Assembly (NCBI GenBank): GCA_002937655.1 | Contig: PTKH01000005.1 | Coordinates: 8,781-72,780, forward strand | Length of the DNA stretch: 64,000 nucleotides | Source: Alphaproteobacteria bacterium MarineAlpha9_Bin3 | GTDB lineage: Bacteria; Pseudomonadota; Alphaproteobacteria; TMED109 | Direction: 5' to 3' | In this document: piece after piece, positions 1 through 64,000 of the stretch | How positions within the stretch are numbered: position 1 is the first letter of the stretch | How the letters are laid out: each line of letters starts with the position of its first letter | Made by a program: the position numbers and the translations under genes | Notes under the pieces: generated by a model | What the model saw: only the letters and a program-made list of their open reading frames with translations | Database searches by the model: none | Told to the model about the DNA's origin: nothing

Positions 1-707
1 TGTCTGCAAGTGAAAGAATTGAATGGTTATTGGATGAAGGTAGCATAAATGAATTAAGTATTCCTATAACTAATATTGATCCGTTAAAGTTTAGAGATAG
101 TAAGAAATATGTAGACAGAATTAAAGATGCTAAATCCAAATCTAATTCTGAAGAGGCTATTCTCATGGCTTCTGGTCAAATAGGCGGTAATAATGCGATG
201 GTTGTTGCCTTAGATTTTAATTTTATGGGAGGTTCTATGGGGTCTGCTGTAGGTGAGGGTTTTTTGGAAGCATCAAAAGAAGCTATTAAATTGAATATTC
301 CACTTGTAATTTTTACTGCTTCTGGAGGAGCAAGAATGCAGGAAGGAATATTTTCACTAATGCAATTACCTAAAACTGTAGTTGCTGTGAATTCATTAAA
401 AGAAAAAAATATTCCGTATATAGTTGTTCTTACAGACCCAACAACGGGAGGAGTTTCAGCTTCTTTTGCAATGCTTGGAGATATTACTTTTGCTGAGCCA
501 GGTGCTCTAATTGGTTTTGCAGGACCTAGAGTTATTCAAAGTACAGTTAATGAAACACTTCCTGAAGGTTTTCAAACATCTGAGTATTTATTAGAGCATG
601 GAATGATTGATGACGTTATTCATAGAAAAAATTTAAAATATGCTATTGCTAATACTATTTCTTTATTGATGCAAAACACAACTAATGAGAATTTGCCTAG
701 TTATTGA
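1..707 (+). CDS. accD: acetyl-CoA carboxylase carboxyltransferase beta subunit, 5'-truncated by the window edge
   Basis: Frame is open from base 3 (SASERIEWLLDEGS...), so the Met at 30 is internal. FMGGSMGS and TASGGARMQEG carboxyltransferase motifs are present. Confidence 0.9.
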   Translation, partial: SASERIEWLLDEGSINELSIPITNIDPLKFRDSKKYVDRIKDAKSKSNSEEAILMASGQIGGNNAMVVALDFNFMGGSMGSAVGEGFLEASKEAIKLNIPLVIFTASGGARMQEGIFSLMQLPKTVVAVNSLKEKNIPYIVVLTDPTTGGVSASFAMLGDITFAEPGALIGFAGPRVIQSTVNETLPEGFQTSEYLLEHGMIDDVIHRKNLKYAIANTISLLMQNTTNENLPSY

Positions 708-1990
708 TGAATGATGTATTTTTAGAAAGACTGGCAAAATTAACATCTAAATACCCTAAAGTAATAGATCTTTCTCTAGCTAGGGTAAAAAAATTATTAA
801 ATAAATTAGATAATCCTCATTTAAAAATCCCTCCAATAATACATGTTGCGGGAACAAATGGAAAAGGGTCAACAATTGCATTTTTATTTAATTCTTTAAA
901 ATGCGCGGGACAGAAAGTTCACGTTTATACTTCTCCTCATTTAATAGAAGTTACAGAAAGAATTATTTTAGCTAATAAAAAAATAAGTTATAATAAACTC
1001 TTTCAAGCATTAGACTATTGCGAAAAAGTCAACAATGGAGAACACATCACACAATTTGAATTATTAACTTGTATCGCCTTCTTTTTAATGTCTAAGACAA
1101 AAGCAGATGTTACTCTATTGGAAACTGGTCTGGGTGGCAGATTAGATGCTACTAATATAATAAAAAACCCAATTTTAACTATTATTACAAGTATATCACT
1201 AGATCACTCAGATTTTTTAGGTAATAAATTACATTCTATAGCGAAAGAGAAGGCGGGAATAATAAAGAAAGGAATTCCATGTATTTCTGCTCCTCAGGAA
1301 ATAGAAGTTAAAAAAGTATTAATTGATAAATGTAAAGAAAAACAGGCTAAATTAATAATTAGTGACCAAAAATCTTTTATTAGTTATGAAAAGAATGGTT
1401 TTAAGATAAATAAGTCAAATATTGAAGACCATCTGTTCCCATGGCCTTCCTTAGAAGGGCCACATCAAGTAATTAATGCTGCACTAGCTATTACTGCTTT
1501 AATAACAGTACCTGAATTGAGAGTTAATTTGAAAGATATGAATCAAGGGATTGTATCAACATATTGGCCTGGAAGACTAGAAAAAATTAGTAAATCTATT
1601 GTTAAAAGATACTCTCTGACAACTGAGGATATTTGGTTAGATGGCGGACATAATATTGCAGGCGCTCAGGCAATAAAAAATTGGATTATACATAAAAAAA
1701 TAAAAAAAATTATTTTAGTTTGCGGCTTTCTTAAAAATAAAGATGCTGAAGATATATTATTTATATTAAAAGATTATATTAAATATATCATATTTGTTCC
1801 AATAGATAATAAAAACTCATATACAGTTGAAGAATTATCAATTATGTCAAAAAATTTAGATATAAGTTATTATATGAGTAATTCAGTTAAAGAAGCTATT
1901 ACTTCAAGTTTGATTTCTAAATCTTCAAAAGTTCTTATTTTTGGCTCATTATATTTAATTGGAGCTATATTAAAATTAACAAATAATTAA
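707..1990 (+). CDS. folC: bifunctional folylpolyglutamate synthase / dihydrofolate synthase
   Basis: Mur-ligase-type P-loop HVAGTNGKGST, about 427 aa. ATG at 707 overlaps the accD stop (TGATG). The track start at 704 is an in-frame TTG one codon earlier. Confidence 0.85.
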   Translation: MNDVFLERLAKLTSKYPKVIDLSLARVKKLLNKLDNPHLKIPPIIHVAGTNGKGSTIAFLFNSLKCAGQKVHVYTSPHLIEVTERIILANKKISYNKLFQALDYCEKVNNGEHITQFELLTCIAFFLMSKTKADVTLLETGLGGRLDATNIIKNPILTIITSISLDHSDFLGNKLHSIAKEKAGIIKKGIPCISAPQEIEVKKVLIDKCKEKQAKLIISDQKSFISYEKNGFKINKSNIEDHLFPWPSLEGPHQVINAALAITALITVPELRVNLKDMNQGIVSTYWPGRLEKISKSIVKRYSLTTEDIWLDGGHNIAGAQAIKNWIIHKKIKKIILVCGFLKNKDAEDILFILKDYIKYIIFVPIDNKNSYTVEELSIMSKNLDISYYMSNSVKEAITSSLISKSSKVLIFGSLYLIGAILKLTNN

Positions 1991-2307
1991 ATATTTTTAT
2001 CTATCCACGCAGTAAGATCAGCCTTAGAAGACATACCTACTTTAGTATCTATAAGTTCACCATTATTAAATAGCAACATTGTAGGTATACCTCTTATTTG
2101 AAATTTTCCAGGAGTTTCTGGATTTTCATCTACATCTAATTTACCTATTGTTATTTTATCGCTATATTCATTTGATATTTCTTCCAATATAGGGCCAATT
2201 TGTTTACATGGACCGCACCACTCTGCCCAGAAATCAACTATAATTGGTTGGCCTTTTTTAATTACATCTTCTTCAAAAGTGTCATCTGATATTTGTATAG
2301 TGCTCAT
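1987..2307 (-). CDS. trxA: thioredoxin
   Basis: 106 aa with WCGPC active site. Its stop shares the tetranucleotide TTAA with the folC stop. Confidence 0.95.
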   Translation of the reverse strand: MSTIQISDDTFEEDVIKKGQPIIVDFWAEWCGPCKQIGPILEEISNEYSDKITIGKLDVDENPETPGKFQIRGIPTMLLFNNGELIDTKVGMSSKADLTAWIDKNI

Positions 2308-2339
2308 TTAGAATTTCCTTATTAGCAAGTTTATATTTC

Positions 2340-3758
2340 TTAAACATTTTGGTATTTTTTTTCAATTTCTTCAATTAAATTATTTAGATTATTTAAATTA
2401 TTTAAGGTAGTAGAATCATTTTCTTCTTCGTAATGAACTCTAAGATCATCAATTTCTTTATAAGCTTTAGGAATTGTATTCCATTTTTCATCATTATGAC
2501 TAAAAATTTTTTTAGCAATTCTACGATTAATTTTTGAAATAATTTCTTTTGGAAGAACTGAAGGGTTTTCTTCAAAAATTACTTTTTCAGCAAAGTAATA
2601 ATTTCTTTCTTCTTTAAATTTATTAGCGATCATTAATTTATCCTCCCAATTGGCAATATGAAATTCTTCCATTATTACTTTTTCATAGTTATTTGAAAAT
2701 GAATTATAAATTGTTTCTTCAAAATTTATATCTTCTTGTGATAAATATTCCTCCTTATCTTCTGCCTGCTTCCTCAGTAACTTTTCAAGTGTTAATTTAA
2801 ATTCTACATTAGAATTTATAATATCAGCTCTCCTATGTAATTCCTCATTTGAAATATGTTTATATTCATTTATTTGAGGGATAAATTTTGATTCCATAAT
2901 AATTGGACTTTTATTACTGCGTAAAGACCTTATTATTTTAGGGCTTTTAGACATAAAATGTTCTAAGGAATTTTCAGATAAATTAATATAATCTTCAGGA
3001 TCATGTTTTAAATCAAAACACTGAGCCCATTTATAAATAGGATGATAACATATAAATGATACAACAAATGGCATTATCTTTCCAAAATATGATTCTGTAA
3101 TACAAAAAAGCTTATTATTTTCTATTAGTTTATTTGCATTTTCTTTATTAGAAGTTGAAATACTTGCTTCCCACAACTGAGGACTTTTTAAATTTATAAT
3201 TTTGGCTAGTTTGATAGTGGCTATAGCATCTCCCAGTGCGTCATGCGCATTAAAATTTTTAATTCCGTTGAATGGGGCTATCTGATCTAATTTGAAGGAT
3301 AATTTTCCTTTTTCATTTTTTGGTATTTTTATAGTATTTGGATAATAAATGTAATTAGCTCTCAAAATATTCAGTAAATCTGATCTTTTATTTCCATTAT
3401 TTATAGTAAAATAAGGATTATATAAGTTTTTAAATAGTGTTTTTCTCAAAAACTCTTCGTCAAAGGATATTGAATTATATCCGATATATGTTGCAGTACC
3501 CCAGGATTTAAATTTATTTAACATTAATTCAATTAATGCCAAATGGGAGAGATTTGTTTGCGTAAGATCTTTTACAGAGCTTTGGTTTACTAATATAGCT
3601 TTCGGATATGGAATAATATCAGATAATAAACGACATCTTGCTTCAAATCTATCTATTTCTTGAAAACTTGTATTTGTTAATATAGCTCCAACTTGTATAA
3701 TTTGATCCCAGTTACTATCTCTTCCGGTTGTTTCAAAATCATAAAATACATAGTTCAT
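2340..3758 (-). CDS. sbcB: exodeoxyribonuclease I
   Basis: 472 aa. N-terminal FYDFETTG and HDALGD DEDDh exonuclease motifs; length and C-terminal helical domain fit ExoI. Confidence 0.8.
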   Translation of the reverse strand: MNYVFYDFETTGRDSNWDQIIQVGAILTNTSFQEIDRFEARCRLLSDIIPYPKAILVNQSSVKDLTQTNLSHLALIELMLNKFKSWGTATYIGYNSISFDEEFLRKTLFKNLYNPYFTINNGNKRSDLLNILRANYIYYPNTIKIPKNEKGKLSFKLDQIAPFNGIKNFNAHDALGDAIATIKLAKIINLKSPQLWEASISTSNKENANKLIENNKLFCITESYFGKIMPFVVSFICYHPIYKWAQCFDLKHDPEDYINLSENSLEHFMSKSPKIIRSLRSNKSPIIMESKFIPQINEYKHISNEELHRRADIINSNVEFKLTLEKLLRKQAEDKEEYLSQEDINFEETIYNSFSNNYEKVIMEEFHIANWEDKLMIANKFKEERNYYFAEKVIFEENPSVLPKEIISKINRRIAKKIFSHNDEKWNTIPKAYKEIDDLRVHYEEENDSTTLNNLNNLNNLIEEIEKKYQNV

Positions 3759-3759
3759 T

Positions 3760-4497
3760 TTAATTATTTTTAATCCATTCTTTTGCTTTATTTAATGCGT
3801 CTTCTGTCCCTATATGCATCCATTTACCAGAGTTTTTAATACCCCAAATTAAATTATTTTTAATAGCTTCATCATAACATATGTTTAATGAAAATTTATT
3901 ACTATTTACTTCATCAATTACTTTTGGATTTAAAATTTGCCATCCCGTATATGCAAGACTATTAATCTTTTTTCTATATATTAATGAAGGATATTTTTTA
4001 CTTTTAAGAGCAAAATCACCTTTTCCATTATAGCCTATTGATTTTTTTTTATCATCTAAAAGTAATAAAAAGTCCATATTATTTGGATTAAAATTTTTGA
4101 TTAGTTCAGTTAGAAAATTTTTTGAATTGGAAGGTATAATTATTGAATCACCATTTATGACAATTATTGGTTGAGTTATATCTTTTTTTCTTATATTTTT
4201 TATAGCTCCTCCTGTTTCTAATATTTTCGATTCTTTAATTATTATAATTTTCATAGCTTTGTTTTTTTTACAATATACATTTATATATTTTTCTATTTTT
4301 TCAGAGAGATAATGAGTATTAATATAACATTTTTTTATATTATTCTTTCTAAGTTCTTCCAAAATATAAAAAATTATAGGTTGATTATTTATTTCTATTA
4401 GAGGTTTTGGAGTTTTTAATGTTAATGGCCTTAATCTTTTACCAAAACCTGCGGCTAAAATAATAGCTTGAGATATCTTGGTGTTTTTCTCTTTCAT
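3760..4497 (-). CDS. murU: sugar-1-phosphate nucleotidyltransferase (MurNAc-alpha-1-P uridylyltransferase-like)
   Basis: ILAAGFGKRLRPLTLKTPKPL nucleotidyltransferase signature. Sits in the conserved tsaE-amgK-murU arrangement. Confidence 0.65.
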   Translation of the reverse strand: MKEKNTKISQAIILAAGFGKRLRPLTLKTPKPLIEINNQPIIFYILEELRKNNIKKCYINTHYLSEKIEKYINVYCKKNKAMKIIIIKESKILETGGAIKNIRKKDITQPIIVINGDSIIIPSNSKNFLTELIKNFNPNNMDFLLLLDDKKKSIGYNGKGDFALKSKKYPSLIYRKKINSLAYTGWQILNPKVIDEVNSNKFSLNICYDEAIKNNLIWGIKNSGKWMHIGTEDALNKAKEWIKNN

Positions 4498-4506
4498 CTT
4501 ACAAGC

Positions 4507-5487
4507 CTATAAATAAATTTTATCTTTAGGGATATACATTTCAATCCAATTATTAATTTCTTCTAAGCCACCTTTTCTTGCAGATGTTAAAAATATTTTC
4601 ATAGCTTGATTCACAAACTTTAGGTATTTAATTTTTTTATCTCTTCGTGCGAGTCTTATAAATATTCCAACAATTTTGGCATTTCTTTGTGCAGTAAGTA
4701 TATTATAATTTTTAATGAATTGATTTACATTTTTAATTTTATTCAATTTTATGAATTCTTGAATAACAACTTCTTTTGTTTGTTTTGATACATTTCTTCT
4801 TACATCTTCTAGTAAGGATGATATGTCATAAGCCTCATCTCCTATTAAAGCATCTTGAAAATCAATTATGCCTATTTTTTTTACATTAGCTCTAGTCGGT
4901 AGCCAAAATAAATTATCAGCGTGAAAGTCTCTTAAAACAAGTTTATTATTTTTTAGTTCTTTGAATATTTTAATCCATGACTCACCCCATGCTTTTTTGG
5001 ATTCATCATTAAGTGTAATATTTATTTCTTTGAAGTACCATTCAGTGAATAGGTTAACCTCTTTAAGTAAGTAATTTTGGTCATATCTTGGTAGGTCTAT
5101 AGAATGTTTTATTTTATGAATGTACGATAAACATCTAATAGCATTAGAATATAGTAATTTTTCTGAAATACCTTTTTTTAATGCTTTATTAAAAGTTAAG
5201 TCACCAAAATCCTCTATTAAATATAATCCTTTTTTGTGATCTATTTTAATGATTTCTGGAGCAGATAGTCCGTTATTTTTAAGATATTTAGAAACTTTAA
5301 TAAATTCATAGTTTCTATTTTCTATAGCAGTTGATTCCATTAATAATAAATTATTATTTAATCTATAATAACGTCTACTTGATGCATCCTGAGGTATACA
5401 TCCCAATATATTATTACTTAGTTGGTTATTATTTAAAAATATTTCGATATTTTTATTAATTTTAATATTAATTAGTGAATTAGACAT
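4507..5487 (-). CDS. amgK: aminoglycoside-phosphotransferase-fold anomeric sugar kinase (MurNAc/GlcNAc kinase-like)
   Basis: RDFHADNLFW and IDFQDA kinase catalytic motifs. Adjacent to the murU-like gene. Confidence 0.65.
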   Translation of the reverse strand: MSNSLINIKINKNIEIFLNNNQLSNNILGCIPQDASSRRYYRLNNNLLLMESTAIENRNYEFIKVSKYLKNNGLSAPEIIKIDHKKGLYLIEDFGDLTFNKALKKGISEKLLYSNAIRCLSYIHKIKHSIDLPRYDQNYLLKEVNLFTEWYFKEINITLNDESKKAWGESWIKIFKELKNNKLVLRDFHADNLFWLPTRANVKKIGIIDFQDALIGDEAYDISSLLEDVRRNVSKQTKEVVIQEFIKLNKIKNVNQFIKNYNILTAQRNAKIVGIFIRLARRDKKIKYLKFVNQAMKIFLTSARKGGLEEINNWIEMYIPKDKIYL

Positions 5488-5940
5488 TTAATTTTTATTA
5501 AAACTTTCAAATTCTTTTAAAAGTTCTTTCCTTCCTTTTATCTCTACAGACCTTCTGTTTTCTTCAAGTTCATTTAAAATAATTTCTATTTTTTTACTAG
5601 GTATTAGGTGTTCTATTATTTCAGGCCACTCTATTAAAATTATACCACTATTTAACGCATCTTCTAAGTTTAGATTCCAAACATCTGCAGGATTTTCTAA
5701 TCTATACATATCATAATGCCAAATGATATTACTATCATACTCATATGTTATTAACATTGGGAAAGTAGGACTTAAAATTTTATCATTTTTAGTAAGATAT
5801 TTGATGAATGCTCTGGCTATAGTAGTCTTACCAGAACCGAGATTTCCAATAAGAAGAAAAATATCATCTTGTCTCGCAATTTGAGCAAGCTTTTCTCCGA
5901 ATCTTTTCGCATCTTTAAGGTTATTTAAAACTAGCTCCAT
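5488..5940 (-). CDS. tsaE: tRNA t6A37 biosynthesis ATPase TsaE
   Basis: 150 aa with Walker A GNLGSGKTT and the YHYDMYRL motif typical of YjeE/TsaE. Confidence 0.85.
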   Translation of the reverse strand: MELVLNNLKDAKRFGEKLAQIARQDDIFLLIGNLGSGKTTIARAFIKYLTKNDKILSPTFPMLITYEYDSNIIWHYDMYRLENPADVWNLNLEDALNSGIILIEWPEIIEHLIPSKKIEIILNELEENRRSVEIKGRKELLKEFESFNKN

Positions 5941-5960
5941 AAGCTTTTTTAAAAAATTCC

Positions 5961-7256
5961 CTAATATCTATAATGATCAGGTTTAAATGGTCCTGTAGTA
6001 TCTAAGCCAAGGTACTTAGCTTGTTTTTTATTTAACATTGTTAACTGTGCTCCTACTTTATTCAAATGAAGTAAAGCTACCTTTTCGTCAAGTTCTTTGG
6101 GCAATGTATATACTTTCTTTTCATAGCTTTCATAGTTCTTCCATAGTTCGATCTGGGCTAATACCTGATTAGTAAAAGATGCGCTCATTACAAAACTAGG
6201 GTGTCCTGTAGCGCAACCTAGATTCACTAACCTTCCTTCAGCTAACACAATAATTTTTTTACCATCAGGAAATGTTACTTGATCTACTTGTGGTTTAATT
6301 TCTTCCCACTGATAGTTTTTTAAGCTAGATATTTCAATTTCAGAATCAAAATGACCTATGTTACATATAATAGCTCTATCTTTCATCTCTCTCATGTGAT
6401 CTATATTGATAACATCACAATTACCTGTAGCTGTAACAAAAATATCTGCAGTTTTGACTGCATTTTCCATAGTTACAACCTCATAGCCTTCCATAGAAGC
6501 CTGAAGGGCACAAATTGGGTCTATTTCTGTTACTAGTACACGGGCTCCAGCATTTCTTAAGGAAGCTGCAGATCCCTTTCCAACGTCACCATATCCTGCA
6601 ACTACAGCTACTTTACCTGACATCATTACATCAGTAGCTCTTCTGATACCATCAACTAAACTCTCTCTACATCCATATAAATTATCAAACTTAGATTTTG
6701 TAACAGAATCATTTACATTAATTGCAGGTACTAATAGACTATTATCTTTTTCCATTTCATATAACCTATGAACACCTGTAGTAGTTTCTTCACTAAGACC
6801 CCTTATTTCTTTTAATAGATTTGGGTATTTTTCATGCATTATTTTTGTTAAATCACCCCCATCGTCTAATATTAAGTTAGGTTTCCACTCATTAGGACCT
6901 GTTATAGTTTTTTCAATACAATCCCAAAATTCTTCTTCAGTTTCTCCTTTCCAAGCAAATACAGGAATATTATTTTGAGCTATAGCCGCAGCTGCATGGT
7001 CTTGGGTAGAAAATATATTACAGGAAGACCATCTCACTTCTGCTCCTAAGAAAGTTAGTGTTTCTATTAATACTGCAGTTTGAATAGTCATATGAAGACA
7101 ACCAACAATTCTTGCCCCTCTGAGTGGCTTTGTACTTTTATATTCATCTCTAAGAGCCATTAAGCCTGGCATTTCTGTTTCAGCTATTTCTATTTCTTTT
7201 CTGCCCCACTCTGCTTGTGTAATATCTGCTATTTTGTAGTCTGTAAATGTACTCAT
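5961..7256 (-). CDS. ahcY: adenosylhomocysteinase
   Basis: 431 aa. NAD-binding GYGDVGKG and C-terminal KPDHYRY; colinear with SAH hydrolases. Confidence 0.95.
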
Positions 7257-7268
7257 AATAATCCTTAT

Positions 7269-7766
7269 TTATAGTTCATTAGTGATAATTGCATATATAG
7301 TCTCTTTATCTAAAGCTGCACGAATGTTTTGTAAAGTTTTCTTTTTTGTTAGAAATCTAGATATATGAGCTAATTCATTTAAATGAATAGGAACATCGTT
7401 AGTTGGTGAAATTAAAAAAAATATTATATCAACAGGTTCATTATCAATAGAATTATAATTAATGGGTTTGTTAAGTTTAAGAAATATTCCGATTGATTGT
7501 TTAATATTTTCTAATTTAATATTAGGTAGAGCTATTCCAGAGCCTATACCAGTATTTTCAATATTTTCTTTTTTTGAAAGTAGACTGAAGATTTCTTTAT
7601 TAGAAATATTATTAAGATTCTCAACAATTGATGATAATTTATTTAATAGCTGTTTTTTATTATTTATATTATGTAATAAAAATATATTTGATTGATTTAA
7701 TATATTTGACAATTTAATTTTATTATTAAATTTTTTTATATTTTTTTCATTATTTTTTAAATTCAT
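7269..7766 (-). CDS. ptsN: PTS EIIA-Ntr-like nitrogen regulatory protein; the phospho-accepting His position is Asn
   Basis: 165 aa, colinear by eye with E. coli PtsN (TGIGSGIALPNIKLE vs TGIGNGIAIPHGKLE; DNEPVDIIFFL vs DNQPVDLLFAL). Located immediately downstream of rpoN. Confidence 0.8.
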   Translation of the reverse strand: MNLKNNEKNIKKFNNKIKLSNILNQSNIFLLHNINNKKQLLNKLSSIVENLNNISNKEIFSLLSKKENIENTGIGSGIALPNIKLENIKQSIGIFLKLNKPINYNSIDNEPVDIIFFLISPTNDVPIHLNELAHISRFLTKKKTLQNIRAALDKETIYAIITNEL

Positions 7767-7818
7767 TAATTTCTCTCTTTATAATAATAGTTTTTTTTGT
7801 ACTTTTAAATTGCTATAA

Positions 7819-9117
7819 TTATAGATTACATTTTTTGGATCTGACTAATGAGTTAGCTATATTTAAACTTTCTCTATATTTTGTCACTGTTCTTCTTGCA
7901 ACTTTAATATTTTCTTTCATTAATATATCAACTATGTTTTTATCGCTATAGACAATATCTTTATACAATTCTTGTTCAACAATTTTTTTTATTTTTGCCT
8001 TAATTGAAATTGCTGAATTATTTTTATTATTCTTAACTTTACTAGTTTTACTAGTAAAAAAATAACTTAATGGCAATGTGATATTATTAAATTTAACATA
8101 CTTATTTTTTACAGCTCTGCTTATTGTGCTTTCGTTCATGAGAGTTTTCTCACTAATTATTTTATGAGTTAATGGCAATATTGCTTCTTCTCCCTCAAAA
8201 AAGAATTTTTTTTGAAAGCTAAAAATTTTATCACCAATTAAAAAAAGAGTATTGTTTCTTCTATTTAAATTATTTTGCAGCATTTTACCATGCGCAATAC
8301 AGTCTTTTATGTAAACTAAAACATCTTTAGTTTTCAAATCTTTTTGTTTGATTTTAATTTCATTAATATAATCTTTATCTAGTGATACTTCATACTTATT
8401 ATGATTATTTAAAGTAAAATTAATATTATTATTATTAATTTCAAGAAAAAAATCGGGTATAATTCTTTCTATTTTTTCTTTTTTTAAACTATCTATGGGA
8501 GTTGGTTTTAAAGACTTAATATTATTAATAATTTCAATAATTTTATTTTCTTTTACTTCACATAGTTGGGCTAATTTTTTATAGTTTCCAGATGCCAAAT
8601 AATTAAGATTCTTAATTACTATATTATAATAATTATCAAACATGTTATTTTTTTTTAATTGAAAAATTAAAAACTCCTCTATATTTCTCGAGAATATCCC
8701 TTCAGGATCTAGTAATTTAAGTTTACTTAAAACTAATTTTGAATGAGCTTTAGAAGTTTTAGCCATAACGGCAGCTTCTTCTGTCGATAGGTTACAGAAA
8801 CCTTTATCATTAATATTCTCTATATAAACCTTTACTAGTCTCTGTCCCCAAGAGTTTATAGAGATGTATGAGCTTTGTTGATATAACCATTCTTTTATAC
8901 CTAAATCTTCTGAATAATTTTCAATATTATTATTTTCATAATGTTCATTATATTTTTTATTTGAAATCAAAAAGGGGTTTTTTTCTATTTCAGTTAGCGT
9001 GTAGGCCTCTAACTCATTTGCAGACATTTGTAAAATTTTAATTGCAGTAATTATATTAGAATTTATTTTTTGATTTATTTTAAGACTAGGTTTCTGTGAT
9101 AAATTATATTTATGCAT
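7819..9117 (-). CDS. rpoN: RNA polymerase sigma-54 factor
   Basis: Region I (AIKILQMSANELEAYTLTEIEKNPFL), HTH and RpoN box (ARRTVTKYR). Downstream of lptB as in most proteobacteria. Confidence 0.9.
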   Translation of the reverse strand: MHKYNLSQKPSLKINQKINSNIITAIKILQMSANELEAYTLTEIEKNPFLISNKKYNEHYENNNIENYSEDLGIKEWLYQQSSYISINSWGQRLVKVYIENINDKGFCNLSTEEAAVMAKTSKAHSKLVLSKLKLLDPEGIFSRNIEEFLIFQLKKNNMFDNYYNIVIKNLNYLASGNYKKLAQLCEVKENKIIEIINNIKSLKPTPIDSLKKEKIERIIPDFFLEINNNNINFTLNNHNKYEVSLDKDYINEIKIKQKDLKTKDVLVYIKDCIAHGKMLQNNLNRRNNTLFLIGDKIFSFQKKFFFEGEEAILPLTHKIISEKTLMNESTISRAVKNKYVKFNNITLPLSYFFTSKTSKVKNNKNNSAISIKAKIKKIVEQELYKDIVYSDKNIVDILMKENIKVARRTVTKYRESLNIANSLVRSKKCNL

Positions 9118-9128
9118 TGTACATTGAA

Positions 9129-9884
9129 TTATAAATTAAACTTTTCACCTAAGTAGACTTTGCGAACATTTTCATCTTCTATAATTTCAGCAGGTTTGCC
9201 ATTCATTAAAATTTTACCATCATGCATGATATATGCTCTATCAATCAGCTCAAGCGTTTCTTTCACATTATGATCAGTTATGAGAACTCCCACTCCTCTA
9301 TCTTTAATATGCTTTATTAATTCTCTTATTTCTTCAATAGCTATTGGATCTATTCCGGCGAGAGGTTCATCTAATAATATAAAAGATGGTTGCATTGCTA
9401 AAGTTCTAGCTATTTCTACTTTCCTTCTCTCTCCACCAGAAAGAGATAAGCTAGAGGCTCTTCTTAAATGAGTTAAAGAGAATTCAGCTAACAATTCTTC
9501 CAAATGAATCTCTCTTTCTCTTCTATCTTGAACATTAAGGGATAAGATTGCTCTTATATTTTGTTCTACAGACATACCTCGAAATATAGATATTTCTTGC
9601 GGCAGATATCCTATGCCAGCTTTAGCCCTTTTATAGATTGGCATATCAGTAATATTTTCATCGTTAAGTAAAATTTTACCATAATCAGGCTTGATAAGAC
9701 CACATATCATATAAAAACAAGTAGTTTTTCCTGCTCCATTTGGGCCCAGAAGGCCGACTGCTTCTCCTCTCTGAATTTCTAAAGAGACACTTCTAACAGC
9801 TGGTTTTTTACTATAAGTCTTTCCTAGATTAGTAACTATTAAACCATTATTTTTAACTATAAGTTTTGGGTTATTATTCATCAT
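9129..9884 (-). CDS. lptB: LPS export ABC transporter ATP-binding protein
   Basis: GPNGAGKTT Walker A, LSGGERRK signature, ILLDEP Walker B. In lptC-lptA-lptB-rpoN synteny. Confidence 0.9.
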   Translation of the reverse strand: MMNNNPKLIVKNNGLIVTNLGKTYSKKPAVRSVSLEIQRGEAVGLLGPNGAGKTTCFYMICGLIKPDYGKILLNDENITDMPIYKRAKAGIGYLPQEISIFRGMSVEQNIRAILSLNVQDRREREIHLEELLAEFSLTHLRRASSLSLSGGERRKVEIARTLAMQPSFILLDEPLAGIDPIAIEEIRELIKHIKDRGVGVLITDHNVKETLELIDRAYIMHDGKILMNGKPAEIIEDENVRKVYLGEKFNL

Positions 9885-10368
9885 TATTATTTACTTTTTT
9901 TGGTAAAAAACGCATTTTAACTTTATCAGAATTCTTGTCACTAGTAATTTGGCTTACTCCAGTATTTAAATCCATTATAAGTAACTCGCCTTTCATAATA
10001 TTATCATCTTTTTTGAGTGTTACAGTATCTTCTATAATTATATTATTCTTTATAAAATCATATTTCGCATTTTTCCCTGTAGCAATTTCTTTTTTATTAG
10101 TAAAAATTACATTTCCTTCAGCTTCTATTAAAATAATTTCATTATTATTAGCTTCATTATCTAAATGCACCACTAATTTATTTGCAGAAATTTTTTTATC
10201 ACCTTGAGTTGCTAATGCATTTCCTATTGCATAAGCTACTTTCTTATCGTCATTCCATTGCATTTCATCAGCTATTATATCTACGGGAATTACATCATTA
10301 GCTAGTGAACTTAAGGATATAAAAAATAATATATAAATAATTTTTATATTTTTTATAATATATTTCAT
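9874..10368 (-). CDS. lptA: LPS transport periplasmic protein LptA (OstA-like)
   Basis: 164 aa with a signal peptide and beta-jellyroll-like repeats. Positioned between lptC and lptB. Confidence 0.75.
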   Translation of the reverse strand: MKYIIKNIKIIYILFFISLSSLANDVIPVDIIADEMQWNDDKKVAYAIGNALATQGDKKISANKLVVHLDNEANNNEIILIEAEGNVIFTNKKEIATGKNAKYDFIKNNIIIEDTVTLKKDDNIMKGELLIMDLNTGVSQITSDKNSDKVKMRFLPKKVNNNDE

Positions 10369-11042
10369 TTGATATTACCTTTATTATTACTTAAAGAAAG
10401 TATAGGCCTTCCTTTTAAATTTATGGTAGAATTTTCTAAATTATAAATAAAACCTTTTCCATTTAGTGATCCCCAACTCCCATCAACAATAATATTTTCG
10501 TTGCTACTTATTAAATTGTCATCAACATTATAAGTTATTTCATTAGTAAAAAATTTTGTACCTCTCGAAGATTCTATAATAACATCATTTTTAAGTTCTA
10601 AAATATTTTTATTATTATTTAATATACCTTTTGTGGCATAAAAATACATATCTTTTTCATTTGATAGTTTATAATGTCCTTCAGGTTTTTTTAAAATAAT
10701 TATTGCTGAATTAGAAATATCTTTTTTCGCTTCATATGCTTTTACAGTAAAAATAGATTTGTTTTTATTTTTAAATAGTATAACTGGCTTTACTAAAGTA
10801 TCAGGCTGGTTGATTTCTTGGTCTTTATCTATATTTAAAATTTCTTTATTTGGAACTTTTTGCCACCATCTTATAATTATAATTATTGATAATACAATTA
10901 ATGAAATAATTATAATTTTTAATATATATTTTTTTATACTAAATTTTTTAGTTGTATCTTTTTCTCTGTTTTGAACATTATTTATCCAAGATTTATGGAA
11001 AGGTTTATTTTGCAATTTCATAACTATTGATTTTTGATGCAA
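10365..11042 (-). CDS. lptC: LPS export system protein LptC
   Basis: 225 aa with a single N-terminal TM helix. Positioned between kdsD and lptA. Confidence 0.7.
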   Translation of the reverse strand: MHQKSIVMKLQNKPFHKSWINNVQNREKDTTKKFSIKKYILKIIIISLIVLSIIIIIRWWQKVPNKEILNIDKDQEINQPDTLVKPVILFKNKNKSIFTVKAYEAKKDISNSAIIILKKPEGHYKLSNEKDMYFYATKGILNNNKNILELKNDVIIESSRGTKFFTNEITYNVDDNLISSNENIIVDGSWGSLNGKGFIYNLENSTINLKGRPILSLSNNKGNIK

Positions 11043-11983
11043 TCATGAATATGAATAATTCCTTGTGGAATTTTTGACTTTTTATTTGAAACAAATAAAG
11101 CAGTAATTTTGTTATCATTCATCATTTTTATGGCATTTTTTATATTTTCACTTGGTTCTATGCTTAATGGTTTCTTTGTCATAACCTTACTTATAGGCAT
11201 ATCTATGAAATTTTTAGAAATATTTCTTCTCAAATCCCCATCTGTAATAATACCAATTAAAATATTTTTTTCATTTGTAATTCCTACACAGCCAAATCCA
11301 TATGAAGTCATCTTTAATAAAGCCTCTCTCATTGTTTTCTTTTGATTTATAAGAGGTATTTTAGATTTTGTATGCATTAAATCTTTTACTTGTAAAAGAC
11401 TATGTCCTAACATACCACCTGGGTGATATTTTTTAAAATGAGCTTCATTAAATTTTCTTTTGTTCATAAGTTCTATTGCGATACTATCTCCAAGAACAAG
11501 CATCATAGTGGTAGAAGTAGTAGGAGCTAAGTTCAGAGGACAAGCTTCATTTATTTTTGGAATTAAACAAGAAATAGTAGCACTTTTTGCAAGAAAACTA
11601 TTTGGATTAGATGTAATTGCAATAAGTTTAATCTTATTCTTTATCACAAAATTTATTATAGGCATCATTTCCTTTGTTTCGCCTGATTTAGATAAAGCTA
11701 TTAAAATATCATTCTTTTGAATTAAACCTAAATCGCCATGACTGGCTTCGCTACTATTTATATAAGTAGATGGAGAGCCAGTAGAAGAAAGAGTAGCAGA
11801 TAATTTTAAACCAATATAACCACTTTTTCCTATTCCAGTAATAATAATTTTACCTTTAGATTTAAATAATAGGTTGACGGCTCTTACAACAGATTGATCT
11901 ACTGATTTCTGAAGATCTAATAGCGCATTTGTTTGTTTCTTAATATTTTTTTTAATTGAATTTAGTTGTTTAGAATATGACAA
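11024..11983 (-). CDS. kdsD: arabinose-5-phosphate isomerase (KpsF/GutQ family)
   Basis: SIS domain (GIGKSGYIG, SKSGET) followed by a tandem CBS pair; 319 aa. Confidence 0.85.
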   Translation of the reverse strand: MSYSKQLNSIKKNIKKQTNALLDLQKSVDQSVVRAVNLLFKSKGKIIITGIGKSGYIGLKLSATLSSTGSPSTYINSSEASHGDLGLIQKNDILIALSKSGETKEMMPIINFVIKNKIKLIAITSNPNSFLAKSATISCLIPKINEACPLNLAPTTSTTMMLVLGDSIAIELMNKRKFNEAHFKKYHPGGMLGHSLLQVKDLMHTKSKIPLINQKKTMREALLKMTSYGFGCVGITNEKNILIGIITDGDLRRNISKNFIDMPISKVMTKKPLSIEPSENIKNAIKMMNDNKITALFVSNKKSKIPQGIIHIHDCIKNQ

Positions 11984-12013
11984 ATTATAGCTCCTGATTA
12001 ATATTATATTTTT

Positions 12014-12631
12014 CTAATGATCAAAAATATCAGGTTCATTCCATCCATTTAAGTCTAAATATGCCCTAATTCCAACAAATTGAAATAGCTTATCTGCTAA
12101 CTCATCTCTGTTTTCTCGCTTTAATATAATATCTAGTTCATTTTTTATTTTATGAAGATATAAAACGTCAGAAGCCGCATATAATAATTGTTCATGGCTT
12201 AGTTTCTGACTTCCCCAATCTGAGCTTTGTTTTTGTTTTGATATATCTATATTAATTAGTTCTTTACATAATTCTTTAAGTCCATGCCTATCAGTATAAG
12301 TTCTAATTAATTTTGAAGCTATTTTAGTACAATAAATATTTTCGCACATGATGCCCATATTATTATAAATAGCAGCTAAATCAAATCGAGCATAATGGAA
12401 TATTTTTTTTATATTTTTATTTTTTAATAATTTTTCTAATACTGGGTATGACGAATTTTCTTTTATTTGTACAAGATGTGCATAATTATCACCATTAGAA
12501 ATTTGCACTAGACATAGCCGATCTCTTTTGAAATCCAATCCCATAGTTTCCGTATCAATAGCTATGCAATTAGAGAATTCTAAATCATTTGGTAAGTCAC
12601 TATCGTATAAAGTGTAATTGTTTTCCTGCAT
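12014..12631 (-). CDS. 3'-5' exonuclease, short RNase D-like (DEDDy)
   Basis: IAIDTETMGL and YAASDVLYL exonuclease motifs; 205 aa. Confidence 0.75.
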   Translation of the reverse strand: MQENNYTLYDSDLPNDLEFSNCIAIDTETMGLDFKRDRLCLVQISNGDNYAHLVQIKENSSYPVLEKLLKNKNIKKIFHYARFDLAAIYNNMGIMCENIYCTKIASKLIRTYTDRHGLKELCKELINIDISKQKQSSDWGSQKLSHEQLLYAASDVLYLHKIKNELDIILKRENRDELADKLFQFVGIRAYLDLNGWNEPDIFDH

Positions 12632-12801
12632 ATTTACTCCATTAAAATAATTTTATATTATCTTTTTAAATTTACCTAGCTAAATTAAATATCATTAAAT
12701 ATTTTTTAATATAATAAATGCTTTTATCTGTATTTTATTTATTACTTTTTTATATTATATAATTATGTATATAAAATTGATTATTTTAGAAAGGTTTATT
12801 T

Positions 12802-13740
12802 GTGAATTTAAGTAAGAAAAGTAGGACGGTAGTAATTTTTGGAGCTTCAGGTTTTCTTGGTAGATATATTGTAAATGAATTACTAAAAAGTAATTGGATT
12901 ATAAAAGTATTTGTAAGAAATCCTAATAAAGCAAAGCATCTCACATTAATGGGAAAATTAGGACAGGTTTCTATATACCAATGCGATATTACGGATTCTG
13001 ATAAGGTAGAAAAGAGTATAATTAATGCTAATAAAGTTATTAATTTAGTTGGAATATTAGAGGAAAAAAATAAGCAAAATTTTAAAAATATTCATTTAAT
13101 AGGGGCAACAAATATTGCAAATGGTTGTTTAAAAAATGATGTGGATAGTTATATACATTTTTCTGCTTTAGGTTTATACAATGGAGAACATTCAAAGTAT
13201 GCTAAAAGTAAGTTGGATGCTGAAAATACAATAAAAAATATTTTTAAAAATACAATTATATTTAAGCCTAGTGTGGTTTTTGGTCCAGAAGATCAATTTA
13301 CAAATAAGTTTGCTAAAATGGCATCTATATCATTATTTTTACCTTTAATAAATTCGGGAAAAACTAAATTTCAACCAGTATACGTAAAAGATATTGCTAG
13401 AGCCGTAAGCATAGTAATAAATAATAATATTCATAATGGAAAAATATATAATCTTGGTGGTCCAGAAATTTTGAATTTTAAAGAAATATTAGATCTTATT
13501 TTAATTAAAATTAAAAAGAAAAGATATTATATTAATCTTTCTTTTCCGATGGCTAAGCTAATAAGTCTTTTATTTTATGTGTCTCCAATTAAGCCAATTA
13601 CATTAGATCAAGTTAGATTATTAGAAAAAGATAATATCCTGCCTGAAAAGGGATTAGGATTTAGAGACTTAGGTATCAGTCCTTCTTCTCTAGTTTCAAT
13701 ATCAGGACATTATTTAAAAAGATATATATCTAAATATTAA
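12802..13740 (+). CDS. NAD(P)H-binding complex I NDUFA9-like SDR protein
   Basis: GTG start. IFGASGFLGRYIV Rossmann motif and YAKSK catalytic pair; 312 aa, typical of alphaproteobacteria. Confidence 0.7.
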   Translation: MNLSKKSRTVVIFGASGFLGRYIVNELLKSNWIIKVFVRNPNKAKHLTLMGKLGQVSIYQCDITDSDKVEKSIINANKVINLVGILEEKNKQNFKNIHLIGATNIANGCLKNDVDSYIHFSALGLYNGEHSKYAKSKLDAENTIKNIFKNTIIFKPSVVFGPEDQFTNKFAKMASISLFLPLINSGKTKFQPVYVKDIARAVSIVINNNIHNGKIYNLGGPEILNFKEILDLILIKIKKKRYYINLSFPMAKLISLLFYVSPIKPITLDQVRLLEKDNILPEKGLGFRDLGISPSSLVSISGHYLKRYISKY

Positions 13741-14530
13741 TTAAATAAAGTATTATAATACCCATTGTTATCCTGTATATTACAAATGGTAGAAAAGTAT
13801 AATTTTTTAGCCACTTAATAATAAAAACAATAGATAAATATGCAAAAGCAAAAGATAATACTAGCACTAAAATTATGGGTATAATTTCCTGTTTGCTAAT
13901 TATATTATTAAAAAGCCAAATAGTTTCAATAGTCATTGCACCCAAGATTGTTGGAATCCCTGAATAAAGTCCAAGTTTTGTTGCGTCTATTCTAGAAATT
14001 TTAAGTATTCTAGCAGCTGTAATTATCATACCTGCTCTTGAAGCTCCCGGTATAAGTGCAAATACTTGAAAAAATCCTATGAATAAAGAATTACGTATAG
14101 AAAGAGAGTAAATGTTCTTTTCTTCTCCTTTATAATTGTCAGAAATATAGAGCAAACTGGCACCAATTATGCTAGCCCAAGCAATTATATTTAAAGATAA
14201 AAGTTCTTTGTCTAGATTTTTAAAAATAAATAGTCCAATTATTAATATTGGTATAGTAATTATAAATATATTTCTTATAAGAAGAATATGATGATTCTCT
14301 TTAAAGTAATTAAATTTACCATAGGAATAAAGAATTTCTAGTAGATCCTTTTTCAAATAGATACCTACAGCAAATAAGCTTCCTAGATGAGCAGAAATGG
14401 CCATAGTTCTCCCTGAAATAGGCCAATCAAATAAATATTCTAAGATAAATAAATGAGCAGAAGAAGATATAGGAAGGAATTCTGTGATACCTTGAATAAT
14501 TGAATATATAATAATTTCCCAGAAATTCAT
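13730..14530 (-). CDS. uppP: undecaprenyl-diphosphate phosphatase
   Basis: Polytopic membrane protein with the EFLPISSSAHL and PGASRAG BacA/UppP motifs. Confidence 0.9.
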   Translation of the reverse strand: MNFWEIIIYSIIQGITEFLPISSSAHLFILEYLFDWPISGRTMAISAHLGSLFAVGIYLKKDLLEILYSYGKFNYFKENHHILLIRNIFIITIPILIIGLFIFKNLDKELLSLNIIAWASIIGASLLYISDNYKGEEKNIYSLSIRNSLFIGFFQVFALIPGASRAGMIITAARILKISRIDATKLGLYSGIPTILGAMTIETIWLFNNIISKQEIIPIILVLVLSFAFAYLSIVFIIKWLKNYTFLPFVIYRITMGIIILYLINI

Positions 14531-14613
14531 TACTAGTTTCCATAAATAAATATTTTTTTATTATTTAAACAGTTAATGTTAATTAGTTTATACTTTATTT
14601 AATTATTTTAATA

Positions 14614-15297
14614 ATGGAATATTTAAAAATGACTATATTGTACCATTTGCCATTCTCTGCAAATTGCAGATTAGTAAGAATAGCACTTGCGGAGAAGAAA
14701 TTAGAGGCAAAATATATAGTTGAGCCCATCTGGGAAAGAAGAAATGCTTTTTTACAAGTCAACCCAGAAGGACAAGTGCCTGTCTTATTAATAAAAGATA
14801 ATGACTATATTGTAGGTTCAACTGTGATAATAGAGTGGTTAGAAGAAGTAATTCCCTCAAATAGTCTGATTGGAAAAGATATCAATTTTAGAGCCGAAGT
14901 TAGAAGAATAATGGGTTGGTTCAATAATAAATTTAGCAATGAGGTAGAATCTACAATAGTATTTGAAAAAATTATGAAAGTTTTTATAGGCAAAGGCACT
15001 CCTGATGCAAATATATTAAGGGTAGGTAGAAAAAATCTATTAGTGCATTTACAATATATAGACTGGTTAAGTAAAAATAGAGATTGGTTAGCTGGAGATA
15101 ATTATAGCGCAGCAGATATTAGTGCAGCAGCAAATTTATCCATACTAGATTACTTAGGAGAAATAAAATGGAAAGATTATTCCTTTGTAAAGGAGTGGTA
15201 TGCGAGAGTTAAGTCCCGTCCTTCGTTTAGAGGTGTTCTTTCAGATAAAATACCAGGTCTTCTTCCGCCTAAATATTATACAGATTTAGATTTTTAA
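14614..15297 (+). CDS. glutathione S-transferase family protein
   Basis: Thioredoxin-like N-terminal domain (QVPVL, EWLEE) plus a helical C-terminal domain. An alternative start is the Met at 14629. Confidence 0.75.
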   Translation: MEYLKMTILYHLPFSANCRLVRIALAEKKLEAKYIVEPIWERRNAFLQVNPEGQVPVLLIKDNDYIVGSTVIIEWLEEVIPSNSLIGKDINFRAEVRRIMGWFNNKFSNEVESTIVFEKIMKVFIGKGTPDANILRVGRKNLLVHLQYIDWLSKNRDWLAGDNYSAADISAAANLSILDYLGEIKWKDYSFVKEWYARVKSRPSFRGVLSDKIPGLLPPKYYTDLDF

Positions 15298-15345
15298 TGA
15301 ATTTATTTAAATTAGTAGATATATTATTTTTAGGAGAATAAATTT

Positions 15346-16623
15346 ATGGAATCCTTTTCTAGTATAGTTGAGACATTTTTATCAATAATTAAAAATTTCA
15401 TTAATAATAATATATTGATACCTTCAGGGAATATTTGGTTATCAGATGTATTTTTTTATCACTTACTTTTAGTTATTTTATTAACAGCTGTATTTTCACT
15501 AATTTTTAATAAATTAATAATTGTTTTTATAAGAAGTTGGCTTAGAAAGTTAAATTTTAATATAGGAAAGCAATTACTGGAAAAGAAAGTATTAGTTCCT
15601 ATTGGGTGGGCAATTCCGATACTAATATTTGAAGCGGGTTTAGGAAATTATTCGCCAGAAGAAGGCGTTATTGCCCGGTTAATGAAATCACTCATAACTC
15701 TAATTTTCATTTTATCTCTTACACGATTTATATCTGCTATTTCGGATGTTTTAAAAGGTAATAAAACATTTACCGGTACCCCAATACAAAGTTACATGCA
15801 ACTTATTAAATTAATAATATATTTATTTGGCATCATTATTATTGTATGTACTTTATCAAATACTTCTCCCTGGACAATTTTGTCAGGTTTAGGAGCTTTA
15901 ACAGCTATATTATTATTAGTTTTTAAAGATACAATCTTAGGACTTGTCGCTTCTATTCAAGTTTTTGGCTCTGATACTATAAGAGAAGGAGATTGGGTGA
16001 CAATACCTTCATTAAATATAGATGGAGATTGTATAGAAGTTGGATTACATACTGTGACTGTAAGATCTTGGGATAAAGCTTTAATTACATTTCCAAGTGC
16101 AAAGCTATTAGAGCATCCATTTAAAAATTGGAGGGGTATGGAGGAAGCTGGTGGACGAAGAATAAAACGTGCTATTTTTATCGACCAGGAATCGATTTGT
16201 TTTATAGATAAACCTCTTAAAGAGAAATTATTAAAAATTAGTCTTTTGACTAAGCATTTTGAAGCTAAGAAAAAAGAGATAGAAAAAGCAAATGCTCAAT
16301 TAGATGAAGATACAATTAATCATAGAAAGCTTACTAATATAGGAGTATTTAGATCTTATTTAATAGAGTATCTAAAAAACCATGAAAAAATTAATGAAAA
16401 TTTAACTCTTATGGTTAGACAGTTAGCACCTGGCAGTTCAGGATTACCAGTTGAAATTTATGCTTTTACTTCATCGGTAGAGTGGACAGATTATGAATCT
16501 GTTCAATCGGATATTTTTGATCATATTTTAGCAATTATATCTTTATTTGATCTAAAATTGACGCAATCACCATCTGGACATGATATAAAAAATTTTTTAA
16601 TTAATTATGATCAAAAAAAATAA
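15346..16623 (+). CDS. mechanosensitive ion channel (MscS family)
   Basis: Several N-terminal TM helices, then the MscS beta-domain GDWVTI...GDCIEVGLHTVTVRSWD. Confidence 0.8.
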   Translation: MESFSSIVETFLSIIKNFINNNILIPSGNIWLSDVFFYHLLLVILLTAVFSLIFNKLIIVFIRSWLRKLNFNIGKQLLEKKVLVPIGWAIPILIFEAGLGNYSPEEGVIARLMKSLITLIFILSLTRFISAISDVLKGNKTFTGTPIQSYMQLIKLIIYLFGIIIIVCTLSNTSPWTILSGLGALTAILLLVFKDTILGLVASIQVFGSDTIREGDWVTIPSLNIDGDCIEVGLHTVTVRSWDKALITFPSAKLLEHPFKNWRGMEEAGGRRIKRAIFIDQESICFIDKPLKEKLLKISLLTKHFEAKKKEIEKANAQLDEDTINHRKLTNIGVFRSYLIEYLKNHEKINENLTLMVRQLAPGSSGLPVEIYAFTSSVEWTDYESVQSDIFDHILAIISLFDLKLTQSPSGHDIKNFLINYDQKK

Positions 16624-16632
16624 TTTTCTTTT

Positions 16633-17787
16633 ATGAGTAGTTTATTAGAAAGTATTAAATATAGAGCTTATAAATTAGAGTTTGATGATATTGGTATTTG
16701 TGAAGCTAAAATACCGGCAGAGATTTCTCAACATCTTAAAGAATTTGTTTCTGAGGGTAGACATGGTTCAATGAATTGGATCTCAGATACTCTAGAAAGA
16801 AGACTTCACCCTAAAAATATGTGGGAGGATGCTAGGACAGCTATTATCTTAAGTGCTAACTACGGTCCTGAAAATAATCCTTTAAATAAAATACAAAATA
16901 AGAACTTGGGAAATATTAGCGTATATGCGCAAAATAAAGATTATCATAAAATTATAAAAGGAAAATTAAAGAATCTTGCTAGTTGGATTGTATCTAAAAC
17001 AAATGGGGATGTTAAAGTTTTTGTAGATACCGCTCCATTAATGGAAAAACCTCTAGCTGAAGCGGCTGGTCTAGGATGGATAGGTAAACACACGAATTTA
17101 GTGAGCCCTCATTTTGGAAGTTGGTTATTCCTTGGAGTTATTTTACTGGATACAGAAATTATTGAATTAAATAAAAAATCAAATGTTAATAAATGCGGAA
17201 CTTGCTCTAAATGCTTAGATATTTGCCCAACAAATGCATTTATAGGCCCTTATAAATTAGATGCAAGAAAATGTATATCATATTTAACAATTGAAAATAA
17301 AAGCCATATTCCAAGAGAGTTTCGTAGGTTAATTGGAAATCGAATATATGGTTGTGATGATTGTTTAGCTATATGTCCTTGGAATAAATTTGCAAAAATA
17401 TCTACTACTATATCATTTCTTCCAAGAGAGACCTTAAAAAACCCTACACTAAAAAATTTGTCACTTTTGTCAGAAGGCGATTTTAAGTTATTATTTTCAG
17501 GATCGCCAGTAAAGAGGATTGGTAGAAAAAGATTTATAAGAAACGTATTAATAGCGATTGGGAATTCATCAGATAAATCATTAATAGACAATACAATAAG
17601 ACTTTTAGATGATAATTCTAGCATAGTAAGAGTAGCCGCTATATGGGCTTTAGGACAATTATCAAAAAATTTATTTTTATATGAAATAGAAAATAGAATA
17701 AAGTTCGAAAAAAATAAAGATGTGATTAATGAGTGGTTAGAATCTAAATATGAATTAGAAACATCAAAATTGGAAAATAATGTATGA
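16633..17787 (+). CDS. queG: tRNA epoxyqueuosine(34) reductase
   Basis: Two 4Fe-4S motifs (CGTCSKCLDICP, CDDCLAICPWN) and a C-terminal HEAT-like repeat. Confidence 0.85.
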   Translation: MSSLLESIKYRAYKLEFDDIGICEAKIPAEISQHLKEFVSEGRHGSMNWISDTLERRLHPKNMWEDARTAIILSANYGPENNPLNKIQNKNLGNISVYAQNKDYHKIIKGKLKNLASWIVSKTNGDVKVFVDTAPLMEKPLAEAAGLGWIGKHTNLVSPHFGSWLFLGVILLDTEIIELNKKSNVNKCGTCSKCLDICPTNAFIGPYKLDARKCISYLTIENKSHIPREFRRLIGNRIYGCDDCLAICPWNKFAKISTTISFLPRETLKNPTLKNLSLLSEGDFKLLFSGSPVKRIGRKRFIRNVLIAIGNSSDKSLIDNTIRLLDDNSSIVRVAAIWALGQLSKNLFLYEIENRIKFEKNKDVINEWLESKYELETSKLENNV

Positions 17788-18656
17788 AAAATATTTCTAT
17801 TTTAGGTTTAGGAAATATTTCTTATGAACTATGTTCCTTACTAATCAAAGCAGGCTTTAATGTTTTTGGCTCAACTGATAATTCTGTTAGAAAAAAAAAT
17901 TTAAAAAATATTGGTGTTAGAGTTTATACTAGAAATAATATAGCAGAATGTATTTCAAAAGCTGACAAATTAATCATTACTATTCCTCCAAATAACTTTG
18001 GATGTAAAATAATTAACAACTATTCCAAGGAAATTATTAAATCCAAAATAAAATGGATTGGTTATTTATCAAGCACTTCTGTTTATGGCAATTATGATGG
18101 CAAAAAAGTCAATGAGCAAAGTATTCTAAAACCTAAAGAATTAGCTGCACAGTTCCGTGTTAAAGCTGAGAAGGATATAGAAGAGTTTGGAAAAAAATAT
18201 TCAATATCAGTGGAAATATTTAGGTTAGCTGGAATCTATGGAAATAATAGAAATATCATTAATAATATTTTATCAAAAAAAATTAAGCCAATCTTTAAAG
18301 AAGGGCATTATTTTAACAGGATACATGAAAAAGATATAGCTAGGGTGTTATGTTTGGCGTGTTCAAAAAAAATGAATTCAGGAATAATTAATTTATCAGA
18401 TAATTTACCTGCTCCCCAATTAGATGTAATAAAATTTGCATTTAGTATTATGAATAAAAAAATGCCTAAGCCTGTAAATTACTTAGATATAATTGAGGAT
18501 ATGTCTCCAAAAGTAATACAATTTTGGGAAAATAATAGGAGGGTTGATAACTCTTTATTAAAAAATAAATATGGTAATTTATTATATCCAACTTACAAAG
18601 AGGGTTTAAAATATATTTATGAATGCGAAACGTTACAATCTTCTAATAGAGATTGA
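17784..18656 (+). CDS. NAD(P)-binding SDR/epimerase-family protein
   Basis: Weak Rossmann N-terminus (ILGLGNISYEL) and an SSTSVYG motif. Start overlaps the queG stop (ATGA). Confidence 0.5.
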   Translation: MKNISILGLGNISYELCSLLIKAGFNVFGSTDNSVRKKNLKNIGVRVYTRNNIAECISKADKLIITIPPNNFGCKIINNYSKEIIKSKIKWIGYLSSTSVYGNYDGKKVNEQSILKPKELAAQFRVKAEKDIEEFGKKYSISVEIFRLAGIYGNNRNIINNILSKKIKPIFKEGHYFNRIHEKDIARVLCLACSKKMNSGIINLSDNLPAPQLDVIKFAFSIMNKKMPKPVNYLDIIEDMSPKVIQFWENNRRVDNSLLKNKYGNLLYPTYKEGLKYIYECETLQSSNRD

Positions 18657-19381
18657 ATTACCGATATAATTTTGTTTAATTGTTTTTTATCTGAAAGTCT
18701 GTGATCACCATTTTTTAATATTATTAACTCTGAGAGTGCATTATTACTTTTATTAAATATCTTTAAACTCTCTTTCCAACTAACGGCTTTATCTTGGTCG
18801 CCATGTATAAGTTTTAAAGGAAATGAAAACATATTTTTAGTAGTTAGAATCAAGTTTTTATTTCCTTCCTTAATAATTTTTTTTGTTATAATATAACCAT
18901 TTGGATCAAATTCTGAAGGTATATTAGTGTAACCCATTGTCTTTATTTCATTTTTTTGTTCCTGATTTAGTTCTTTTTGCCATAACTTTTTTGTAAAATC
19001 TGGAGCTGCAGCTATTGTTACTACACCTTTTATTTTTAATGGATTCATTAAACCAATTTTTAGAGCTATCCATCCTCCCATACTCGAACCTATTAGTATT
19101 TGAGGTTTTGTAGGTACTTTATTTAATACTTCTGCTGCATCTTCAATCCATTCTTTAAAAGATGTATTAATAAATTTTTCAGAAGATTTTCCATGCCCTG
19201 AATAGTCAAATAAAGTACACTCATATTTATTTTTTTTACACCATTTAAATATGTATTGAGCTTTGGTTCCAGTCATATCTGAACAAAAACCACTAAAAAA
19301 TATAAAGCCAATTTTAGATTCACCTTTATTATATTGATAGGCAATTTTTCTATTATGGCTTGTAAGTAATGTTTTATGCAT
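18617..19381 (-). CDS. alpha/beta hydrolase
   Basis: GSSMGG nucleophile elbow and a C-terminal GDHRL. Its 3' end overlaps the convergent gene by 40 nt. Confidence 0.7.
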   Translation of the reverse strand: MHKTLLTSHNRKIAYQYNKGESKIGFIFFSGFCSDMTGTKAQYIFKWCKKNKYECTLFDYSGHGKSSEKFINTSFKEWIEDAAEVLNKVPTKPQILIGSSMGGWIALKIGLMNPLKIKGVVTIAAAPDFTKKLWQKELNQEQKNEIKTMGYTNIPSEFDPNGYIITKKIIKEGNKNLILTTKNMFSFPLKLIHGDQDKAVSWKESLKIFNKSNNALSELIILKNGDHRLSDKKQLNKIISVIQSLLEDCNVSHS

Positions 19382-19448
19382 TAAAGTAATTTCATATTAT
19401 TTATTTTATTTTTATTAATATAATTAAATTTATTTTTGAAAGAATTTT

Positions 19449-20624
19449 ATGACAGTAGATATTAAAAATTATAGAGTTTTGCAAGTTTTACCTCACTTAA
19501 ATAGTGGAGGTCTTGTCTCTGGTGCTGTAGAAATTTCTAATGCTTTACAGAAATCAGGACACTATTCTTTTGTTGCTTCAAATGGAGGAAGAAGAGAAAG
19601 AGAAATAACAAGGGAAGGAGGTAAAGTTATATTATTGCCACTTTCGAGTAAAAACCCCATAACTATATTTAGAAATATTTACAGATTATCTAAAATAATT
19701 AAACAAAATAACATACATGTAATTCATGCAAGGAGCAGAGCTCCTGCTTGGAGTGCTTACTTTGCAGCAAAAAAAATGGGTATTCCTTTTATTACTACTT
19801 TTCACGGAACGTACTCTTTTAAAGGAAAATTAAAAAAAAAATATAATAGTGTAATGACTAAAGGAGATAGAGTTATAGCTATAAGTAATTTTATTAAAAA
19901 ACATATTATTAACAATTATTATGTTAGTAGTGAAAAAGTAGTTACTATTCACAGAGGTATTAATATTGATACTTTTAATCATTTAAAAATTTCTGATGAA
20001 AGGTTAATTTCTTTTTGTAAAAAATTTAATATACCAGAAGATTATATTGTTATTTTATTACCTGGGAGAATAACAAGATGGAAAGGACATAAAACTCTGA
20101 TAAAGGCTGTTGCAATGCTTGGAAGAGATGATTTTATTTGTTTATTTGTTGGTGACACGCAAGGTAGATATAAGTATTTTAATGAATTAAATTCAGCTAT
20201 TGATAAATTAGGCTTATCAAATAATTTTAGAATTATTGAAAATCAAATTGATATGGCAGCTATTTATAAATTAGCAGATGTGGTTGTTTCCGCCTCTACT
20301 GACCCTGAAGCCTTTGGTAGGGTAGTTGCTGAGGCTCAAGCTATGGGTAGACTTACAGTTGCCGTTAACCATGGAGGTGCACCAGAAATTATTTTAAAAG
20401 ATATAACGGGTTGGTTGTTTGAACCAGGAGATTCAATTGATTTGTCTGACAAAATAAGTAAAGCTCTAAAATTAGACGATTTAGAAAGAAAAGAAGTATC
20501 TTCTAAAGCTATACAAAGGACAGTGTCAAATTTTAATAATGATACAATGTGCTTAAAAACTTTAAAAATTTATGCAGATCTAATAAATAGTAATAATAAT
20601 GAAAAACAATATATTAGTAATTAA
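19449..20624 (+). CDS. glycosyltransferase family 4 (GT-B)
   Basis: C-terminal EAFGRVVAEAQAMG (E-x7-E) motif; 391 aa. Confidence 0.8.
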   Translation: MTVDIKNYRVLQVLPHLNSGGLVSGAVEISNALQKSGHYSFVASNGGRREREITREGGKVILLPLSSKNPITIFRNIYRLSKIIKQNNIHVIHARSRAPAWSAYFAAKKMGIPFITTFHGTYSFKGKLKKKYNSVMTKGDRVIAISNFIKKHIINNYYVSSEKVVTIHRGINIDTFNHLKISDERLISFCKKFNIPEDYIVILLPGRITRWKGHKTLIKAVAMLGRDDFICLFVGDTQGRYKYFNELNSAIDKLGLSNNFRIIENQIDMAAIYKLADVVVSASTDPEAFGRVVAEAQAMGRLTVAVNHGGAPEIILKDITGWLFEPGDSIDLSDKISKALKLDDLERKEVSSKAIQRTVSNFNNDTMCLKTLKIYADLINSNNNEKQYISN

Positions 20625-21552
20625 ACATGGTGCCTTGGGAGATATAATACTTGCTGGTTCTGCTATGCAAGCTATAAGAAATTATCATAGAAATGATAAT
20701 ATTATTTGCTTAACTACAGCTGCATTTGAAGGTTTATTAAATTCTTCTCCTTGGTTTGATAATGTCTTTGTGGATTCTAAGCCAAAATGGAATAATCTTA
20801 AAGATTGGAGTGTATTAAAGAATTTTTTTAATAAATATAATTTTATAAAAGTTTACGATCTTCAGACTTCAACGAGATCAAATTTATATTTTTATTTTTT
20901 TTATATATATAAAAATTGTAATTGGTCCGGAATAGCTATTGGTAGTAAATATAGGCATAAAAATAAGAATAGGAAAACTATGCATACTATTTATAGACAA
21001 AAGGAACAATTAAAATTTGCCGGTATTAAATATAATTACTTCCCTGATTGGGGATGGTTGGCTATTAATTATCAGAATAAAAGTATTTTACAAAAAGAGA
21101 AATTTGTAATTATTGTTGCTGGTACAGCAAAACATAGAATAAATAAGAGATGGCCAGAAGATAATTTTGCTCATTTAATTGAATCCTTATCTAATATTGG
21201 AATTAAATCAATCCTAGTAGGAGGTAAGGAAGAATTTAAATATATAAATAATATTATTAATAAAATTAAAAAGACGATAAAATTTATGCCTTTAAATTAT
21301 GCCGGTAAAACTTCTTTTAAAGATTTAGTTTATTTAAGTAAGTATGCATCTTGCGCTATTGGAAATGATACAGGGCCAATGCATTTATTAGCTTCTAGTG
21401 GATTAAAGTCTATAGTATTATTTGGGGCGGGATCTAATCCTGATTTATGTGCACCATTGGGAAAAAACGTTCGTATTATAAATGAAAAATATATTACGGA
21501 CATAACTGTTGAAAATGTATTTAAAGTTATGAAAAAAATAGGAATAGATTGA
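20599..21552 (+). CDS. glycosyltransferase family 9 (heptosyltransferase-like)
   Basis: IKHGALGDIIL N-terminal and GNDTGPMHL C-terminal GT9 motifs. Confidence 0.8.
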   Translation: MKNNILVIKHGALGDIILAGSAMQAIRNYHRNDNIICLTTAAFEGLLNSSPWFDNVFVDSKPKWNNLKDWSVLKNFFNKYNFIKVYDLQTSTRSNLYFYFFYIYKNCNWSGIAIGSKYRHKNKNRKTMHTIYRQKEQLKFAGIKYNYFPDWGWLAINYQNKSILQKEKFVIIVAGTAKHRINKRWPEDNFAHLIESLSNIGIKSILVGGKEEFKYINNIINKIKKTIKFMPLNYAGKTSFKDLVYLSKYASCAIGNDTGPMHLLASSGLKSIVLFGAGSNPDLCAPLGKNVRIINEKYITDITVENVFKVMKKIGID

Positions 21553-21677
21553 AAATTATATAAAATAATATATAGATAATTAAAATAGGATTAATTTATC
21601 AAATTTTTATTTGTTTTTATTAATAAACTATGTATTTTTTATAATATTTGAATATTTTAATTTAGAGGAGCAGAAGT

Positions 21678-22271
21678 ATAAATAAAAAAACTGGCAAACA
21701 AAATCCCTTTTCTGAAGATTTACACAAAATCAACAATCAAATTACAACAGATCCTATAAGAGTTATAGATAGTGAGGGTGCAATGCTTGGAATATTGCCT
21801 TTGAAAGAAGCAATTGAAAAAGCAGAAGATCAGGGTTTGGATTTAGTAGAAGTATCTCCTAATGCAAAACCTCCTGTCTGTAAGATTATTGAATATGGTA
21901 AATTTAAATATGCTGCGCAGAAGAAAGCAGCAGAAGCGAGAAAAAAACAAAAAACTGTAGAGGTCAAAGAGATTAAATTTCGACCTAATATAGATACAAA
22001 CGACTACGAAATAAAGATGAGAAGTGTAAGAAAATTTATAAATGCTGGAGATAAAGTAAAAATTACAATGCGTTTTAGAGGTAGAGAAATGACACACCAA
22101 GATATTGGGGTTAAGGTTCTTAGGCGTATAAGAGAAGATTTAGATACTACCGTAAAAATTGAACAATTTCCTAAATTAGAGGGAAGACAGATGGTTCAAG
22201 TTTTCGCACCAAATATATCTGATAAGGTTAATAATAAAAGTGAGAAGAGACCGACGCCTGAAAAAGATTAA
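21678..22271 (+). CDS. infC: translation initiation factor IF-3, non-canonical ATA start
   Basis: The track ORF starts at an internal Met (21783). The frame is open back to 21666 and encodes the conserved INNQITTDPIRVIDSEGAMLGI N-domain. The only plausible initiator upstream is ATA 21678, 7 nt after GAGGAG. Confidence 0.85.
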   Translation: MNKKTGKQNPFSEDLHKINNQITTDPIRVIDSEGAMLGILPLKEAIEKAEDQGLDLVEVSPNAKPPVCKIIEYGKFKYAAQKKAAEARKKQKTVEVKEIKFRPNIDTNDYEIKMRSVRKFINAGDKVKITMRFRGREMTHQDIGVKVLRRIREDLDTTVKIEQFPKLEGRQMVQVFAPNISDKVNNKSEKRPTPEKD

Positions 22272-22365
22272 TAAATCCTATAAATTCTCTTTTATAACTT
22301 GCATATTTTGTTATAGATATATATATAGGACCTCTAAATATTAAGGATTTTTAAGGAAAATAGAA

Positions 22366-22569
22366 ATGCCTAAGATTAAAACAAAAAGTGGTGCAAAAAA
22401 GAGATTTAGCTTAACAAGTTCTGGAAAAGTAAAAATGAATCAGGCAGGTAAGAGACATGGAATGATAAAGAGAACTACTAAATTTATTAGAAATGCTAGA
22501 GGTTCTACTGTAATGGTAGATGCCGATGCTAAAATAGTAAAAAAGAATTTTTTAAGAAATAGCTTATAA
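22366..22569 (+). CDS. rpmI: 50S ribosomal protein L35
   Basis: 67 aa, [14 protein letters not shown]. In infC-rpmI-rplT synteny. Confidence 0.95.
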
Positions 22570-22594
22570 AAATTATTGATGAAGAGGAAATAAA

Positions 22595-22945
22595 ATGTCT
22601 AGAGTTAAGCGTGGAGTTACTGCTCACAGTAGACACTTGAAAGTTATAAAAGCTGCAAAAGGTTCAAGAGGTAGACAAAAGAATACATTTCGTGCAGCTA
22701 TTCAAAGGATTGAGAAAAGTGGTCAATATGCTTATAGAGATAGAAAAGCTAAAAAGAGAACTTTTAGAGGTTTATGGATACAAAGAATCAATGCTGCTGC
22801 AAGAGAATTAGGTATGACTTATGGAGTCCTTATTAATAAATTAAATACAGCGGGTTTTGATATAAATAGAAAGATGTTAGCTGATCTAGCTGTAAGAGAA
22901 CCAGAATCTTTTAAATCTATAGTAGAAAAAGTAAAGAATTCCTAA
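22595..22945 (+). CDS. rplT: 50S ribosomal protein L20
   Basis: 116 aa, [14 protein letters not shown]. Confidence 0.95.
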
Positions 22946-23049
22946 AAATTATCAATATATATAGGCTTTTTTATAATCTTAAATTATAATAATTTTAATT
23001 AAAAATTATTTAATTCTATATATTTATTAAATGAAGAGTTTGAGTAATA

Positions 23050-24141
23050 ATGTCTAACATTAAAGATATCGAAAATAATATATTAGCCAATATATTTAAA
23101 ACCAATTCATCTGAAGGTTTACAGAAAATAAAAATTAGCGAGTTAGGAAAAAAAGGACGAATTACTCTTTTAATGAAGTCTTTATCAAAAGCTACTAATG
23201 ATGAAAAAAAAGTTTTAGGTAAAAGTTATAATGAATTACGTATTAATGTATTAAAAGCATTTGAATTAAAAGAACAAGAAATTAAAGATGTAAATATAAT
23301 CAATAGGATAAAAAATGAAAAATTAGATGTTACTCTTTCAATTAGACCTGGAGAAAATAATGACGAAGGAAAAATTCATCCTATAAGTAGGACAATTGAT
23401 TCAATAATTGATATATTTGCAAATGATAATTTTACAGTTGAAACAGGCCCACATATTGAAAATGACTTTAATAATTTTACTGCTTTAAATATTCCAGATG
23501 ATCATCCAGCAAGACAAGATCATGATACATTTTATATTAAAGATAGAAATAATATAGAAAGAAAATTGCTAAGAACTCACACTTCACCAGTTCAGATAAG
23601 AACAATGGTTAATCAAAATCCTCCAATTAGAATAATTGCACCAGGCCGTACTTTTAGGTGTGATGATGATGCAACGCATTCCCCGATGTTCCACCAAATT
23701 GAAGGATTAGTAATTGATAAAAATATTAATATGGGGCACTTAAAGGGGCTTATAAAGTCTTTTTGCGAAGAATTTTTTGAAGTAAGTAACTTGCCAGTTA
23801 GATTTAGACCTTCATATTTTCCATTTACTGAGCCTAGTGCAGAAATTGATATTGGATATAACAAAAAAGGTAATACTATAAAAATAGGAGAGGGTTCAGA
23901 TTGGCTAGAAGTTATGGGATGTGGCATGGTGCATCCAAAAGTTTTAATTAATTGTGGCTTAGACCCTAAAGAATGGCAAGGGTTTGCTTTTGGTTTAGGT
24001 GTAGAGAGGTTTGCAATGCTTAAGCATGGTATATCTGACTTAAGAAACTTTTACGAAGGAGATATTCGCTGGTTAGATCATTATGGTTTTAATTTAATAG
24101 GTGGGCCTTCAAATACCTGGTTAAATTTTAAGGAGGACTAA
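23050..24141 (+). CDS. pheS: phenylalanine--tRNA ligase alpha subunit
   Basis: Class II aaRS motifs (FRCDDDATHSPMFHQIEG, GFAFGLGVERFAML). Confidence 0.95.
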   Translation: MSNIKDIENNILANIFKTNSSEGLQKIKISELGKKGRITLLMKSLSKATNDEKKVLGKSYNELRINVLKAFELKEQEIKDVNIINRIKNEKLDVTLSIRPGENNDEGKIHPISRTIDSIIDIFANDNFTVETGPHIENDFNNFTALNIPDDHPARQDHDTFYIKDRNNIERKLLRTHTSPVQIRTMVNQNPPIRIIAPGRTFRCDDDATHSPMFHQIEGLVIDKNINMGHLKGLIKSFCEEFFEVSNLPVRFRPSYFPFTEPSAEIDIGYNKKGNTIKIGEGSDWLEVMGCGMVHPKVLINCGLDPKEWQGFAFGLGVERFAMLKHGISDLRNFYEGDIRWLDHYGFNLIGGPSNTWLNFKED

Positions 24142-24144
24142 GAA

Positions 24145-26553
24145 TTGAAATTTTCTTTGTCATGGCTATCTGAGCATATAGAATTATTACCAAATACTAA
24201 TACAGAAATAATAAGTAATAGTTTAACTAATTTAGGATTAGAAGTAGAAGCTGTATTAGATTCCTCAGAACAACTAAAAGGTTTTATAATTGCAAAAATT
24301 ATTGAGATTACTCCTCATCCTAATGCAGATAAATTAAATATATGTAAAGTGGAAATTGGTGATAAAAAACTATCAGTAGTATGTGGTGCTACTAATGTAA
24401 GAAATGGTTTAAAGGTAGTTTTTGCTCCAATAGGAGTAACAATCCCTTTAAATGGGCTTGTATTAAAAAGAAAAGATATTAGAGGTTTTACTGGGGAAGG
24501 AATGTTGTGCTCTGCTGAAGAATTATGTCTTGAAGAAAAAAGTAATGGAATAATTGAATTAACTGAAGATGCTCCTGTTGGAAATATTTATGCAGACTGG
24601 GTTGGTCTCTCTGATCCTATATTTGAAATTGGACTTACTCCAAATAGAGGAGACTGTGCTAGTGTTTTAGGAATTGCTAGAGAATTAGCATCTATAGGGT
24701 TAGGAAAATTAAAAAATAATACTAAAGAGGCAATAAAAGGTAATTATAAATCACCAATTGAATGGAATATAAAATTAGATTCTAAAAATAAAAGTGCTTG
24801 TCCCTATGTAGTAGGAAGACATTTTAAAGGTTTAAAAAATATTGAGAGTCCAGATTGGTTAAAAAAGCGGCTAAAATCAATAGGCCTAAAACCTATTTCT
24901 GCACTGGTTGATCTTACAAATTTTATAACTTTTGATTTGGGGAGACCATTACATGTTTTTGATGCACAAAAACTTTCAGGAAATTTATGCATTAGGATGG
25001 GAATTTCTGGAGAAAAAATACTAGCTTTAGATGGAAAAAATTATAATTTGGATGAAAAAATCATGATGATTTCTGATAGTGATAATGCTGTTTCAATTGC
25101 AGGAGTTATGGGAGGAGAGGATAGTTCCTGTGATGAAAATACTACCGAAATGTTTTTAGAGTCAGCTTATTTTAATCCCAAAAATGTTACTACTTCTGGA
25201 AGAAGTTTAAATATTCAATCTGATGCTAGATATCGTTTTGAAAGAGGAGTGGATCCTACTTTTGTTGATGAAGGAGTCAATATTATGACTCATTTAGTAA
25301 AAGCAATATGTGGCGGAGAAGTTAGTGAATTAGTAACAGCTGGAAAAATAAATCTTAAAAAAAGACAAGTTCAGTATAGTTACTCTGAAGTTAATAAACT
25401 AGGTGGTATCGAGGTTGATAAAAATAAGCAAGATGAAATTTTAAAAAGTTTAGGATTTCAAATAGAAAATAAAGGAGATAAAGCAAACTTATTGATTCCT
25501 CATTGGAGACATGATGTGAAGGATGAAATAGATATAGTTGAGGAAGTAATAAGAATTTATGGTTATGATAATTTAAAAGAATTTCCATTAAGCTATAGTT
25601 CTAATAATAAAAATGCTGTACTGAGTTTTGATGAGTATAGAAATAGATTAATTAGCCAAGCCTTGATTAAGCGCGGTTTATATGAATCTGTAACTTTTTC
25701 ATTTATATCTTTGAAAGACCATCAGTTATATTCTGATAATGATATACTGGTAGAACTAGATAATCCAATTTCTGAAGATCTTTCGATTATGCGACAATCA
25801 TTATTACCAAATTTAATTAATAATTTTATTAAAAACTATAATAAGGGATTAAATAATTCTGGTTTATATGAAGTTGGCCCAATTTACTTAGGAAGTGGAG
25901 AAAAGGAACAAATTTCATGCTCAGCAGGAATTAGATCGGGCGCAGTTACAGAGAGGCATTGGGCAATAAAAGATAGGGAGTTTGATATTTATGATTCAAA
26001 GAAAGATGCTTATAAAGCTTTGGAAGCAGGGGGAATTAATTTATCTAGTATTAAATTGAATACTACTGTTCCTAAATGGTATCATCCGGGTCGTGCCGCT
26101 TCTATAACTTTAGGTAAAAATTTATTGGGTTATTTTGGTGAACTTCATCCTAAATATTCTGAAATTTATGGAATGAGAATTATGTGTTTTGAATTGTTTC
26201 ATAATCAATTTCCTAAGACTAATAAAAAGAAGTTTAATAAAGAATATGTCACATATAGTTTAATGCCTATAAAACGAGATTTTGCTTTTATTACTGATAT
26301 GGATATACCAGCAGATGATTTAGTTAAATCTGTAAAAAAATCACTTAGTAATTTAAATAATATTAAAATATTGAATGTAAATTTATTTGATGTATATGAA
26401 AAAGAGCTTTCTGTTAGTAAGCAAAAATCACTTGCTCTTGAAGTTATGTTACAGCCTATAGAAAAAACCCTTACTGATATACAAATAAAGGAAATTTCTA
26501 ATACAATAGTAGAATCTGTAAAGAAGGATACTAATGCTATACTTAGAGACTAA
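24145..26553 (+). CDS. pheT: phenylalanine--tRNA ligase beta subunit
   Basis: 802 aa, TTG start 3 nt after pheS. tRNA-binding, B3/4, B5 and C-terminal FDX-ACB domains are colinear. Confidence 0.95.
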
Positions 26554-26555
26554 TT

Positions 26556-26645
26556 GGAGGGGTGGCCGAGCGGTCGAAGGCGCACGCTTGGAAAGCGTGT
26601 ATACAGGAAACTGTATCGTGGGTTCGAATCCCATCTCCTCCGCCA
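26556..26645 (+). tRNA. tRNA-Ser (anticodon GGA), long variable arm, encoded CCA
   Basis: Hand-folded. Acceptor GGAGGGG/CTCCTCC, anticodon stem CACGC/GCGTG with loop TTGGAAA, T-arm GTGGG-TTCGAAT-CCCAT, then G-CCA. Confidence 0.9.
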
Positions 26646-26676
26646 TAATTACATTTTTTATAGTAAAGCTTATTAA

Positions 26677-26790
26677 ATGATTATTTGGCTAACCAGAATT
26701 TCAGGCTCTGGTAAAAAAATTAATTCAATTGAAATACATAATGTAAGTGATTTGAGAAGTTATTTTTATGGAGATAGAGATAAATTTTGA
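26677..26790 (+). pseudogene. 37-codon remnant resembling the N-terminus of adenylyl-sulfate (APS) kinase
   Basis: [14 protein letters not shown]...SYFYGDRDKF is colinear with the CysC N-terminus (VLWFTGLSGSGKS...SYVLDGDNIR) but stops after 37 aa. The Walker A is degraded (GKK). The stop overlaps the TTG of the next gene. Confidence 0.5.
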
Positions 26791-27530
26791 AAAATATTTT
26801 AAATTTTTTAGATAAATATTCTGCAAAAAGCGACACTTACACATTTAAGTTTTTTGGTAGGCCTTTAGCATATTTTTTATCTGAATTTATGTCTAAGTAT
26901 GTAACTGCCAATCAAGTTACTTATTTTAGAGCAGTTCTAGTTATAATTTCCTTATCATTTATTGCAATTGATCATAATATTTATTTTAATATAGGAGTTT
27001 TATTATTTTTCTTAAATATTGTTTTTGATGCTGTAGATGGGCAAATTGCTAGAAAAAAAAATAATGCATCATATTGGGGTAAATTTTTAGATGGTTACAT
27101 TGATTCAGTATCATATGCTTTGTTACCATTTGTTTGTGCTATAAATTTACTTTTAAAAGATACCTCTTCTCTAGATATAATTTTATGTCTTTTACTCTTT
27201 TATAGTTCTTTATTGTATTTATTAGAATGTTTTTTTAGAGAAAGATTAGTATTTTATCGAGAATGGATAATAAAAGAAAATATTAATTTAAAAGAAAAAT
27301 TATTTTTTAATTCTAGAATCAATATTTATTTAGCAAATACATTTTATGATTTGGTTCATCTTTTATTGCTAGGTGTCTTAATTTTAGTGCCGTTAAAGGT
27401 ATTTTATTCATGTATAGTTATAATATATATTTATACAGTTACTATAAGGTTAATAGCCTTAGTTATTGTAGCTTCCAATAACTTAAGAGTACATAGAAAA
27501 AGTAAATTTAAACCAGCAAAAGATATTTAA
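26787..27530 (+). CDS. CDP-alcohol phosphatidyltransferase-family membrane protein
   Basis: Exact family signature DG-x2-AR-x8-G-x3-D-x3-D (DGQIARKKNNASYWGKFLDGYID). Multiple TM helices; TTG start. Confidence 0.8.
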   Translation: MKNILNFLDKYSAKSDTYTFKFFGRPLAYFLSEFMSKYVTANQVTYFRAVLVIISLSFIAIDHNIYFNIGVLLFFLNIVFDAVDGQIARKKNNASYWGKFLDGYIDSVSYALLPFVCAINLLLKDTSSLDIILCLLLFYSSLLYLLECFFRERLVFYREWIIKENINLKEKLFFNSRINIYLANTFYDLVHLLLLGVLILVPLKVFYSCIVIIYIYTVTIRLIALVIVASNNLRVHRKSKFKPAKDI

Positions 27531-27535
27531 ATTGA

Positions 27536-28978
27536 TTAAGGACCTTTAAAATCGTTTTCACTTTTTTCTATATAGCTAATATAGTTATCATCAGTTATTA
27601 ACCAAATTTTACCATCATTACTTACTTTCATGTCTCTTATTCTAAAATCAAGCGATTTAAAGTTATCTTTAATAGTAATATCTCCTAAAAATATTTTATC
27701 CATATTATTGGCATGTTTTTTGTCATAATCAATATTAACGATATATAAAGAATTACTAACTAATGAAGCTACTAATGTTTTATTTGTCCAACGTTTAAAA
27801 TACTCACTATTATAAACTATTATTTCACTTATTCCTATTGATGGAGAAAAATAATATATAGGTTCTTCATAAGGATATTCATGTGACTTAGACATCTCTA
27901 TATCTTCATTATATGCAAAGCCATAAGATACAACAGGCCAACCATAATTACGTCCTTGATATAAAATGTTAATTTCATCTCCTCCATTTGGCCCATGTTC
28001 AGATCCAATAATATATTTCTCCTTAATATATAATCCTTGAGGATTCCTATTACCCATAGTATAAATAGAAGACTTACCCTGATTATCTATTAGGATAGTT
28101 TTCCCAAAATGAGAATTAGGATTCTGAGAAACATGATTATTTTTATATTCTTGTTCGTTCTCTTTTAAAATATCTGTATGAGAAGGTTGAAAATCTCCAA
28201 TTGATAATAAAATATTATTTTCATCTATTCGTTGTATTCTTCCACCAGATGGATCAGGATTAGGCTCTTTGACACAGCTAGGAGTTTTATAAAATAATTT
28301 AAATATAATAGGATTATTGATATCTATTGGTTCTGACTCAAATACCATCAGACCCTTGCAGGCTGGATCGTTTTTACTAGAAAAATAGGAAGATACATAT
28401 AGTTTATGATTATCATCTAAAAATATATCTCTAATTCCAAATTCAGTCTCGTTAATACAGTCATTAAAAGAATGTTTTTTAATAATAGAGCAATAATTTG
28501 ACTGAATTTTTTTAAAACTATTTTCGCTATAATTAAATAAAGCAAAGTTTCCAATACTATAATGCATCAAAATAGTTTCATTATCTAAAAAGTCTATATA
28601 TGGCATATTTGATGGTATATATTTATTGTCGTCAATACTCAAAAATTCAGTGTCATATATATTTAAATTTAATACATGTGCTCCTGAAATAATCTCATCT
28701 TCTAATTCATATTTATTTACAGTAACAGATTGATTATTTTCTAATTTCTCTCTCTTAATAATATTACGCTTATAATTTTTATGGTTATAATTATATTTTT
28801 TATCATATATTAATTTAAATGGATGAGTTATTATTTTAAACTTATTATTGTAGGCATTATGTATATTTGATTTAGTTGATGGGGGAAGTATTATGAAAAT
28901 GATTATTAAGAAAGAAATTAATATTAAAATAAAAAATAAATAGAGTTTTTTTTTAAAATAATTCATTATTTTTCTCAT
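27536..28978 (-). CDS. membrane-anchored PQQ-dependent (soluble glucose/sorbosone dehydrogenase-like) beta-propeller protein
   Basis: N-terminal TM helix. GNRNPQGL and EHGPNGGDEINILYQGRNYGWP motifs of the GSDH family. Confidence 0.65.
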   Translation of the reverse strand: MRKIMNYFKKKLYLFFILILISFLIIIFIILPPSTKSNIHNAYNNKFKIITHPFKLIYDKKYNYNHKNYKRNIIKREKLENNQSVTVNKYELEDEIISGAHVLNLNIYDTEFLSIDDNKYIPSNMPYIDFLDNETILMHYSIGNFALFNYSENSFKKIQSNYCSIIKKHSFNDCINETEFGIRDIFLDDNHKLYVSSYFSSKNDPACKGLMVFESEPIDINNPIIFKLFYKTPSCVKEPNPDPSGGRIQRIDENNILLSIGDFQPSHTDILKENEQEYKNNHVSQNPNSHFGKTILIDNQGKSSIYTMGNRNPQGLYIKEKYIIGSEHGPNGGDEINILYQGRNYGWPVVSYGFAYNEDIEMSKSHEYPYEEPIYYFSPSIGISEIIVYNSEYFKRWTNKTLVASLVSNSLYIVNIDYDKKHANNMDKIFLGDITIKDNFKSLDFRIRDMKVSNDGKIWLITDDNYISYIEKSENDFKGP

Positions 28979-29066
28979 ATATACTATTTTTATTTTAAAA
29001 ATGATTTAAAAAGGCCATTACATACCGAATGAATTATGATTATATTAATATAACTAAGTGCCTTAT

Positions 29067-29093
29067 AAAGTTATGTCAAGAAAGTTATGTCAA
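29067..29093. repeat. tandem direct repeat AAAGTTATGTCAA-G-AAAGTTATGTCAA
   Basis: Two identical 13-mers (29067-29079 and 29081-29093) in a 225-nt divergent intergenic region. Confidence 0.6.
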
Positions 29094-29129
29094 ATTATAA
29101 ATAGAATTAATTATAAATATATTTAATTG

Positions 29130-29159
29130 ATGCATAAATATATTTTATAGGTTATGCAT
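29130..29159. repeat. inverted repeat ATGCATAA-N14-TTATGCAT
   Basis: Perfect 8-bp arms at 29130-29137 and 29152-29159, 45 nt upstream of ATG 29204. Confidence 0.55.
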
Positions 29160-29203
29160 GCTTCTGAAGTAAAATTATTAATAAAAATTTTGTAAGAAAT
29201 ATT

Positions 29204-30436
29204 ATGTTAAAAATCGATTCGAAAATTTCTATATTGATTCCTACTAGAAATAGAAGTGGTTTTCTTAATAGAGCTTTAAAATATTATGCAAAAATGAAAT
29301 TTAAATGTTTCTTTATTATTGGTGATAGTAGTACTGAAATCTCTGAAAAGGATCGTACTGAAGAAGTATGTAATTTTTATAGAAAAAATTTGAATATAAA
29401 ATATGTTCATTATGCAGGAGACATAGGTTTTGGGAAAAAACTATCAGAAATGTGTAATTTATCTACTAATACCTATACCGCTATTATAGGAGATGATGAT
29501 TTTATAGTTCATAAAGGACTTCTAGAATGTTCAAAATTTTTAGATAATAATGATGATACCGTTGGAGTTTATGGAGAGAGACTAGGTTTAATGATGGTTG
29601 ATGATCCTAATAAAACATCTAATTGGTATGCATCTAGACAATTTAGATTTAAAAATATAATTGGTAAAAATTTTTTAGAAAGAATACATATACTAGAAAC
29701 CCCTTCTTGGAGTCAACATATCTATAGCTTGTATAGAACTGATGTTATTAAAACAAGTTTAGATACTATTAAGAATTTAGATTATAGTTCTAGTAATGAG
29801 TATTTATTATATATGTCTATAGCAATAGCTGGTAATTGGGTAAAACTTGACAATTTATATGCTATTTGCGGCTTTGAAACAAAAGTATTTCAGTATAGAG
29901 ATCGAGAATCATTCCCCCATTATTGGGGTAATGTGGGCTCAAAATTAAAACAGCTATCCCATTTAAATTTTTCAAAAGATTTAACAATTGCTGTTGAGAA
30001 TATTTCAAAATTATATTCAGGAAGAATAAAGAAGGAAAAGTTAAAAGAAGAATTATTAATATGCTTTTGGCTTAAAAATAGCTTATTTTTATCTAATAGT
30101 TTAGCTTTTGCGGGGCACAATAAAACTTCATTTTTTTTGAATAGACTATATAAATCGTTACTTAATTATAATATAATATCTTTTGGTATTAATTTATTTA
30201 AAGCTATTTTTACTAAAATATTCTGGTCTATATTTTTTGATAAAAGTAATTCTTTTGGTATATATCAAAAAAAGCAATCTAATTTTATATTTATAATTAC
30301 AACAATTTTACATTTTTCTAATTTAAAATATACACTAAAAAATTTGCTAAATAAGAAACATTTATATCATCGAGATTTTATGGATGTATTTGAGATATGG
30401 TTAGAATTTCCTATGGGAAAGAAATTAAATAAATAG
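29204..30436 (+). CDS. glycosyltransferase family 2-like protein with hydrophobic C-terminal region
   Basis: ISILIPTRNRSGFL N-terminus and GDDDF (DxD) motif; 410 aa. Confidence 0.6.
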   Translation: MLKIDSKISILIPTRNRSGFLNRALKYYAKMKFKCFFIIGDSSTEISEKDRTEEVCNFYRKNLNIKYVHYAGDIGFGKKLSEMCNLSTNTYTAIIGDDDFIVHKGLLECSKFLDNNDDTVGVYGERLGLMMVDDPNKTSNWYASRQFRFKNIIGKNFLERIHILETPSWSQHIYSLYRTDVIKTSLDTIKNLDYSSSNEYLLYMSIAIAGNWVKLDNLYAICGFETKVFQYRDRESFPHYWGNVGSKLKQLSHLNFSKDLTIAVENISKLYSGRIKKEKLKEELLICFWLKNSLFLSNSLAFAGHNKTSFFLNRLYKSLLNYNIISFGINLFKAIFTKIFWSIFFDKSNSFGIYQKKQSNFIFIITTILHFSNLKYTLKNLLNKKHLYHRDFMDVFEIWLEFPMGKKLNK

Positions 30437-30482
30437 TTTAGTTTAATATTTATTATTGTATTATTAAGTAAGGAATTTTCAT

Positions 30483-32366
30483 TTGTGCGGTATTGCTGGT
30501 ATTTTAAGCCTAAATAATAGTCAAATATATAATGTACATAATCGTTCATTATTAATGATGTCGATGCTTAATAAAAGAGGTCCAGATTATAATGGGTATT
30601 GGGTAGACGACAATAACCTGGTTAGTATTATCAATACAAGATTATCAATAGTAGATGTTAATAATAAGTTTAAAGTGCCACTTATTTCTAATTCTAAGAA
30701 TTCTATATTAACTTATAACGGTGAAATCTATAATTATAAAGATTTATATAATTATTTAACTTCTAAAGGTATTTTTTTAAAGCATAAGTCTGATACTGAG
30801 ATTATGCTTGAAGGTTTAGAAAGGTATGGTGTTGAATTTCTTAAGCAAATAGACGGTTTTTGGTCTTTAGGTTTATTCAATAAAAGTAAAAATAAATTTC
30901 TACTAAGTAGAGATTTAATGGGTGAGAAAAGCTTATATTATCTTTTAACTAAAGATGAGCTAATATTTTGTTCTGAGATTGATCCAATAATTGCAGTAGC
31001 ACGAAATAATTGTGAAATTAATTATAGTGCTTTAATATCAAGTTTTAGATATCGAACAGCTCCTGTCAATGAAACTATTATTAAAGGTATTTCTAAATTA
31101 TCAGCAGGACATTCTCTTTTATGTGATTTGAATAAAGGTAAAATAAAAAATATAGCTACGCAAAAATTTGAAATTGAACCATGGATAGATTTTTTTAATT
31201 CAGAGCCTAATGAAAAAAAAATTTTAGATATTTATGAAGAACATCTTTATGATTCTGTACAAAAAAGAATTCCTAACGAAGTAGATTATTATGCAACCCT
31301 ATCAGGTGGGATAGATAGTAATTTAATTACTATATTTGCTTCTAATTTTTCTAAAATAAATATTAATACCGTTTATGCGCATAGTTCAGATAGTCCTCCA
31401 AAGAGAGGAGAAGATTTGGATGAATATGAAGCTAGTTTATTTACCTCTAATAAGTTAAATACTAATCATAAGTCTTTTTCTATAATCAGCGAAAATGGCT
31501 TTCAAAATTACCAAAATTTATCAAAAAATTGTTTTGATGGAGTTTTGTGCGAAGGTCTTCCTAGTTTCGCCTCTATAGCAGAATTTATAAAAGAAAAAAA
31601 ATCAAAAGTCTTACTATTATCTGATGGCCCAGACGAATTTTTAGGTGGTTATGATGTAGACAAAAATCTCTATGAAGATATTTTTACAAATGATAAATCA
31701 ATAATCTCAAAAAATAGAAAAGAAAACTTAAAATATTTTACTGAAAAACCTTTTAATTTTAGACCTATACATGGAGGAACAAGCCCAAAAGTATTAAGTC
31801 AGATCTTTAATAGAGATATTTTAGATAATTCTAATTCTAAATTTGGTACAATAGACAATCTCTATAGAGATATATATGAAAGAATTGATTTGAGTCAAAA
31901 AATGGCACTCTCTTATGCATCATATAGTTTGCCTGATTACTTTAATACCAGAACAGATCGATCCACTATGTATCATTCTGTAGAAGCACGTCTACCATTT
32001 CAAACACCTTCTCTTGTAAATTTAATGATCGGCACTCCTGGTAAATGGAGATATAAAAATAAAATCAGTAAATATATTCTAAGAAAAATTGTAGAGAGAC
32101 ATTTAGGAAAAGATATAGCTTTTAGAAATAAGTATGGTTTTGCTTTTCCTATATGGAAAAATAAACTTTATCTTGATAAATTAAATATGGAAGAAAATAT
32201 TTTAAATAGCGAATTATTTAAGACTTCATTTTTTAATGAAAGTGCTCTAAATTTTTTTAAAATAGAAGCTAAAACTAATAACTTAAGACATGTATGGATG
32301 TCATATTGTGTGGTGCAGACATATAAAAACTTAAAAGATATTAATAAAAGTAAATTAAATAAATAA
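30483..32366 (+). CDS. asparagine synthase (glutamine-hydrolysing) family amidotransferase
   Basis: TTG start followed by the nucleophile Cys (MCGIAG). PP-loop SGGIDS; 627 aa. Confidence 0.8.
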   Translation: MCGIAGILSLNNSQIYNVHNRSLLMMSMLNKRGPDYNGYWVDDNNLVSIINTRLSIVDVNNKFKVPLISNSKNSILTYNGEIYNYKDLYNYLTSKGIFLKHKSDTEIMLEGLERYGVEFLKQIDGFWSLGLFNKSKNKFLLSRDLMGEKSLYYLLTKDELIFCSEIDPIIAVARNNCEINYSALISSFRYRTAPVNETIIKGISKLSAGHSLLCDLNKGKIKNIATQKFEIEPWIDFFNSEPNEKKILDIYEEHLYDSVQKRIPNEVDYYATLSGGIDSNLITIFASNFSKININTVYAHSSDSPPKRGEDLDEYEASLFTSNKLNTNHKSFSIISENGFQNYQNLSKNCFDGVLCEGLPSFASIAEFIKEKKSKVLLLSDGPDEFLGGYDVDKNLYEDIFTNDKSIISKNRKENLKYFTEKPFNFRPIHGGTSPKVLSQIFNRDILDNSNSKFGTIDNLYRDIYERIDLSQKMALSYASYSLPDYFNTRTDRSTMYHSVEARLPFQTPSLVNLMIGTPGKWRYKNKISKYILRKIVERHLGKDIAFRNKYGFAFPIWKNKLYLDKLNMEENILNSELFKTSFFNESALNFFKIEAKTNNLRHVWMSYCVVQTYKNLKDINKSKLNK

Positions 32367-32394
32367 AATGATATTTAAATTAAAATATTTTTAA

Positions 32395-33741
32395 TTAATC
32401 ATTGAGACCAATTGTTAGGTAACTAGAATTTTTAAAATCTGTTTTATTAAACATTCTACGTACATCTATTATAATTTTATTTTTTATACTCTCTTTTAAT
32501 AAATTTTTATATTCTGGCCATTTTGTTGATATGATGATTACTTCATGGTTTTGAATACACTTCTGCCAATTTTCTATAATATTTATTTTAGAATATATAT
32601 GGGGCATTTCTTTTTTTAAATTTTCTATACAAGCTGGATCATGTGCAGTGATCTTAGATTTATAATCAATTAAGTATTCTATTATTTTTATAGAAGTAGA
32701 GTCCCTAATATCATCACTAAATTCTTTAAATGATATACCTAATAATAAAATTTTAGCATCTTTTAAATTATTTATTTTTCTTCTTAATAGTTCAACAACT
32801 TCAGCAGGTTGTTTATGATTTACATTTAATACCGCATCTAAAATTAACATAGGATAATCTAAAGAACGTCCTACACTAGAAATAGCTTTAACATCTTTAG
32901 GAAAACAGCTACCACCAAAACCTGAGCCAGGAATAAGATAATTTAAAATTTCTGGGTTTACTCTAGTATTATCTGGATTTATAGGATTCCATCTTTTATC
33001 TAAGCTAATACCTTTGACGACATCTAAAATATCTATTCCGCCTATTCGCGACGACAGGTTTGCTAGCTCGTTAATTATTGATATTTGGCAGGCTAATAAG
33101 GCATTATTAGAATATTTGATCATTTCTGCAGTTTTAGTATTAACAAATAATTTTTCAATTTTCCAAGGTAAATATAATTTTTCAAGAATATCCTTTGTAA
33201 AAAAGTCTTCATAACCTAAAATTATTCTATCAGGATTATTGAAATCGTATATTGCACTTCCTTCTCGTAAAAATTCAGGATTCATACCTAGTCCAAAATC
33301 AGGATGTAATTTTTTTGAATATTTTTCTATTTCTGATTTAACTAAATTATAAGTAGTGCCAGGAACAACAGTACTTTTTACAACTACAGCTATTTTATTT
33401 TTAGCATTTTTAATAAAAAGTGCTGCGTCTTTAGCAGCTTGTTTTAAATAAGATAGATTTATACTTCCATCAGCTAATGATGGTGTTCCAACAGCTATCA
33501 TTATTAAATCTATATTTTTATTATGATCAGGAAAAGTATTTGAAACTTTAAATAATTTTTTATCTATTACTTCTTTTAAGTATGGTTGTAAGTCTTTCTC
33601 ATATATATGTGGTGTGCTATTATTAATAGCGTCAACTATTGCCATATTTTTTTCTATGCAAGTTACATTATTTCCTTTTTTAGCTAAAGAAACAGCAGTA
33701 ACTAAACCTACATAACCGCAACCAATAATTATTATATTCAT
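32395..33741 (-). CDS. nucleotide-sugar (UDP-glucose/GDP-mannose family) 6-dehydrogenase
   Basis: IIGCGYVGL Rossmann motif and GFGGSCFPKD catalytic Cys motif; 448 aa. Confidence 0.85.
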   Translation of the reverse strand: MNIIIIGCGYVGLVTAVSLAKKGNNVTCIEKNMAIVDAINNSTPHIYEKDLQPYLKEVIDKKLFKVSNTFPDHNKNIDLIMIAVGTPSLADGSINLSYLKQAAKDAALFIKNAKNKIAVVVKSTVVPGTTYNLVKSEIEKYSKKLHPDFGLGMNPEFLREGSAIYDFNNPDRIILGYEDFFTKDILEKLYLPWKIEKLFVNTKTAEMIKYSNNALLACQISIINELANLSSRIGGIDILDVVKGISLDKRWNPINPDNTRVNPEILNYLIPGSGFGGSCFPKDVKAISSVGRSLDYPMLILDAVLNVNHKQPAEVVELLRRKINNLKDAKILLLGISFKEFSDDIRDSTSIKIIEYLIDYKSKITAHDPACIENLKKEMPHIYSKINIIENWQKCIQNHEVIIISTKWPEYKNLLKESIKNKIIIDVRRMFNKTDFKNSSYLTIGLND

Positions 33742-34847
33742 TTACCTTCTTGCTTTATAAAAGTTAAATATTGTTTTACGCCACTCTCTATAGAAATTTG
33801 TGGATGATAGTTTAACAAAGTTTTAGCTTTTGTTATATTAGGACATCGTCTATTAGGATTATTTGTCATATAGTCAGCATCCTTACTATCTTCAAATTTA
33901 ATTTTTCCAGAATACTTAAATAATATTTTTCCATAGTTTTCAAATATTTTTGCAAATTCAATTACCGATATTTCTTGAGAATCTGATCCTATATTAAAAT
34001 AATCATATTTGCCATAAAGCAAACATGCTAAATATCCAGAAATTGCATCAGAAATATAACAAAATGTTCTTGTTGGAGCTCCATTAGAATAAATTATAAT
34101 ATCTTTATTATCTACAATACATTTTGCTAAATCTGCTGGTAATCTTTTATCATTAATATTCATTCCAGGACCAAAGTTATTAAATGGTCTAGCTATAGTT
34201 ATTGGCATATCATATTTTTGTGAATATACCCAGCATAATGTTTCTCCAAATCTTTTAGACTCATCGTAACATGCTCTTGGTCCACTGCATAATACATTGC
34301 CTGGATAATCTTCATCCGTAGGAATTTTACTAGATTCAGGGTCTCCGTATATCTCGCTAGATGAGAAAAATAGAAACCCATCTAATTTTTTACTATTTTT
34401 GAAAAGATCTAAGAGTTTTCTTAGTCCCCATACATTGGCATCAATTGTTTCTAATGGATATTTTCTATAAAATGTTGGTGATGCAATTGAAGCACAATGA
34501 ATTACTAAATTAACTTCTCCTATACTTGGTATATTTGTAAGATCATCATCAGCTATATCAAACTGAGATAAAAAAAATAAATTAGAATACTTATTCTCTA
34601 AAGTTTTTATCCAATTTGGCTCATTAATAATAAAATTATCTAAGCCAATTATTTTTTTTATTCTTAATTTTTTGGAATAAAGCAATAAAAATTGTAGAAA
34701 ATAAAAACCTAAGAAACCAGCACATCCTGTAATTAAAATAGTTTTATTATTAAGTTTATTTAAGCAATCTACTGAGGAATATATATGTTTTAAATCTTCT
34801 TCTAAAATATTATTGTTAGATTTAAATTTAATATTATTATTTATCAA
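33738..34847 (-). CDS. UDP-glucuronate decarboxylase-like SDR (UXS / ArnA C-domain type)
   Basis: ITGCAGFLG Rossmann motif and YDESKRFGE catalytic motif. Overlaps the downstream dehydrogenase by 4 nt. Confidence 0.65.
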   Translation of the reverse strand: MINNNIKFKSNNNILEEDLKHIYSSVDCLNKLNNKTILITGCAGFLGFYFLQFLLLYSKKLRIKKIIGLDNFIINEPNWIKTLENKYSNLFFLSQFDIADDDLTNIPSIGEVNLVIHCASIASPTFYRKYPLETIDANVWGLRKLLDLFKNSKKLDGFLFFSSSEIYGDPESSKIPTDEDYPGNVLCSGPRACYDESKRFGETLCWVYSQKYDMPITIARPFNNFGPGMNINDKRLPADLAKCIVDNKDIIIYSNGAPTRTFCYISDAISGYLACLLYGKYDYFNIGSDSQEISVIEFAKIFENYGKILFKYSGKIKFEDSKDADYMTNNPNRRCPNITKAKTLLNYHPQISIESGVKQYLTFIKQEGK

Positions 34848-35075
34848 AATATATATCCATAAATTAAAATTTTTGTATTTAGAAGGCTATTTAATTTTTT
34901 CCTATGAGTCTTTTTATTTATATATAAAATAAATATAAATGAAACATAATATTTAAAAATAAATTTTAATAAGATTATATAAAAAATTGGAGATATAAGA
35001 TAATATATTAATTTATTTCAGAAATTATTTGGCTTTAAAATTATTTTATTCTAAGTTGCGATTAGAGGAAATAAA

Positions 35076-35843
35076 ATGAAAGTAGTAATTTTAGCTGGAG
35101 GACTAGGAACTCGTCTTTCAGAAGAAACTAAGTCTATCCCTAAGCCCATGGTCAGAATAGGAGATTTTCCAATTATTTGGCATATAATGAAATATTATAG
35201 CCATTTTAATTTTAATGATTTTATAATATGTCTTGGTTATAAGGGAAATAAGTTAAAAGAATTTTTCTTAAATTATTCTATGTATATGTGTGATGTCAAA
35301 ATTAATACTAAGCATGGTACTGTTGAAACAACTAACCGTATCTCTGAAGATTGGAATATTGAATTAGTAGAAACAGGCCTGGAGACTATGACGGGGGGTA
35401 GGCTAAAAAGAATTAGGCATTTATTGGGTGATGAAGATTTTTTAATGACTTATGGTGATGGATTATCTAATGTAGATATAAATGAATTGATCACTTTTCA
35501 TAAAAGTAATAAAAGAAAAGCTACTATAACTTCTGTTGTACCCCCAAGTAGATTTGGAAGTTTAAAAATAAATAATAATGTAGTTGAGAGTTTTAAAGAG
35601 AAGCCAATAGGTAAAAATGAAAGAATAAATGGGGGTTATTTTGTTCTCTCTCCTAAAGTAATTGATTATATTGATGATGATCAGACAGTTTGGGAAAAAG
35701 GTCCTTTAGAAAATATAGCTAAAGATAATGAATTAATGGCATTTCAGCATGATGGTTTTTGGCAACCTATGGACACTCTAAGAGATAAGGAATTATTAGA
35801 AAAATTATGGCTTAATAATAATGCCCCATGGAAAAATTGGTAA
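35076..35843 (+). CDS. rfbF: glucose-1-phosphate cytidylyltransferase
   Basis: 255 aa. VILAGGLGTRLSEETKSIPKPMV and colinear RfbF features (CLGYKG, TGGRLKR, FWQPMDTLRD). Confidence 0.85.
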   Translation: MKVVILAGGLGTRLSEETKSIPKPMVRIGDFPIIWHIMKYYSHFNFNDFIICLGYKGNKLKEFFLNYSMYMCDVKINTKHGTVETTNRISEDWNIELVETGLETMTGGRLKRIRHLLGDEDFLMTYGDGLSNVDINELITFHKSNKRKATITSVVPPSRFGSLKINNNVVESFKEKPIGKNERINGGYFVLSPKVIDYIDDDQTVWEKGPLENIAKDNELMAFQHDGFWQPMDTLRDKELLEKLWLNNNAPWKNW

Positions 35844-35845
35844 TA

Positions 35846-36376
35846 CTATTTTAAATAAATAAGATTTTTATCTTTATTACTTAAAATCGGATTTTTTATA
35901 GGCCATTTATATCCAAATGATTTGTAATGAATTCCAGTATCTGACTCTAAATTAAATACTGAAGTCATTTGGTTAAGAACTATTGCATACCTAGATAATA
36001 CTAGAAATCCGTGTGCATAACCATTGGGAATATAAAGTGACTTATTATTATTTTTTGATAGTTCTACAGAGAAATATTGACCTTTAGTTGCTTTTTTAAC
36101 ACTTACACAAACATCTAATATTTTACCTTCTATAACACTAATCAATTTAGCATGCCCATGAGGAGCTTTCTGATAATGCATACCTCTCAAAACATTGCGG
36201 TGAGAAAAAGAATAGTATGATTCCTTAAATTCTGATTCAAGATTTTCATTTTTAAATACATCTGCATTAAACGTTTTTATAAAATCACCTCTATTATCTT
36301 TAAATTTAGATTTTTCTATTACAAATACGTCATTAAGATGAGTTTTTATAAAATTAAATTGCTTGTTTTCAGCCAT
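35846..36376 (-). CDS. NDP-4-dehydro-6-deoxyhexose 3,5-epimerase (RmlC cupin family)
   Basis: 176 aa. DNRGDF and LRGMHYQ...HAKL motifs. Confidence 0.8.
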   Translation of the reverse strand: MAENKQFNFIKTHLNDVFVIEKSKFKDNRGDFIKTFNADVFKNENLESEFKESYYSFSHRNVLRGMHYQKAPHGHAKLISVIEGKILDVCVSVKKATKGQYFSVELSKNNNKSLYIPNGYAHGFLVLSRYAIVLNQMTSVFNLESDTGIHYKSFGYKWPIKNPILSNKDKNLIYLK

Positions 36377-36398
36377 AAATTATCCTTTAAATTAGTAT

Positions 36399-37229
36399 CT
36401 AAGGTTCACCCCAAAGTTGTGTATTCTCATCTTTTCTATAACCATAATATCCAGTATTAAGTTTTATATATATACCTTTTTCTTTCATTCTTTTTTTCAT
36501 TAAATCTTTTAATAAAATTGGTTTTCCTTTACATATATTATAAGTTCCATCTAATTTAGATAATTTTTCAATGATTTTTTTAGCTACTACATTTATTTCT
36601 AAGTAATCCAATAATTGATCACCAGGAGACATGTTGAATATTTTATCTCCTCTTTCAAGTGCTGAATCTAGTAATGGAATAATGCTATTTTCATTCTGTC
36701 CTTCTCCATACATATAAAATAGTCTTAACCAAAGCAAATTAAAATCACTTTTATTTTGGAGTAACCTTAAAGACTTATGTAACATATCTTTTGATATTGA
36801 ATATGCATCATTTGGCATGGTTATTGAATTTGCTTTTATAGGACTTTTTTGAAGCCCGTATTCAAAACAGGTTCCTGTTATGACAATATTTTTTATTCCA
36901 TTTTTAATCATATTTTTTATGAAGTAATAATTATTAATATAGTTTTTTTCTATATGATTTATTGAATGAATATCTTTTACCTCACTCCATGCACAATGTA
37001 TTAGAGTTGCATTTTGTGGAACTTTAATGGGTTTATCATATTCTTCTAAATCGAAATATATTTTAGGAAGATTTTTTAAATAGTCTATAGATAATACTTT
37101 ATTTTTATTACGAATTAAGATACTAACTTTATAATTATTATTTATTAAATTTTTAACTATGTTTCGTCCAACAAAACCTGTAGCACCACTTACAATTATA
37201 TTTTTATTTAAATTATTTTTCTTAATCAT
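36399..37229 (-). CDS. NAD-dependent sugar epimerase/reductase (SDR)
   Basis: VSGATGFVGRNIV Rossmann motif and YSISK catalytic pair. Confidence 0.65.
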   Translation of the reverse strand: MIKKNNLNKNIIVSGATGFVGRNIVKNLINNNYKVSILIRNKNKVLSIDYLKNLPKIYFDLEEYDKPIKVPQNATLIHCAWSEVKDIHSINHIEKNYINNYYFIKNMIKNGIKNIVITGTCFEYGLQKSPIKANSITMPNDAYSISKDMLHKSLRLLQNKSDFNLLWLRLFYMYGEGQNENSIIPLLDSALERGDKIFNMSPGDQLLDYLEINVVAKKIIEKLSKLDGTYNICKGKPILLKDLMKKRMKEKGIYIKLNTGYYGYRKDENTQLWGEP

Positions 37230-37250
37230 TTTATTATAATATTTATTTTT

Positions 37251-38258
37251 CTAGATATAATATTTTGATGGATTATTAATTTTTTTCTCTTTAAATCTCT
37301 TTTCCCACCAACTTATAGTTTTTTCTAGTCCTACTTCAATATTTGTCTTAGGAAGCCAATTTGTACTTTTATGTATTTTTGTTGAGGAAGCAATCAAATG
37401 GTTCACTTCAGATTTTTTAGGTCTTAACCTATTTTTATCTTGTATCACTTTTTTATCGCTATTAGTAATTTTTTTAATTAATTGTAAGGTTTTTTCGATT
37501 GATATAGCTTTACCGGATCCAGCATTGTATGAACTTCCAAAAACAATATCATTAGAGGATAATTCTGCTAATTTTATAAAAGCATCAACTGTATCTAGTA
37601 CATAATTAAAATCTCTTTTAGGGGATAGGTCACCAGTTTTAATAACTTTACAATTATTATCTAATACTTGTCTAATAATAGTAGGAATAACAGCTCTTTC
37701 ACTTTGTCTAGGGCCGTAGGTATTGAAAGGTCTCAGAATTACGGCTGGAGTATTAAATGATTTTACAAAAGATTCTAAAAGGTGATCTGCAGCAATTTTA
37801 GACGCTGAATAAGGTGATTGTGCTTGCAATTTATGGTCTTCATCAATAGGGGTATATATTGCGCTTCCGTATACTTCGCTAGTTGATGTACTTATTAATC
37901 TTTTTACAGAGTTTATATTAGAAGCTTGCAAAACATTTAATGTACCTAAAACATTTGTGTCAATATAAGACTTAGGTGCCTTATATGAGTAAGGTATAGC
38001 TATTAAAGCTGCTAAATGAAATATTGTATCAATTCTTTTAGTTATATCTATCATTAAATTTTGATCTCTAATATCACCAAATATTATTTCTATTGAATCT
38101 AAAGATTTTTTATTCAGATCATTTAGCCATCCTATATCACTATAAGAGTTATATAGAACTAATGCTTTCACGTTAGCACCTGTTTTAACTAGAACTTCAC
38201 ATAAATGAGAACCAATAAAACCTTCTGCACCTGTTATTAATACATTTTTATTTTTCAT
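37251..38258 (-). CDS. NAD-dependent nucleotide-sugar 4,6-dehydratase/epimerase (SDR, LegB-like subgroup)
   Basis: ITGAEGFIGSHL, YSASKIAAD, and the YNSYSDIGWLNDL insertion that I associate with LegB-type dehydratases (from memory). Confidence 0.6.
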   Translation of the reverse strand: MKNKNVLITGAEGFIGSHLCEVLVKTGANVKALVLYNSYSDIGWLNDLNKKSLDSIEIIFGDIRDQNLMIDITKRIDTIFHLAALIAIPYSYKAPKSYIDTNVLGTLNVLQASNINSVKRLISTSTSEVYGSAIYTPIDEDHKLQAQSPYSASKIAADHLLESFVKSFNTPAVILRPFNTYGPRQSERAVIPTIIRQVLDNNCKVIKTGDLSPKRDFNYVLDTVDAFIKLAELSSNDIVFGSSYNAGSGKAISIEKTLQLIKKITNSDKKVIQDKNRLRPKKSEVNHLIASSTKIHKSTNWLPKTNIEVGLEKTISWWEKRFKEKKINNPSKYYI

Positions 38259-38336
38259 TTTATACCTTATAGTTTATAAAATATAATATAGTTATAGGTA
38301 ATTTTTTATTTATATCCTAGTTAAAAATTTAGATTG

Positions 38337-39401
38337 ATGAAAAAGAGTATGAGTGTTTCGATAAGTATTAATAATAGAAAAGTAGGGCCCGAATTTCGTC
38401 CATTAGTTATTGCTGAGGTAGGAATTAACCACGAAGGCGATTTTGATAAGGCTATTTCTATGGTGGATGCTGCATCAAATGTAGGGGCAGAAATTATAAA
38501 ATTTCAAACTCACATTACTGATAAGGAAATGATTCAAACAGATATGAGACCGGGAGATATCTCAGATGAGAGTTTATGGGATATAATAAAGCGGTGTGAA
38601 CTAACAGAAGAAGAAGAAATTAAAGTACAACAATATTGCAACAAAAAAAATATAACTTACTTATCTACTCCTTTTTCTAGGGAAGCAGCTGATAGATTGG
38701 AAAAAATGGGAGTCCCAGCTTTTAAAATTGGTTCAGGAGAATGTAATAATTTACCGTTAATCAATCATATAGCTGCGAAGAAAAAACCTATTATTTTATC
38801 CACTGGTATGAATGACCTCCAATCAATTTCTAAGACTATAAAGGTAATTGAAGGTCAAAAATGTCCTGTTATAATTTTACATTGTACCAGCATGTATCCA
38901 ACACCATATTCTAATGTTAGGTTGGGTGCTATAACAGAACTAAAAGAAAAATTTATAAAATATCCTATTGGTTTATCAGATCATTCTTTGGGTATTGAAA
39001 CATGTTTGGGGGCAGTTGCACTTGGGGCATGTGTTTTGGAAAAACATTTTACTTTAACTAGAGATTGGCCTGGTCCAGATATCGGGATATCTATAGAGCC
39101 AGAAGAACTTAAAAATTTAATAAATGGTTCCAAAATTATATGGGAAGCTAGAGGTGGCAAAAAAAATATTTTATTAGAAGAAAAACCAGTTATAGATTTT
39201 GCTTATGCCTCCATAGTAAGTATTAGATCTATAAAGGCAGGAGAAGCTTTTTCATTAGATAATATATGGGTAAAAAGACCTGGAAATGGCGAATTATTAG
39301 CAGATAGCTTTGATAAGGTTATAGGCTTGTTAGCTAGAAATGATATTGAGGCTAATAAGCAGATTGAGGCTAAAGATATCATAGATTTTAAAGAGAAATA
39401 A
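38337..39401 (+). CDS. neuB: N-acylneuraminate-type (nonulosonic acid) synthase, NeuB/LegI/PseI family
   Basis: VIAEVGINHEGD, KFQTH and a C-terminal SAF domain. The track start TTG 38334 is one codon upstream. Confidence 0.85.
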   Translation: MKKSMSVSISINNRKVGPEFRPLVIAEVGINHEGDFDKAISMVDAASNVGAEIIKFQTHITDKEMIQTDMRPGDISDESLWDIIKRCELTEEEEIKVQQYCNKKNITYLSTPFSREAADRLEKMGVPAFKIGSGECNNLPLINHIAAKKKPIILSTGMNDLQSISKTIKVIEGQKCPVIILHCTSMYPTPYSNVRLGAITELKEKFIKYPIGLSDHSLGIETCLGAVALGACVLEKHFTLTRDWPGPDIGISIEPEELKNLINGSKIIWEARGGKKNILLEEKPVIDFAYASIVSIRSIKAGEAFSLDNIWVKRPGNGELLADSFDKVIGLLARNDIEANKQIEAKDIIDFKEK

Positions 39402-40213
39402 TGAAAGTAATAATTTCAGGATCTTCTGGTTTTATTGGTTCTCATCTTTCAAAAAATTTACTTTTATTAGATAAAGAAGTAATAGCTGCTTCTAGAAATG
39501 TTGCTTTAAATGTAAATTATAGAATTAAGTCATATAACGAATTAATAAACTTATATAATGGTAGTAGTTTTCTTGTTCACCTAGCAGGTTCAAATTTAAA
39601 TATAGATTTAGATATAAATAATGAGAAAGAAACAATTAAAGAATTAGCTACAGTATATAAAAATAAATTAATATATATTTCTAGTGCAACGGTGTACGGA
39701 AGTAATTCACTAGAAAAAGTTAATGAATTTTCCAAAATTAATCCATTAAATAGTTATGCAAAAAATAAATTATTATGCGAAAAAGAGGTAGTTAAAAATG
39801 GAGGAATAGTTTTAAGAGTATCAAATGTTTTTGGTCCTTTGATGTCAAATAAAAGTGTATTTTATGATATTTTAAAGCAATTATGTAAAAAAAATATTAT
39901 TTTAGAGAATTTTCAAGCTGAGCGCGATTTTATCTTTATTGATGATGTTTGTAATGCTATTAAAAGTGTATTAGATGACCCTTGCGAAGGAATTTATAAT
40001 GTTTCAAGTGGTAGAGGCACTTCAATTAAAAATATATGTGATATTATATTAGAATTAAAAGGCTTAGATATTAACAATTTTAATTATATTTCTAAAAATA
40101 AAAGAAAATCAACTCTTATAATAGATTCGAGTTTATTTAAAAGAACATTTAAATGGAATAGAACAACGTCATTAAAACAAGGCATAAAAAAATTATTAAC
40201 TGAAGAAATATAA
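39401..40213 (+). CDS. NAD-dependent epimerase/dehydratase family protein
   Basis: ISGSSGFIGSHL Rossmann motif and YAKNK. Start overlaps the neuB stop. Confidence 0.6.
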   Translation: MKVIISGSSGFIGSHLSKNLLLLDKEVIAASRNVALNVNYRIKSYNELINLYNGSSFLVHLAGSNLNIDLDINNEKETIKELATVYKNKLIYISSATVYGSNSLEKVNEFSKINPLNSYAKNKLLCEKEVVKNGGIVLRVSNVFGPLMSNKSVFYDILKQLCKKNIILENFQAERDFIFIDDVCNAIKSVLDDPCEGIYNVSSGRGTSIKNICDIILELKGLDINNFNYISKNKRKSTLIIDSSLFKRTFKWNRTTSLKQGIKKLLTEEI

Positions 40214-40217
40214 AATC

Positions 40218-41435
40218 ATGAAAAAAAAAATTGCTATTTTTACAGGAAATAGGGCTGAATATGGTTTGCAGATTCCACTTTTAAGAGCAATCTCAAAAGA
40301 TCCAAATTTAGATTATTGCTTAATAGTTTCAGGAGCACACCTAGATCCAAATTACGGTTCTACTATTAGGGAAATTGAAGAAGATGGTTTTGTTGTTCAT
40401 GAAGCTATAGATATAAAATCTGGAAGTGCTAATTTACTTGCTACTTCAAATTCAATTGGCGAAGGCATTATTAAAATAACTAAAATTATTGAAAAAGTGA
40501 AACCTGATATATTTGTGATATATGCTGATAGATATGAGACTTTTGCGGCAGCAATAGCTTCATCACAAACTAATACAGTCACAGCTCATATAGAGGGTGG
40601 TGATATAACTGAAGGTGGCGCTTTAGATGATAGTGTTAGGCATGCAATAACAAAACTAAGTCATATTCATTTCACCACTAATCAGCAAGCATCAAATCGA
40701 ATATTAGCTATGGGGGAGGAAAAGTGGAGAGTACATACAGTAGGATATCCTGGTATTGATTTAATAAATGCTAAAGAATTTTTTACTCCTGAAGAAATTG
40801 TTCATAAAATACAAATTGATCTTAAGAAACCAATAATAGTTTTTACTCAACATTCTGTTAGTAATAAATTTAATTTAGCTGAAAAGCAATTACTATCTAC
40901 CTTAAATGCCTTTGATAAATTATTAAGTGAAAATGATATACAATGTATTCTTACCTATCCAAATAATGATGCTGGAGGAGATAATATATACTCTATGCTT
41001 GAAAGTTATTCACTCAATAAAAATAATGTTACTTTACATCAGTCATTGGGAAGAAAGCTTTATTGGGGTTTATTGAATTTAGCTAAGGACCCTAAATATA
41101 GAATTGTTTGCGTCGGTAATTCTTCTTCAGGTATAAAAGAAACTCCTGCTTTTGGGTGTACTGTAGTTAATATTGGCACTAGGCAATTGGGTCGTTTAAG
41201 AGCCGATAATGTTTTGGATGCAAATTATAATGTAACTGAAATTTACAATGCAATTTATAAATGTTTATATGACGATAGATTTAGAGATGATTGCAGAAAG
41301 TGTATTAATCCTTATGGAATAGGCAATACTGGTTCTAAAATTGTAGAAGTTATTAAAAATATAAATATTAATGACAAGTTGCTTACTAAAAAAATGACAA
41401 ATAAAGGCATTTATAAAAATGGTTGGTTTCAATAG
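40218..41435 (+). CDS. neuC: UDP/GDP-N-acetylglucosamine-type 2-epimerase (hydrolysing), NeuC/LegG family
   Basis: IAIFTGNRAEYGL N-terminus, HIEGGD and GNSSSG motifs; 405 aa. Confidence 0.8.
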   Translation: MKKKIAIFTGNRAEYGLQIPLLRAISKDPNLDYCLIVSGAHLDPNYGSTIREIEEDGFVVHEAIDIKSGSANLLATSNSIGEGIIKITKIIEKVKPDIFVIYADRYETFAAAIASSQTNTVTAHIEGGDITEGGALDDSVRHAITKLSHIHFTTNQQASNRILAMGEEKWRVHTVGYPGIDLINAKEFFTPEEIVHKIQIDLKKPIIVFTQHSVSNKFNLAEKQLLSTLNAFDKLLSENDIQCILTYPNNDAGGDNIYSMLESYSLNKNNVTLHQSLGRKLYWGLLNLAKDPKYRIVCVGNSSSGIKETPAFGCTVVNIGTRQLGRLRADNVLDANYNVTEIYNAIYKCLYDDRFRDDCRKCINPYGIGNTGSKIVEVIKNININDKLLTKKMTNKGIYKNGWFQ

Positions 41436-42095
41436 ATGATTAAAAGTAATTTTTTAGTTGTAATCCCTGCTAGAGGTGGATCAAAAAGATTAAAGAATAA
41501 AAATATTCAGCTTTTTTGTGGAAAACCTCTAATAAGCTGGACAATTCAACTTGCTTTAAAGATACCTAATGTCAGTGATGTTATAGTAAGTACTGATAAT
41601 GTTAAAATTAAAAATATTGCTTTAGAGTGTGGGGCCAGTGTTCCATTTGATAGACCCCAATATCTAGCGGAGGATCATGTTTCTGCTGTTGAGGTTGCAA
41701 AGCATATTGTTTCAGAATTAAAATTTGATGGCAATATTATTATACTACAACCTACTTCACCTTTAAGAAATTTAAATGATATCAATACAGGTATAAAATT
41801 TTTAGCTAAAAATAATGCTGTAATTAGCGTTTATAAATTTCCTCATAGTTCAAATCTTTTAACTTATAGTAAGGCCGGAGAAAAATTTATTCCTATTGGG
41901 AAAAGTAAAGATATTTTTGTTCCAAATGGTGCGGTATTTATAGCTAAGTCAGATTGGTTAATGAATAATTCAAATTTTTATAATAAAGAAGTTGCAACAT
42001 TTGAAATGCCCTTTGAAAGATCAGTAGATATAGATTATTATCATCAGTTTCTAACTGCAGAAAATATCTTTCAGGCCTTAAGGCTTGGAAAATAA
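41436..42095 (+). CDS. neuA: acylneuraminate (nonulosonate) cytidylyltransferase
   Basis: VVIPARGGSKRLKNKN and LQPTSPLR motifs; 219 aa. ATG immediately follows the neuC stop. Confidence 0.8.
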   Translation: MIKSNFLVVIPARGGSKRLKNKNIQLFCGKPLISWTIQLALKIPNVSDVIVSTDNVKIKNIALECGASVPFDRPQYLAEDHVSAVEVAKHIVSELKFDGNIIILQPTSPLRNLNDINTGIKFLAKNNAVISVYKFPHSSNLLTYSKAGEKFIPIGKSKDIFVPNGAVFIAKSDWLMNNSNFYNKEVATFEMPFERSVDIDYYHQFLTAENIFQALRLGK

Positions 42096-42104
42096 TTATA
42101 ACTT

Positions 42105-43286
42105 ATGTCATATAATATAGATATATTTTTAAACAATAAGTTGATTAGCTGCGATACAATAGTGCCTTTTATCATGAGTTTGCAAAAAATAGATGGCAGT
42201 ATTAAAGCAAATTATTATATGATTGATTATAGGGGTTTTTCAGATATAAAAAACAATCAATTTTTATATTATTCTCTTAAAAAAACCGGAGAACTTATCT
42301 TAATTGGAAGTACAGGTAATCATTCTAAATTAAAAAAAATTTATCTAAAGCTTAAAACTCTCTTATTTTTACTTAAATTGTTTTTAAAATTATTTCTGGG
42401 AAAAACAAAAATTTTTCATTTTGGTGCATTATCTTATAAGCCATACAATATATTAACGTTATTTTTCTCTAAAATTATATTTCGTTTTGAAGCAAGTTCT
42501 TGGATAAGTCATAAAAATGGTAAAATATTTGATAATTTATTAAATCAAAGGAACTTAGTTGTACAAGAAAACTATTATGTAAATAAATATAAAGTATATT
42601 TTAATTCAAGTTTCATTAAGGAAAAAGGTAAAAAAAATTCTATTTTAATGATCAGTCCTAGAACTTATAGAACTTGGTATGAACATGTTATTCAATTTGG
42701 AGTTCCAAAATGTAAATCTTTTTTAAAAGATATAAATTATACTTATGAAAAAGGATATTTTGTATATATCATGGGACATATTGGTCATTTAGAGGGTATG
42801 GAAGATGCAAATAAATCTTTAGAATTATTAATTCCAAAAACTTTAAAATTATTATCTACGTATTCTGAGGGCCTTCCAATATTAGTTAAGCCACATAGTG
42901 TTACAAATATGGATATTTTGCATAAAATAATTGAAAAACATAATTTTAATAATGTCTATATTACATACTTACATACTGCTGTTTTATCTGTTAATGCTAA
43001 ATTAGTAGTATCAAATTATTTTAGTAACACACAAGCAGACGCATATTTTTTTGGAGCCACAACAGTTGAATTTACTCATTATTCTAAACTTGCTTTAAAA
43101 AAGTTAAAAGGTAAATCTATAAATCCTAATTATATAGATTATTTCATAAATAACGATGAAAATAAATTTAAGAGTATAATTCAAAAATCATTAAGTTCTA
43201 AAAATAAGAACAAGGTAAGAAACATATATGAAGATTTTGAGCAATCATCTAAAGTTAGAAGTTTTTATAAAAATTATATAATTTAG
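42105..43286 (+). CDS. hypothetical protein, possible GT-B-like transferase
   Basis: No firm motif. The C-terminal half (PILVKPHS...AKLVVSNYFSNTQADAYFFGATTVEF) resembles the donor-binding half of GT-B / capsule-type transferases. Follows the CMP-sugar synthetase. Confidence 0.35.
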   Translation: MSYNIDIFLNNKLISCDTIVPFIMSLQKIDGSIKANYYMIDYRGFSDIKNNQFLYYSLKKTGELILIGSTGNHSKLKKIYLKLKTLLFLLKLFLKLFLGKTKIFHFGALSYKPYNILTLFFSKIIFRFEASSWISHKNGKIFDNLLNQRNLVVQENYYVNKYKVYFNSSFIKEKGKKNSILMISPRTYRTWYEHVIQFGVPKCKSFLKDINYTYEKGYFVYIMGHIGHLEGMEDANKSLELLIPKTLKLLSTYSEGLPILVKPHSVTNMDILHKIIEKHNFNNVYITYLHTAVLSVNAKLVVSNYFSNTQADAYFFGATTVEFTHYSKLALKKLKGKSINPNYIDYFINNDENKFKSIIQKSLSSKNKNKVRNIYEDFEQSSKVRSFYKNYII

Positions 43287-43290
43287 AATT

Positions 43291-44178
43291 TTAATTTAAG
43301 TTTATCCAATTTCTTGTATCCCAAATTTTACTTGAATATTTCTCTCCCATTTTTACTACTTCTTTAATATCTGTTTTATTATAGAAAATATTTTCATTAC
43401 TAATTATTTTTTTAAATTGCTCTGTGTTATCTATACCAATTATCAATTTTGATTTAGGAAGCATATAATGTGCACATAATAAGGCAAGTTGTAATTTATC
43501 AATTTTAAGTTCTTTGGCGATATTATTGAAAAACAATACGCCTTTTTTTGTTTCTTTTAAACTTGAAGGAATTCGATTAGGTTCAATAAGTAATAAGCCT
43601 TGTAGAAATATAGAACGAATATGAACACTTCCGCCTTCAGAAATAAATTTTTTAATTGTATCAGACCTAAGTACTTTTTGGTTAAATATATTTCCAGGCA
43701 ACTGTATAATTTTTATAGAAGGGTCTATTATCATATCTTTTTCTTCGTAAATTGATAATCCAAATTTAGAAATAATTCTTTTTTTTAATAGAGATTCAAT
43801 ATAATTTTTAATATTAAAGTGATGCCAATTAGAAGGTTTATGTAAAAAAAGGTTATTAACTTTACTTACATTTAGTTTTTTCATTATTTCAGAAAATAAT
43901 AATTCTATGCTTTTATTTGGGTAATTATTTAAATCTGGAATTTTTGTTGATAATTTTGGATAAATATTATGTTTCTTTATCCATGACCCTAAAATTTTGT
44001 GAGAATTTTCATAAGCATAAGCAGTATCAAAACTATCATAATTTTTACTATAGCAATAATTTAGAAATTTGATTTTATCTTTAGTAGATATATTTTTTAT
44101 TTTATTTGCTATGCCATAGTTAGTACCTAGTTGGGCGGTACCTACTATAATATGATTTTTTATATTAAAAAACTGCAT
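43291..44178 (-). CDS. aldo/keto reductase
   Basis: GTAQLGTNYG N-terminus and DTAYAYENS motif; 295 aa. Confidence 0.75.
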   Translation of the reverse strand: MQFFNIKNHIIVGTAQLGTNYGIANKIKNISTKDKIKFLNYCYSKNYDSFDTAYAYENSHKILGSWIKKHNIYPKLSTKIPDLNNYPNKSIELLFSEIMKKLNVSKVNNLFLHKPSNWHHFNIKNYIESLLKKRIISKFGLSIYEEKDMIIDPSIKIIQLPGNIFNQKVLRSDTIKKFISEGGSVHIRSIFLQGLLLIEPNRIPSSLKETKKGVLFFNNIAKELKIDKLQLALLCAHYMLPKSKLIIGIDNTEQFKKIISNENIFYNKTDIKEVVKMGEKYSSKIWDTRNWINLN

Positions 44179-44280
44179 TATCTTTATTTATTCTATTTTA
44201 CCTATCATAATTTATATTATAGACATATTAATTATATAGTTGATATTTGTATTATTGACTATATTTAATGTTGGTGAATT

Positions 44281-46083
44281 ATGATTGATAAAAATAATAT
44301 TAGAAATTTTGCAATAATAGCTCATATAGACCATGGTAAGTCAACCTTATCTGACAGATTGATTGAGTTTTGTGACGCTATTAGTAATAGATTAATGAAA
44401 GATCAAATTCTTGATTCTATGGAAATAGAACGAGAAAGGGGAATAACTATTAAAGCTCAGACAATTCGTTTAGAATATAAAGCTTCTGATGGTAATAAGT
44501 ATATTTTAAATTTAATTGATACTCCAGGTCATGTTGATTTTTCTTATGAGGTTTCAAGGTCATTGGCTGCATGTGAAGGTGTAATATTATTAGTCGATGC
44601 AAGTCAGGGCGTGGAGGCACAAACTTTAGCGAATACTTGGTTAGCATTAGAGGCTGATTTAGAAATTATTCCTGTTTTAAATAAAGTTGATTTACCTGCA
44701 TCTGATCCAGAAAAAGTTAAGGCACAAATAAATGATTTAATTGGGCTAGATACTAAAAATGTATGTAATGTTTCTGGCAAAACTGGCGAAGGCGTTAAGG
44801 AGCTACTATCAGAAATTATAGATAATATTCCATCTCCAGTTGGAGATATTAATTATCCTTTAAAGGTTTTATTAATTGATGCATGGTATGATTCTTATTT
44901 AGGTGTGATGGTTCTCGTAAGAGTACATGATGGTACCTTAAAAAAAGGTATGAAAGTAACTTTAATGAGGTCTAAACGAGAATATCAAATTGAACAGGTA
45001 GGTATTTTAAATCCAAAACCAAAAATTGTAGAGAGTTTATCCGCAGGAGAAGTTGGTTTTATTACAGCGGCAATAAAAAATGTATCAGATGCATGGGTAG
45101 GAGACACAATTACTGAAATTAAAAACCCCGCTTTAAAAGCTCTACCAGGTTTTAAAGAGAGTATTCCAGTTGTTTTTTGCGGTTTATATCCTACAGATGC
45201 AGGAGAGTTTGATAAATTAAGAGAGTCGTTATCAAAGTTAAGGCTTAATGACACATCGTTTCATTTTGAAGTAGAGTCTAGTGCGGCATTAGGTTTAGGT
45301 TTTAGATGTGGGTTTTTAGGTTTGTTACATTTGGAAATAGTTCAAGAAAGGTTAGAAAGAGAGTTTGATTTAGATTTAGTTACCACAGCTCCTAGCGTTA
45401 TATATGATTTATATATGCATGATAATAAAGTATTAAAAATACATAACCCAGCAGACTGGCCAGATGTTACTAAAATTTCTAGTATTCAGGAACCATGGAT
45501 ACGAGCAACTATTTTTAGTCCGGATGAATATTTAGGAAAAATTTTAAGTCTTTGTAATGATAAAAGAGGAATACAGATAGAATTAAGTTATGTTGGAAAA
45601 AGAGTCATGCTTGTATATGATTTGCCTCTAAATGAAGTTGTATTTGATTTTAATGATACATTAAAATCCATTAGCAGGGGCTATGCTAGTTTTGATTATG
45701 AGATAAAAGATTATAAAAAAGGCGATTTAGTAAAGGTGAGTATGTTAATTAATGCAGAAAGTGTTGATAGTTTATCCTTTATAGTTCATAGAGGTAATGC
45801 TGATGGTAGAGCCAGAGCTATTTGTGAGAAGCTAAAACAATTAATTCCTCGACAACTATTTAAAATAGCAATTCAAGCTGCAATAGGAGGTAAAATAATA
45901 GCAAGAGAAACCATAAGTGCATTGAGAAAAGATGTGACTGCTAAATGCTATGGTGGAGATATTACTAGAAAGAAAAAGCTTTTAGAAAAACAGAAAAAAG
46001 GCAAGAAAAGAATGAAGCAGGTAGGTAATGTTGAAATTCCTCAAGAAGCTTTTTTAGCAGCATTAAGAATAGATACTACTTAA
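44281..46083 (+). CDS. lepA: translation elongation factor 4
   Basis: [18 protein letters not shown] and NKVD GTPase motifs; 600 aa, colinear with EF-4. Confidence 0.95.
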
Positions 46084-46358
46084 GACTTATATTTAATTCT
46101 TAATAATAAATATATAATAAAAAAAATAACAGTAAAAAAAAATACTGGTAACTCTAATATAGGAAGTATTATTTTAAACCATATGTCTGTATCAATTTTT
46201 AATTGAATATATGAGCTTTCTACAACTTTTTGTAGACCAATAAGTGAATTAACATGCAGTATTCTCCATATTTCACCGAGATTAATATTTGGCTTTTTAA
46301 GTGAGCAAAATAACAAAATAATAAAAATTAAAAAAAAAATATATTTAATTATTCTCAT
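46080..46358 (-). CDS. small membrane protein, unknown function
   Basis: 92 aa with two strongly hydrophobic segments. Its stop shares TTAA with the lepA stop. Confidence 0.4.
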
Positions 46359-46402
46359 ATTTTGTTATAGCTTTCATATATATAATTTAGGAGTAACAAT
46401 AA

Positions 46403-46768
46403 TTGTTAACTTATTTTCAAATACTTCAATTAGTATCTTTCGCATTTCTTATGTCTTTGGGACAACTATTATTTAAGAAAACTGCTTTGTCAATATCTTC
46501 TGAAGGAGGCTTGAACTTATATGAAGGAATTATGAAAGCTATGCTAGTGCCGTGGCTTTATATGGCTTTATTCGTTTATGCATTAGCAACAGTCTGTTGG
46601 TTATATATTTTACAAAGAATTCCATTATCAATAGCTTATCCTTTTTCTGCTCTTGCTATGATAATTGTTCCTGTCTTTGCAATGATTGTCTTTGGAGAAC
46701 GTTTGAATTATTCATATTGGATTGGTTTAGTTCTTATTCTATTAGGTATATCAATAATAGGTCAATAA
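46403..46768 (+). CDS. EamA/SMR-like four-helix transporter (ArnE/ArnF-like flippase subunit type)
   Basis: 121 aa, four TM helices, PLSIAYPF...GERL...G motif of EamA half-transporters. TTG start. Confidence 0.55.
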   Translation: MLTYFQILQLVSFAFLMSLGQLLFKKTALSISSEGGLNLYEGIMKAMLVPWLYMALFVYALATVCWLYILQRIPLSIAYPFSALAMIIVPVFAMIVFGERLNYSYWIGLVLILLGISIIGQ

Positions 46769-46772
46769 TATA

Positions 46773-46823
46773 TTGACGTTCATATAATGAACGATATATA
46801 ATAATTTTGTTCATTCTGTGAAC
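46773..46823 (+). promoter_or_regulatory. sigma-70-like promoter (TTGACG-N18-TATAAT) with two 15-bp palindromic operators
   Basis: TTGACG 46773-46778 and TATAAT 46797-46802. Perfect palindrome GTTCAT-ATA-ATGAAC at 46778-46792. Near-palindrome GTTCAT-TCT-GTGAAC at 46809-46823. Confidence 0.6.
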
Positions 46824-46851
46824 GATAAATAAATTATGTAAGATTGTTATA

Positions 46852-47460
46852 ATGAATAATCATGAAATAAAAAAAGATGATATGACTTTGAATGTTTTAT
46901 CTGCAGTAGATGCTGATAGTCAGATTACTCAAAGATCATTAGCTGCTGAATTGGGAATAGCTTTAGGTTTGACAAATGCCTATTTTAAAAAATGTGTTGA
47001 TAAAGGATTAGTAAAAATCAAGCAAATACCTAAAAAAAGGTATTCATATTATCTTACAAAAAAGGGTTTTACTGAAAAAGCTAGGTTATCTGCTGAATAT
47101 TTAAAATATTCTTTTAATTTTTTAAAAAATACAAAAGTAGAATGCGAAAAAATTATTAAGATATGTATTGATAATAATAATTTATCGATAGTTTTGTCTG
47201 ATAAGTCTGACTTTGCAGAAATCTTAATTTTAAGCGCATTAGACACTAAAGTTGATATTATTGGTGTATTAGGAAATGAAGAAAATAAGTATTGTGGAAA
47301 AAAAGTAATAAAATCTTTAAAAAATATTAATAATGTAGATGTTATCATTATGACTAAATTAGAGAATTCAAATTCTAGATTTGATTACCTTAAAAAGAAA
47401 TATAAAAAATATAATATTATAATTCCACAATTTCTAAATATAGATGGTGAGGAAACATAA
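46852..47460 (+). CDS. winged-helix (MarR-like) transcriptional regulator with Rossmann-like C-terminal domain
   Basis: ITQRSLAAELGIALGLTNAYFKKCVDKGLVK...YYLTKKGFTEKARL wHTH. The C-terminal alternating beta/alpha pattern (IVLSDKSDFAE...VDIIGVLGNEE...VDVIIMT) resembles NeuD/sugar-transferase N-domains. Confidence 0.65.
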   Translation: MNNHEIKKDDMTLNVLSAVDADSQITQRSLAAELGIALGLTNAYFKKCVDKGLVKIKQIPKKRYSYYLTKKGFTEKARLSAEYLKYSFNFLKNTKVECEKIIKICIDNNNLSIVLSDKSDFAEILILSALDTKVDIIGVLGNEENKYCGKKVIKSLKNINNVDVIIMTKLENSNSRFDYLKKKYKKYNIIIPQFLNIDGEET

Positions 47461-47960
47461 TGAAGTATTGGTATGTTATCTATACTATTCATAATCAAGA
47501 ATTTAGGGCTGAAGCTAATTTAAAAAAACAAGGCTTCCAGCTATATTTGCCAAAATATATAGGTACTAGAAAGCATGCTAGAAAAGTAGATAAAATATTA
47601 AAGCCCTTATTTCCAAGATATTTATTTATAAAATTAGATCTATCAATAGATAATATCTCAAAAATTAACTACACTTTTGGAGTAAATAAATTAGTTACTT
47701 TAGGAACTGAGCCTAATATACTACCTGATTTTATAGTTGATAACCTTAAGGCGCAAGAAGATAAAAATGGTAATCTAGATTCTATAATTAATTCAATATA
47801 TAAAATGGGAGAAAATGTAAAATTTAGTAATGGAGTTTTACAAGGAAATAATGCAGTGTTTATGGGTAAAACTGAGAAGCAAAGAGTTTTTGTGTTATTA
47901 GATATTCTTGGAAGAAAGCTTAATATAGCTGTACCTCCTATGTCTTTACAACCTCTGTGA
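47460..47960 (+). CDS. rfaH: RfaH-like specialised NusG paralogue (transcription antiterminator)
   Basis: 166 aa. MKYWYVIY N-terminus, KPLFPRYLFIKLD, and a C-terminal KOW-like GENVKFSNGVLQGNNAVF...RVFVLLDILG. Colinear by eye with E. coli RfaH (162 aa). Start overlaps the regulator stop (TAATG). Confidence 0.7.
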   Translation: MKYWYVIYTIHNQEFRAEANLKKQGFQLYLPKYIGTRKHARKVDKILKPLFPRYLFIKLDLSIDNISKINYTFGVNKLVTLGTEPNILPDFIVDNLKAQEDKNGNLDSIINSIYKMGENVKFSNGVLQGNNAVFMGKTEKQRVFVLLDILGRKLNIAVPPMSLQPL

Positions 47961-47967
47961 GTACAAT

Positions 47968-48264
47968 ATGAACTATGAAAACGAAAATTTTATAGAATTA
48001 ATTTATGGTTCAATAAAGGAAGTAAATAAGCAACTTGCTCCTGAAAATCATTTAAAATTAAAAGTTAATGAGTATTTAGTTTCTGAGAAAAGTCCAATAG
48101 ATTCTTTAGGGTTAATTACTTTATTAATTCACATAGAAGGAGAAATTAGTAAAAACTTTAATCAAAATATAAACTTAATAGAAGAAGAGCTCATTACTGA
48201 AGTGGATACTCCATTTGAAACTATAGGTAGTCTTGCTGAATGGCTTAAAGATAATGTTAAATAA
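47968..48264 (+). CDS. acyl carrier protein
   Basis: 98 aa, acidic, with the phosphopantetheine attachment motif IDSLGLI. Confidence 0.75.
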   Translation: MNYENENFIELIYGSIKEVNKQLAPENHLKLKVNEYLVSEKSPIDSLGLITLLIHIEGEISKNFNQNINLIEEELITEVDTPFETIGSLAEWLKDNVK

Positions 48265-49915
48265 ATATCATTTAATAGCAGACTTTAATATAGAACCTCT
48301 TAAAGGTTTTATTTTAAATTTAGATAGGGAGGCTGAAGTTTCGATATCACCCTACGGCCAGGTGATGCAAGAAATTTATAAAAAAGAAGTTTTTGATAAT
48401 AAAAATGTGATTTTATGGACTTTTATACAAAGTGTTATTCCTAGTTTTTCTGAAGTTTTAAATTTAAATAAGTACAGTGAAAAAAATTGTTTACAAGAAG
48501 TTAAAAAATATAGTGAAGCAATAATCAATTTGTCAAAAAAACAAAAATTTGTTTTTTTAGTTTCTTGGACTTTAGAAGATAGTATTAGTTCTTATGGTCT
48601 TTTAGATTGGAAACCAGATATAGGAGTATCATATATTTTAGCTAAAATTAATATTTATCTTTCTGACCTATTGTCTAAATATAATAATATTTTTATATTA
48701 AATTCTAATTATTGGATACAAAATGCTGATAAGGTGGCACCTAAAATATGGTATGCCACCAAGGTACCTTATTCTCCTTCTGTATTTGATAATGCAGCAA
48801 AAGATATCTATTCTAGTTATCTAGCTCTTAATGGCTTAAATAAAAAAATAATTATATTAGATTTAGATAATACTTTATGGGGAGGAGTTGTAGGAGAATT
48901 AGGTATTGAAGGCGTAAATATTGGAGGCCATAATTTTATAGGAGAAGCTTATCAAGAATTTCAAAGAGCTTTATTAGCACTATCTAATAAAGGTATCCAG
49001 CTAGCAATAGTTAGTAAAAATGATGAGATTGTTGCATTGGAAGTAATTCAAGAACATGATGCTATGGTTTTAAGAAAAAATAATTTTTCAGGTTGGAAAA
49101 TAAATTGGAAAGATAAAGCTAGTAATATTAAAGCTCTTTTAGATGAATTAAATTTAGGTACTTCATCGGCCATATTTATTGATGATAGTCCAATAGAAAG
49201 AGATTGGGTAAAAAAAAGTTTACCTGAAGTTTTAGTACCTGATTGGCCTGATGACCCAGCACTTTATGTAAGAGCATTAGCTGAGCTTAATTGCCTACAT
49301 ACGGCTACAATCAGTAACGAGGATAGAAATCGTACAAAAATGTATGTAGCTGAAAGACAAAGAAAAGAAATTAAAAAAAACAAAGTTTCTTTGGATGATT
49401 GGCTAATTTCTTTAAATACAAAAGTTACAATTCATGCGCTAAATAATAATAATATTAAAAGAGTTACCCAACTATTTAATAAAACAAATCAATTAAATTT
49501 AAAAACTAGACGTTTATCAGAAAAAGAAATTTTAAAATGGCTTAATGAAAATAAACAAAATAAAAAAATGCACATAATAGAAGTAGAAGACAGATTAGGT
49601 AGTATAGGATTAGTAGGTATAATAAGTTTAGAATTAGTAAATAAAGAAGTAATTATAGAAGATTTTATATTAAGTTGTAGGGCAATGGGAAGAAAAATAG
49701 AGCACTTAATGTTATCTCTGGCTTATATTTTTGCAAAAGAAAAAGAAGCAAAAGTTATTAAGGCGGAATTTATTCCTACGAAAAGAAATAGACCAACTTA
49801 TGATATTTTTAATGATTCTATCTTTAAATATTCAAAAGATAATATATTTTTATCAAAAATTGATGCTCAAATAAATTTTCCTAAAGAATTATCTATAGAA
49901 AATAAATCGATTTAA
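48233..49915 (+). CDS. FkbH-like HAD-IIIC phosphatase/acyl-loading protein
   Basis: ILDLDNTLWGG (DxDxT), SKN and DD HAD motifs. C-terminal FILSCRAMGRKIE motif typical of FkbH-like domains. A more likely start is ATG 48254. Confidence 0.75.
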   Translation: MLNGLKIMLNKYHLIADFNIEPLKGFILNLDREAEVSISPYGQVMQEIYKKEVFDNKNVILWTFIQSVIPSFSEVLNLNKYSEKNCLQEVKKYSEAIINLSKKQKFVFLVSWTLEDSISSYGLLDWKPDIGVSYILAKINIYLSDLLSKYNNIFILNSNYWIQNADKVAPKIWYATKVPYSPSVFDNAAKDIYSSYLALNGLNKKIIILDLDNTLWGGVVGELGIEGVNIGGHNFIGEAYQEFQRALLALSNKGIQLAIVSKNDEIVALEVIQEHDAMVLRKNNFSGWKINWKDKASNIKALLDELNLGTSSAIFIDDSPIERDWVKKSLPEVLVPDWPDDPALYVRALAELNCLHTATISNEDRNRTKMYVAERQRKEIKKNKVSLDDWLISLNTKVTIHALNNNNIKRVTQLFNKTNQLNLKTRRLSEKEILKWLNENKQNKKMHIIEVEDRLGSIGLVGIISLELVNKEVIIEDFILSCRAMGRKIEHLMLSLAYIFAKEKEAKVIKAEFIPTKRNRPTYDIFNDSIFKYSKDNIFLSKIDAQINFPKELSIENKSI

Positions 49916-49916
49916 A

Positions 49917-50933
49917 ATGGTTCAAATAGAATTATGTAGTAATAAGGAGATTATTAATTTACAAAAGTTTATTAATAATCATTGGAAGAGTAATCATATT
50001 TTATCAAAAAATATTACTTTACTTAATTGGATGTATAAAAGATGTGAGGGTCTTAATTTTCTTTTAGCAAAAAAGAATAAAAAAATAATAGGCATTTTAG
50101 GTTTTATTAAAAATTCTAATTTTAATAATAATGATTTTATTAGAGATATTATATGGCTAGCACTATGGAAAGTGGTTGAAGAGAAAGCTTATCCCGGATT
50201 AGGTATAATAATGCTTAAAAAATTGGAAAAAATTAATCCAAATATAGATATTGCTGTTTTAGGTATAAATAAATCTTTACCACCAGTATTTAGTGCATTG
50301 AAATATTATTCAGCTACAATGGAACATTATTATATTGTTAATCCTAAGGTTAAAAATTTTTCTATAATTAATATAGATAGGAAAAATAAAATACCTTATC
50401 CTAAGTTACCTAAACATAAAATAATATATAAAAGGATTTATAGAAAAGAGCTTTTATCAGGTAATTACAATTATTACTCTAATAATTTTACTTGTTACAA
50501 GTCTTCTGCTTTCTTTATAAATAAATATCTTGATCACCCTATTTATAAATATAAAATTTTCCATATAGAAAATAGCTCTAGGCAATTTGCCTTAATAGTT
50601 ATAAGAAAAATAAGTATAAATAACACAAATGTTATAAGAATTGTAGATTTTGAAGGAGATGAAGCACTCATAGCATATATTGGAGGTTTTTTATTAAATT
50701 TATTAGACTCAGAAAATGCTGAGTATATTGATTTTTTACAATATGGAATAAATAAGAGTTATTTTTTTGATGCTGGCTTTAAATTATTAAATTATAATCA
50801 AAGAGATATTGTTCCAAATTACTTTGAACCTTTTGTTAAAGAAAATATAAATTTATTGTTTGCGTATAAAACCCAGCCAAGCAATAATATTAGAATTTTT
50901 AAAGCAGATGGTGATCAAGATAGACCAAACTGA
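49917..50933 (+). CDS. hypothetical protein (possible acyltransferase partner of the ACP/FkbH pair)
   Basis: 338 aa with no motif I can name. Tightly packed 1 nt after the FkbH-like gene. Confidence 0.3.
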   Translation: MVQIELCSNKEIINLQKFINNHWKSNHILSKNITLLNWMYKRCEGLNFLLAKKNKKIIGILGFIKNSNFNNNDFIRDIIWLALWKVVEEKAYPGLGIIMLKKLEKINPNIDIAVLGINKSLPPVFSALKYYSATMEHYYIVNPKVKNFSIINIDRKNKIPYPKLPKHKIIYKRIYRKELLSGNYNYYSNNFTCYKSSAFFINKYLDHPIYKYKIFHIENSSRQFALIVIRKISINNTNVIRIVDFEGDEALIAYIGGFLLNLLDSENAEYIDFLQYGINKSYFFDAGFKLLNYNQRDIVPNYFEPFVKENINLLFAYKTQPSNNIRIFKADGDQDRPN

Positions 50934-51013
50934 AAGTAATTAAGTTTTTTACAGAAATTTATTTAATTAAAAAGAAAACTTTAATATTTTTAAATTTAAA
51001 AGAGAAATCAATT

Positions 51014-52006
51014 ATGAAGAATAAACTTACTATAATTATGTACCATTATGTAAGGCCTATAAAAGGCTCTAAATTTCCTAATATTAAAGGCCTAGAGTTA
51101 GAAGAATTTGAAAATCAAATAGAATATATAAGTAAGTATTATAATGTAGTTTCTACAAATGATTATATAGACTCCGAAAAATCAGGAGATACTTTAGGAA
51201 AAAATTCACTTATACTGTCTTTTGATGATGGTTATGCTGATCACTATGATTATGTTTTACCAGTATTAAAAAGGTATAATATGAAAGGTATATTTTTTCC
51301 AGTTGGAAAACCTAGTATTGAAAGGTCTATACTAGATGTAAATAAGATACATTTTATTTTGAATGCTACAAAAGATTTCAAAGAGGTGATAAATTTTTTA
51401 GAAATGAAAATTTCTTCAATAATGAAAGACGGTTTTTATATAGAAAACCTAAGAAGTAAGTTTTATAAAAAAAATAGATTTGATATAGCAGAAGTAAATT
51501 ATATCAAAAGGGTGCTTCAATTAGGTTTACCTTTACAATATAGAGAACAATTAGTTAAAGAACTATTTGCAAAATATGTTTCTAAAGATGAAAAAGATTT
51601 TGCAAATGAGTTATATTTAAGTATAGATCAGCTAAAAGAAATGAGAAGCTATGGAATGGAAATTGGTAGTCATGGATACGAACATTTTTGGCTTGATAGT
51701 TTAAATTTTCTAGATCAGCAAAAAGATATAAAAAAATCTTTTTCTTTATTAAAGATGGTTCAAAATAAAGGAGATAAATTTTTCTTTTGTTATCCATATG
51801 GAGGATATAATAAAGATACCTTGGAAATATTAAATAGTTATAATTGTGCAGCGGGTTTTACATGTGACGTCGGAATATTTAATCCATCAATGTCAAATAT
51901 ATTGGAATTACCTAGATTAGATACAAACGATATGCCTAAAACTAAGAATGCTAGCATTATAGATTGGACTAAAAAAATAATTGATGAGACAAGATTAGAT
52001 GATTAA
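51014..52006 (+). CDS. polysaccharide deacetylase (NodB homology domain)
   Basis: LSFDDGYADHYDYVLPVLKRYNMKGIFF and GSHGYEH motifs. Confidence 0.8.
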   Translation: MKNKLTIIMYHYVRPIKGSKFPNIKGLELEEFENQIEYISKYYNVVSTNDYIDSEKSGDTLGKNSLILSFDDGYADHYDYVLPVLKRYNMKGIFFPVGKPSIERSILDVNKIHFILNATKDFKEVINFLEMKISSIMKDGFYIENLRSKFYKKNRFDIAEVNYIKRVLQLGLPLQYREQLVKELFAKYVSKDEKDFANELYLSIDQLKEMRSYGMEIGSHGYEHFWLDSLNFLDQQKDIKKSFSLLKMVQNKGDKFFFCYPYGGYNKDTLEILNSYNCAAGFTCDVGIFNPSMSNILELPRLDTNDMPKTKNASIIDWTKKIIDETRLDD

Positions 52007-52625
52007 AAAAAGAATAGGAATTATTAATTATGGAATGGGAAATATTCATTCAGTTTATAATGCACTATTATCATTAGGTATAGAATCGATTGTAACAAAT
52101 AATAAAAAAGAATTGCATAGTTGTGATGCATTTATTCTTCCTGGAGTTGGTGCTTTTCCTAATGCGATAAAAAATTTATTAAAATTAGATTTAGTAGATG
52201 AGATAAAAAACCAGGTTTTAAATAAAAATAAAAATATATTGGGGATATGTCTTGGGATGCAGTTATTTGCAGATTACTCAGAAGAAGGTGAATTCAATGA
52301 GGGTTTATCATTGATTCCTGGAAAAGTTATAGATTTAAGCAGAAAGATAACATATAGAGTTCCACACATAGGTTGGAATAGTTTGCTAATTAATGCTAAC
52401 TCTCCTTTATTTGAAGGAATACCTGAGAAACAAGATTTTTATTTCGTGCATAGATATTACTTTGATTGCCATAAGAAATATATTTTAGCTAATACTTCAT
52501 ATGAAATGATGGTAACTTCAGTCATAAATCATAATAATATATACGGGGTGCAATTTCATCCTGAAAGAAGTCATAATACTGGAATAAAATTATTATATAA
52601 TTTTACTCAATTAGAGAATAAATAG
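51999..52625 (+). CDS. imidazole glycerol phosphate synthase HisH-like glutamine amidotransferase (WbuY type)
   Basis: GICLGMQ catalytic Cys and VQFHPERS. Located in a glycan operon beside a HisF-like gene. Confidence 0.8.
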   Translation: MIKKRIGIINYGMGNIHSVYNALLSLGIESIVTNNKKELHSCDAFILPGVGAFPNAIKNLLKLDLVDEIKNQVLNKNKNILGICLGMQLFADYSEEGEFNEGLSLIPGKVIDLSRKITYRVPHIGWNSLLINANSPLFEGIPEKQDFYFVHRYYFDCHKKYILANTSYEMMVTSVINHNNIYGVQFHPERSHNTGIKLLYNFTQLENK

Positions 52626-52636
52626 AGATTAATACG

Positions 52637-53515
52637 ATGTTAAAAAAAAGATTAATTGCATGTCTTCTAATTAAAGATAATTTAATAGTTCAAAGTGTAG
52701 GATTTAATAATTATTATCCTATAGGAAATCCAAGTTTTTCAATTGAATTCATATCAAGGTGGGATGTAGATGAAATTATTTTACTTGATATAACTCCAAA
52801 GAGTGAAAGAGTAAAAAGAGATTATACTCAATTAAAATTATTTATTAAAAAATGTTTTATACCAATTACTTTTGGAGGAGGAATTAGTTGTATAGAAGAT
52901 GTAAATGAAATAATAAAATCTGGAGCGGATAGAATTTCAATAAATTCAAATGCAATAAATAGTCCTGTATTGGTAGAGCAAATAGCTCGTATATATGGTG
53001 AGCAATGTATAGTTACTTCTATAGATTATAAAATTGAAAAAAATGGTGATAAGACAGTTTATAGTAACTCAGGAACAAAAAATACGGGATTAAGTTTATT
53101 GGATTGGGCTAAAAAATGCGAAAGCCTTGGTTCAGGAGAAATTTTACTAAATTCTATAGATAGAGATGGTAAAGGGCAGGGCTATGATATTGATACAATT
53201 AAAGAAGTTAGTAGCAGCGTGAATATTCCTGTAATTGCTTGCGGAGGTGTTGGTAAGTTTTCAGATTTTTCTGAAGCTATTTTAAAAGGTGGGGCATCTG
53301 CAGCTGCAGCTGCAAATATATTTCACTATGTAGAACACAGTACTATCATTGCAAAAGCAAATATGCTTAAAAGTGGAGTAAACATAAGACTTAATAAAAT
53401 TGCTCAATATTCGGATAGAAAATTTGATAAAAATGGAAGATTAATAATGTTAGATAATGATCAATTAGAAAAAGCAGACTGGGCTATAAGAGATAAAAAT
53501 GCAATATTGTACTAG
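52637..53515 (+). CDS. HisF-like cyclase subunit paralogue (WbuZ type)
   Basis: (beta/alpha)8 HisF pattern RLIACLLIKD...DVDEIILLDIT...GGGI...GADRISINS...ACGGVG. Confidence 0.8.
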   Translation: MLKKRLIACLLIKDNLIVQSVGFNNYYPIGNPSFSIEFISRWDVDEIILLDITPKSERVKRDYTQLKLFIKKCFIPITFGGGISCIEDVNEIIKSGADRISINSNAINSPVLVEQIARIYGEQCIVTSIDYKIEKNGDKTVYSNSGTKNTGLSLLDWAKKCESLGSGEILLNSIDRDGKGQGYDIDTIKEVSSSVNIPVIACGGVGKFSDFSEAILKGGASAAAAANIFHYVEHSTIIAKANMLKSGVNIRLNKIAQYSDRKFDKNGRLIMLDNDQLEKADWAIRDKNAILY

Positions 53516-54827
53516 ATGTTTATATCCTGAAAATCATCCCTATGGACTTATTTTTGATGAAGATGGTGTTTGTAGTGGGTGTCGTGTACATGAAGAAAAA
53601 GATATTTTAAATTGGTCGGAAAGATTAAATCTTTTAAAAAATATAGTAGCAGAAAATAAAAAGTATGTAAGTGGTAACAATTTTGATTGTATAGTTCCTG
53701 TATATGGAGGAGGAGATAGTTATTTTACGGTTCATGTGGTAAAAAATATATTAAAAATGAATCCTTTATTGGTTCATTATAATTCAGAGTTTAATACTAA
53801 AATGGGTATTAGAAATTTAGCAAATTTAGCTACAGTATTCGATTGTGATATGGTGACTTCTACTCTTGCCCCTTCTTTATTAAAGAGAATAACTAGAGCT
53901 ACAATGAAAAAATATGGAAATATGTATTGGCAGGTTTTAGCTGGAAGATATACATTTCCTGTACAAGTAGCGGTAAAGTATAGAATACCATTAATATTTT
54001 GGGGTGTACATCCCTGGTCAGATCAAACAGGCATGTTTCAACATATTAATGAAGTAGAAATGACAGAAAGGTGCAGGAAAGAGCATGGATTATTTGGTGT
54101 GTCTGCAGAAGATATAGTTGGTTTAGAGGGCTTGACAAGATCTGAAATGCAAAATTTTATTTACCCTTATGATAATGAGATAGAAGCAATAGGTGTAAGA
54201 GGAATATATTTAAGTAATTATATAAGATGGGATTCAAAAAAACAACATGAACAAATGATTGGTTTATATGGTTATGAAACTAACTTGCAACAAAGAACTT
54301 TTAACACTTATGAAGATATTCATTGTTTTCACTCAGCAGGAATTCATGATTATCTAAAATATATCAAGTTAGGTTATGGTAAAATAACTGATCATGCTAC
54401 CCGAGAAATAAGATTAAAAAGAATGACAAGAGCAGAAGGAATTAATTTAGTTAAAAACTTAAAACAGCAAGAACCAAAAGATTTAGAGATTTTTTTAAAT
54501 TGGGTTGAGTTTACGAGAGAAGAATTTAAAAATCTTTACTGGAATAGACGTGACACTAATATTTGGAAAAAAAATAAAAATGAAGAGTGGGCACTTAGAG
54601 ATAGTATTGAAAATTATAAAACAGGAGATCTTATAGAAAAAGTAAAGCTAGAAAAAATTGAAGATTGTAAATTTATATTAACAGAAAAGGCTGAGCCAGA
54701 TGATATCGAAAATAAATACTTACTTATGGGAAGAAATTATATAAATAAAGATAATTATGGAGCAATAAAGAACACTGTTAAGGGCGGAGGAATGACAAAA
54801 AGAAAATGGAAAGAAAGTTCATTATAA
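53499..54827 (+). CDS. N-acetyl sugar amidotransferase (PseA/WbpG/WbuX family), paralogue 1
   Basis: N-terminal Zn-ribbon CTRC...CSGC. PP-loop-like VPVYGGGDS, which departs from the canonical SGGKDS. Confidence 0.75.
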   Translation: MQYCTRCLYPENHPYGLIFDEDGVCSGCRVHEEKDILNWSERLNLLKNIVAENKKYVSGNNFDCIVPVYGGGDSYFTVHVVKNILKMNPLLVHYNSEFNTKMGIRNLANLATVFDCDMVTSTLAPSLLKRITRATMKKYGNMYWQVLAGRYTFPVQVAVKYRIPLIFWGVHPWSDQTGMFQHINEVEMTERCRKEHGLFGVSAEDIVGLEGLTRSEMQNFIYPYDNEIEAIGVRGIYLSNYIRWDSKKQHEQMIGLYGYETNLQQRTFNTYEDIHCFHSAGIHDYLKYIKLGYGKITDHATREIRLKRMTRAEGINLVKNLKQQEPKDLEIFLNWVEFTREEFKNLYWNRRDTNIWKKNKNEEWALRDSIENYKTGDLIEKVKLEKIEDCKFILTEKAEPDDIENKYLLMGRNYINKDNYGAIKNTVKGGGMTKRKWKESSL

Positions 54828-54842
54828 TTTGAGGAATATAAA

Positions 54843-55952
54843 GTGAGATATTGTAAAAGATGTGTTTTGCCTGATACAAAACCAGGTGTAGTAATAGATG
54901 AATCTGGTATCTGCAGTGTATGTAGAACGGTAGAAGCTAAAAAAACAATTGATTGGCAAAGACGTGATTTACAGTTGAGAGAAATATGTAATTCCATTAA
55001 AGGCAGAAACGGTCACGGGTATGATTGTATTGTTCCTGTCAGTGGAGGTAAAGATAGTATTTATCAAGTACATGCTATGAAAAATATTTATGGTTTAAGA
55101 GTTCTGGCAGTTAATATAAGTGCACATATTCATACTGTAGAGGGTATATTAAATCTTAATTCAATGATTGAAAACTTAGATGTAGACTTTATTAAAGTTG
55201 CAGTGCGGCCCAGCACACATAGAAAAATTAGAAAAATGGCATTAATAAAAGTTGGAAACCCAAATTTTGCAGAACATAGAATTGTTTTTTCAGCGGTAGC
55301 TCGAGCAGCCTTATTTTATAATGTCCCACTAGTAGTATGGGGAGAAGATATAGCAGTTGAATTTGGTGGTAATGTAGATAAAAAAAGTGAACCTGGCTCT
55401 GCTGAGGATATGATAAATAATGATTTATTTAGAGAAATAGGATTTGAAGAACTGATCGGAGATGAAATCAATCAAAATGAACTATTTTTTTATAAGAATC
55501 CTGAAAAGAGTCTTGTTAAGAAAGCTAATATAAAAAGTATTTATTTGGGGCATTATCATTGGTGGGATGGAACTAAGAATTATGAAGTAGCTAAAAAATA
55601 TGGATTTATTCCAAGAAAAGAAGGACCTCTCTCAGGAAATTATATTGATTATGATAACATAGATGAGCGATTATGTGAGATTCATCTTTGGTTCAAATTT
55701 ATAAAATTAGGTTTCTGGAGGCCAACAGACCATGTATGTTATAAAATATGGAATGGATATATGGAAAGAGAAGAGGCTGTAGAAATAGTGAATAAATTAC
55801 AATATGATTTCCCGACTGAATATTTTCAAGATTTCTTAGATTTTCACGATTTAAAAGAAGATGAATTTTGGGATATAGCAGAAAAATGGCGAAATAAAGA
55901 AATTTTTCATAAAGTTAATAATGAATGGAGATTAAAGAACGAATTAAGATAA
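54843..55952 (+). CDS. N-acetyl sugar amidotransferase (PseA/WbpG/WbuX family), paralogue 2
   Basis: GTG start. CKRC...CSVC Zn-ribbon and canonical PP-loop VPVSGGKDS. Confidence 0.8.
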   Translation: MRYCKRCVLPDTKPGVVIDESGICSVCRTVEAKKTIDWQRRDLQLREICNSIKGRNGHGYDCIVPVSGGKDSIYQVHAMKNIYGLRVLAVNISAHIHTVEGILNLNSMIENLDVDFIKVAVRPSTHRKIRKMALIKVGNPNFAEHRIVFSAVARAALFYNVPLVVWGEDIAVEFGGNVDKKSEPGSAEDMINNDLFREIGFEELIGDEINQNELFFYKNPEKSLVKKANIKSIYLGHYHWWDGTKNYEVAKKYGFIPRKEGPLSGNYIDYDNIDERLCEIHLWFKFIKLGFWRPTDHVCYKIWNGYMEREEAVEIVNKLQYDFPTEYFQDFLDFHDLKEDEFWDIAEKWRNKEIFHKVNNEWRLKNELR

Positions 55953-55993
55953 GGTTTTTTAATTATTACCAAAACTATTTTATTCACTTATGC

Positions 55994-56028
55994 TTGACGT
56001 TCATAATATGAACATAATATACTATAAT
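55994..56028 (+). promoter_or_regulatory. second copy of the TTGACG / GTTCAT-N3-ATGAAC promoter-operator cassette
   Basis: TTGACG 55994-55999. Palindrome GTTCAT-AAT-ATGAAC at 55999-56013. TATACT 56018-56023 has the same 18-nt spacing as the first cassette; TATAAT lies at 56023-56028. Confidence 0.6.
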
Positions 56029-56108
56029 TGCAAATTATTTGAAAATATTATCTAAGTAAATAATATTTTAATAAGTTGCTCTTGGGTTAATTTTAAATTC
56101 ACCCTAAT

Positions 56109-56120
56109 GGCGGTAGCGTG
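56109..56120 (+). promoter_or_regulatory. ops (operon polarity suppressor) element, exact GGCGGTAGCGTG
   Basis: Perfect match to the enterobacterial ops consensus GGCGGTAGnnTG. On the coding strand of the leader, followed by T6, 107 nt before ATG 56228. Confidence 0.65.
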
Positions 56121-56227
56121 TTTTTTCATAAATATTTTTATTAAAGTAAAATTTTAATTTTTAAATTGTAAAAAATTAAAATTACGAAAGATATATAAAC
56201 TTATAATAGAATGGAAGAATATTTAAA

Positions 56228-57283
56228 ATGTATAAAAATATACCAAAAGATATTTCTTTTGTTAATAAAGAAAAATTATCCAAATATATAACATATTCAA
56301 ATTCATCGATAAAAGATGCGATGACTAAATTAAACCTTACTCTAGAATTATTTCAAATAATTCTGGATCAGGAAGGTAAATTTTTAGGAACTTTAACGGA
56401 TGGTGATATTAGAAGAGGTCTGCTTGCAGGCAGTGAAATTAATGATAATGTAATGAAATTTATTAATTCTAATCCTCTATTGGGAGAAATAAGTAAGGAA
56501 AGTGAAAATTTAAATACTTTAAACAAAGTAGATAGATATCCAATGTTTTTGCCTATAATTGATAAAAAATTTCTATTAGAAGGTATATTAATAAAAACTG
56601 AAATTACTGATATAAATCACGCTTTAATTGTTGCAGGAGGAATAGGCTCACGTTTAGGTGATTTAACAAAACATATACCTAAACCAATGCTAGAAGTAGA
56701 TGGAAAGCCTATACTAGAACATTGTATCAATAAATTAGAGGATGCTAATATTAGTACGATTTATGTTTCTGTTAATTATTTAAGTGAGCAAATTATTAAT
56801 TTTATAAAAAGTAAAAATTTTAAATCTAATATCATACCAGTAAAAGAAAATTCCAAATTAGGAACAATAGGTTCTTTATTTTTAATAAAAGAAGAAACTA
56901 ATTATCCATTATTAGTTATGAACGCTGATTTGGTTACAACATTATCTCTTTCAGCTTTAATGTCATTTTATAGAGCTGAAAACGTAGATGGTTTAATTAC
57001 TGCTGCAACTTTTGAGAGTAGTATACCTTTTGGCGTATTAAAATATAATAGTTTAGGTCAATTGGAAAGGATTGAAGAGAAGCCAATATCTAAAAATTTA
57101 ATAGCTGCAGGTGTATATATACTGAATAAAAATATTTCCTCATTAATTAAAAAAGAAGAGTTTATAGATATGCCAGAATTATTAGATAAAGCTATAAAAA
57201 ATGGATTAAATATAGGTGTTTTCCCAATACATGAAAAATGGACTGATATTGGAAGACCTGAAGATTATTTCAATATAAAGTAA
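56228..57283 (+). CDS. CBS-domain-containing sugar-phosphate nucleotidyltransferase (PtmE-like architecture)
   Basis: N-terminal CBS pair (GTLTDGDIRRGL). C-terminal IVAGGIGSRLGDLTKHIPKPML nucleotidyltransferase domain. Confidence 0.75.
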   Translation: MYKNIPKDISFVNKEKLSKYITYSNSSIKDAMTKLNLTLELFQIILDQEGKFLGTLTDGDIRRGLLAGSEINDNVMKFINSNPLLGEISKESENLNTLNKVDRYPMFLPIIDKKFLLEGILIKTEITDINHALIVAGGIGSRLGDLTKHIPKPMLEVDGKPILEHCINKLEDANISTIYVSVNYLSEQIINFIKSKNFKSNIIPVKENSKLGTIGSLFLIKEETNYPLLVMNADLVTTLSLSALMSFYRAENVDGLITAATFESSIPFGVLKYNSLGQLERIEEKPISKNLIAAGVYILNKNISSLIKKEEFIDMPELLDKAIKNGLNIGVFPIHEKWTDIGRPEDYFNIK

Positions 57284-57329
57284 AAAAAGAATTAAATTTT
57301 TATAATTAAAATACTTATTGAGGGAATAA

Positions 57330-58019
57330 ATGAATAATTTAAATAAAAACACAATAATATGTTTTGTTGCACATCCAGATGATGAAGTTCTTGGCCTAGG
57401 TGGTACATTAATTAAGCATGTAAACCAAAAGGATGACGTTCATATTATTATTTTTTCATTAGGGGAAGAATCTAAAAATAGTAAAGATATTAATGCTGAA
57501 AGACGCTTAAGTAGCGCAAAGAAATGTTCAAAAATTATAGGTAGTAAAAGCTTAAAATTGTTGAATTATCCAGATCAAAAAATAGATACAGTTCCAAAGC
57601 TTGAGATAATTAAAAAAATAGAAAATATTATATATAAGTTAAAGCCTAATATTGTATATACACATCATGAAGGGGATATAAACCACGATCATCAAATAAT
57701 TAATCACGCCGTTTTGACTGCATTAAGACCTATGACTTTATTGGGACATAGATGTGAAGTTAGAACTTTTGAAACAATTTCATCTACTGAGCAATCGCCT
57801 TATATAGATAAGTATTTATTTAAACCTAATTTTTTTGTAGATATTGAATCCGAATGGGAAAAAAAAATGATAGCCATAAAGGCGTATAAAGATGAGCTAG
57901 GAGTATTTCCACATCCTAGATCTATAAAATCAATTGAGGCATTAGCTATTAAACGAGGTACAGAGTCAGGTTTAAAAAAAGCAGAAGCTTTTCGTATTAT
58001 TAGGAAAATATGGCATTAA
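57330..58019 (+). CDS. PIG-L / LmbE family de-N-acetylase
   Basis: VAHPDDEVLGLGG and HHEGDINHDH motifs. Confidence 0.8.
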   Translation: MNNLNKNTIICFVAHPDDEVLGLGGTLIKHVNQKDDVHIIIFSLGEESKNSKDINAERRLSSAKKCSKIIGSKSLKLLNYPDQKIDTVPKLEIIKKIENIIYKLKPNIVYTHHEGDINHDHQIINHAVLTALRPMTLLGHRCEVRTFETISSTEQSPYIDKYLFKPNFFVDIESEWEKKMIAIKAYKDELGVFPHPRSIKSIEALAIKRGTESGLKKAEAFRIIRKIWH

Positions 58020-58025
58020 AAAATA

Positions 58026-59822
58026 ATGTTTAAATTCAAACAAAAACATATTCATATTATTAATTTTTTACAAATATCTAAAGATTTAAAATTAGTTTCA
58101 TTACAGCGTTTTATATTTTTAGTATCTATTATAATTTTTGTAATGTTATTTGATGCTCTAAGTATTATTTCTATAATGCCATTGGTTCAATTTATTCAAG
58201 TAGGACAGAATATTGATGCATTTATTGATACGGCAGGTTATGGAAAGCAGTTAGTAGCTGTTTATAATTTTTTTTCAATTAAATTTAATTTAATTAGTTT
58301 ATCTATAATTTTATTATTGTTTATAGTGCTGAGGCAATTTATTAATATATTTGAAATACAAGAAACAGAAAGAACTAGATTAAGTATTGCCAAAAATTTA
58401 TCTATTAATTGTTTTTCCAAAATTATGCAGGCGAAGGCTGATTATATTAGAAACATAAAGCAGGGTCAATTCACAGTAATTTGTGAGAGTGAATGTAGTA
58501 GAGCTAGTCTTGTATATAAAGGAATTCTTCAGTTTATTAGTACATTATTTCAAATAGGAGCTTACGCTGTAGTAATGTTTTATGTAGCGCCGCTTATGAC
58601 GTTACTAGCAGTTTTAGTAATTATGATTCTTATTATATCAATGTATACATTTGTAAAGAGGTCTCATAGGGCAGGACAAATGGTGGTTAACGTGAGACAG
58701 AAGTTTTACAATTTTATTAGTGAGAATTTTTCAATATGGAGATTATTTAAATTTGGAGGATCCATAAAAAATGAACTTAATAAGGTAGAGTTGTTAGCAG
58801 ATTCATATGCAAATAAACAATTATCTATTATTAAATATAATAATTTATCTCGTTTTATAATTGCTATTGTTGCGATGTTTTTATGTGTAGTTTTCTTAAA
58901 TTTATCGGTAAATTATTTTAATTTTGACTTTAGTAAGATAACTTTATTCGCGTTAATATTTATTAGAATGATACCTCTAGGCCAGAGGTTAAATGGTATT
59001 ATTAATTCTATAGTTTCATGGGCACCTTCGTTAACTATTATTAAGAATACATTGGATGAAGCTGATAAGCATAAAGAAGAGTTGAATGTTGGTTCTGAGT
59101 TTAAAACTTCTAAGGCGGAAATAAAATTTCAAAATGTTAGTTTTAGTTATAGGACATCAAAAGATAAAATTATTTTGAATAATATAAATTTAACTATACC
59201 GTCTAATAAAATTACGGCAATTGTAGGAAGATCTGGTGCAGGTAAATCAACATTAATTGACTTGCTTCCTAGAATTATATCTCCTAATAACGGTTCTATT
59301 TATATCAATGATATTGATATTAAAGATTTTTCTTTATCTTCTTATAGAAATAATATTTCATTTGTATCACAAGATAATATTTTATTTGATGGTAGTATCA
59401 AGGAAAACATTGGATATTATAATCAAGATGCTAAATTTTCAGAAATCAAGCAGGCTAGCATCTTATCTGGAGCAAATGATTTTATTAAAACATTACCAAG
59501 TCAATATGATTATAATATTGGGGAAAAAGGACAAAAACTCTCAGGGGGACAAAAGCAAAGGTTAATTCTTGCAAGAGCGTTTTTAACAAAATCAAGAATT
59601 TTAATTTTAGATGAAGCAACTAGCGCTCTTGATCATTTATCAGAATTACATATAAAAAAATCTATAAAAGAATTTTTGAAAGTAAATAATTCCACTATTA
59701 TTATAATTGCTCATAGACATACTACGATAGAAAATGCAGATTATGTAGTCTATTTGGATAAAGGCGAAATTAAGGATACAGGAAAGCCTGAATATATATT
59801 TAATAAATATTATTCAGCATAA
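58026..59822 (+). CDS. fused TMD-NBD ABC exporter (MsbA/PglK type)
   Basis: Six predicted TM helices, then GRSGAGKST, LSGGQKQR and ILILDEATSALD. Confidence 0.85.
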   Translation: MFKFKQKHIHIINFLQISKDLKLVSLQRFIFLVSIIIFVMLFDALSIISIMPLVQFIQVGQNIDAFIDTAGYGKQLVAVYNFFSIKFNLISLSIILLLFIVLRQFINIFEIQETERTRLSIAKNLSINCFSKIMQAKADYIRNIKQGQFTVICESECSRASLVYKGILQFISTLFQIGAYAVVMFYVAPLMTLLAVLVIMILIISMYTFVKRSHRAGQMVVNVRQKFYNFISENFSIWRLFKFGGSIKNELNKVELLADSYANKQLSIIKYNNLSRFIIAIVAMFLCVVFLNLSVNYFNFDFSKITLFALIFIRMIPLGQRLNGIINSIVSWAPSLTIIKNTLDEADKHKEELNVGSEFKTSKAEIKFQNVSFSYRTSKDKIILNNINLTIPSNKITAIVGRSGAGKSTLIDLLPRIISPNNGSIYINDIDIKDFSLSSYRNNISFVSQDNILFDGSIKENIGYYNQDAKFSEIKQASILSGANDFIKTLPSQYDYNIGEKGQKLSGGQKQRLILARAFLTKSRILILDEATSALDHLSELHIKKSIKEFLKVNNSTIIIIAHRHTTIENADYVVYLDKGEIKDTGKPEYIFNKYYSA

Positions 59823-59847
59823 CATTAAATTATAAAGGAAATATGAA

Positions 59848-60846
59848 TTGATTTTAAATAAAAAAAATATATTGATTACTGGCGGAACTGGTTCTTTTGG
59901 AAAAAAATTTATTGATATGGTTTTAAAAAAATATAAACCTAATAAATTGATTATTTTCAGTCGAGATGAGCAAAAGCAATATGAAATGGCTCAAAATATT
60001 TCAGAAAAAAAATATCCAAATATTCGTTATTTTATTGGAGATGTGAGAGACAAAAATAGGCTATATAGAGCTTGTGCAGATATAGACTATATTATTCATG
60101 CTGCGGCAATGAAGCATGTAACTTCTTCTGAGTATAATCCTACGGAATGTATTGATACTAATATTCACGGGGCCCAAAATGTTATTGATGCAGCTATAAA
60201 TAATAACGTAAATAAAGTAATAGCACTTTCTACAGACAAAGCAGCAAGTCCTATAAATTTATATGGAGCAACTAAGTTATGTTCTGATAAGTTGTTTATT
60301 GCTGCAAATAATTTATCAGGAAAACATCAAACTCGTTTTTCAGTTGTTAGATATGGAAATGTAATTAATTCCAGAGGAAGTGTAATACCTCATTTTAGAA
60401 AGTTATTACAAGAAGGTGCAAAGAAACTTCCTATAACAGATATTAACATGACCAGATTTGTAATAAAACTGGATCAAGGTGTAGATTTTGTTTTAAAAGC
60501 ATTATTTAACATGAGTGGAGGAGAAATTTTTGTACCTAAAATACCTAGTATTAATATTTTAGATTTAGTTACATGTATGGCTGGTGAAGGTCAATATGAA
60601 GTTATAGGAATTAGGCCGGGTGAAAAATTGCATGAAGTTATGATTCCTAGAGAAGAATCTTTAAATTGTATTGATATGGAGGAATATTACATTATTCAGC
60701 CAATGTTTTCCTGGTGGAACACTGACAAACTAAAAAAATCTATTGGTAATAAAGGTAAAGCTGTTTCAAGGTCTTTTGAATATTCAAGTCATACTAATAA
60801 AAATTTTTTATCCTTAAAAAGTATAAGAAATATCGTATTAAAGTAA
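59848..60846 (+). CDS. pseB: UDP-N-acetylglucosamine 4,6-dehydratase (inverting)
   Basis: TTG start. ITGGTGSFGK, FSRDEQKQ and YGATKLCSDK; 332 aa, colinear with PseB/FlaA1. Confidence 0.85.
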   Translation: MILNKKNILITGGTGSFGKKFIDMVLKKYKPNKLIIFSRDEQKQYEMAQNISEKKYPNIRYFIGDVRDKNRLYRACADIDYIIHAAAMKHVTSSEYNPTECIDTNIHGAQNVIDAAINNNVNKVIALSTDKAASPINLYGATKLCSDKLFIAANNLSGKHQTRFSVVRYGNVINSRGSVIPHFRKLLQEGAKKLPITDINMTRFVIKLDQGVDFVLKALFNMSGGEIFVPKIPSINILDLVTCMAGEGQYEVIGIRPGEKLHEVMIPREESLNCIDMEEYYIIQPMFSWWNTDKLKKSIGNKGKAVSRSFEYSSHTNKNFLSLKSIRNIVLK

Positions 60847-60871
60847 TAATTTGTATGGTTAATATTAATTA

Positions 60872-61855
60872 ATGTTAAAGTTAGGAATTAGAGTTTCCAC
60901 GGAAGGTAGCTCAGGAAGAGGTCACTTTCATAGATGTTTAAATATTAGGCGTTATATAAACGAAAAAGTTTATTGGTTTGTAGATGAGCAATCTTCTTTT
61001 ATTAAAAATAGAATCCCTAATTTTGATTACTTATTTGTTGAGAAAGATAGAAATAATTTTTTAACTTTAAGAAAATATATTCAAAAAAGTCATATAAATT
61101 GTGTTTTGATTGATAGTTATCATATTAATGTTACTGATTTTTATAATATAAATTTAAATGTTCCAATTATAGCTTTGATTGACAAAAATATCAGAATAAA
61201 AGCTGATCTCGTAGTGAGTCCACAGCCGATAGATATAGAATTACAAAATGATGTTAAATATCTTTGTGGCCCAAAATATTCGCCAATTAACTCTATATTT
61301 TTTAATAAAGACAAAAAAGAATTTTTTAAAAATAAAATTCTGATTTCTTTTGGCGCTTATGACAATAATAGAATTTCAATAAATGTTGTGAAAGCTATCA
61401 AAAATATTCTTTCATCTAATTCATGGAAATTAGATGTTGTAATTTTACTTGGTAAGGATTCTTTAATCATCAACGAGATTAGAACCCTAATAAAAAATTT
61501 TAAAAATTTTCAATTAATAATAGAACCAAAAAATATTGAAAACATATATAATGAATGTAATATAGCCTTAGGGGCACCAGGATTATCATATATGGAAAGA
61601 TTAGCTTCAGGTTTACCTAATATATTAATACCACAAAATAATATTCACATAGACTTAATAGATAAATGGGTAAAGTTAGGTTGTGCGATAAAAGCTGAAA
61701 ATTCTATAAGGTCAATTCAAGATAGCTTAAATTTACTTATTTTAGATAATACTTTAAAAAATAAGCTAATTAAAACCGGTCATAAATTTATAGATGGAAA
61801 AGGAGGAATTAGAATAGCAAAAGAAATAAAAAAGTTGGTAAATTTTTATGATTAA
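60872..61855 (+). CDS. pseG: UDP-2,4-diacetamido-2,4,6-trideoxy-beta-L-altropyranose hydrolase-like GT-B protein
   Basis: IRVSTEGSSGRGHFHRCL N-terminus matches the PseG R-x-D/E-x4-G-x-GH-x-x-R pattern. Positioned between pseB and pseC. Confidence 0.65.
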   Translation: MLKLGIRVSTEGSSGRGHFHRCLNIRRYINEKVYWFVDEQSSFIKNRIPNFDYLFVEKDRNNFLTLRKYIQKSHINCVLIDSYHINVTDFYNINLNVPIIALIDKNIRIKADLVVSPQPIDIELQNDVKYLCGPKYSPINSIFFNKDKKEFFKNKILISFGAYDNNRISINVVKAIKNILSSNSWKLDVVILLGKDSLIINEIRTLIKNFKNFQLIIEPKNIENIYNECNIALGAPGLSYMERLASGLPNILIPQNNIHIDLIDKWVKLGCAIKAENSIRSIQDSLNLLILDNTLKNKLIKTGHKFIDGKGGIRIAKEIKKLVNFYD

Positions 61856-63023
61856 ATTTCCATATTCTAGGCCTGAAATTTTAAATTCAGATAAAGAAGC
61901 TGTATTAGAAGTACTTAATAAAGGGTATTTAACACAAGGTGAAAAATTATTAGAATTTGAGGATAAATTACAAAGTACTTTTAAATGTAAAAATGTTATA
62001 GCATGTAATTCCGGAACTGCTGCTTTACATTTATTATACTTAGCACTAGGTTTAGGCCCAGATGATGGCCTACTAACTACTTCCATAACTTTTTTGGCAA
62101 CTGCAAGTGCGGCTAAGATGTGTGATGCTCCTGTAATACTTGCAGATGTAGACCCAATATCAGGTTTATTAACACCTGAAAATGTTGAAAAGGCGATAAT
62201 TAAATCAAAAGTTAAAATTAAAGTAATTACTGTAGTTCATTTAGCAGGTAAAATTTGCAATATGGAGGGTATAGCAGAAGTGGCTAAAAAATATGGATGC
62301 ATGATAGTGGAAGATGCGTGTCATGCCCCAGGAGGAGAATATATAAATAGCAAGAATAAACATTATGTTGTTGGAAGCTGCAAATATAGTGTCGCTTCTA
62401 CGTTTAGTTTTCATGCAATTAAACATATATCAATGGGTGAAGGAGGTTGTGTGACAACTAATGATAAAATTATTGCTAATAAAATTCGTCGCAAAAGAAA
62501 TCACAGCATGATTAAAGAAAAAAATAAATTTAGTATTAGGTTTGAAGACGCAAGACCTTGGTATTATGAAATGCAAGAATTAGGTTGGAATTATAGGTTA
62601 GATGAAATGTCGTCTGCATTAGGTATTAGCCAGCTTAAAAGATTATATTCAGGAATTGAAAAGAGAAAAAAACTAGCTGCAACATATTGTAATGAATTAA
62701 AAAGCTTAAAAGATTTTATACTGCCAGCTAAGCAATCTACTATAGATAATAGTGTTTGGCATTTGTATTCTGTTTTAATAGATTTTAATAAGATTGGAAT
62801 GTCTCGTGGAGATTTTATGAACAAGCTTTATGATATTGGTATTGGCACGCAAGTTCATTATATTCCATTATTTTATCAACCTTTTTTTAAAGAAGATCCT
62901 AAAAATTATCCAGGAGCTGTATCTTATTATAATTCAACTTTGAGTTTACCTATGTATGTAAGTTTAACTAATAAAGATATAAATTTTATCTCAGATTGTA
63001 TTAAAAATATAATTGATGAATAA
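61848..63023 (+). CDS. pseC: DegT/DnrJ/EryC1-type PLP aminotransferase (UDP-4-amino-4,6-dideoxy-AltNAc transaminase)
   Basis: FSFHAIKHISMGEGG PLP-lysine motif; 391 aa. Overlaps pseG by 8 nt. Confidence 0.8.
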   Translation: MIKFPYSRPEILNSDKEAVLEVLNKGYLTQGEKLLEFEDKLQSTFKCKNVIACNSGTAALHLLYLALGLGPDDGLLTTSITFLATASAAKMCDAPVILADVDPISGLLTPENVEKAIIKSKVKIKVITVVHLAGKICNMEGIAEVAKKYGCMIVEDACHAPGGEYINSKNKHYVVGSCKYSVASTFSFHAIKHISMGEGGCVTTNDKIIANKIRRKRNHSMIKEKNKFSIRFEDARPWYYEMQELGWNYRLDEMSSALGISQLKRLYSGIEKRKKLAATYCNELKSLKDFILPAKQSTIDNSVWHLYSVLIDFNKIGMSRGDFMNKLYDIGIGTQVHYIPLFYQPFFKEDPKNYPGAVSYYNSTLSLPMYVSLTNKDINFISDCIKNIIDE

Positions 63024-64000
63024 AAAAAATATAAATAACTTGTTCTATGTAGATAGTTTAGAAGGCTATAATATTGCTCTAAAACAACTAAATTCATTAC
63101 ATGATGAAATTATAACTGATAATCCTCTTTTAGCTAATACACCAAATTTAGATAAGAAAATAATTGATATTTCAAAACTTATTAAACAGAAAGATGGAAA
63201 TAAAATAGGCCAAATTATATTTTCCATGTCTAATGATATTGAAAAAATTTTTATAAAAAATAAATATAAATATAAATTTAAGTATTATACTGATAAATTA
63301 GGTTTATATTTATCTATTAAATCTATGTGTTATACCATAATTGAAAAATCATTAATATTTTCTATATTTTTCAAAAAATTTAAAATAAATAAATTCACAA
63401 TAATTATTAATAAAAGTGATTATTTTGATACTCATAACCCTTTTAATTTTCCCAGATTTTCAAATATATCAAAATTTATAGCTAAAAAGTCTTTTTTAAA
63501 TATTAACAAAATAGATATTCAAGAAATAAAAATAGAAAATTCAAAAATAATTAATAATACTGAAGAAAAAAATATTTTTTTGCGTGTATTGGTTTGGCCT
63601 ACATCCTATATAATTTTTCGTTTAATATATTTTATAAATATTACTTTTATAAAAAAAGATATTATTTTTTATGGTAAAAAATGTGAGTCATTAAATGAAA
63701 CTCTAGCTTGGCTATTTTTTAAAGGCTTCAAGACAAAAGCGATTACATTTCCAAAGTTAGGTATATATAAAAAAAAAATGAACAAAAAATTAGAAAATAT
63801 TCTTGTTAATGATTTAAGCTCTACTATATCGAAGCATTTAAGTTTTTTACCCTTTTCCAAATCGCAAATTAATATTCAAAAAAATATGATTTTAGATCAT
63901 ATTTATATGGGTATGGATAGATTACAGTCAGAAACAAAAGTATATGAGAATTTTTTTTTAAAAAACAAGATAAAATATCTAATTTCATCAAGTTTTTATG
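63016..64000 (+). CDS. hypothetical protein, 3'-truncated by the window edge (absent from the supplied ORF track)
   Basis: Hand translation from ATG 63016 (MNKKNINNLFYVDSLEGYNIALKQL...) stays open for 328 codons to base 64000. The start overlaps the pseC stop by 8 nt. Confidence 0.6.
   Translation, partial: MNKKNINNLFYVDSLEGYNIALKQLNSLHDEIITDNPLLANTPNLDKKIIDISKLIKQKDGNKIGQIIFSMSNDIEKIFIKNKYKYKFKYYTDKLGLYLSIKSMCYTIIEKSLIFSIFFKKFKINKFTIIINKSDYFDTHNPFNFPRFSNISKFIAKKSFLNINKIDIQEIKIENSKIINNTEEKNIFLRVLVWPTSYIIFRLIYFINITFIKKDIIFYGKKCESLNETLAWLFFKGFKTKAITFPKLGIYKKKMNKKLENILVNDLSSTISKHLSFLPFSKSQINIQKNMILDHIYMGMDRLQSETKVYENFFLKNKIKYLISSSFY

Follow-up and report, generated by a model that had tools for sequence, protein, structure and literature searches.

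The palindromes in front of the regulator-rfaH operon described here are likely to be autoregulatory, probably repressive operators of the 202-aa protein encoded first in that operon, which joins a wHTH to a Rossmann-like domain. Positions refer to the window, i.e., the whole 64,000-nt stretch of DNA that was analysed. The 83-nt spacer before the regulator ATG at 46852 holds a near-consensus sigma-70-type promoter, whose -10 and +1 were assigned by consensus match. It agrees with the consensus at 11/12 positions and gave the top score of a promoter scan within 46000-48300. The elements of this promoter (promoter 1) and the first two genes behind it are as follows.

46773..46778, + strand: -35 hexamer of promoter 1, TTGACG, which shares its final G with the start of the operator 1 core.
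46777..46793, unstranded: operator 1, CGTTCAT-ATA-ATGAACG; the core GTTCA-N5-TGAAC lies within 46778-46792 and the site fills the -35/-10 spacer.
46797..46802, + strand: -10 hexamer of promoter 1, TATAAT, 18 nt 3′ of the -35.
46808..46824, unstranded: operator 2, TGTTCAT-TCT-GTGAACG; core 46809-46823, at about +1 to +15.
46852..47460, + strand: gene of the 202-aa regulator, which presumably reads the operators; the protein consists of a wHTH (HTH_24) at its N-terminus, then a long helix and then a Rossmann-like alpha/beta domain.
47460..47960, + strand: gene of an RfaH-like NusG paralogue of 166 aa; its start overlaps the regulator stop by 1 nt.

Re-reading of 46500-47100 showed the original prediction to be exact to the base for TTGACG, TATAAT, both palindromes and the ATG at 46852. 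It had put the first palindrome at 15 bp, which holds for the core (GTTCATATAATGAAC, GTTCAT-ATA-ATGAAC, 46778-46792), but the palindrome actually extends to 17 bp (46777-46793). The second core is GTTCATTCTGTGAAC (GTTCAT-TCT-GTGAAC, 46809-46823), and the two operators are 31 bp apart, centre-to-centre. In the SAR11-like clade operator 1 covers about -33 to -17 and operator 2 covers +1 to +15. An EamA-like gene ends 5 nt before the -35 of promoter 1 without a terminator, and read-through into the regulator operon is possible. An extended -10-like sequence, TGTTATAAT, overlaps the regulator ATG (46845-46853). We discarded it as a conserved element; it is absent from the 13-sequence spacer alignment described below and probably due to chance in 27% GC DNA.

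The window has a GC content of 26.8%, and AT-rich palindromes are common in such DNA. A search of the 64-kb window with GTTCATNNNATGAAC at ≤1 mismatch yielded three matches vs. 0.17 expected, and none of 100 shuffles reached three. At ≤2 mismatches five were found vs. 3.9 expected, the two extra matches being background. The window palindromes are not due to chance, which is excluded by these shuffles as well as by the site density and the repeat enumeration presented below.

We found 1596 homologues of the regulator. A profile-guided scan with one genome per species gave 80 loci with regulator identities of 34-49%, almost all of them from Alphaproteobacteria outside SAR11 (Rhodospirillales, Hyphomicrobiales, Kiloniellales and others). 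Another 13 close loci (70-78% identity) came from a metagenome scan, bringing the total to 93 related loci with 26-71% GC. The closer regulator homologues are labelled Pelagibacterales, and a cluster look-up of them returned MAG sources only and no cultured SAR11 strain. The pairing of regulator and rfaH that had been proposed is conserved, a NusG/RfaH paralogue being found directly 3′ of the regulator in 76/80 genome loci.

Loss of the palindromes from orthologous spacers had been named as an outcome that would speak against the original prediction. Usable upstream DNA was available for 88 of the 93 loci, and scoring of the core GTTCA-N5-TGAAC at ≤1 mismatch revealed at least one site upstream of the regulator in 87/88 loci and at least two in 71, so the palindromes are conserved. 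In 67/88 loci a site is directly preceded by TTGAC. The longer form GTTCAT-N3-ATGAAC (≤2 mismatches) is present in 77/79 genome loci, regardless of spacer GC (0.26-0.71). In 23.5 kb of regulator-upstream DNA we counted 120 exact cores vs. 16 in the remaining 1.26 Mb of the loci, which corresponds to 5.1 vs. 0.013 sites per kb, or a ∼400-fold difference. When all 5-mer inverted repeats with spacers of 0-10 were enumerated, GTTCA/N5 ranked first (81/87 loci). The next entries were shifted versions of GTTCA/N5, and the best repeat in control DNA was found in five loci.

The promoter elements around operator 1 are kept as well. An alignment of the window spacer with 12 SAR11-like spacers is invariant in TTGAC, the four half-sites and the TAT of the -10, and in nothing else; the flanks and the central bases of the palindromes drift. 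Across the wider set, the hexamer 5-10 nt past operator 1 reads T (59/67), A (58/67), n, n, n, T (57/67). As this TAnnnT lies at a fixed offset from operator 1, the -10 and the 18-nt spacer are conserved too, and TTGAC and TAnnnT thus keep fixed distances, in agreement with the promoter originally proposed. A scan of viral_contigs with TTGACGTTCA-N5-TGAAC gave 88 matches, by our estimate about as many as expected by chance, of which only three adjoin a regulator homologue.

A matrix built from 167 distinct sites gives the 17-bp consensus Y-GTTCA-Y-N3-R-TGAAC-R. Departures from this consensus are non-compensatory in 144 cases and compensatory in 25, which fits base-specific protein contacts and not an RNA stem. 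This bears on the idea that the palindromes act as a hairpin in the 5′ leader RNA, operator 2 being probably transcribed and able to form a 6-bp stem. Operator 1, however, lies upstream of any plausible start site, and the half-site sequence itself, beyond pairing, is invariant from 26% to 71% GC. Rfam models, JUMPstart among them, did not match anywhere in 45800-57000 at E ≤ 1. We regard an explanation at the RNA level, or by chance, as already effectively refuted and leave it almost no probability.

The spacing within the site is fixed at N5, which places the half-site centres 10 bp apart, or one helical turn. The spacing between sites varies. Tandem operators are 22-25 bp apart (mode 23) in most Alphaproteobacteria and 30-31 bp apart in the SAR11-like clade, so that their helical phasing differs between the clades (23 vs. 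31 bp). Two to four units often form an array, and in 23 loci a single site is present. Since the intra-site N5 is fixed and the inter-site spacing variable, the 15-17-bp palindrome is the likely binding unit.

From the distribution of the sites we infer that the 202-aa protein binds them, as had been predicted. The sites are almost confined to the regulator's own promoter and neighbouring glycan promoters. Two Chelatococcus plasmids are particularly informative in this respect, as they carry the regulator ahead of gmd-fcl and O-antigen genes and lack an adjacent rfaH. An orthologue of the regulator is also known from the cultured Chelatococcus daeguensis TAD1 (WP_063188699.1, plasmid pTAD1). 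Their regulator-upstream DNA reads GTTCACGGCGTGAAC...cTTGAC followed by GTTCACGCCGTGAA(C/T), i.e., TTGAC joined to GTTCAC-GCC-GTGAAC plus a second copy. The operators are thus retained without an adjacent rfaH, and the motif therefore follows the regulator and not RfaH, which supports the 202-aa protein as the probable reader.

A second line of evidence comes from the short MarR_EPS proteins of Rhodobacterales plasmids, which share the wHTH head and end after a coiled-coil helix. Q27, G35, G39, K51-G52, K55 and the wing R63-Y-x-Y-x-L-T-x-x-G72 are invariant in the shared head, and N42 is conserved in at least 90%. In four of five loci CGTTCA-N4-TGAACG is found upstream of the protein's own MarR_EPS gene. 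This would be explained if the shared wHTH head recognises one and the same half-site and the spacing changes with the dimer, and it suggests that the MarR_EPS loci form a sister regulon with the same logic. The MarR_EPS genes of these five loci (L095-L099) follow the motifs at distances of about 85-120 nt and 20-40 nt. In all five, the leader of the MarR_EPS gene itself holds an ops-like core, GTGCGG(T/C)AGCC, and in the only locus viewed widely, that of Sulfitobacter indolifex (L095), a NusG-family gene is found nearby.

The operators might instead belong to another conserved alphaproteobacterial regulator, e.g., LexA, with the wHTH gene merely regulated. The alphaproteobacterial LexA/SOS box is the direct repeat GTTC-N7-GTTC, and the GTTC-N7-GAAC core of the palindromes is superficially like it. 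Yet the direct repeat (GTTC-N7-GTTC or GAAC-N7-GAAC) is present in 0/87 upstream regions and the inverted form in 86/87. The near-restriction of the sites to the regulator and neighbouring glycan promoters also argues against a foreign binder, as does the change from N5 to N4 spacing with the architecture of the regulator while the wHTH head is conserved. We consider such a binder very improbable and return to the 202-aa protein as the likely reader.

The original prediction placed this protein among the MarR-type regulators. The label fits only loosely, as Pfam MarR stays below threshold and there is an extra Rossmann-like C-terminal domain, which MarR proteins do not have. In Pfam only HTH_24 passes (38.4 vs. 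21.9, residues 9-55), and MarR_2 reaches 16.5 bits vs. a cutoff of 27, which leaves the protein outside Pfam MarR (PF01047/PF12802). It also falls outside NCBIfam MarR_EPS (TIGR04176), which it matches over residues 8-100 only, with 64.4 bits vs. a cutoff of 88. The best PDB sequence match is a MarR protein (E = 0.0099). The single-domain plan of MarR proteins, ∼140-160 aa with the wHTH between N- and C-terminal dimerisation helices, does not describe the 202-aa protein.

The AlphaFold model has a mean pLDDT of 74.7. It predicts a helix at residues 70-107 and an alpha/beta domain at 110-190 (pLDDT ∼90), and the wHTH is poorly resolved (pLDDT 33-50 for residues 1-40). A Foldseek search of this model vs. 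PDB gave nothing at E < 0.01 and only generic Rossmann-like local matches (DapB, an RCK domain, a CoA-binding-like protein). With the C-terminal domain cropped out, PDB profile and Pfam searches returned noise only, CoA_binding_3 matching one of 11 members at E = 0.011. Thus, the Foldseek, PDB profile and Pfam searches found no recognisable ligand site in this domain. The conserved residues L115-S-D117, E123, G138, G141, D163, T168 and R176 nevertheless suggest a possible pocket. A Rex-type redox repressor was considered and rejected, as neither the PDB profile searches nor the top 50 Foldseek matches contained Rex and the position of the GxGxxG NAD(H) loop reads LSDxS.

The sign of the regulation we infer from the geometry of the sites. 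The promoter is near consensus (11/12, with cTTGAC and TAnnnT conserved), and no activator should therefore be needed; given a strong promoter and both sites occupied, autorepression of the regulator-rfaH operon is expected. Outside the SAR11-like clade, most lineages have operator 2 directly at the 3′ end of the -10 or overlapping it. The same protein could in principle use the same sites as an activator or dual regulator, reshaping the 18-nt spacer in a MerR-like way or countering silencing of the AT-rich glycan island. The conservation of an 18-nt spacer instead of the optimal 17 would fit this. So would six Pelagibius/Kiloniellales loci (L028, L046, L055, L066, L067 and L077) with a single palindrome immediately upstream of acTTGACa, centred at about -45, which is an activator-like position and not an obviously repressive one. 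Some MarR-type regulators of exopolysaccharide genes reportedly act as activators, e.g., WggR/ExpG of Sinorhizobium meliloti. On the other hand, TTGAC and the -10 are near consensus, unlike in activator-dependent promoters, and most lineages have operator 2 over the edge of the -10 or over the start site. The regulator has no MerR Pfam match and falls outside the MerR family; MerR-type promoters have -35/-10 spacers of 19-20 nt, and both window promoters have one of 18 nt. Activation is therefore an unlikely reading, and we proceed with repression as the probable one.

The regulator stop TAA shares one base with the rfaH start ATG (TAATG, 47458-47462), and this overlap implies translational coupling of the two genes. 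The RfaH-like paralogue matches the Pfam NusG N-terminal domain with 68.5 bits vs. a cutoff of 22.2; its best NCBIfam match is TIGR01955 RfaH, with 122.2 bits vs. an equivalog cutoff of 144.5. Family scans of the genes behind promoter 1 identified, after the 202-aa wHTH protein and the RfaH-like NusG paralogue, an ACP-like ORF, an FkbH-domain protein, a polysaccharide deacetylase and a HisH/HisF-like pair.

The original prediction described two operators. Both are there, but it overlooked a third, perfect copy and an ops element. The third site lies ∼9 kb downstream of promoter 1 in the 275-nt gap between two co-directional gene strings, in a second promoter (promoter 2) with these elements.

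55994..55999, + strand: -35 hexamer of promoter 2, TTGACG, fused to operator 1′.
55998..56014, unstranded: operator 1′, CGTTCAT-AAT-ATGAACA, which lies within the promoter 2 spacer; its core (55999-56013) is perfect.
56018..56023, + strand: -10 hexamer of promoter 2, TATACT, after an 18-nt spacer; its offset from the operator is as in promoter 1.
56084..56120, + strand: leader element with hairpin arms GGGTTAA/TTCACCC, then the ops core GGCGGTAGCGTG (56109-56120).

Promoter 2 precedes genes for a sugar nucleotidyltransferase, a PIG-L deacetylase, an ABC exporter and a PseB-like dehydratase; both gene strings of the window are surface-glycan operons. The exact sequence GGCGGTAGCGTG, which we take to be the canonical RfaH ops core, lies on the + strand 110 nt past operator 1′ and is preceded by TTCACCC (56098-56104). 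An ops core of this sequence is canonical for RfaH (PMC7593976, PMC2864571). The leader of operon 2, a long operon, thus contains the ops sequence GGCGGTAGnnTG, and the first gene (56228) begins 108 nt later. The whole hairpin-ops element of the window reads TTCACCCTAATGGCGGTAGCGTG; its predicted RNA fold is no more stable than shuffles (z = -0.40). Operon 1 of the window has no ops, although RfaH is encoded there. Together, the third operator and the ops element show that the regulon reaches beyond autoregulation. A degenerate operator 2′ (GCAAATTATTTGAAA, 56031-56045) was discarded because its left half-site is too poor.

Promoter 2 is not kept at the same position in the closest contigs, L087 and L081. 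L087 diverges at the preceding stop codon, and L081 continues directly into another ORF. Comparison of window positions 55952-55994 showed that the homology to L087:10797 (95%) and L081:20462 (82%) stops near the stop codon of a 369-aa ORF. Promoter 2 and operon 2 are thus specific to the window with respect to these contigs, which places the operator-ops unit at a cassette junction of a variable glycan island.

The same unit, an operator-bearing promoter followed after ∼110-120 nt by a hairpin and GCGGTAGC, recurs in unrelated lineages. Examples, with the positions of the operator and of the ops-like element, are as follows.

L007: operator 2760, ops-like element 2879.
L014: operator 12417, ops-like element 12539.
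L018: operator 12385, ops-like element 12504.
L041: operator 11200, ops-like element 11320.

Further extra sites within the loci are found in other promoter-like contexts ahead of ops elements. In about 40 loci, ops-like GCGGTAGC elements with the consensus TTTCACCCGGACTGCGGTAGCGTGG lie 60-130 nt past rfaH. The canonical GGCGGTAG is absent from most high-GC loci, and the relaxed GCGGTAGC search is the informative one. A composite leader with hairpin arms GGGTGA/TCACCC and then an ops-like core was seen across the Alphaproteobacteria, e.g., in L002, L007, L012, L013 and L017. From its sequence, the hairpin-ops leader looks like an alphaproteobacterial counterpart of JUMPstart/ops.

In the mechanism that we propose, a wHTH dimer would set its two recognition helices in successive major grooves and read the half-sites 10 bp apart. 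Two bound dimers would cover about -33 to +15 and exclude RNA polymerase, and the 202-aa protein would in this way keep down the production of both itself and the co-translated RfaH paralogue. The regulator would further gate initiation at the glycan-island promoters, promoter 2 included, and RfaH, in a supply set by the regulator, would secure elongation through the long operon via the ops leader. Signals probably enter through the Rossmann-like C-terminal domain, with DNA release depending on a ligand, so that the 202-aa protein is presumably under ligand control.

Extended to the class, this describes a two-tier switch for surface-glycan islands, in which a ligand-sensing wHTH-Rossmann repressor gates all island promoters with an operator and rations a cis-encoded RfaH that licenses elongation via a hairpin-ops element. 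We put this forward tentatively and rate its chances at somewhat under even. SAR11-like genomes carry very few transcription factors. If true, the switch would in these genomes act as the master control of the cell-surface island, which is hypervariable and shapes phage susceptibility, and the operator code GTTCA-N5-TGAAC would make the regulon readable directly from metagenomes.

The mechanism, an autoregulated wHTH protein with operators over the core promoter, is ordinary and of the textbook kind; the regulon is new and class-wide. Escherichia coli MarR binds marO as a wHTH dimer at short palindromes, with one site in the -35/-10 region and a second downstream. In MarR autorepressors the regulator comes first in the controlled operon and DNA release is ligand-dependent. 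The window palindromes lie on the core promoter of the regulator's own gene, the first of its operon, and palindromes in this place are conserved in 87/88 loci. The 202-aa protein differs from MarR in its N-terminal wHTH, long helix and ∼95-aa Rossmann-like domain without Pfam or PDB match. With MarR_EPS (TIGR04176) it shares a homologous wHTH head (42% identity over residues 9-85), the association with polysaccharide genes and NusG paralogues, and the half-sites CGTTCA/TGAACG. Compared with MarR_EPS (∼105-120 aa), it has roughly double the length and an additional domain at the C-terminus, uses N5 instead of N4 and is translationally coupled to rfaH.

Bacteroides capsule loci have as their first two genes UpxY, a NusG-like antiterminator, and a second regulator, UpxZ, which is a trans-inhibitor of the UpxY proteins of other loci. 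Here, too, a surface-glycan locus opens with a NusG-like antiterminator and a second regulator setting which locus is expressed, but unlike UpxZ the 202-aa protein is a wHTH protein with operators, and the sequences are unrelated. The match to the UpxY model (72.8 bits) is below the cutoff of 100.

The enterobacterial RfaH/ops system (PMC7593976, PMC2864571) is similar in its RfaH-like NusG paralogue, the exact GGCGGTAGCGTG in the leader of a long sugar operon and the stem-loop before it; a stem-loop preceding ops has been noted for JUMPstart (PMC2864571). Unlike in E. coli, where rfaH stands alone, the window rfaH is encoded in cis and co-transcribed with a DNA-binding regulator under shared operators. 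A location next to the LPS operons that they control has been noted for RfaH orthologues, without a partner regulator (PMC13015549), and the papers on RfaH evolution make no mention of a partner wHTH. In the searched literature we found no description of the operator GTTCA-N5-TGAAC, of the wHTH plus Rossmann-like architecture, or of a near-universal coupling of regulator, RfaH paralogue and cis ops in Alphaproteobacteria.

The module thus appears to combine an autoregulated wHTH repressor with RfaH/ops control. It provides a precise cis-regulatory code, Y-GTTCA-Y-N3-R-TGAAC-R fused to the -35, together with a candidate reader for alphaproteobacterial polysaccharide/LPS islands, and this code covers SAR11-like marine lineages, which are difficult to culture and poorly understood in their regulation. 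In most cases an alphaproteobacterial RfaH paralogue shares its transcript with a dedicated DNA-binding regulator and has an ops-like element of its own behind it, and this arrangement bears on the control of cis-acting RfaH orthologues.

The surroundings of the regulator are partly shared between the window and the Pelagibacterales MAG L002. Both have the order lepA, small EamA/SMR-like membrane protein, regulator and rfaH, in the following segments.

Window, 46403-46768 and 44281-46083: segments syntenic with L002.
L002, 7432-9934: the corresponding segment.

In L002 the order lepA, EamA-like gene, regulator and rfaH continues into ops. A second promoter of this locus, TTGACGTTCATTATATGAACATGATATAATGTTCATTATGTGAAC, drives a 494-aa ORF, which, judged from its sequence by eye, is presumably NeuB-like.

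Follow-up and report, generated by a model that had tools for sequence, protein, structure and literature searches.

RfaH is the textbook case both of an elongation factor that is recruited in a sequence-specific way and of a protein that switches its fold, and to our knowledge nearly all that is understood of its mechanism comes from the Escherichia coli protein. For that protein, the roles of the residues that read the ops element have been described (PMC5995543), as has the mechanism by which ops and RfaH work together (PMC5995543, PMC7593976), and each of the substitutions K10A, H20A and R73A abolishes recruitment (PMC5995543). The survey of Wang et al. (2020, mBio, PMC7593976) places 18% of RfaH genes in Alphaproteobacteria and, in its model, has ops contacts and autoinhibition appear 'late' as RfaH evolved. 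More recently, RfaH homologues from ColabFoldDB, InterPro IPR010215 and the E. coli-containing Cluster 1 of Wang et al. 2020 were studied, and those predicted to be beta or mixed alpha/beta lie preferentially beside the operons that they control and show constitutive activity in vivo (Tabilo-Agurto et al. 2026, preprint, PMC13015549). Here, we describe an RfaH-like gene and its surroundings in a 64,000-nucleotide stretch of DNA (the window) from the metagenome-assembled genome MarineAlpha9_Bin3, and we consider it probable that a wHTH/RfaH-type cassette controls the long glycan (O-chain / nonulosonic acid) island of this genome by the mechanism proposed below.

The gene for the RfaH-like NusG paralogue (47460..47960, + strand, ATG start) encodes 166 aa and stands, as the original prediction had it, second in the glycan island after a wHTH regulator. 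The two open reading frames (46852..47460, 202 aa, and 47460..47960) are translationally coupled, the last base of the regulator's TAA stop being the first base of the following ATG in a TAATG overlap. The likeness to E. coli RfaH that had been seen by eye (MKYWYVIY against MQSWYLLY, PLFPRYLF against PLFPNYLF, RVFVLLDILGR against RSMLLLNLINK) is borne out by HMMER, in which residues 1-158 align with residues 1-154 of E. coli RfaH (2OUG/5OND, E = 6e-15), the best sequence match in the PDB, while the Pfam NusG domain covers residues 2-96 (7.6e-19). Among the profiles compared, the two RfaH models score highest (TIGR01955, 122.2 bits against a cut-off of 144.5; PRK09014, 95.4 against 124), although the protein reaches neither of these equivalog cut-offs, and the UpxY model (NF033644, 72.8 bits against 100) and the LoaP model (NF033641, 44.5 bits against 125) score lower. 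The RfaH model also scores best for 29 of 29 close relatives, and RfaH, rather than NusG, UpxY or LoaP, is thus the best-scoring model for the window protein and for these relatives alike. The neighbours are, again as predicted, not those of a secE-nusG-rplK cluster, and comprise lepA, a small membrane ORF, an EamA/ArnE-like gene, the wHTH gene, an ACP-like ORF and FkbH; in the relatives compared, the RfaH-like gene always lies at the boundary of the glycan island. Judged from its sequence, the product of 47460-47960 belongs to the RfaH type of specialised NusG paralogues, and its GenBank record (PPR16751.1) is already annotated as RfaH. At E <= 1e-10 its relatives fall into at least 1,816 clusters, and the clade ranges over Alphaproteobacteria with some gammaproteobacterial members.

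The partner gene (46852..47460, + strand) encodes a regulator of 202 aa with an N-terminal winged helix (Pfam HTH_24, 8.9e-10), a long helix at residues 70-107 and a C-terminal Rossmann-like alpha/beta domain, and its AlphaFold (AF2) model (pLDDT 81) confirms the wHTH fold. The NCBIfam model MarR_EPS (TIGR04176) gives 64.4 bits against a cut-off of 88 and covers residues 8-100 only, not the Rossmann-like half. Foldseek returned only weak matches to the regulator, namely MarR-family regulators and CggR, and for the C-terminal domain a PDB sequence search returned nothing and a fold search weak, non-specific matches. A full-length wHTH homologue lies directly 5' of the RfaH-like gene in 57 of the 81 related loci, which are those among the genome matches listed (32-43% identical, with no close Pelagibacterales genome among them); closer relatives were reached via exact-protein look-ups.

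Upstream of this pair, promoter P1 (TTGACG-18 nt-TATAAT, 46773..46802, + strand) is the best sigma-70-like match (11/12) on the + strand in 44-64 kb, and its TTGAC.TTC block recurs upstream of the wHTH gene in 49/57 related loci listed and in all aligned AT-rich relatives. Within the P1 spacer lies the palindrome GTTCATATAATGAAC (candidate operator O1, 46778..46792), and 31 bp 3' of it, over the predicted start region, lies GTTCATTCTGTGAAC (candidate operator O2, 46809..46823). A further sigma-70-like match, promoter P2 (TTGACG-18 nt-TATACT, 55994..56023, + strand), holds the candidate operator O3, GTTCATAATATGAAC, within its own spacer (55999-56013). The 64 kb contain the underlying pattern GTTC-N7-GAAC just three times, where 0.23 would be expected, and none of 100 shuffles reached this count. 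In all 57 of the 57 wHTH-rfaH loci listed, the 250 nt ahead of the wHTH gene contain between one and three GTTCA-N5-TGAAC palindromes, and in most related P1 regions a second operator is found 21-33 bp from the first. The strict co-occurrence with these palindromes, which is the one link between protein and site, points to the wHTH protein as the putative operator binder, and the position of the operators suggests that it is probably a repressor.

In our view, an otherwise identical circuit in which the wHTH protein activates P1 and P2, or acts on them as a dual regulator, is unlikely. Some MarR/SlyA-type proteins do activate transcription, and the half-site that is fused to TTGAC in 49 of the 57 loci could be a class-II-type site overlapping the -35 element. 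Against this, O1 occupies the whole spacer between -35 and -10 and O2 spans the start region, an arrangement that is classical for steric repression and autorepression; P1 is moreover near consensus, and both promoters look strong enough without an activator.

The ops element GGCGGTAGCGTG (56109-56120, + strand) is an exact copy of the E. coli 12-mer, present once, on the non-template (coding) strand and in the 275-nt gap 55953-56227. The original prediction had put the ops-containing operon 8 kb downstream, and the distance from the stop codon of the RfaH-like gene to ops is 8,149 nt; transcription from the predicted P2 start site would reach the element after about 80 nt, the next ATG follows it by 108 nt, and a T-rich tract lies directly 3' of it. 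At 27% G+C, the full 12-mer has an estimated ~1e-4 chance occurrences per window, while GGCGGTAG, likewise a single copy in the window, appeared at least once in 13 of 100 shuffles. From the P2-type TTGACGTTCA..TGAAC unit to ops the distance is 116 nt in the window and 118 nt in locus L101. The original prediction held in each element that could be checked, and its two-tier cascade calls for one refinement: the repetition of the P1 operator in P2, the promoter directly upstream of ops, would make the arrangement a coherent feed-forward gate and not a plain cascade. Separately, an ops-like intragenic motif at 55293 coincides with locally raised synonymous-site conservation, which is not unique to that position.

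Immediately upstream, a stem-loop (56078..56111, + strand) with the 3' arm TCACCC (56099-56104) ends at or overlaps nucleotides 1-3 of ops. The window hairpin, an AT-rich copy, is weak (-6.7 kcal/mol, z -0.65), and among related elements CACCC forms the 3' arm of the minimum-free-energy hairpin in 34 of 35, with a mean z of -2.0. In 5000 of 5000 permutations the hairpins' own arms pair better than swapped arms. Because loop lengths vary, MAFFT/RNAalifold on the raw ops flanks left the 5' arms unaligned; with arms registered from their own folds and loops replaced by AAAA, a procedure that biases the inner five pairs and leaves the outer six in plain register, compensatory changes occur at six pairs, and the alignment reaches a covariation score of 0.253 where shuffles give 0.144, with 0 of 500 shuffles attaining the observed score. 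The extended element TCACCC-N4-(T/G)GCGGTAGC is shared by the window with 42 related loci and lies on the coding strand in every case; its ops bases G5 and T6 are invariant in more than 40 elements, save for an A6 variant in L090, the one locus returned by a metagenome scan with the window protein. The Rfam JUMPstart model RF01707 gave no match at E <= 10 in 55900-56300 or in seven related loci, and at the gathering score no Rfam leader family was found in the window or in seven further loci; the E. coli waaQ leader, used as positive control for RF01707, scored 55.2 bits. A hairpin ahead of ops had been considered as a novelty and was withdrawn as such, since the E. coli JUMPstart control has the same hairpin-then-ops layout.

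Co-occurrence of the paralogue with ops in related genomes, whose absence would have refuted the original prediction by its own terms, is pronounced: GCGGTAG is found within 250 nt 3' of the rfaH stop in 37 of the 77 loci listed, Pelagibacterales contigs included, against 1.28 expected (29-fold, P = 1.7e-40), and the related loci listed have 43 copies of CACCC-N3-6-GCGGTAG on the + strand and none on the - strand. Homologues of the first post-ops gene (NTP-transferase) led to sites deep in other islands, and these roughly 85 kb of related glycan-island sequence, which lack rfaH and serve as a negative control, contain neither operator nor ops. The Pelagibacterales contigs (L103-L110) read lepA-EamA-wHTH-rfaH-hairpin/ops-PIG-L-ABC, and in the layout that we call ancestral rfaH and ops share one transcript, with 48-130 nt between the rfaH stop and ops. 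In the window and nine other loci, ops instead lies 0.7-8 kb from rfaH behind a promoter of its own, and such displaced elements (eight loci, L101 and the window) always have operators 54-174 nt upstream. A displaced ops with its own promoter in these 10 loci would need a diffusible, trans-acting factor. The loci L084-L089 (63% identical) have no hairpin-ops and no second operator-promoter within 10 kb downstream. In these loci, the likely position of ops, after a PglD-like gene as in L101, is beyond the 10 kb examined. Two RfaH-like classes, 38-40% identical, occupy the same lepA boundary, the RfaH-like protein being ~60% divergent between genomes whose LepA is ~85% identical.

In the window, the RfaH-like gene and ops are separated by cargo block A (47968..55952, + strand), eight tightly packed genes that run in the same direction as rfaH with no ops ahead of them. 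Their order is ACP-like, FkbH, an unknown, a polysaccharide deacetylase, a HisH-like and HisF-like amidotransferase pair and two unknowns; the 98-aa ORF after the RfaH-like gene has no significant family match in Pfam or NCBIfam. The Pelagibacterales contigs L103-L110 have no block A at this place, and their ops comes directly after rfaH. The target operon 3' of ops (56228..63023, + strand) continues towards the window end and encodes a CBS/NTP-transferase, a PIG-L deacetylase, an ABC exporter (598 aa), a PseB-like 4,6-dehydratase and proteins of 327 aa and 391 aa. Directly after rfaH-ops, L103-L106 carry the same series of PIG-L, a 598-aa ABC protein, a PseB-like protein of 333 aa, a 326-aa protein and a 392-aa aminotransferase, matched by Pfam family and length and, for the window's last two genes, by length. 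No intrinsic terminators are predicted in the island, so the need for antitermination rests on analogy with Rho-dependent polarity.

The residues that would read ops differ from those of the E. coli protein in exactly the way that the original prediction had cautioned: in the RfaH alignment Y8 and Q24 are kept, and K10, H20 and R73 are replaced by Ile, Asn and Phe. With the further, conservative change of R23 to Lys, the E. coli ops-reading side chains K10, H20, R23 and R73 correspond to I10, N20, K23 and F73 in the window protein, and E48, a residue of the autoinhibitory salt bridge, is Lys as well; the R138 equivalent, F130 and V93 are retained. Among 86 relatives, K10 is found in 16, H20 in 40, R23 in 64 and R73 in 7, and the altered read-out residues are a property of the clade, shared by most of its members. 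Q24, T72, G74 and V75 of the DNA-binding patch are conserved in the clade, together with the R138 equivalent and F130. The AF2 model is confident for the NGN domain (pLDDT 85-95) and mixed alpha/beta for the C-terminal domain, with strands at 119-121 and 131-133, a helix at 139-149 and a pLDDT of 51-85 per 10-residue block over residues 111-160. In E. coli RfaH this domain is an autoinhibited alpha-hairpin, secured by the E48-R138 salt bridge with I93 and F130, that refolds to a beta-barrel; the model shows neither state in pure form, while the best Foldseek matches of the protein are to autoinhibited E. coli RfaH (5OND/8PFG/8PIB).

The mechanism that we propose would run as follows. A dimeric wHTH regulator would bind the GTTCA-N5-TGAAC sites O1 and O2, which fall in the P1 spacer and over the P1 start region, as well as O3 in the P2 spacer 8.5 kb downstream, and both promoters would probably be repressed until the Rossmann-like C-terminal domain senses a ligand. 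Firing of P1 would then yield the regulator, the translationally coupled RfaH-like protein and cargo block A, and polymerase that initiates at P2, or arrives from P1 by read-through, would transcribe the leader with its stem-loop and ops. Paused at this leader, the polymerase would expose ops on the non-template strand, where the NGN domain of the RfaH-like protein could bind the paused complex and stay with the polymerase. The bound protein would exclude NusG and Rho-dependent termination, and full-length transcription of the AT-rich operon would ensue. Of all this, the sequence of each element, the way the elements are arranged and occur together, and the covariation in the hairpin are observed, whereas the operator's binder, the sign of regulation, pausing, loading, antitermination and the C-terminal state are proposed. 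Several observations speak against this circuit, namely RfaH scores below cut-off, the K10I/H20N/R73F and E48K replacements, the mixed C-terminal domain with its pLDDT of 51-85, the lack of hairpin-ops within 10 kb in L084-L089 and the weak hairpin of the window. Taken together, the replaced ops-reading residues, E48K and the mixed C-terminal domain leave ops-dependent recruitment in question.

These same features would suit a constitutively active (monomorphic) paralogue that loads in cis, during or just after transcription of its own gene and without reading ops, with ops and hairpin acting solely as a pause that gives time for loading. In the ancestral layout ops is transcribed together with rfaH, 48-130 nt beyond its stop, the clade does not conserve K10, H20, R73 or E48, and the AF2 model belongs to the mixed class, which, together with the beta class, has been tied to constitutive activity and to adjacency to target operons (PMC13015549). 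A pause, however, would not require the near-invariance of G5 and T6, the bases read by RfaH; the DNA-binding patch (Q24, T72, G74, V75), the R138 equivalent and F130 are conserved; ten loci, the window among them, have ops at a distance behind its own promoter; and the closest folds are those of autoinhibited RfaH. On balance, loading in cis without ops read-out appears quite improbable. That the ORF is simply the genome's housekeeping NusG and its ops match fortuitous, a reading with the NGN domain in its favour, is exceedingly improbable on the evidence of the window and of related loci and was dropped on HMM score (TIGR00922, 44.6 bits against a cut-off of 135.7), on gene context (unlike secE-nusG-rplK) and on evolutionary rate (38-40% protein identity where LepA is ~85% identical), the more so as 42 loci keep ops with its flanks and as Bradyrhizobium and Kiloniella, which possess canonical NusG, carry homologues beside glycan genes.

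Returning to ops-dependent recruitment by the RfaH-like protein, we see a tentative and rather doubtful case for a more specific version, in which the cassette is an ancestral, self-contained RfaH system that reads ops with a different head, reinforces the pause with an RNA hairpin and loads first the polymerase that transcribes rfaH itself. The reading head may consist of N/H20, Q24 and T72-G74-V75, with a hydrophobic residue 73 in place of Arg, and the hairpin in the nascent RNA, which trails the pause site by 10-13 nt, may strengthen the ops pause. If this version were true, ops read-out would be older than the K10/R73/E48 features that have been placed at the origin of sequence-specific recruitment, and the cassette would be a ligand-gated master switch of the hypervariable glycan island in SAR11-type genomes.

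The hypervariable glycan island is believed to influence both susceptibility to phages and grazing, and SAR11-type genomes are poor in regulators. The present data suggest that such a SAR11-like island is under dedicated transcriptional control, and the conserved cassette, as read from sequence comparison, would be a previously unstudied switch for a SAR11-like cell-surface sugar island. The literature searched makes no mention of dedicated transcriptional control of the SAR11 glycan island, and no paper on the MarR_EPS/RfaH module or on RfaH in SAR11 was found in it, the text of the Pelagibacterales O-chain paper perhaps not being searchable. By keeping the ops core, mostly replacing R73, K10 and E48, and adding a partner predicted to bind operators, the clade offers a natural experiment on how ops is read and on when autoinhibition arose in RfaH evolution. 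Further, the combination of promoter-operator, regulator, antiterminator and loading site would represent a compact, portable circuit for long AT-rich operons.

Among known systems, LoaP of Firmicutes and TaA of Myxococcus are similar in that a specialised NusG paralogue is encoded together with a long biosynthetic operon. LoaP, however, acts through a leader RNA hairpin and not through ops DNA, and the window protein obtains just 44.5 bits with its model. Bacteroides UpxY/UpxZ offers a closer likeness in arrangement, as a locus-encoded NusG paralogue heads a polysaccharide locus, is paired with a second regulatory gene and exists as divergent alleles at equivalent loci. In Bacteroides, UpxY is the first gene and upxZ follows, and UpxZ is a trans-inhibitor of the UpxY of other loci, whereas the window gene comes second, behind an upstream DNA-binding wHTH, and recruitment is proposed to proceed through the ops DNA element. 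The homologues of Tabilo-Agurto et al. 2026 (PMC13015549) share a part-strand, part-helix C-terminal domain of lower confidence and a gene within or next to a long LPS-type operon, but their description does not include the wHTH partner, the operator or a displaced ops with its own promoter. The wHTH-rfaH pairing is very probably the same as that of RfaH cluster CL4 of Wang et al. 2020 (PMC7593976), for which the paper notes the neighbourhood alone and does not describe operator, ops, hairpin or circuit; in contrast to the model given there, ops here accompanies proteins that mostly do not have R73, K10 and E48.

The closest described system is that of E. coli, with RfaH as the best sequence and fold match, an NGN + KOW-like protein of ~160 aa. 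The ops/JUMPstart leaders of waaQ, rfb, kps, hly and tra share with the window the same 12-mer on the non-template strand, a long 5' leader and a long polysaccharide operon, as well as a stem-loop that ends just before ops (Rfam consensus) and a T-rich tract after it. E. coli RfaH, however, is encoded by a stand-alone gene and acts in trans on unlinked operons, while the window gene is coupled to a wHTH gene and linked to the ops operon, with an action in trans over 8 kb implied by the distance. In contrast to its E. coli counterparts, the window protein lacks K10, H20, R73 and E48 and scores below the RfaH equivalog cut-offs, the hairpin of its clade is of the GGGTG/CACCC type and is missed by RF01707 in the window and the related loci searched, and the target promoter bears the candidate operator of the partner regulator.

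The best-supported reading of the RfaH-like gene and its surroundings is a coherent feed-forward gate. By occupying its operators, a winged-helix (wHTH) regulator would control the promoter P1, and with it the regulator itself, the antiterminator and the eight genes of cargo block A (47968-55952, + strand), and would also control P2, the promoter of a leader bearing ops, the loading element of E. coli RfaH. Polymerase would pause at the hairpin-ops of this leader, a stem-loop followed by ops, pick up the RfaH-like factor and, carrying it, transcribe the long AT-rich target operon (56228 onward) to its end, protected from termination. No intrinsic terminators were predicted, so Rho-dependent polarity is, by analogy, the presumed target of the factor.

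The RfaH-like ORF (47460-47960, + strand, ATG start, 166 aa) has a GAGGA box a few bases 5' of its ATG, and this ATG begins on the final A of the TAA that ends the 202-aa regulator ORF (46852-47460), so the TAATG overlap claimed in the original prediction is borne out by the coordinates. The regulator carries a winged helix (HTH_24, 8.9e-10; MarR_EPS TIGR04176, 64 bits, below the cut-off of 88), and its predicted structure (pLDDT 81) adds a long helix (70-107) and a C-terminal Rossmann-like alpha/beta domain, a candidate ligand sensor. Sequence search returned no solved relative, fold matches were weak, and the 1,596 homologues at E <= 1e-3 include GenBank-labelled Pelagibacterales. Absent from the original prediction is a block, TTGACGTTCA-N5-TGAAC, shared by both of the largest intergenic gaps of the island, at 46773 (P1, 5' of the regulator gene) and 55994 (P2, 5' of ops). 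GTTC-N7-GAAC palindromes occur three times in the 64 kb, at 46778, 46809 and 55999, against 0.23 expected and matched by 0/100 shuffles. Both promoters read TTGACG, 18 nt and a -10-like hexamer, TATAAT or TATACT (on the + strand, the two gaps match at 11/12 and 10/12 positions); the palindrome therefore occupies the promoter spacer in both gaps, and a second copy lies over the start region of P1. It is from this operator geometry that we infer repression; a regulator that instead activates the same promoters is unlikely, while deserving some weight. In two Pelagibacterales contigs, further TTGACGTTCA-N5-TGAAC promoters without ops (L103 2492-2536, L107 3324-3343) precede a NeuB/cupin gene and a transaldolase-like gene across lepA, and the regulon there is therefore wider than the RfaH targets; the window has no additional ops-less operator-promoter of this kind.

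The same elements, in the same order and in strict co-occurrence, recur well beyond the window. Our comparison set, drawn from among the matches listed, comprises 80 genome loci and one metagenome locus with homologues 32-43% identical, and takes in Rhodospirillales, Hyphomicrobiales (e.g. Bradyrhizobium), Kiloniella and some Gammaproteobacteria. A full-length regulator homologue lies directly 5' of the rfaH homologue on the same strand in 57/81 loci and directly 3' in three, and each of the 57 paired loci carries between one and three GTTC-N7-GAAC palindromes in the 250 nt 5' of the regulator gene; in 49 of these loci a palindrome is fused to TTGAC. The original prediction had looked to co-occurrence of the paralogue with ops, and this co-occurrence is strong: of 77 loci, 37 have GCGGTAG within 250 nt past the rfaH stop, where 1.28 would be expected (Poisson P = 1.7e-40), and CACCC-N3-6-GCGGTAG has 43 coding-strand copies, spread over 42 loci, and 0 on the opposite strand. 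Neither ops nor the operator was found in ~85 kb of related island DNA without rfaH. In the 63%-identical relatives L084-L089, P1 with both operators is retained, as are the gene pair and cargo block A; hairpin-ops was not found in the 10 kb examined there. The window has a single copy of ops (GGCGGTAGCGTG), at 56109-56120 of the + (coding) strand, and the 275-nt gap that holds it separates a 369-aa gene from an NTP-transferase gene; ~1e-4 chance occurrences of the 12-mer are estimated per window at 27% G+C. This copy takes the extended form TCACCCTAATGGCGGTAGCGTG (CACCC-N3-6-GCGGTAG).

CACCC forms the 3' arm of the minimum-energy stem-loop in 34/35 elements (mean z-score -2.0), with the stem ending 0-4 nt 5' of ops or overlapping its first bases. 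The 3' arms fold to -15.3 kcal/mol with their own upstream sequence versus -12.7 with that of other loci (5000/5000 permutations), and the two arms covary: with the arms in register, six pairs show compensatory changes (e.g. CACCT with AGGTG in L107), and the covariation score is 0.253 versus 0.144 shuffled (reached by 0/500) and <= 0.122 in slid controls. Because the fold of each individual sequence set the register, the inner five pairs carry a bias that the outer six do not. The window's own stem is weak (-6.7 kcal/mol, z = -0.65). With 10-13 nt from stem end to the U11 pause position, the structure is a putative pause-stabilising RNA hairpin. The leaders of the window and the tested relatives match no Rfam family; run as a control, the waaQ leader of E. 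coli reaches 55 bits with JUMPstart (RF01707). In K-12 this JUMPstart/ops leader (L117 12167-12239) is annotated as the small RNA RirA.

How the factor would recognise ops bears on a second alternative. Alignment to the E. coli RfaH sequence from the PDB reproduces the residues claimed earlier, with Y8 and Q24 kept and K10, H20 and R73 replaced by I, N and F; Q13, R16, T72, G74 and V75 are also kept, and R23 is replaced by K. Of the autoinhibition residues, F130 and R138 (here R142) are retained, E48 is K and I93 is V. Across 86 sequences aligned to E. coli RfaH (E. coli numbering), the DNA-binding patch is retained at Q24 (82/86), T72 (83/86) and G74 (86/86); the ops-reading residues are found at lower counts, H20 in 40/86 (N in 41), K10 in 16/86 and R73 in 7/86 (otherwise mostly F/I/V/L). 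The salt-bridge residue R138 has an equivalent in 86/86, its partner E48 is present in 6/86, and F130, of autoinhibition, in 70/86. In E. coli RfaH, recruitment is lost with each of K10A, H20A and R73A, and the T6 pocket is made up of H20, R23, Q24 and R73 (PMC5995543); Wang et al. regard both ops contacts and autoinhibition as late arrivals in the evolution of RfaH (PMC7593976). The ops core is constant in the clade whereas the E. coli ops-reading residues are mostly missing, and the clade may either read ops in another way or use it mainly as a pause. A constitutively active paralogue that loads in cis, independently of ops, would be compatible with the altered surface; set beside the constancy of the core, we regard it as improbable.

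The AlphaFold2 model, built with a 29-sequence alignment (pLDDT 80.6), has a confident NGN domain, and the structures it most resembles are those of E. coli RfaH in the autoinhibited state (5OND/8PFG/8PIB; target-normalised TM 0.70-0.75). For the C-terminal domain the original prediction had posed alpha-hairpin against beta-barrel; the model gives a mixture, with short strands at 119-121 and 131-133 and a helix at 139-149 (pLDDT 51-85 in 10-residue blocks over residues 111-160). This matches exactly, lower C-terminal confidence included, the 'mixed alpha/beta' class of RfaH homologues described in a 2026 preprint, in which mixed- and beta-class homologues preferentially adjoin long operons (PMC13015549).

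Profile placement among NusG, RfaH, UpxY and LoaP ranks the RfaH models first, each below its cut-off: TIGR01955, 122.2 bits (cut-off 144.5); PRK09014, 95.4 (124); UpxY, 72.8 (100); NusG TIGR00922, 44.6 (135.7); and LoaP, 44.5 (125), a ranking repeated in 29/29 close relatives. The Pfam NusG NGN domain is present (E = 7.6e-19), the top PDB sequence match is E. coli RfaH (E = 6e-15, residues 1-158 aligned), and the family counts 7,321 clusters at E <= 1e-3 and 1,816 at E <= 1e-10. That the ORF is the housekeeping NusG, whose NGN domain it shares, is extremely improbable given this ranking. The exact sequence is GenBank PPR16751.1, 'Transcription antitermination protein RfaH', from the Tara Oceans MAG 'Alphaproteobacteria bacterium MarineAlpha9_Bin3', and the identical protein occurs on at least 23 contigs, those listed being marine metagenome assemblies, mostly Tara Oceans.

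The module has two layouts. In the contiguous one, ops lies 60-130 nt past the rfaH stop (35 loci); in seven others the displacement is 1.9-7.0 kb, and in all seven, and in L039, operators lie 54-174 nt 5' of ops. The window, with G+C of 27%, has the split layout (8.1 kb), as does Tara contig L101/L102 (RfaH 65% identical), where TTGACGTTCATACTATGAAC precedes GGCGGTAGCTTG by 118 nt (116 nt in the window) and the operator-ops unit, one gene past rfaH, heads a nonulosonic-acid operon. Pelagibacterales contigs L103-L110 are contiguous (lepA, EamA, wHTH, 164-aa rfaH, ops, PIG-L), with TCACCCagagTGCGGTAGC 48 nt past the rfaH stop in L103-L106; there PIG-L is followed by a 598-aa ABC exporter, a PseB-like dehydratase, a glycosyltransferase and an aminotransferase, the series found after ops in the window, judged by Pfam family and length. 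In the simplest history, cargo block A, an operator-promoter copy and the NTP-transferase gene would have come to separate rfaH from its ops. The island is a mosaic: window and L087 are 87% identical in LepA, 74% in the regulator, 63% in RfaH and 58-74% in most cargo genes, and the final two of the cargo block A genes (window 53499-55952, L087 11224-13677) reach 91% and 96%, which points to recent recombination over a tract that ends where P2 and ops begin to follow, at the P2/ops junction.

Within the 369-aa gene (54843-55952) the coding strand holds an ops-like core, aGCGGTAGCt (55293-55301), which reads TGCGGTAGCT, identical to the Pelagibacterales ops core, in L084/85 (L084 12532-12541) and has an L087 counterpart at 13018. 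The core, made of GC-rich codons judged unusual for a 27% G+C genome, is kept in all three lineages (local synonymous identity 0.75-0.89 vs 0.56 gene-wide), and no CACCC hairpin lies 5' of it; it may serve for loading within the gene, or its conservation as coding sequence may be coincidental. Between lepA and the regulator promoter stand a 92-aa hydrophobic ORF (46080-46358, -) and a 121-aa EamA/ArnE-like small transporter gene (46403-46768, +), both kept in relatives whose contigs cover the region. ArnE-like flippase subunits usually function in pairs; one such gene only is seen here. Directly 3' of rfaH (47968-49915) come an ACP-like ORF of 98 aa and an FkbH-domain protein (266 bits), and farther along a polysaccharide deacetylase and a HisH/HisF-like amidotransferase pair; together they suggest a sugar with unusual acyl or glyceryl and amidino decoration. 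The sole Rfam match in the window is a tRNA gene with a long variable arm (26556-26642, 56 bits).

The RfaH annotation of the gene itself is already known from GenBank, and RfaH in Alphaproteobacteria, with one RfaH cluster associated with an HTH regulator, is published (PMC7593976). In the searchable literature we found no description of the operator consensus or of its occurrence at P1 and P2 alike, of a module with two layouts, of a JUMPstart-like leader diverged in this way, of an ops core that stays invariant beside a changed reading surface, or of the cassette at the boundary of a SAR11-type glycan island. Window and L103-L110 carry two regulator/RfaH allelic classes (166-aa and 164-aa RfaH, 38-40% identical; regulators 47-50%) at one lepA-EamA boundary, where LepA is ~85% identical to that of the GenBank-labelled Pelagibacterales contigs and gene order is much alike, recalling the locus-specific diversification of UpxY. 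The JUMPstart (RF01707) consensus is a stem-loop ending just 5' of GGCGGUAGCGUG, and the hairpin-then-ops layout, common to both, is thus already known; the clade leaders differ from JUMPstart in hairpin sequence and in the promoter-operator ahead of the hairpin.

Follow-up and report, generated by a model that had tools for sequence, protein, structure and literature searches.

A candidate RfaH/ops-type antitermination signal, with a hairpin of its own, in the leader of a nonulosonic-acid/glycan operon of an AT-rich marine alphaproteobacterium

RfaH and ops are the textbook example of an elongation factor that is loaded in a sequence-specific manner, an example worked out in enterobacteria alone. 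In Escherichia coli, ops is described as an exemplar of the consensus pause; the side chains of K10, H20, R23 and R73 of RfaH contact ops, and alanine at K10, H20 or R73 cripples RfaH recruitment (PMC5995543). The JUMPstart element has been assigned to Gammaproteobacteria (PMC2864571). In the survey of Wang et al. 2020 (PMC7593976), 18% of rfaH genes are placed in Alphaproteobacteria, cell-envelope genes are described as neighbours, and one cluster is tied to an HTH regulator. The survey gives E48, I93 and F130 as determinants of RfaH autoinhibition, regards recruitment as understood for E. coli RfaH alone, and proposes that ops contacts and autoinhibition came late in RfaH evolution. Two further kinds of system are close enough to be compared with the locus studied here. 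PrfaH of IncX plasmids is likewise a cis-encoded RfaH-like factor whose own promoter is closely followed by an ops-like site, but it is enterobacterial and plasmid-borne and controls conjugation genes (PMC11880322); the likeness is one of description. UpxY of Bacteroides and LoaP of Firmicutes are dedicated NusG paralogues at the head of long glycan or polyketide operons, a likeness to the present locus, but they use other recruitment signals (PMC11685472).

The DNA that we analyzed is a 64-kb stretch from MarineAlpha9 (the whole stretch is called the window), with a GC content of 26.8%. Five proteins encoded in it are identical to entries in the GenBank records of the Tara Oceans MAG 'Alphaproteobacteria bacterium MarineAlpha9_Bin3'. 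MarineAlpha9 is described as a streamlined marine lineage of high AT content and is listed apart from HIMB59 and Pelagibacterales (PMC8879329), and for that reason the label 'SAR11-type', which an earlier note on this DNA had given to the host, fits its lifestyle but not its taxonomy. The ops 12-mer, GGCGGTAGCGTG, lies in a 275-nt gap (55953-56227) between two plus-strand genes. This gap had been taken for the largest non-coding gap of the window, which holds only if the 67-aa ORF at 22366-22569 is a real gene; otherwise, the 323-nt stretch at 22272-22594 is longer. The features of the locus and of the regulator genes upstream are collected in Table 1.

Table 1. Features of the ops-bearing leader, its neighbours and the regulator genes, in window coordinates.
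Feature	Position	Strand	Remarks
Promoter/operator box before MarR-like gene	46773-46823	+	TTGACG, then GTTCATATAATGAAC (46778-46792); second copy GTTCATTCTGTGAAC (46809-46823)
MarR-like winged-helix regulator gene	46852-47460	+	202 aa; Pfam HTH_24, E 8.9e-10; overlaps start of RfaH-like gene
RfaH-like NusG paralogue gene	47460-47960	+	166 aa; Pfam NusG NGN domain, E 7.6e-19
WbuX-type amidotransferase gene	54843-55952	+	5' neighbour of the ops gap
Predicted sigma-70-type promoter	55994-56023	+	-35 TTGACG (55994-55999), 18-nt spacer, -10 TATACT (56018-56023)
Perfect 7-1-7 palindrome GTTCATAATATGAAC	55999-56013		inside the promoter spacer; putative operator
Hairpin	56084-56104	+	5' arm GGGT (56084-56087); 3' arm ACCC (56101-56104) inside TCACCC (56099-56104)
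4-nt spacer TAAT	56105-56108	+	length and A at third base are family features
ops 12-mer	56109-56120	+	
T6 run TTTTTT	56121-56126	+	directly 3' of ops
CBS/nucleotidyltransferase gene	56228-57283	+	3' neighbour of the ops gap; ATG at 56228
Target operon	56228-64000, beyond window	+	CBS/nucleotidyltransferase, PIG-L deacetylase, ABC exporter, PseB-like, PseG-like, PseC-like aminotransferase, further gene off window end

A scan of both strands of the window returned this site as the sole exact match to GGCGGTAGNNTG, and none of 100 dinucleotide-preserving shuffles contained an exact match. The sole match with one mismatch, at 48348-48359 on the minus strand, falls within a 560-aa ORF. Nine of the 12 ops bases are G or C, against the 26.8% of the window. 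The element starts 86 nt past the -10-like TATACT and ends 107 nt before the ATG of the CBS/nucleotidyltransferase gene, with the T6 run adjoining it. The earlier note had described the 12-mer as a single-copy G/C outlier with this spacing in the leader, and our results agree on all of these points. No terminator-like site was predicted at the T6 run; the corresponding site 3' of ops is occupied by A/T-rich runs in AT-rich relatives and by GGAAAA in high-GC relatives. The element is on the same strand as the downstream genes, i.e. the non-template (coding) strand, and matches the consensus GGCGGTAGnnTG exactly. G2, T11 and G12 agree with the G-10/Y-1/G+1 pause consensus, and by analogy with E. 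coli a pause is predicted at T11 (56119). The sequence thus places ops in what appears to be a transcribed leader, downstream of a predicted promoter and transcription start and upstream of a long operon. The suggestion that this operon continues beyond the window was borne out by contigs of the same population, on which it reaches at least 11 kb from the ATG and adds genes for a 636-aa protein, an acetyltransferase, an ATP-grasp protein and NeuB.

The 12-mer does not stand alone. It forms the 3' end of a two-part module (56084-56120) that consists of a hairpin, a 4-nt spacer and ops. A covariance model, R1, was made from 35 alphaproteobacterial loci with an ops-like match beside an RfaH-like gene, the window being left out, and comprises a 7-bp hairpin plus ops. 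Because loops are of unequal length, the hairpin escaped RNAalifold when the raw MAFFT alignment was used; the structure was then set by hand and the sequences were realigned with R1. Searched against the 64 kb with filters off, R1 gave one significant match, a full-length one at 56073-56126 on the plus strand (23.1 bits, E 1.5e-5), and the runner-up matches had E values above 2. Because the 35 sequences were picked for an ops-like core, the independent information in R1 lies in the hairpin, the TCACCC arm and the spacing. A rough estimate from base composition alone puts the joint chance of a TCACCC at 4 nt, an A at the third spacer base and an upstream GGGT at ~1e-6. In the alignment of the 35 sequences (A3), the invariant columns are CACCC, GCGGTAGC and T11, and conservation is 90% or more at three further positions, namely the T that precedes CACCC, the A in third place of the spacer, and G12. 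The window matches all 14 invariant columns with the same spacing. It also has every part by which we define the module: a complementary 5' arm, the TCACCC arm, four spacer bases of which the third is A, and [T/G]GCGGTAGC-N-TG. Its hairpin shows no non-standard pairs in the R1 alignment and belongs to the minimum-free-energy fold of the leader.

The form that recurs in relatives, as seen in an ops scan with one mismatch allowed, is an inverted repeat CGGGTGA...TCACCCG followed by GAC and then TGCGGTAGC[G/A/T]TG, often with GAAAA after it. Position 1 of ops is T in most family members (G in the window), and C9 is invariant; the spacer reads TAAT or TGAT in AT-rich relatives. Among 83 model-aligned elements, the TCACCC consensus holds at 90% or more at each position and the hairpin arms pair in 83.8% of cells versus at most 50% with slid partners, pairing figures that lean towards structure because the alignment was fitted to R1. 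The closing pair covaries (CG 60, GC 3, UA 3, AU 2, UG 5, GU 3) and the innermost pair is AU or GU, while the constancy of CACCC precludes covariation at the five pairs in the middle. The hairpin loop ranges from 2 to 14 nt across the family, and therefore a single-strand hairpin is favoured over a duplex operator. Taken together, these sequence comparisons indicate that GGCGGTAGCGTG is the 3' end of a larger conserved hairpin-plus-ops signal.

How does this signal compare with the E. coli element? The two have in common an exact GGCGGTAGnnTG on the non-template strand in the leader of a long polysaccharide operon, a hairpin just 5' of ops, so that the stem-loop architecture of JUMPstart is found in the window as well, and a NusG paralogue whose best match is RfaH. 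They differ in the hairpin itself, which is cUGGu/gCCAg with a 1-nt spacer in E. coli JUMPstart and CGGGUGA/UCACCCG with a spacer of 3-4 nt in the alphaproteobacterial elements, and the E. coli mechanism has no role for a TCACCC hairpin, a point that counts against antitermination here. The Rfam families gave no match in the leader or in five alphaproteobacterial loci; for the ops/JUMPstart family RF01707, there was none in 55900-56300 at E<=10 and none in the five loci at E<=1. The E. coli rfb leader, used as a positive control for RF01707, scored 60 bits, with the cUGGu/gCCAg hairpin, one base and ops, and we therefore take the Rfam result as a true negative. Conversely, R1 matched the E. 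coli element through ops only (16.4 bits), skipping the hairpin. These cross-tests show that the two elements have the same architecture with a different hairpin sequence and spacing.

We next consider how the module is linked to RfaH-like genes. For a set selected by protein, one genome per species was searched for relatives of the window protein and the best 80 loci were kept; these are 35-43% identical to it and come mostly from Rhizobiales, Rhodospirillales and unclassified Alphaproteobacteria. The R1 module was found beside the gene at E<1e-3 in 48 of these best 80 loci, with three further weak matches. Under a strict pattern, the module lies 46-110 nt (median 59) past the stop codon of the RfaH-like gene, on the same strand, in 43/73 loci, the 73 being genome loci with a called RfaH-like ORF that were chosen by protein only; four of the remainder end less than 200 nt from the gene. 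The window is an exception to this spacing, its module being located 8149 nt downstream of the RfaH-like gene, in the same gene island. The distance of 8.1 kb, compared with adjacency in most relatives, is an observation that speaks against antitermination.

Metagenome contigs were also scanned motif-first, with the pattern WTCACCCNNANKGCGGTAGCNTGWWW, for which we estimate that a few chance matches are expected. The pattern had been lengthened because matches of a shorter one on viral contigs looked like chance: about 110 of 120 lacked the hairpin arm, and a rough guess of the chance expectation is ~100-200. One recurrent element on viral contigs did bear the hairpin; no RfaH-like ORF was found near it, and it had no match in phage and plasmid collections. 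The longer pattern gave 43 contigs, every one of which has the complementary 5' arm (43/43). An RfaH-like ORF was present on 22 of the 43 and lay at most 150 nt upstream of the module in 20 of those 22. We then classified the first same-strand ORF after the module for 67 non-redundant elements. NAD-dependent epimerase/dehydratases (18/67) and Polysacc_synt_2 proteins (14/67) lead, followed by cytidylyltransferases (6/67) and GFO/IDH/MocA oxidoreductases (5/67); asparagine-synthase-like proteins, ABC exporters and methyltransferases also occur. By these family assignments, the first genes after the module are the heads of glycan operons, including sugar-nucleotide and nonulosonic-acid operons. 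The use of the NTG of ops as a start codon, which came up in 9 of 69 naive ORF calls, was rejected as an artefact of the longest-ORF rule. A scan of relatives and metagenome contigs for coding-strand matches in glycan leaders, proposed in the earlier note, was thus positive both in the 43 motif-first contigs and in the families of the 67 first ORFs.

The AT-rich relatives bear on whether the element is kept in leaders like that of the window. Five metagenome contigs of 27-29% GC (L245, L229, L257, L259 and L264) carry TCACCC-T[AG]AT-GGCGGTAGC[GAT]TG, with G at ops position 1 and a spacer of the same type as in the window, while the loop and the flanks have diverged. In an alignment of AT-rich leaders, the conserved blocks were the promoter box, in the four sequences reaching that far, and the hairpin arms with spacer and ops. 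L245 has the same gene block as the window (deacetylase, HisH-like, HisF-like, WbuX, WbuX), and its second WbuX is 83% identical in amino acids to that of the window; after this block come one extra PglD-like gene, a 181-nt leader with the element, and an operon of cytidylyltransferase, DegT aminotransferase, NeuB and UDP-GlcNAc 2-epimerase genes. L229 has an RfaH-like gene and a 218-aa ORF (68% identical to the PglD-like protein of L245), with the element 803 nt past the RfaH-like stop codon and the same cytidylyltransferase-led operon behind it. In L059, a 27%-GC MAG labelled Candidatus Pelagibacterales, the order is MarR-like gene, RfaH-like gene, a weaker module CACCCAGAGTGCGGTAGCTAT (19 bits), PIG-L deacetylase and a 598-aa ABC exporter. 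The last two are 67% and 64% identical to the products of genes 2 and 3 of the window operon, and with the module in front of them, the orthologous operon of another AT-rich lineage therefore has the element in its leader.

In the sister lineages L085-L092, the RfaH-like protein is 63% identical and the gene order is LepA, EamA, MarR-like, RfaH-like ... WbuX, WbuX; no module was found within the 10 kb fetched, with filters off. The second WbuX of L089 is 96% identical to that of the window, and the gap of ~300 nt after this gene in L089-L092 is unrelated to the window leader and contains no element. L085 and L086 are uninformative about absence at an L245-type site because their contigs break off within the PglD-like gene. 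The first gene of the operon has orthologues (54-64% identical) that occupy mid-operon positions and have no element near them. The lack of an element in the 10 kb of L085-L092 and beside these mid-operon orthologues is counted against antitermination. Contigs with an identical first-gene protein belong to the same population and have identical leaders, and for that reason they say nothing on selection. The expectation that the element would be conserved in orthologous leaders is thus supported by the PIG-L/ABC exporter operon of L059 and by the diverged AT-rich leaders, and it fails at the homologous junction of L089-L092. Our reading of these gene orders is that the island is a mosaic, in which promoter and element seem to move with the nonulosonic-acid module and are not kept at one fixed junction.

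In GenBank, PPR16751.1, the 166-aa protein, already carries the name 'Transcription antitermination protein RfaH'. Its best NCBIfam match was RfaH (TIGR01955), at 122.2 bits, which is under the equivalog cut-off of 144.5; other NusG-type families scored less, UpxY at 72.8 bits, NusG at 44.6 and LoaP at 44.5, so that UpxY and LoaP differ from the present system in score as well as in signal. E. coli RfaH was also its best solved relative (E 6e-15, versus 6e-7 for NusG), and RfaH structures came top in the PDB in a Foldseek search with its AlphaFold model. In that model, the N-terminal domain is confident, and confidence is low for the C-terminal domain, which shows mixed strands and one helix (139-149). 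Autoinhibited RfaH has an alpha-helical C-terminal domain in its free state; the low-confidence model falls short of showing such a fold switch, a point against antitermination. The set of residues with which E. coli RfaH contacts ops (K10/H20/R23/R73) is absent, the window protein having I10, N20, K23 and F73, and H65-T66-T67 is replaced by N-I-S; Q24, T72 and R138 are kept. At the autoinhibition sites, E48 is changed to K, and V93 and F134 (aligned with E. coli F130) are kept. Against antitermination, we note that K10, H20 and R73, three of the four ops-reading side chains of E. coli RfaH, are missing, that E48 is changed, and that the score is below the equivalog cut-off. The 65 proteins linked to an element have T72 in 65/65 and Q24 and R138 in 64/65 each; position 20 is H or N, 23 is mostly R, 10 mostly Q/H/R, 73 mostly V/F/I/L/Y, 48 mostly A/R/K, and 65-67 mostly R-W-R. 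This NusG paralogue is RfaH-like, with RfaH as its nearest kin in profile, sequence and fold, but it is not an RfaH equivalog: its score is under the cut-off, and it differs from E. coli RfaH at K10, H20, R73 and E48.

The promoter region shows a second conserved feature. The promoter block CTTGACGTTCATAnTATGAAC and the -10 at 18-nt spacing are kept in the window and in L245, L229 and L257, and the sequence downstream diverges, which supports the view that the promoter predicted about 80 nt upstream of ops is real. GTTCATATAATGAAC and GTTCATTCTGTGAAC are copies of the ops-leader palindrome with 1 and 2 mismatches, respectively, for which the chance expectation is 0.58 in the whole window. Both are found in the 76-nt gap 5' of the MarR-like gene, the first directly after a TTGACG and with a TATAAT downstream. 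The palindrome box is also present 5' of the MarR-like gene in L002, L085, L089 and L059, L059 has the palindrome at three places, and the MarR-like/RfaH-like gene pair recurs in L059, L253 and L265. The MarR-like protein scored 64 bits against the NCBIfam model MarR_EPS (TIGR04176), below the cut-off of 88. As judged from this arrangement, it is the obvious candidate for a protein that binds the palindrome, and the shared palindromic operator suggests common control of initiation at the regulator operon and the ops-led operon.

The earlier note had proposed that ops and the NusG paralogue act on the long glycan operon. This is supported by the linkage of the module to RfaH-like genes, by the matches in glycan leaders, by the AT-rich relatives and by the conserved promoter, and we consider it probable that the site is of the RfaH/ops antitermination type, a hairpin-ops signal that would load the 47460-47960 protein for the operon of at least 11 kb. 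The signal would be transcribed from the conserved promoter about 80 nt upstream. On reaching ops, RNA polymerase would pause, as G2, T11 and G12 predict, and the exposed non-template strand would form a small GCGGTAGC hairpin, and the RfaH-like paralogue would be loaded onto the polymerase. The polymerase so modified would then read the nonulosonic-acid/glycan operon, over at least 11 kb, without premature termination or polarity. Control would be two-tier, at initiation through the shared palindromic operator and then at elongation. Homology and genomic association are the grounds on which we infer that the polymerase pauses, that the non-template DNA is recognised, that antitermination follows, and which protein binds the operator.

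A different possibility is recognition mainly at the RNA level, in which the UCACCC hairpin and its single-stranded tail would be bound by the RfaH-like protein or a partner, with ops serving mainly as a pause. LoaP, also a NusG paralogue, has been reported to recognise a leader RNA hairpin. The 3' arm is invariant in sequence although the loop can be anything from 2 to 14 nt long, and a purely structural hairpin needs no such invariance; moreover, the window protein lacks the E. coli DNA contacts K10, H20 and R73. The stem also ends 15 nt before the predicted pause, a distance too great for a his-type pause hairpin. On the other hand, Q24 (64/65) and T72 (65/65), both on the DNA-binding face, are kept in the element-linked proteins, and positions 3-9 of ops (CGGTAGC) are invariant although the pause consensus needs none of them (PMC5995543). 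This invariance beyond what pausing needs points to specific reading of the same core as in E. coli, and we regard a mainly RNA-based recognition as unlikely.

The match of G2, T11 and G12 to the consensus, of which ops is an exemplar (PMC5995543), would also be explained if the site were a factor-independent consensus pause, for example one that paces transcription with leader translation or folding, and recruited no NusG paralogue. Against such a plain pause stand the tight genomic linkage of the element to RfaH-like genes and the invariance of the central ops bases, which pausing does not require, and we hold it to be quite improbable. Still less credit is due to the idea that GGGTGA...TCACCC is a duplex operator for a dimeric protein such as the MarR-like regulator. 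It is an inverted repeat, and the gene for a winged-helix regulator does sit beside the RfaH-like genes, but arms spaced 2-14 nt apart are ill-suited to a fixed dimer, the element has a fixed strand relative to the genes that follow it, and the fixed-spacing promoter palindrome GTTCATAnTATGAAC is the better operator candidate, which makes this reading very improbable. That the site is a functionless, chance G/C-rich 12-mer, an idea to which the single copy in the window and the identical same-population contigs, mute on selection, lend some room, has a negligible probability given 0/100 shuffles, 14/14 invariant columns of an independent family alignment matched, and a core kept in diverged AT-rich leaders.

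By title, essentially all of the listed papers with both JUMPstart and RfaH deal with Gammaproteobacteria or with general RfaH/NusG biology; the lone alphaproteobacterial paper by title is on Caulobacter and has one or two mentions of each term. Wang et al. 2020 alone brings RfaH, ops and Alphaproteobacteria together in the literature searched. Its alphaproteobacterial RfaH clusters have a gene context like that of the window, and the sections consulted give no cis element for them (PMC7593976). In the present family, an ops core goes with proteins that lack K10, R73 and E48. For RfaH with SAR11 there was nothing in the literature searched, most subscription journals being outside it, and a 2025 paper on a Pelagibacterales O-chain cluster leaves RfaH, NusG and antitermination unmentioned. 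Within the same literature, we found no earlier description of the alphaproteobacterial hairpin-plus-ops family. The earlier note had known of no description of ops/RfaH control in such bacteria; this agrees with the lack of RfaH/SAR11 literature found, with the reservation that alphaproteobacterial RfaH genes had been reported (PMC7593976) and that the protein was already named RfaH in GenBank.

With this family, alphaproteobacterial RfaH-like genes gain a concrete candidate cis element, their mode of recruitment having been stated as unknown by Wang et al. 2020 (PMC7593976). The presence of the same DNA core despite differing reader residues bears on the evolution of the ops-RfaH pair. A second invariant signal, the TCACCC hairpin, is present beside ops, and recognition may be of a modified kind, given the divergent reader residues and the invariance of the hairpin arm. 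We put forward, as a tentative and somewhat doubtful proposal, that the ops core (GCGGTAGC-N-TG) might be ancient in Alpha- and Gammaproteobacteria, and that a distinct alphaproteobacterial RfaH subfamily, with no K10, R73 or E48 lock, might read a bipartite signal that includes the UCACCC RNA hairpin through another pocket (H/N20, R/K23, Q24, T72 and a hydrophobic residue at 73). If this were true, ops recognition would not be a late gain that came with the enterobacterial residues, contrary to the current evolutionary model, and abundant marine AT-rich lineages would control hypervariable surface-glycan islands at the level of elongation. The starts of such operons can be annotated in genomes and metagenomes with R1 or with the pattern TCACCC-NNAN-KGCGGTAGC-NTG. 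Nonulosonic-acid/glycan islands shape interactions with phages and grazers, and in AT-rich bacterioplankton, as far as their sequences indicate, strain-variable islands of this kind appear to be expressed as promoter-operator-ops cassettes that seem to travel with the biosynthetic module.

A 7-1-7 palindrome, GTTCATAnTATGAAC, lies inside promoters of the TTGACG-N18-TATAAT type in the window, and these promoters precede both the ops-led glycan operon and the operon of the MarR-like and RfaH-like genes. The palindrome is kept in AT-rich metagenome relatives (L245, L229 and L257), in sister lineages (L085 and L089) and in L059, a MAG titled Pelagibacterales. The palindrome is a likely operator for the MarR-like regulator.

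Features located in the window and in two sister lineages
Feature	Source	Position	Remark
Palindrome copy	window	55999-56013	7-1-7
Palindrome copy	window	46778-46792	7-1-7
Palindrome copy	window	46809-46823	7-1-7
tRNA gene	window	26556-26642	sole Rfam match at gathering threshold
323-nt stretch	window	22272-22594	sole content, 67-aa ORF 22366-22569
Coding ops look-alike AGCGGTAGCTCG	window	55292-55303	within WbuX2 coding sequence
Coding ops look-alike AGCGGTAGCTCG	L085	12532	within WbuX2 coding sequence
Coding ops look-alike AGCGGTAGCTCG	L089	13017	within WbuX2 coding sequence

Rfam searches of the 64-kb window at the gathering threshold found no rRNA and no further known RNA family. If the 67-aa ORF is not a gene, the 323-nt stretch, and not the ops leader as the earlier note had it, would be the window's longest non-coding gap.

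Immediately 3' of ops G12, GGAAAA is conserved in many of the high-GC elements of an alignment of 35 alphaproteobacterial elements (A3), and AT-rich elements have A/T runs at this position, T6 in the window. The module of hairpin, spacer and ops occurs twice in Bradyrhizobium retamae (L019, 4289-4341 and 4528-4581, about 240 nt apart), 3' of the RfaH-like gene; the second copy, GTGCTGTAGCCTG, is the weaker one, scoring 28 bits. The stem of the L059 element (10510-10555) can be drawn as CUGG/CCAG, with arms identical to those of the E. coli JUMPstart hairpin, and its ops ends in TAT instead of NTG.

Another element, cggtGGGTGAgccggtggtcaatgcacaaaTCACCCTTACTGCGGTAGCaaat, with both hairpin arms and the ops core, recurs in IMG/VR contigs classed as viral (L111, L112, L121, L128, L138, L157, L165 and L205). 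No RfaH-like ORF was found near it in these contigs, and searches of phage and plasmid collections gave no match.

The look-alike within WbuX2, which has two mismatches to ops, is conserved in the window, L085 and L089, and loose motif scans of related genomes will pick it up. WbuX2 of L089 is 96% identical to that of the window (54843-55952), whereas the RfaH-like protein of the sister lineages L089-L092 is only 63% identical and their sequence downstream of WbuX2 is unrelated to the window's. The glycan island is apparently a mosaic with recombination breakpoints.
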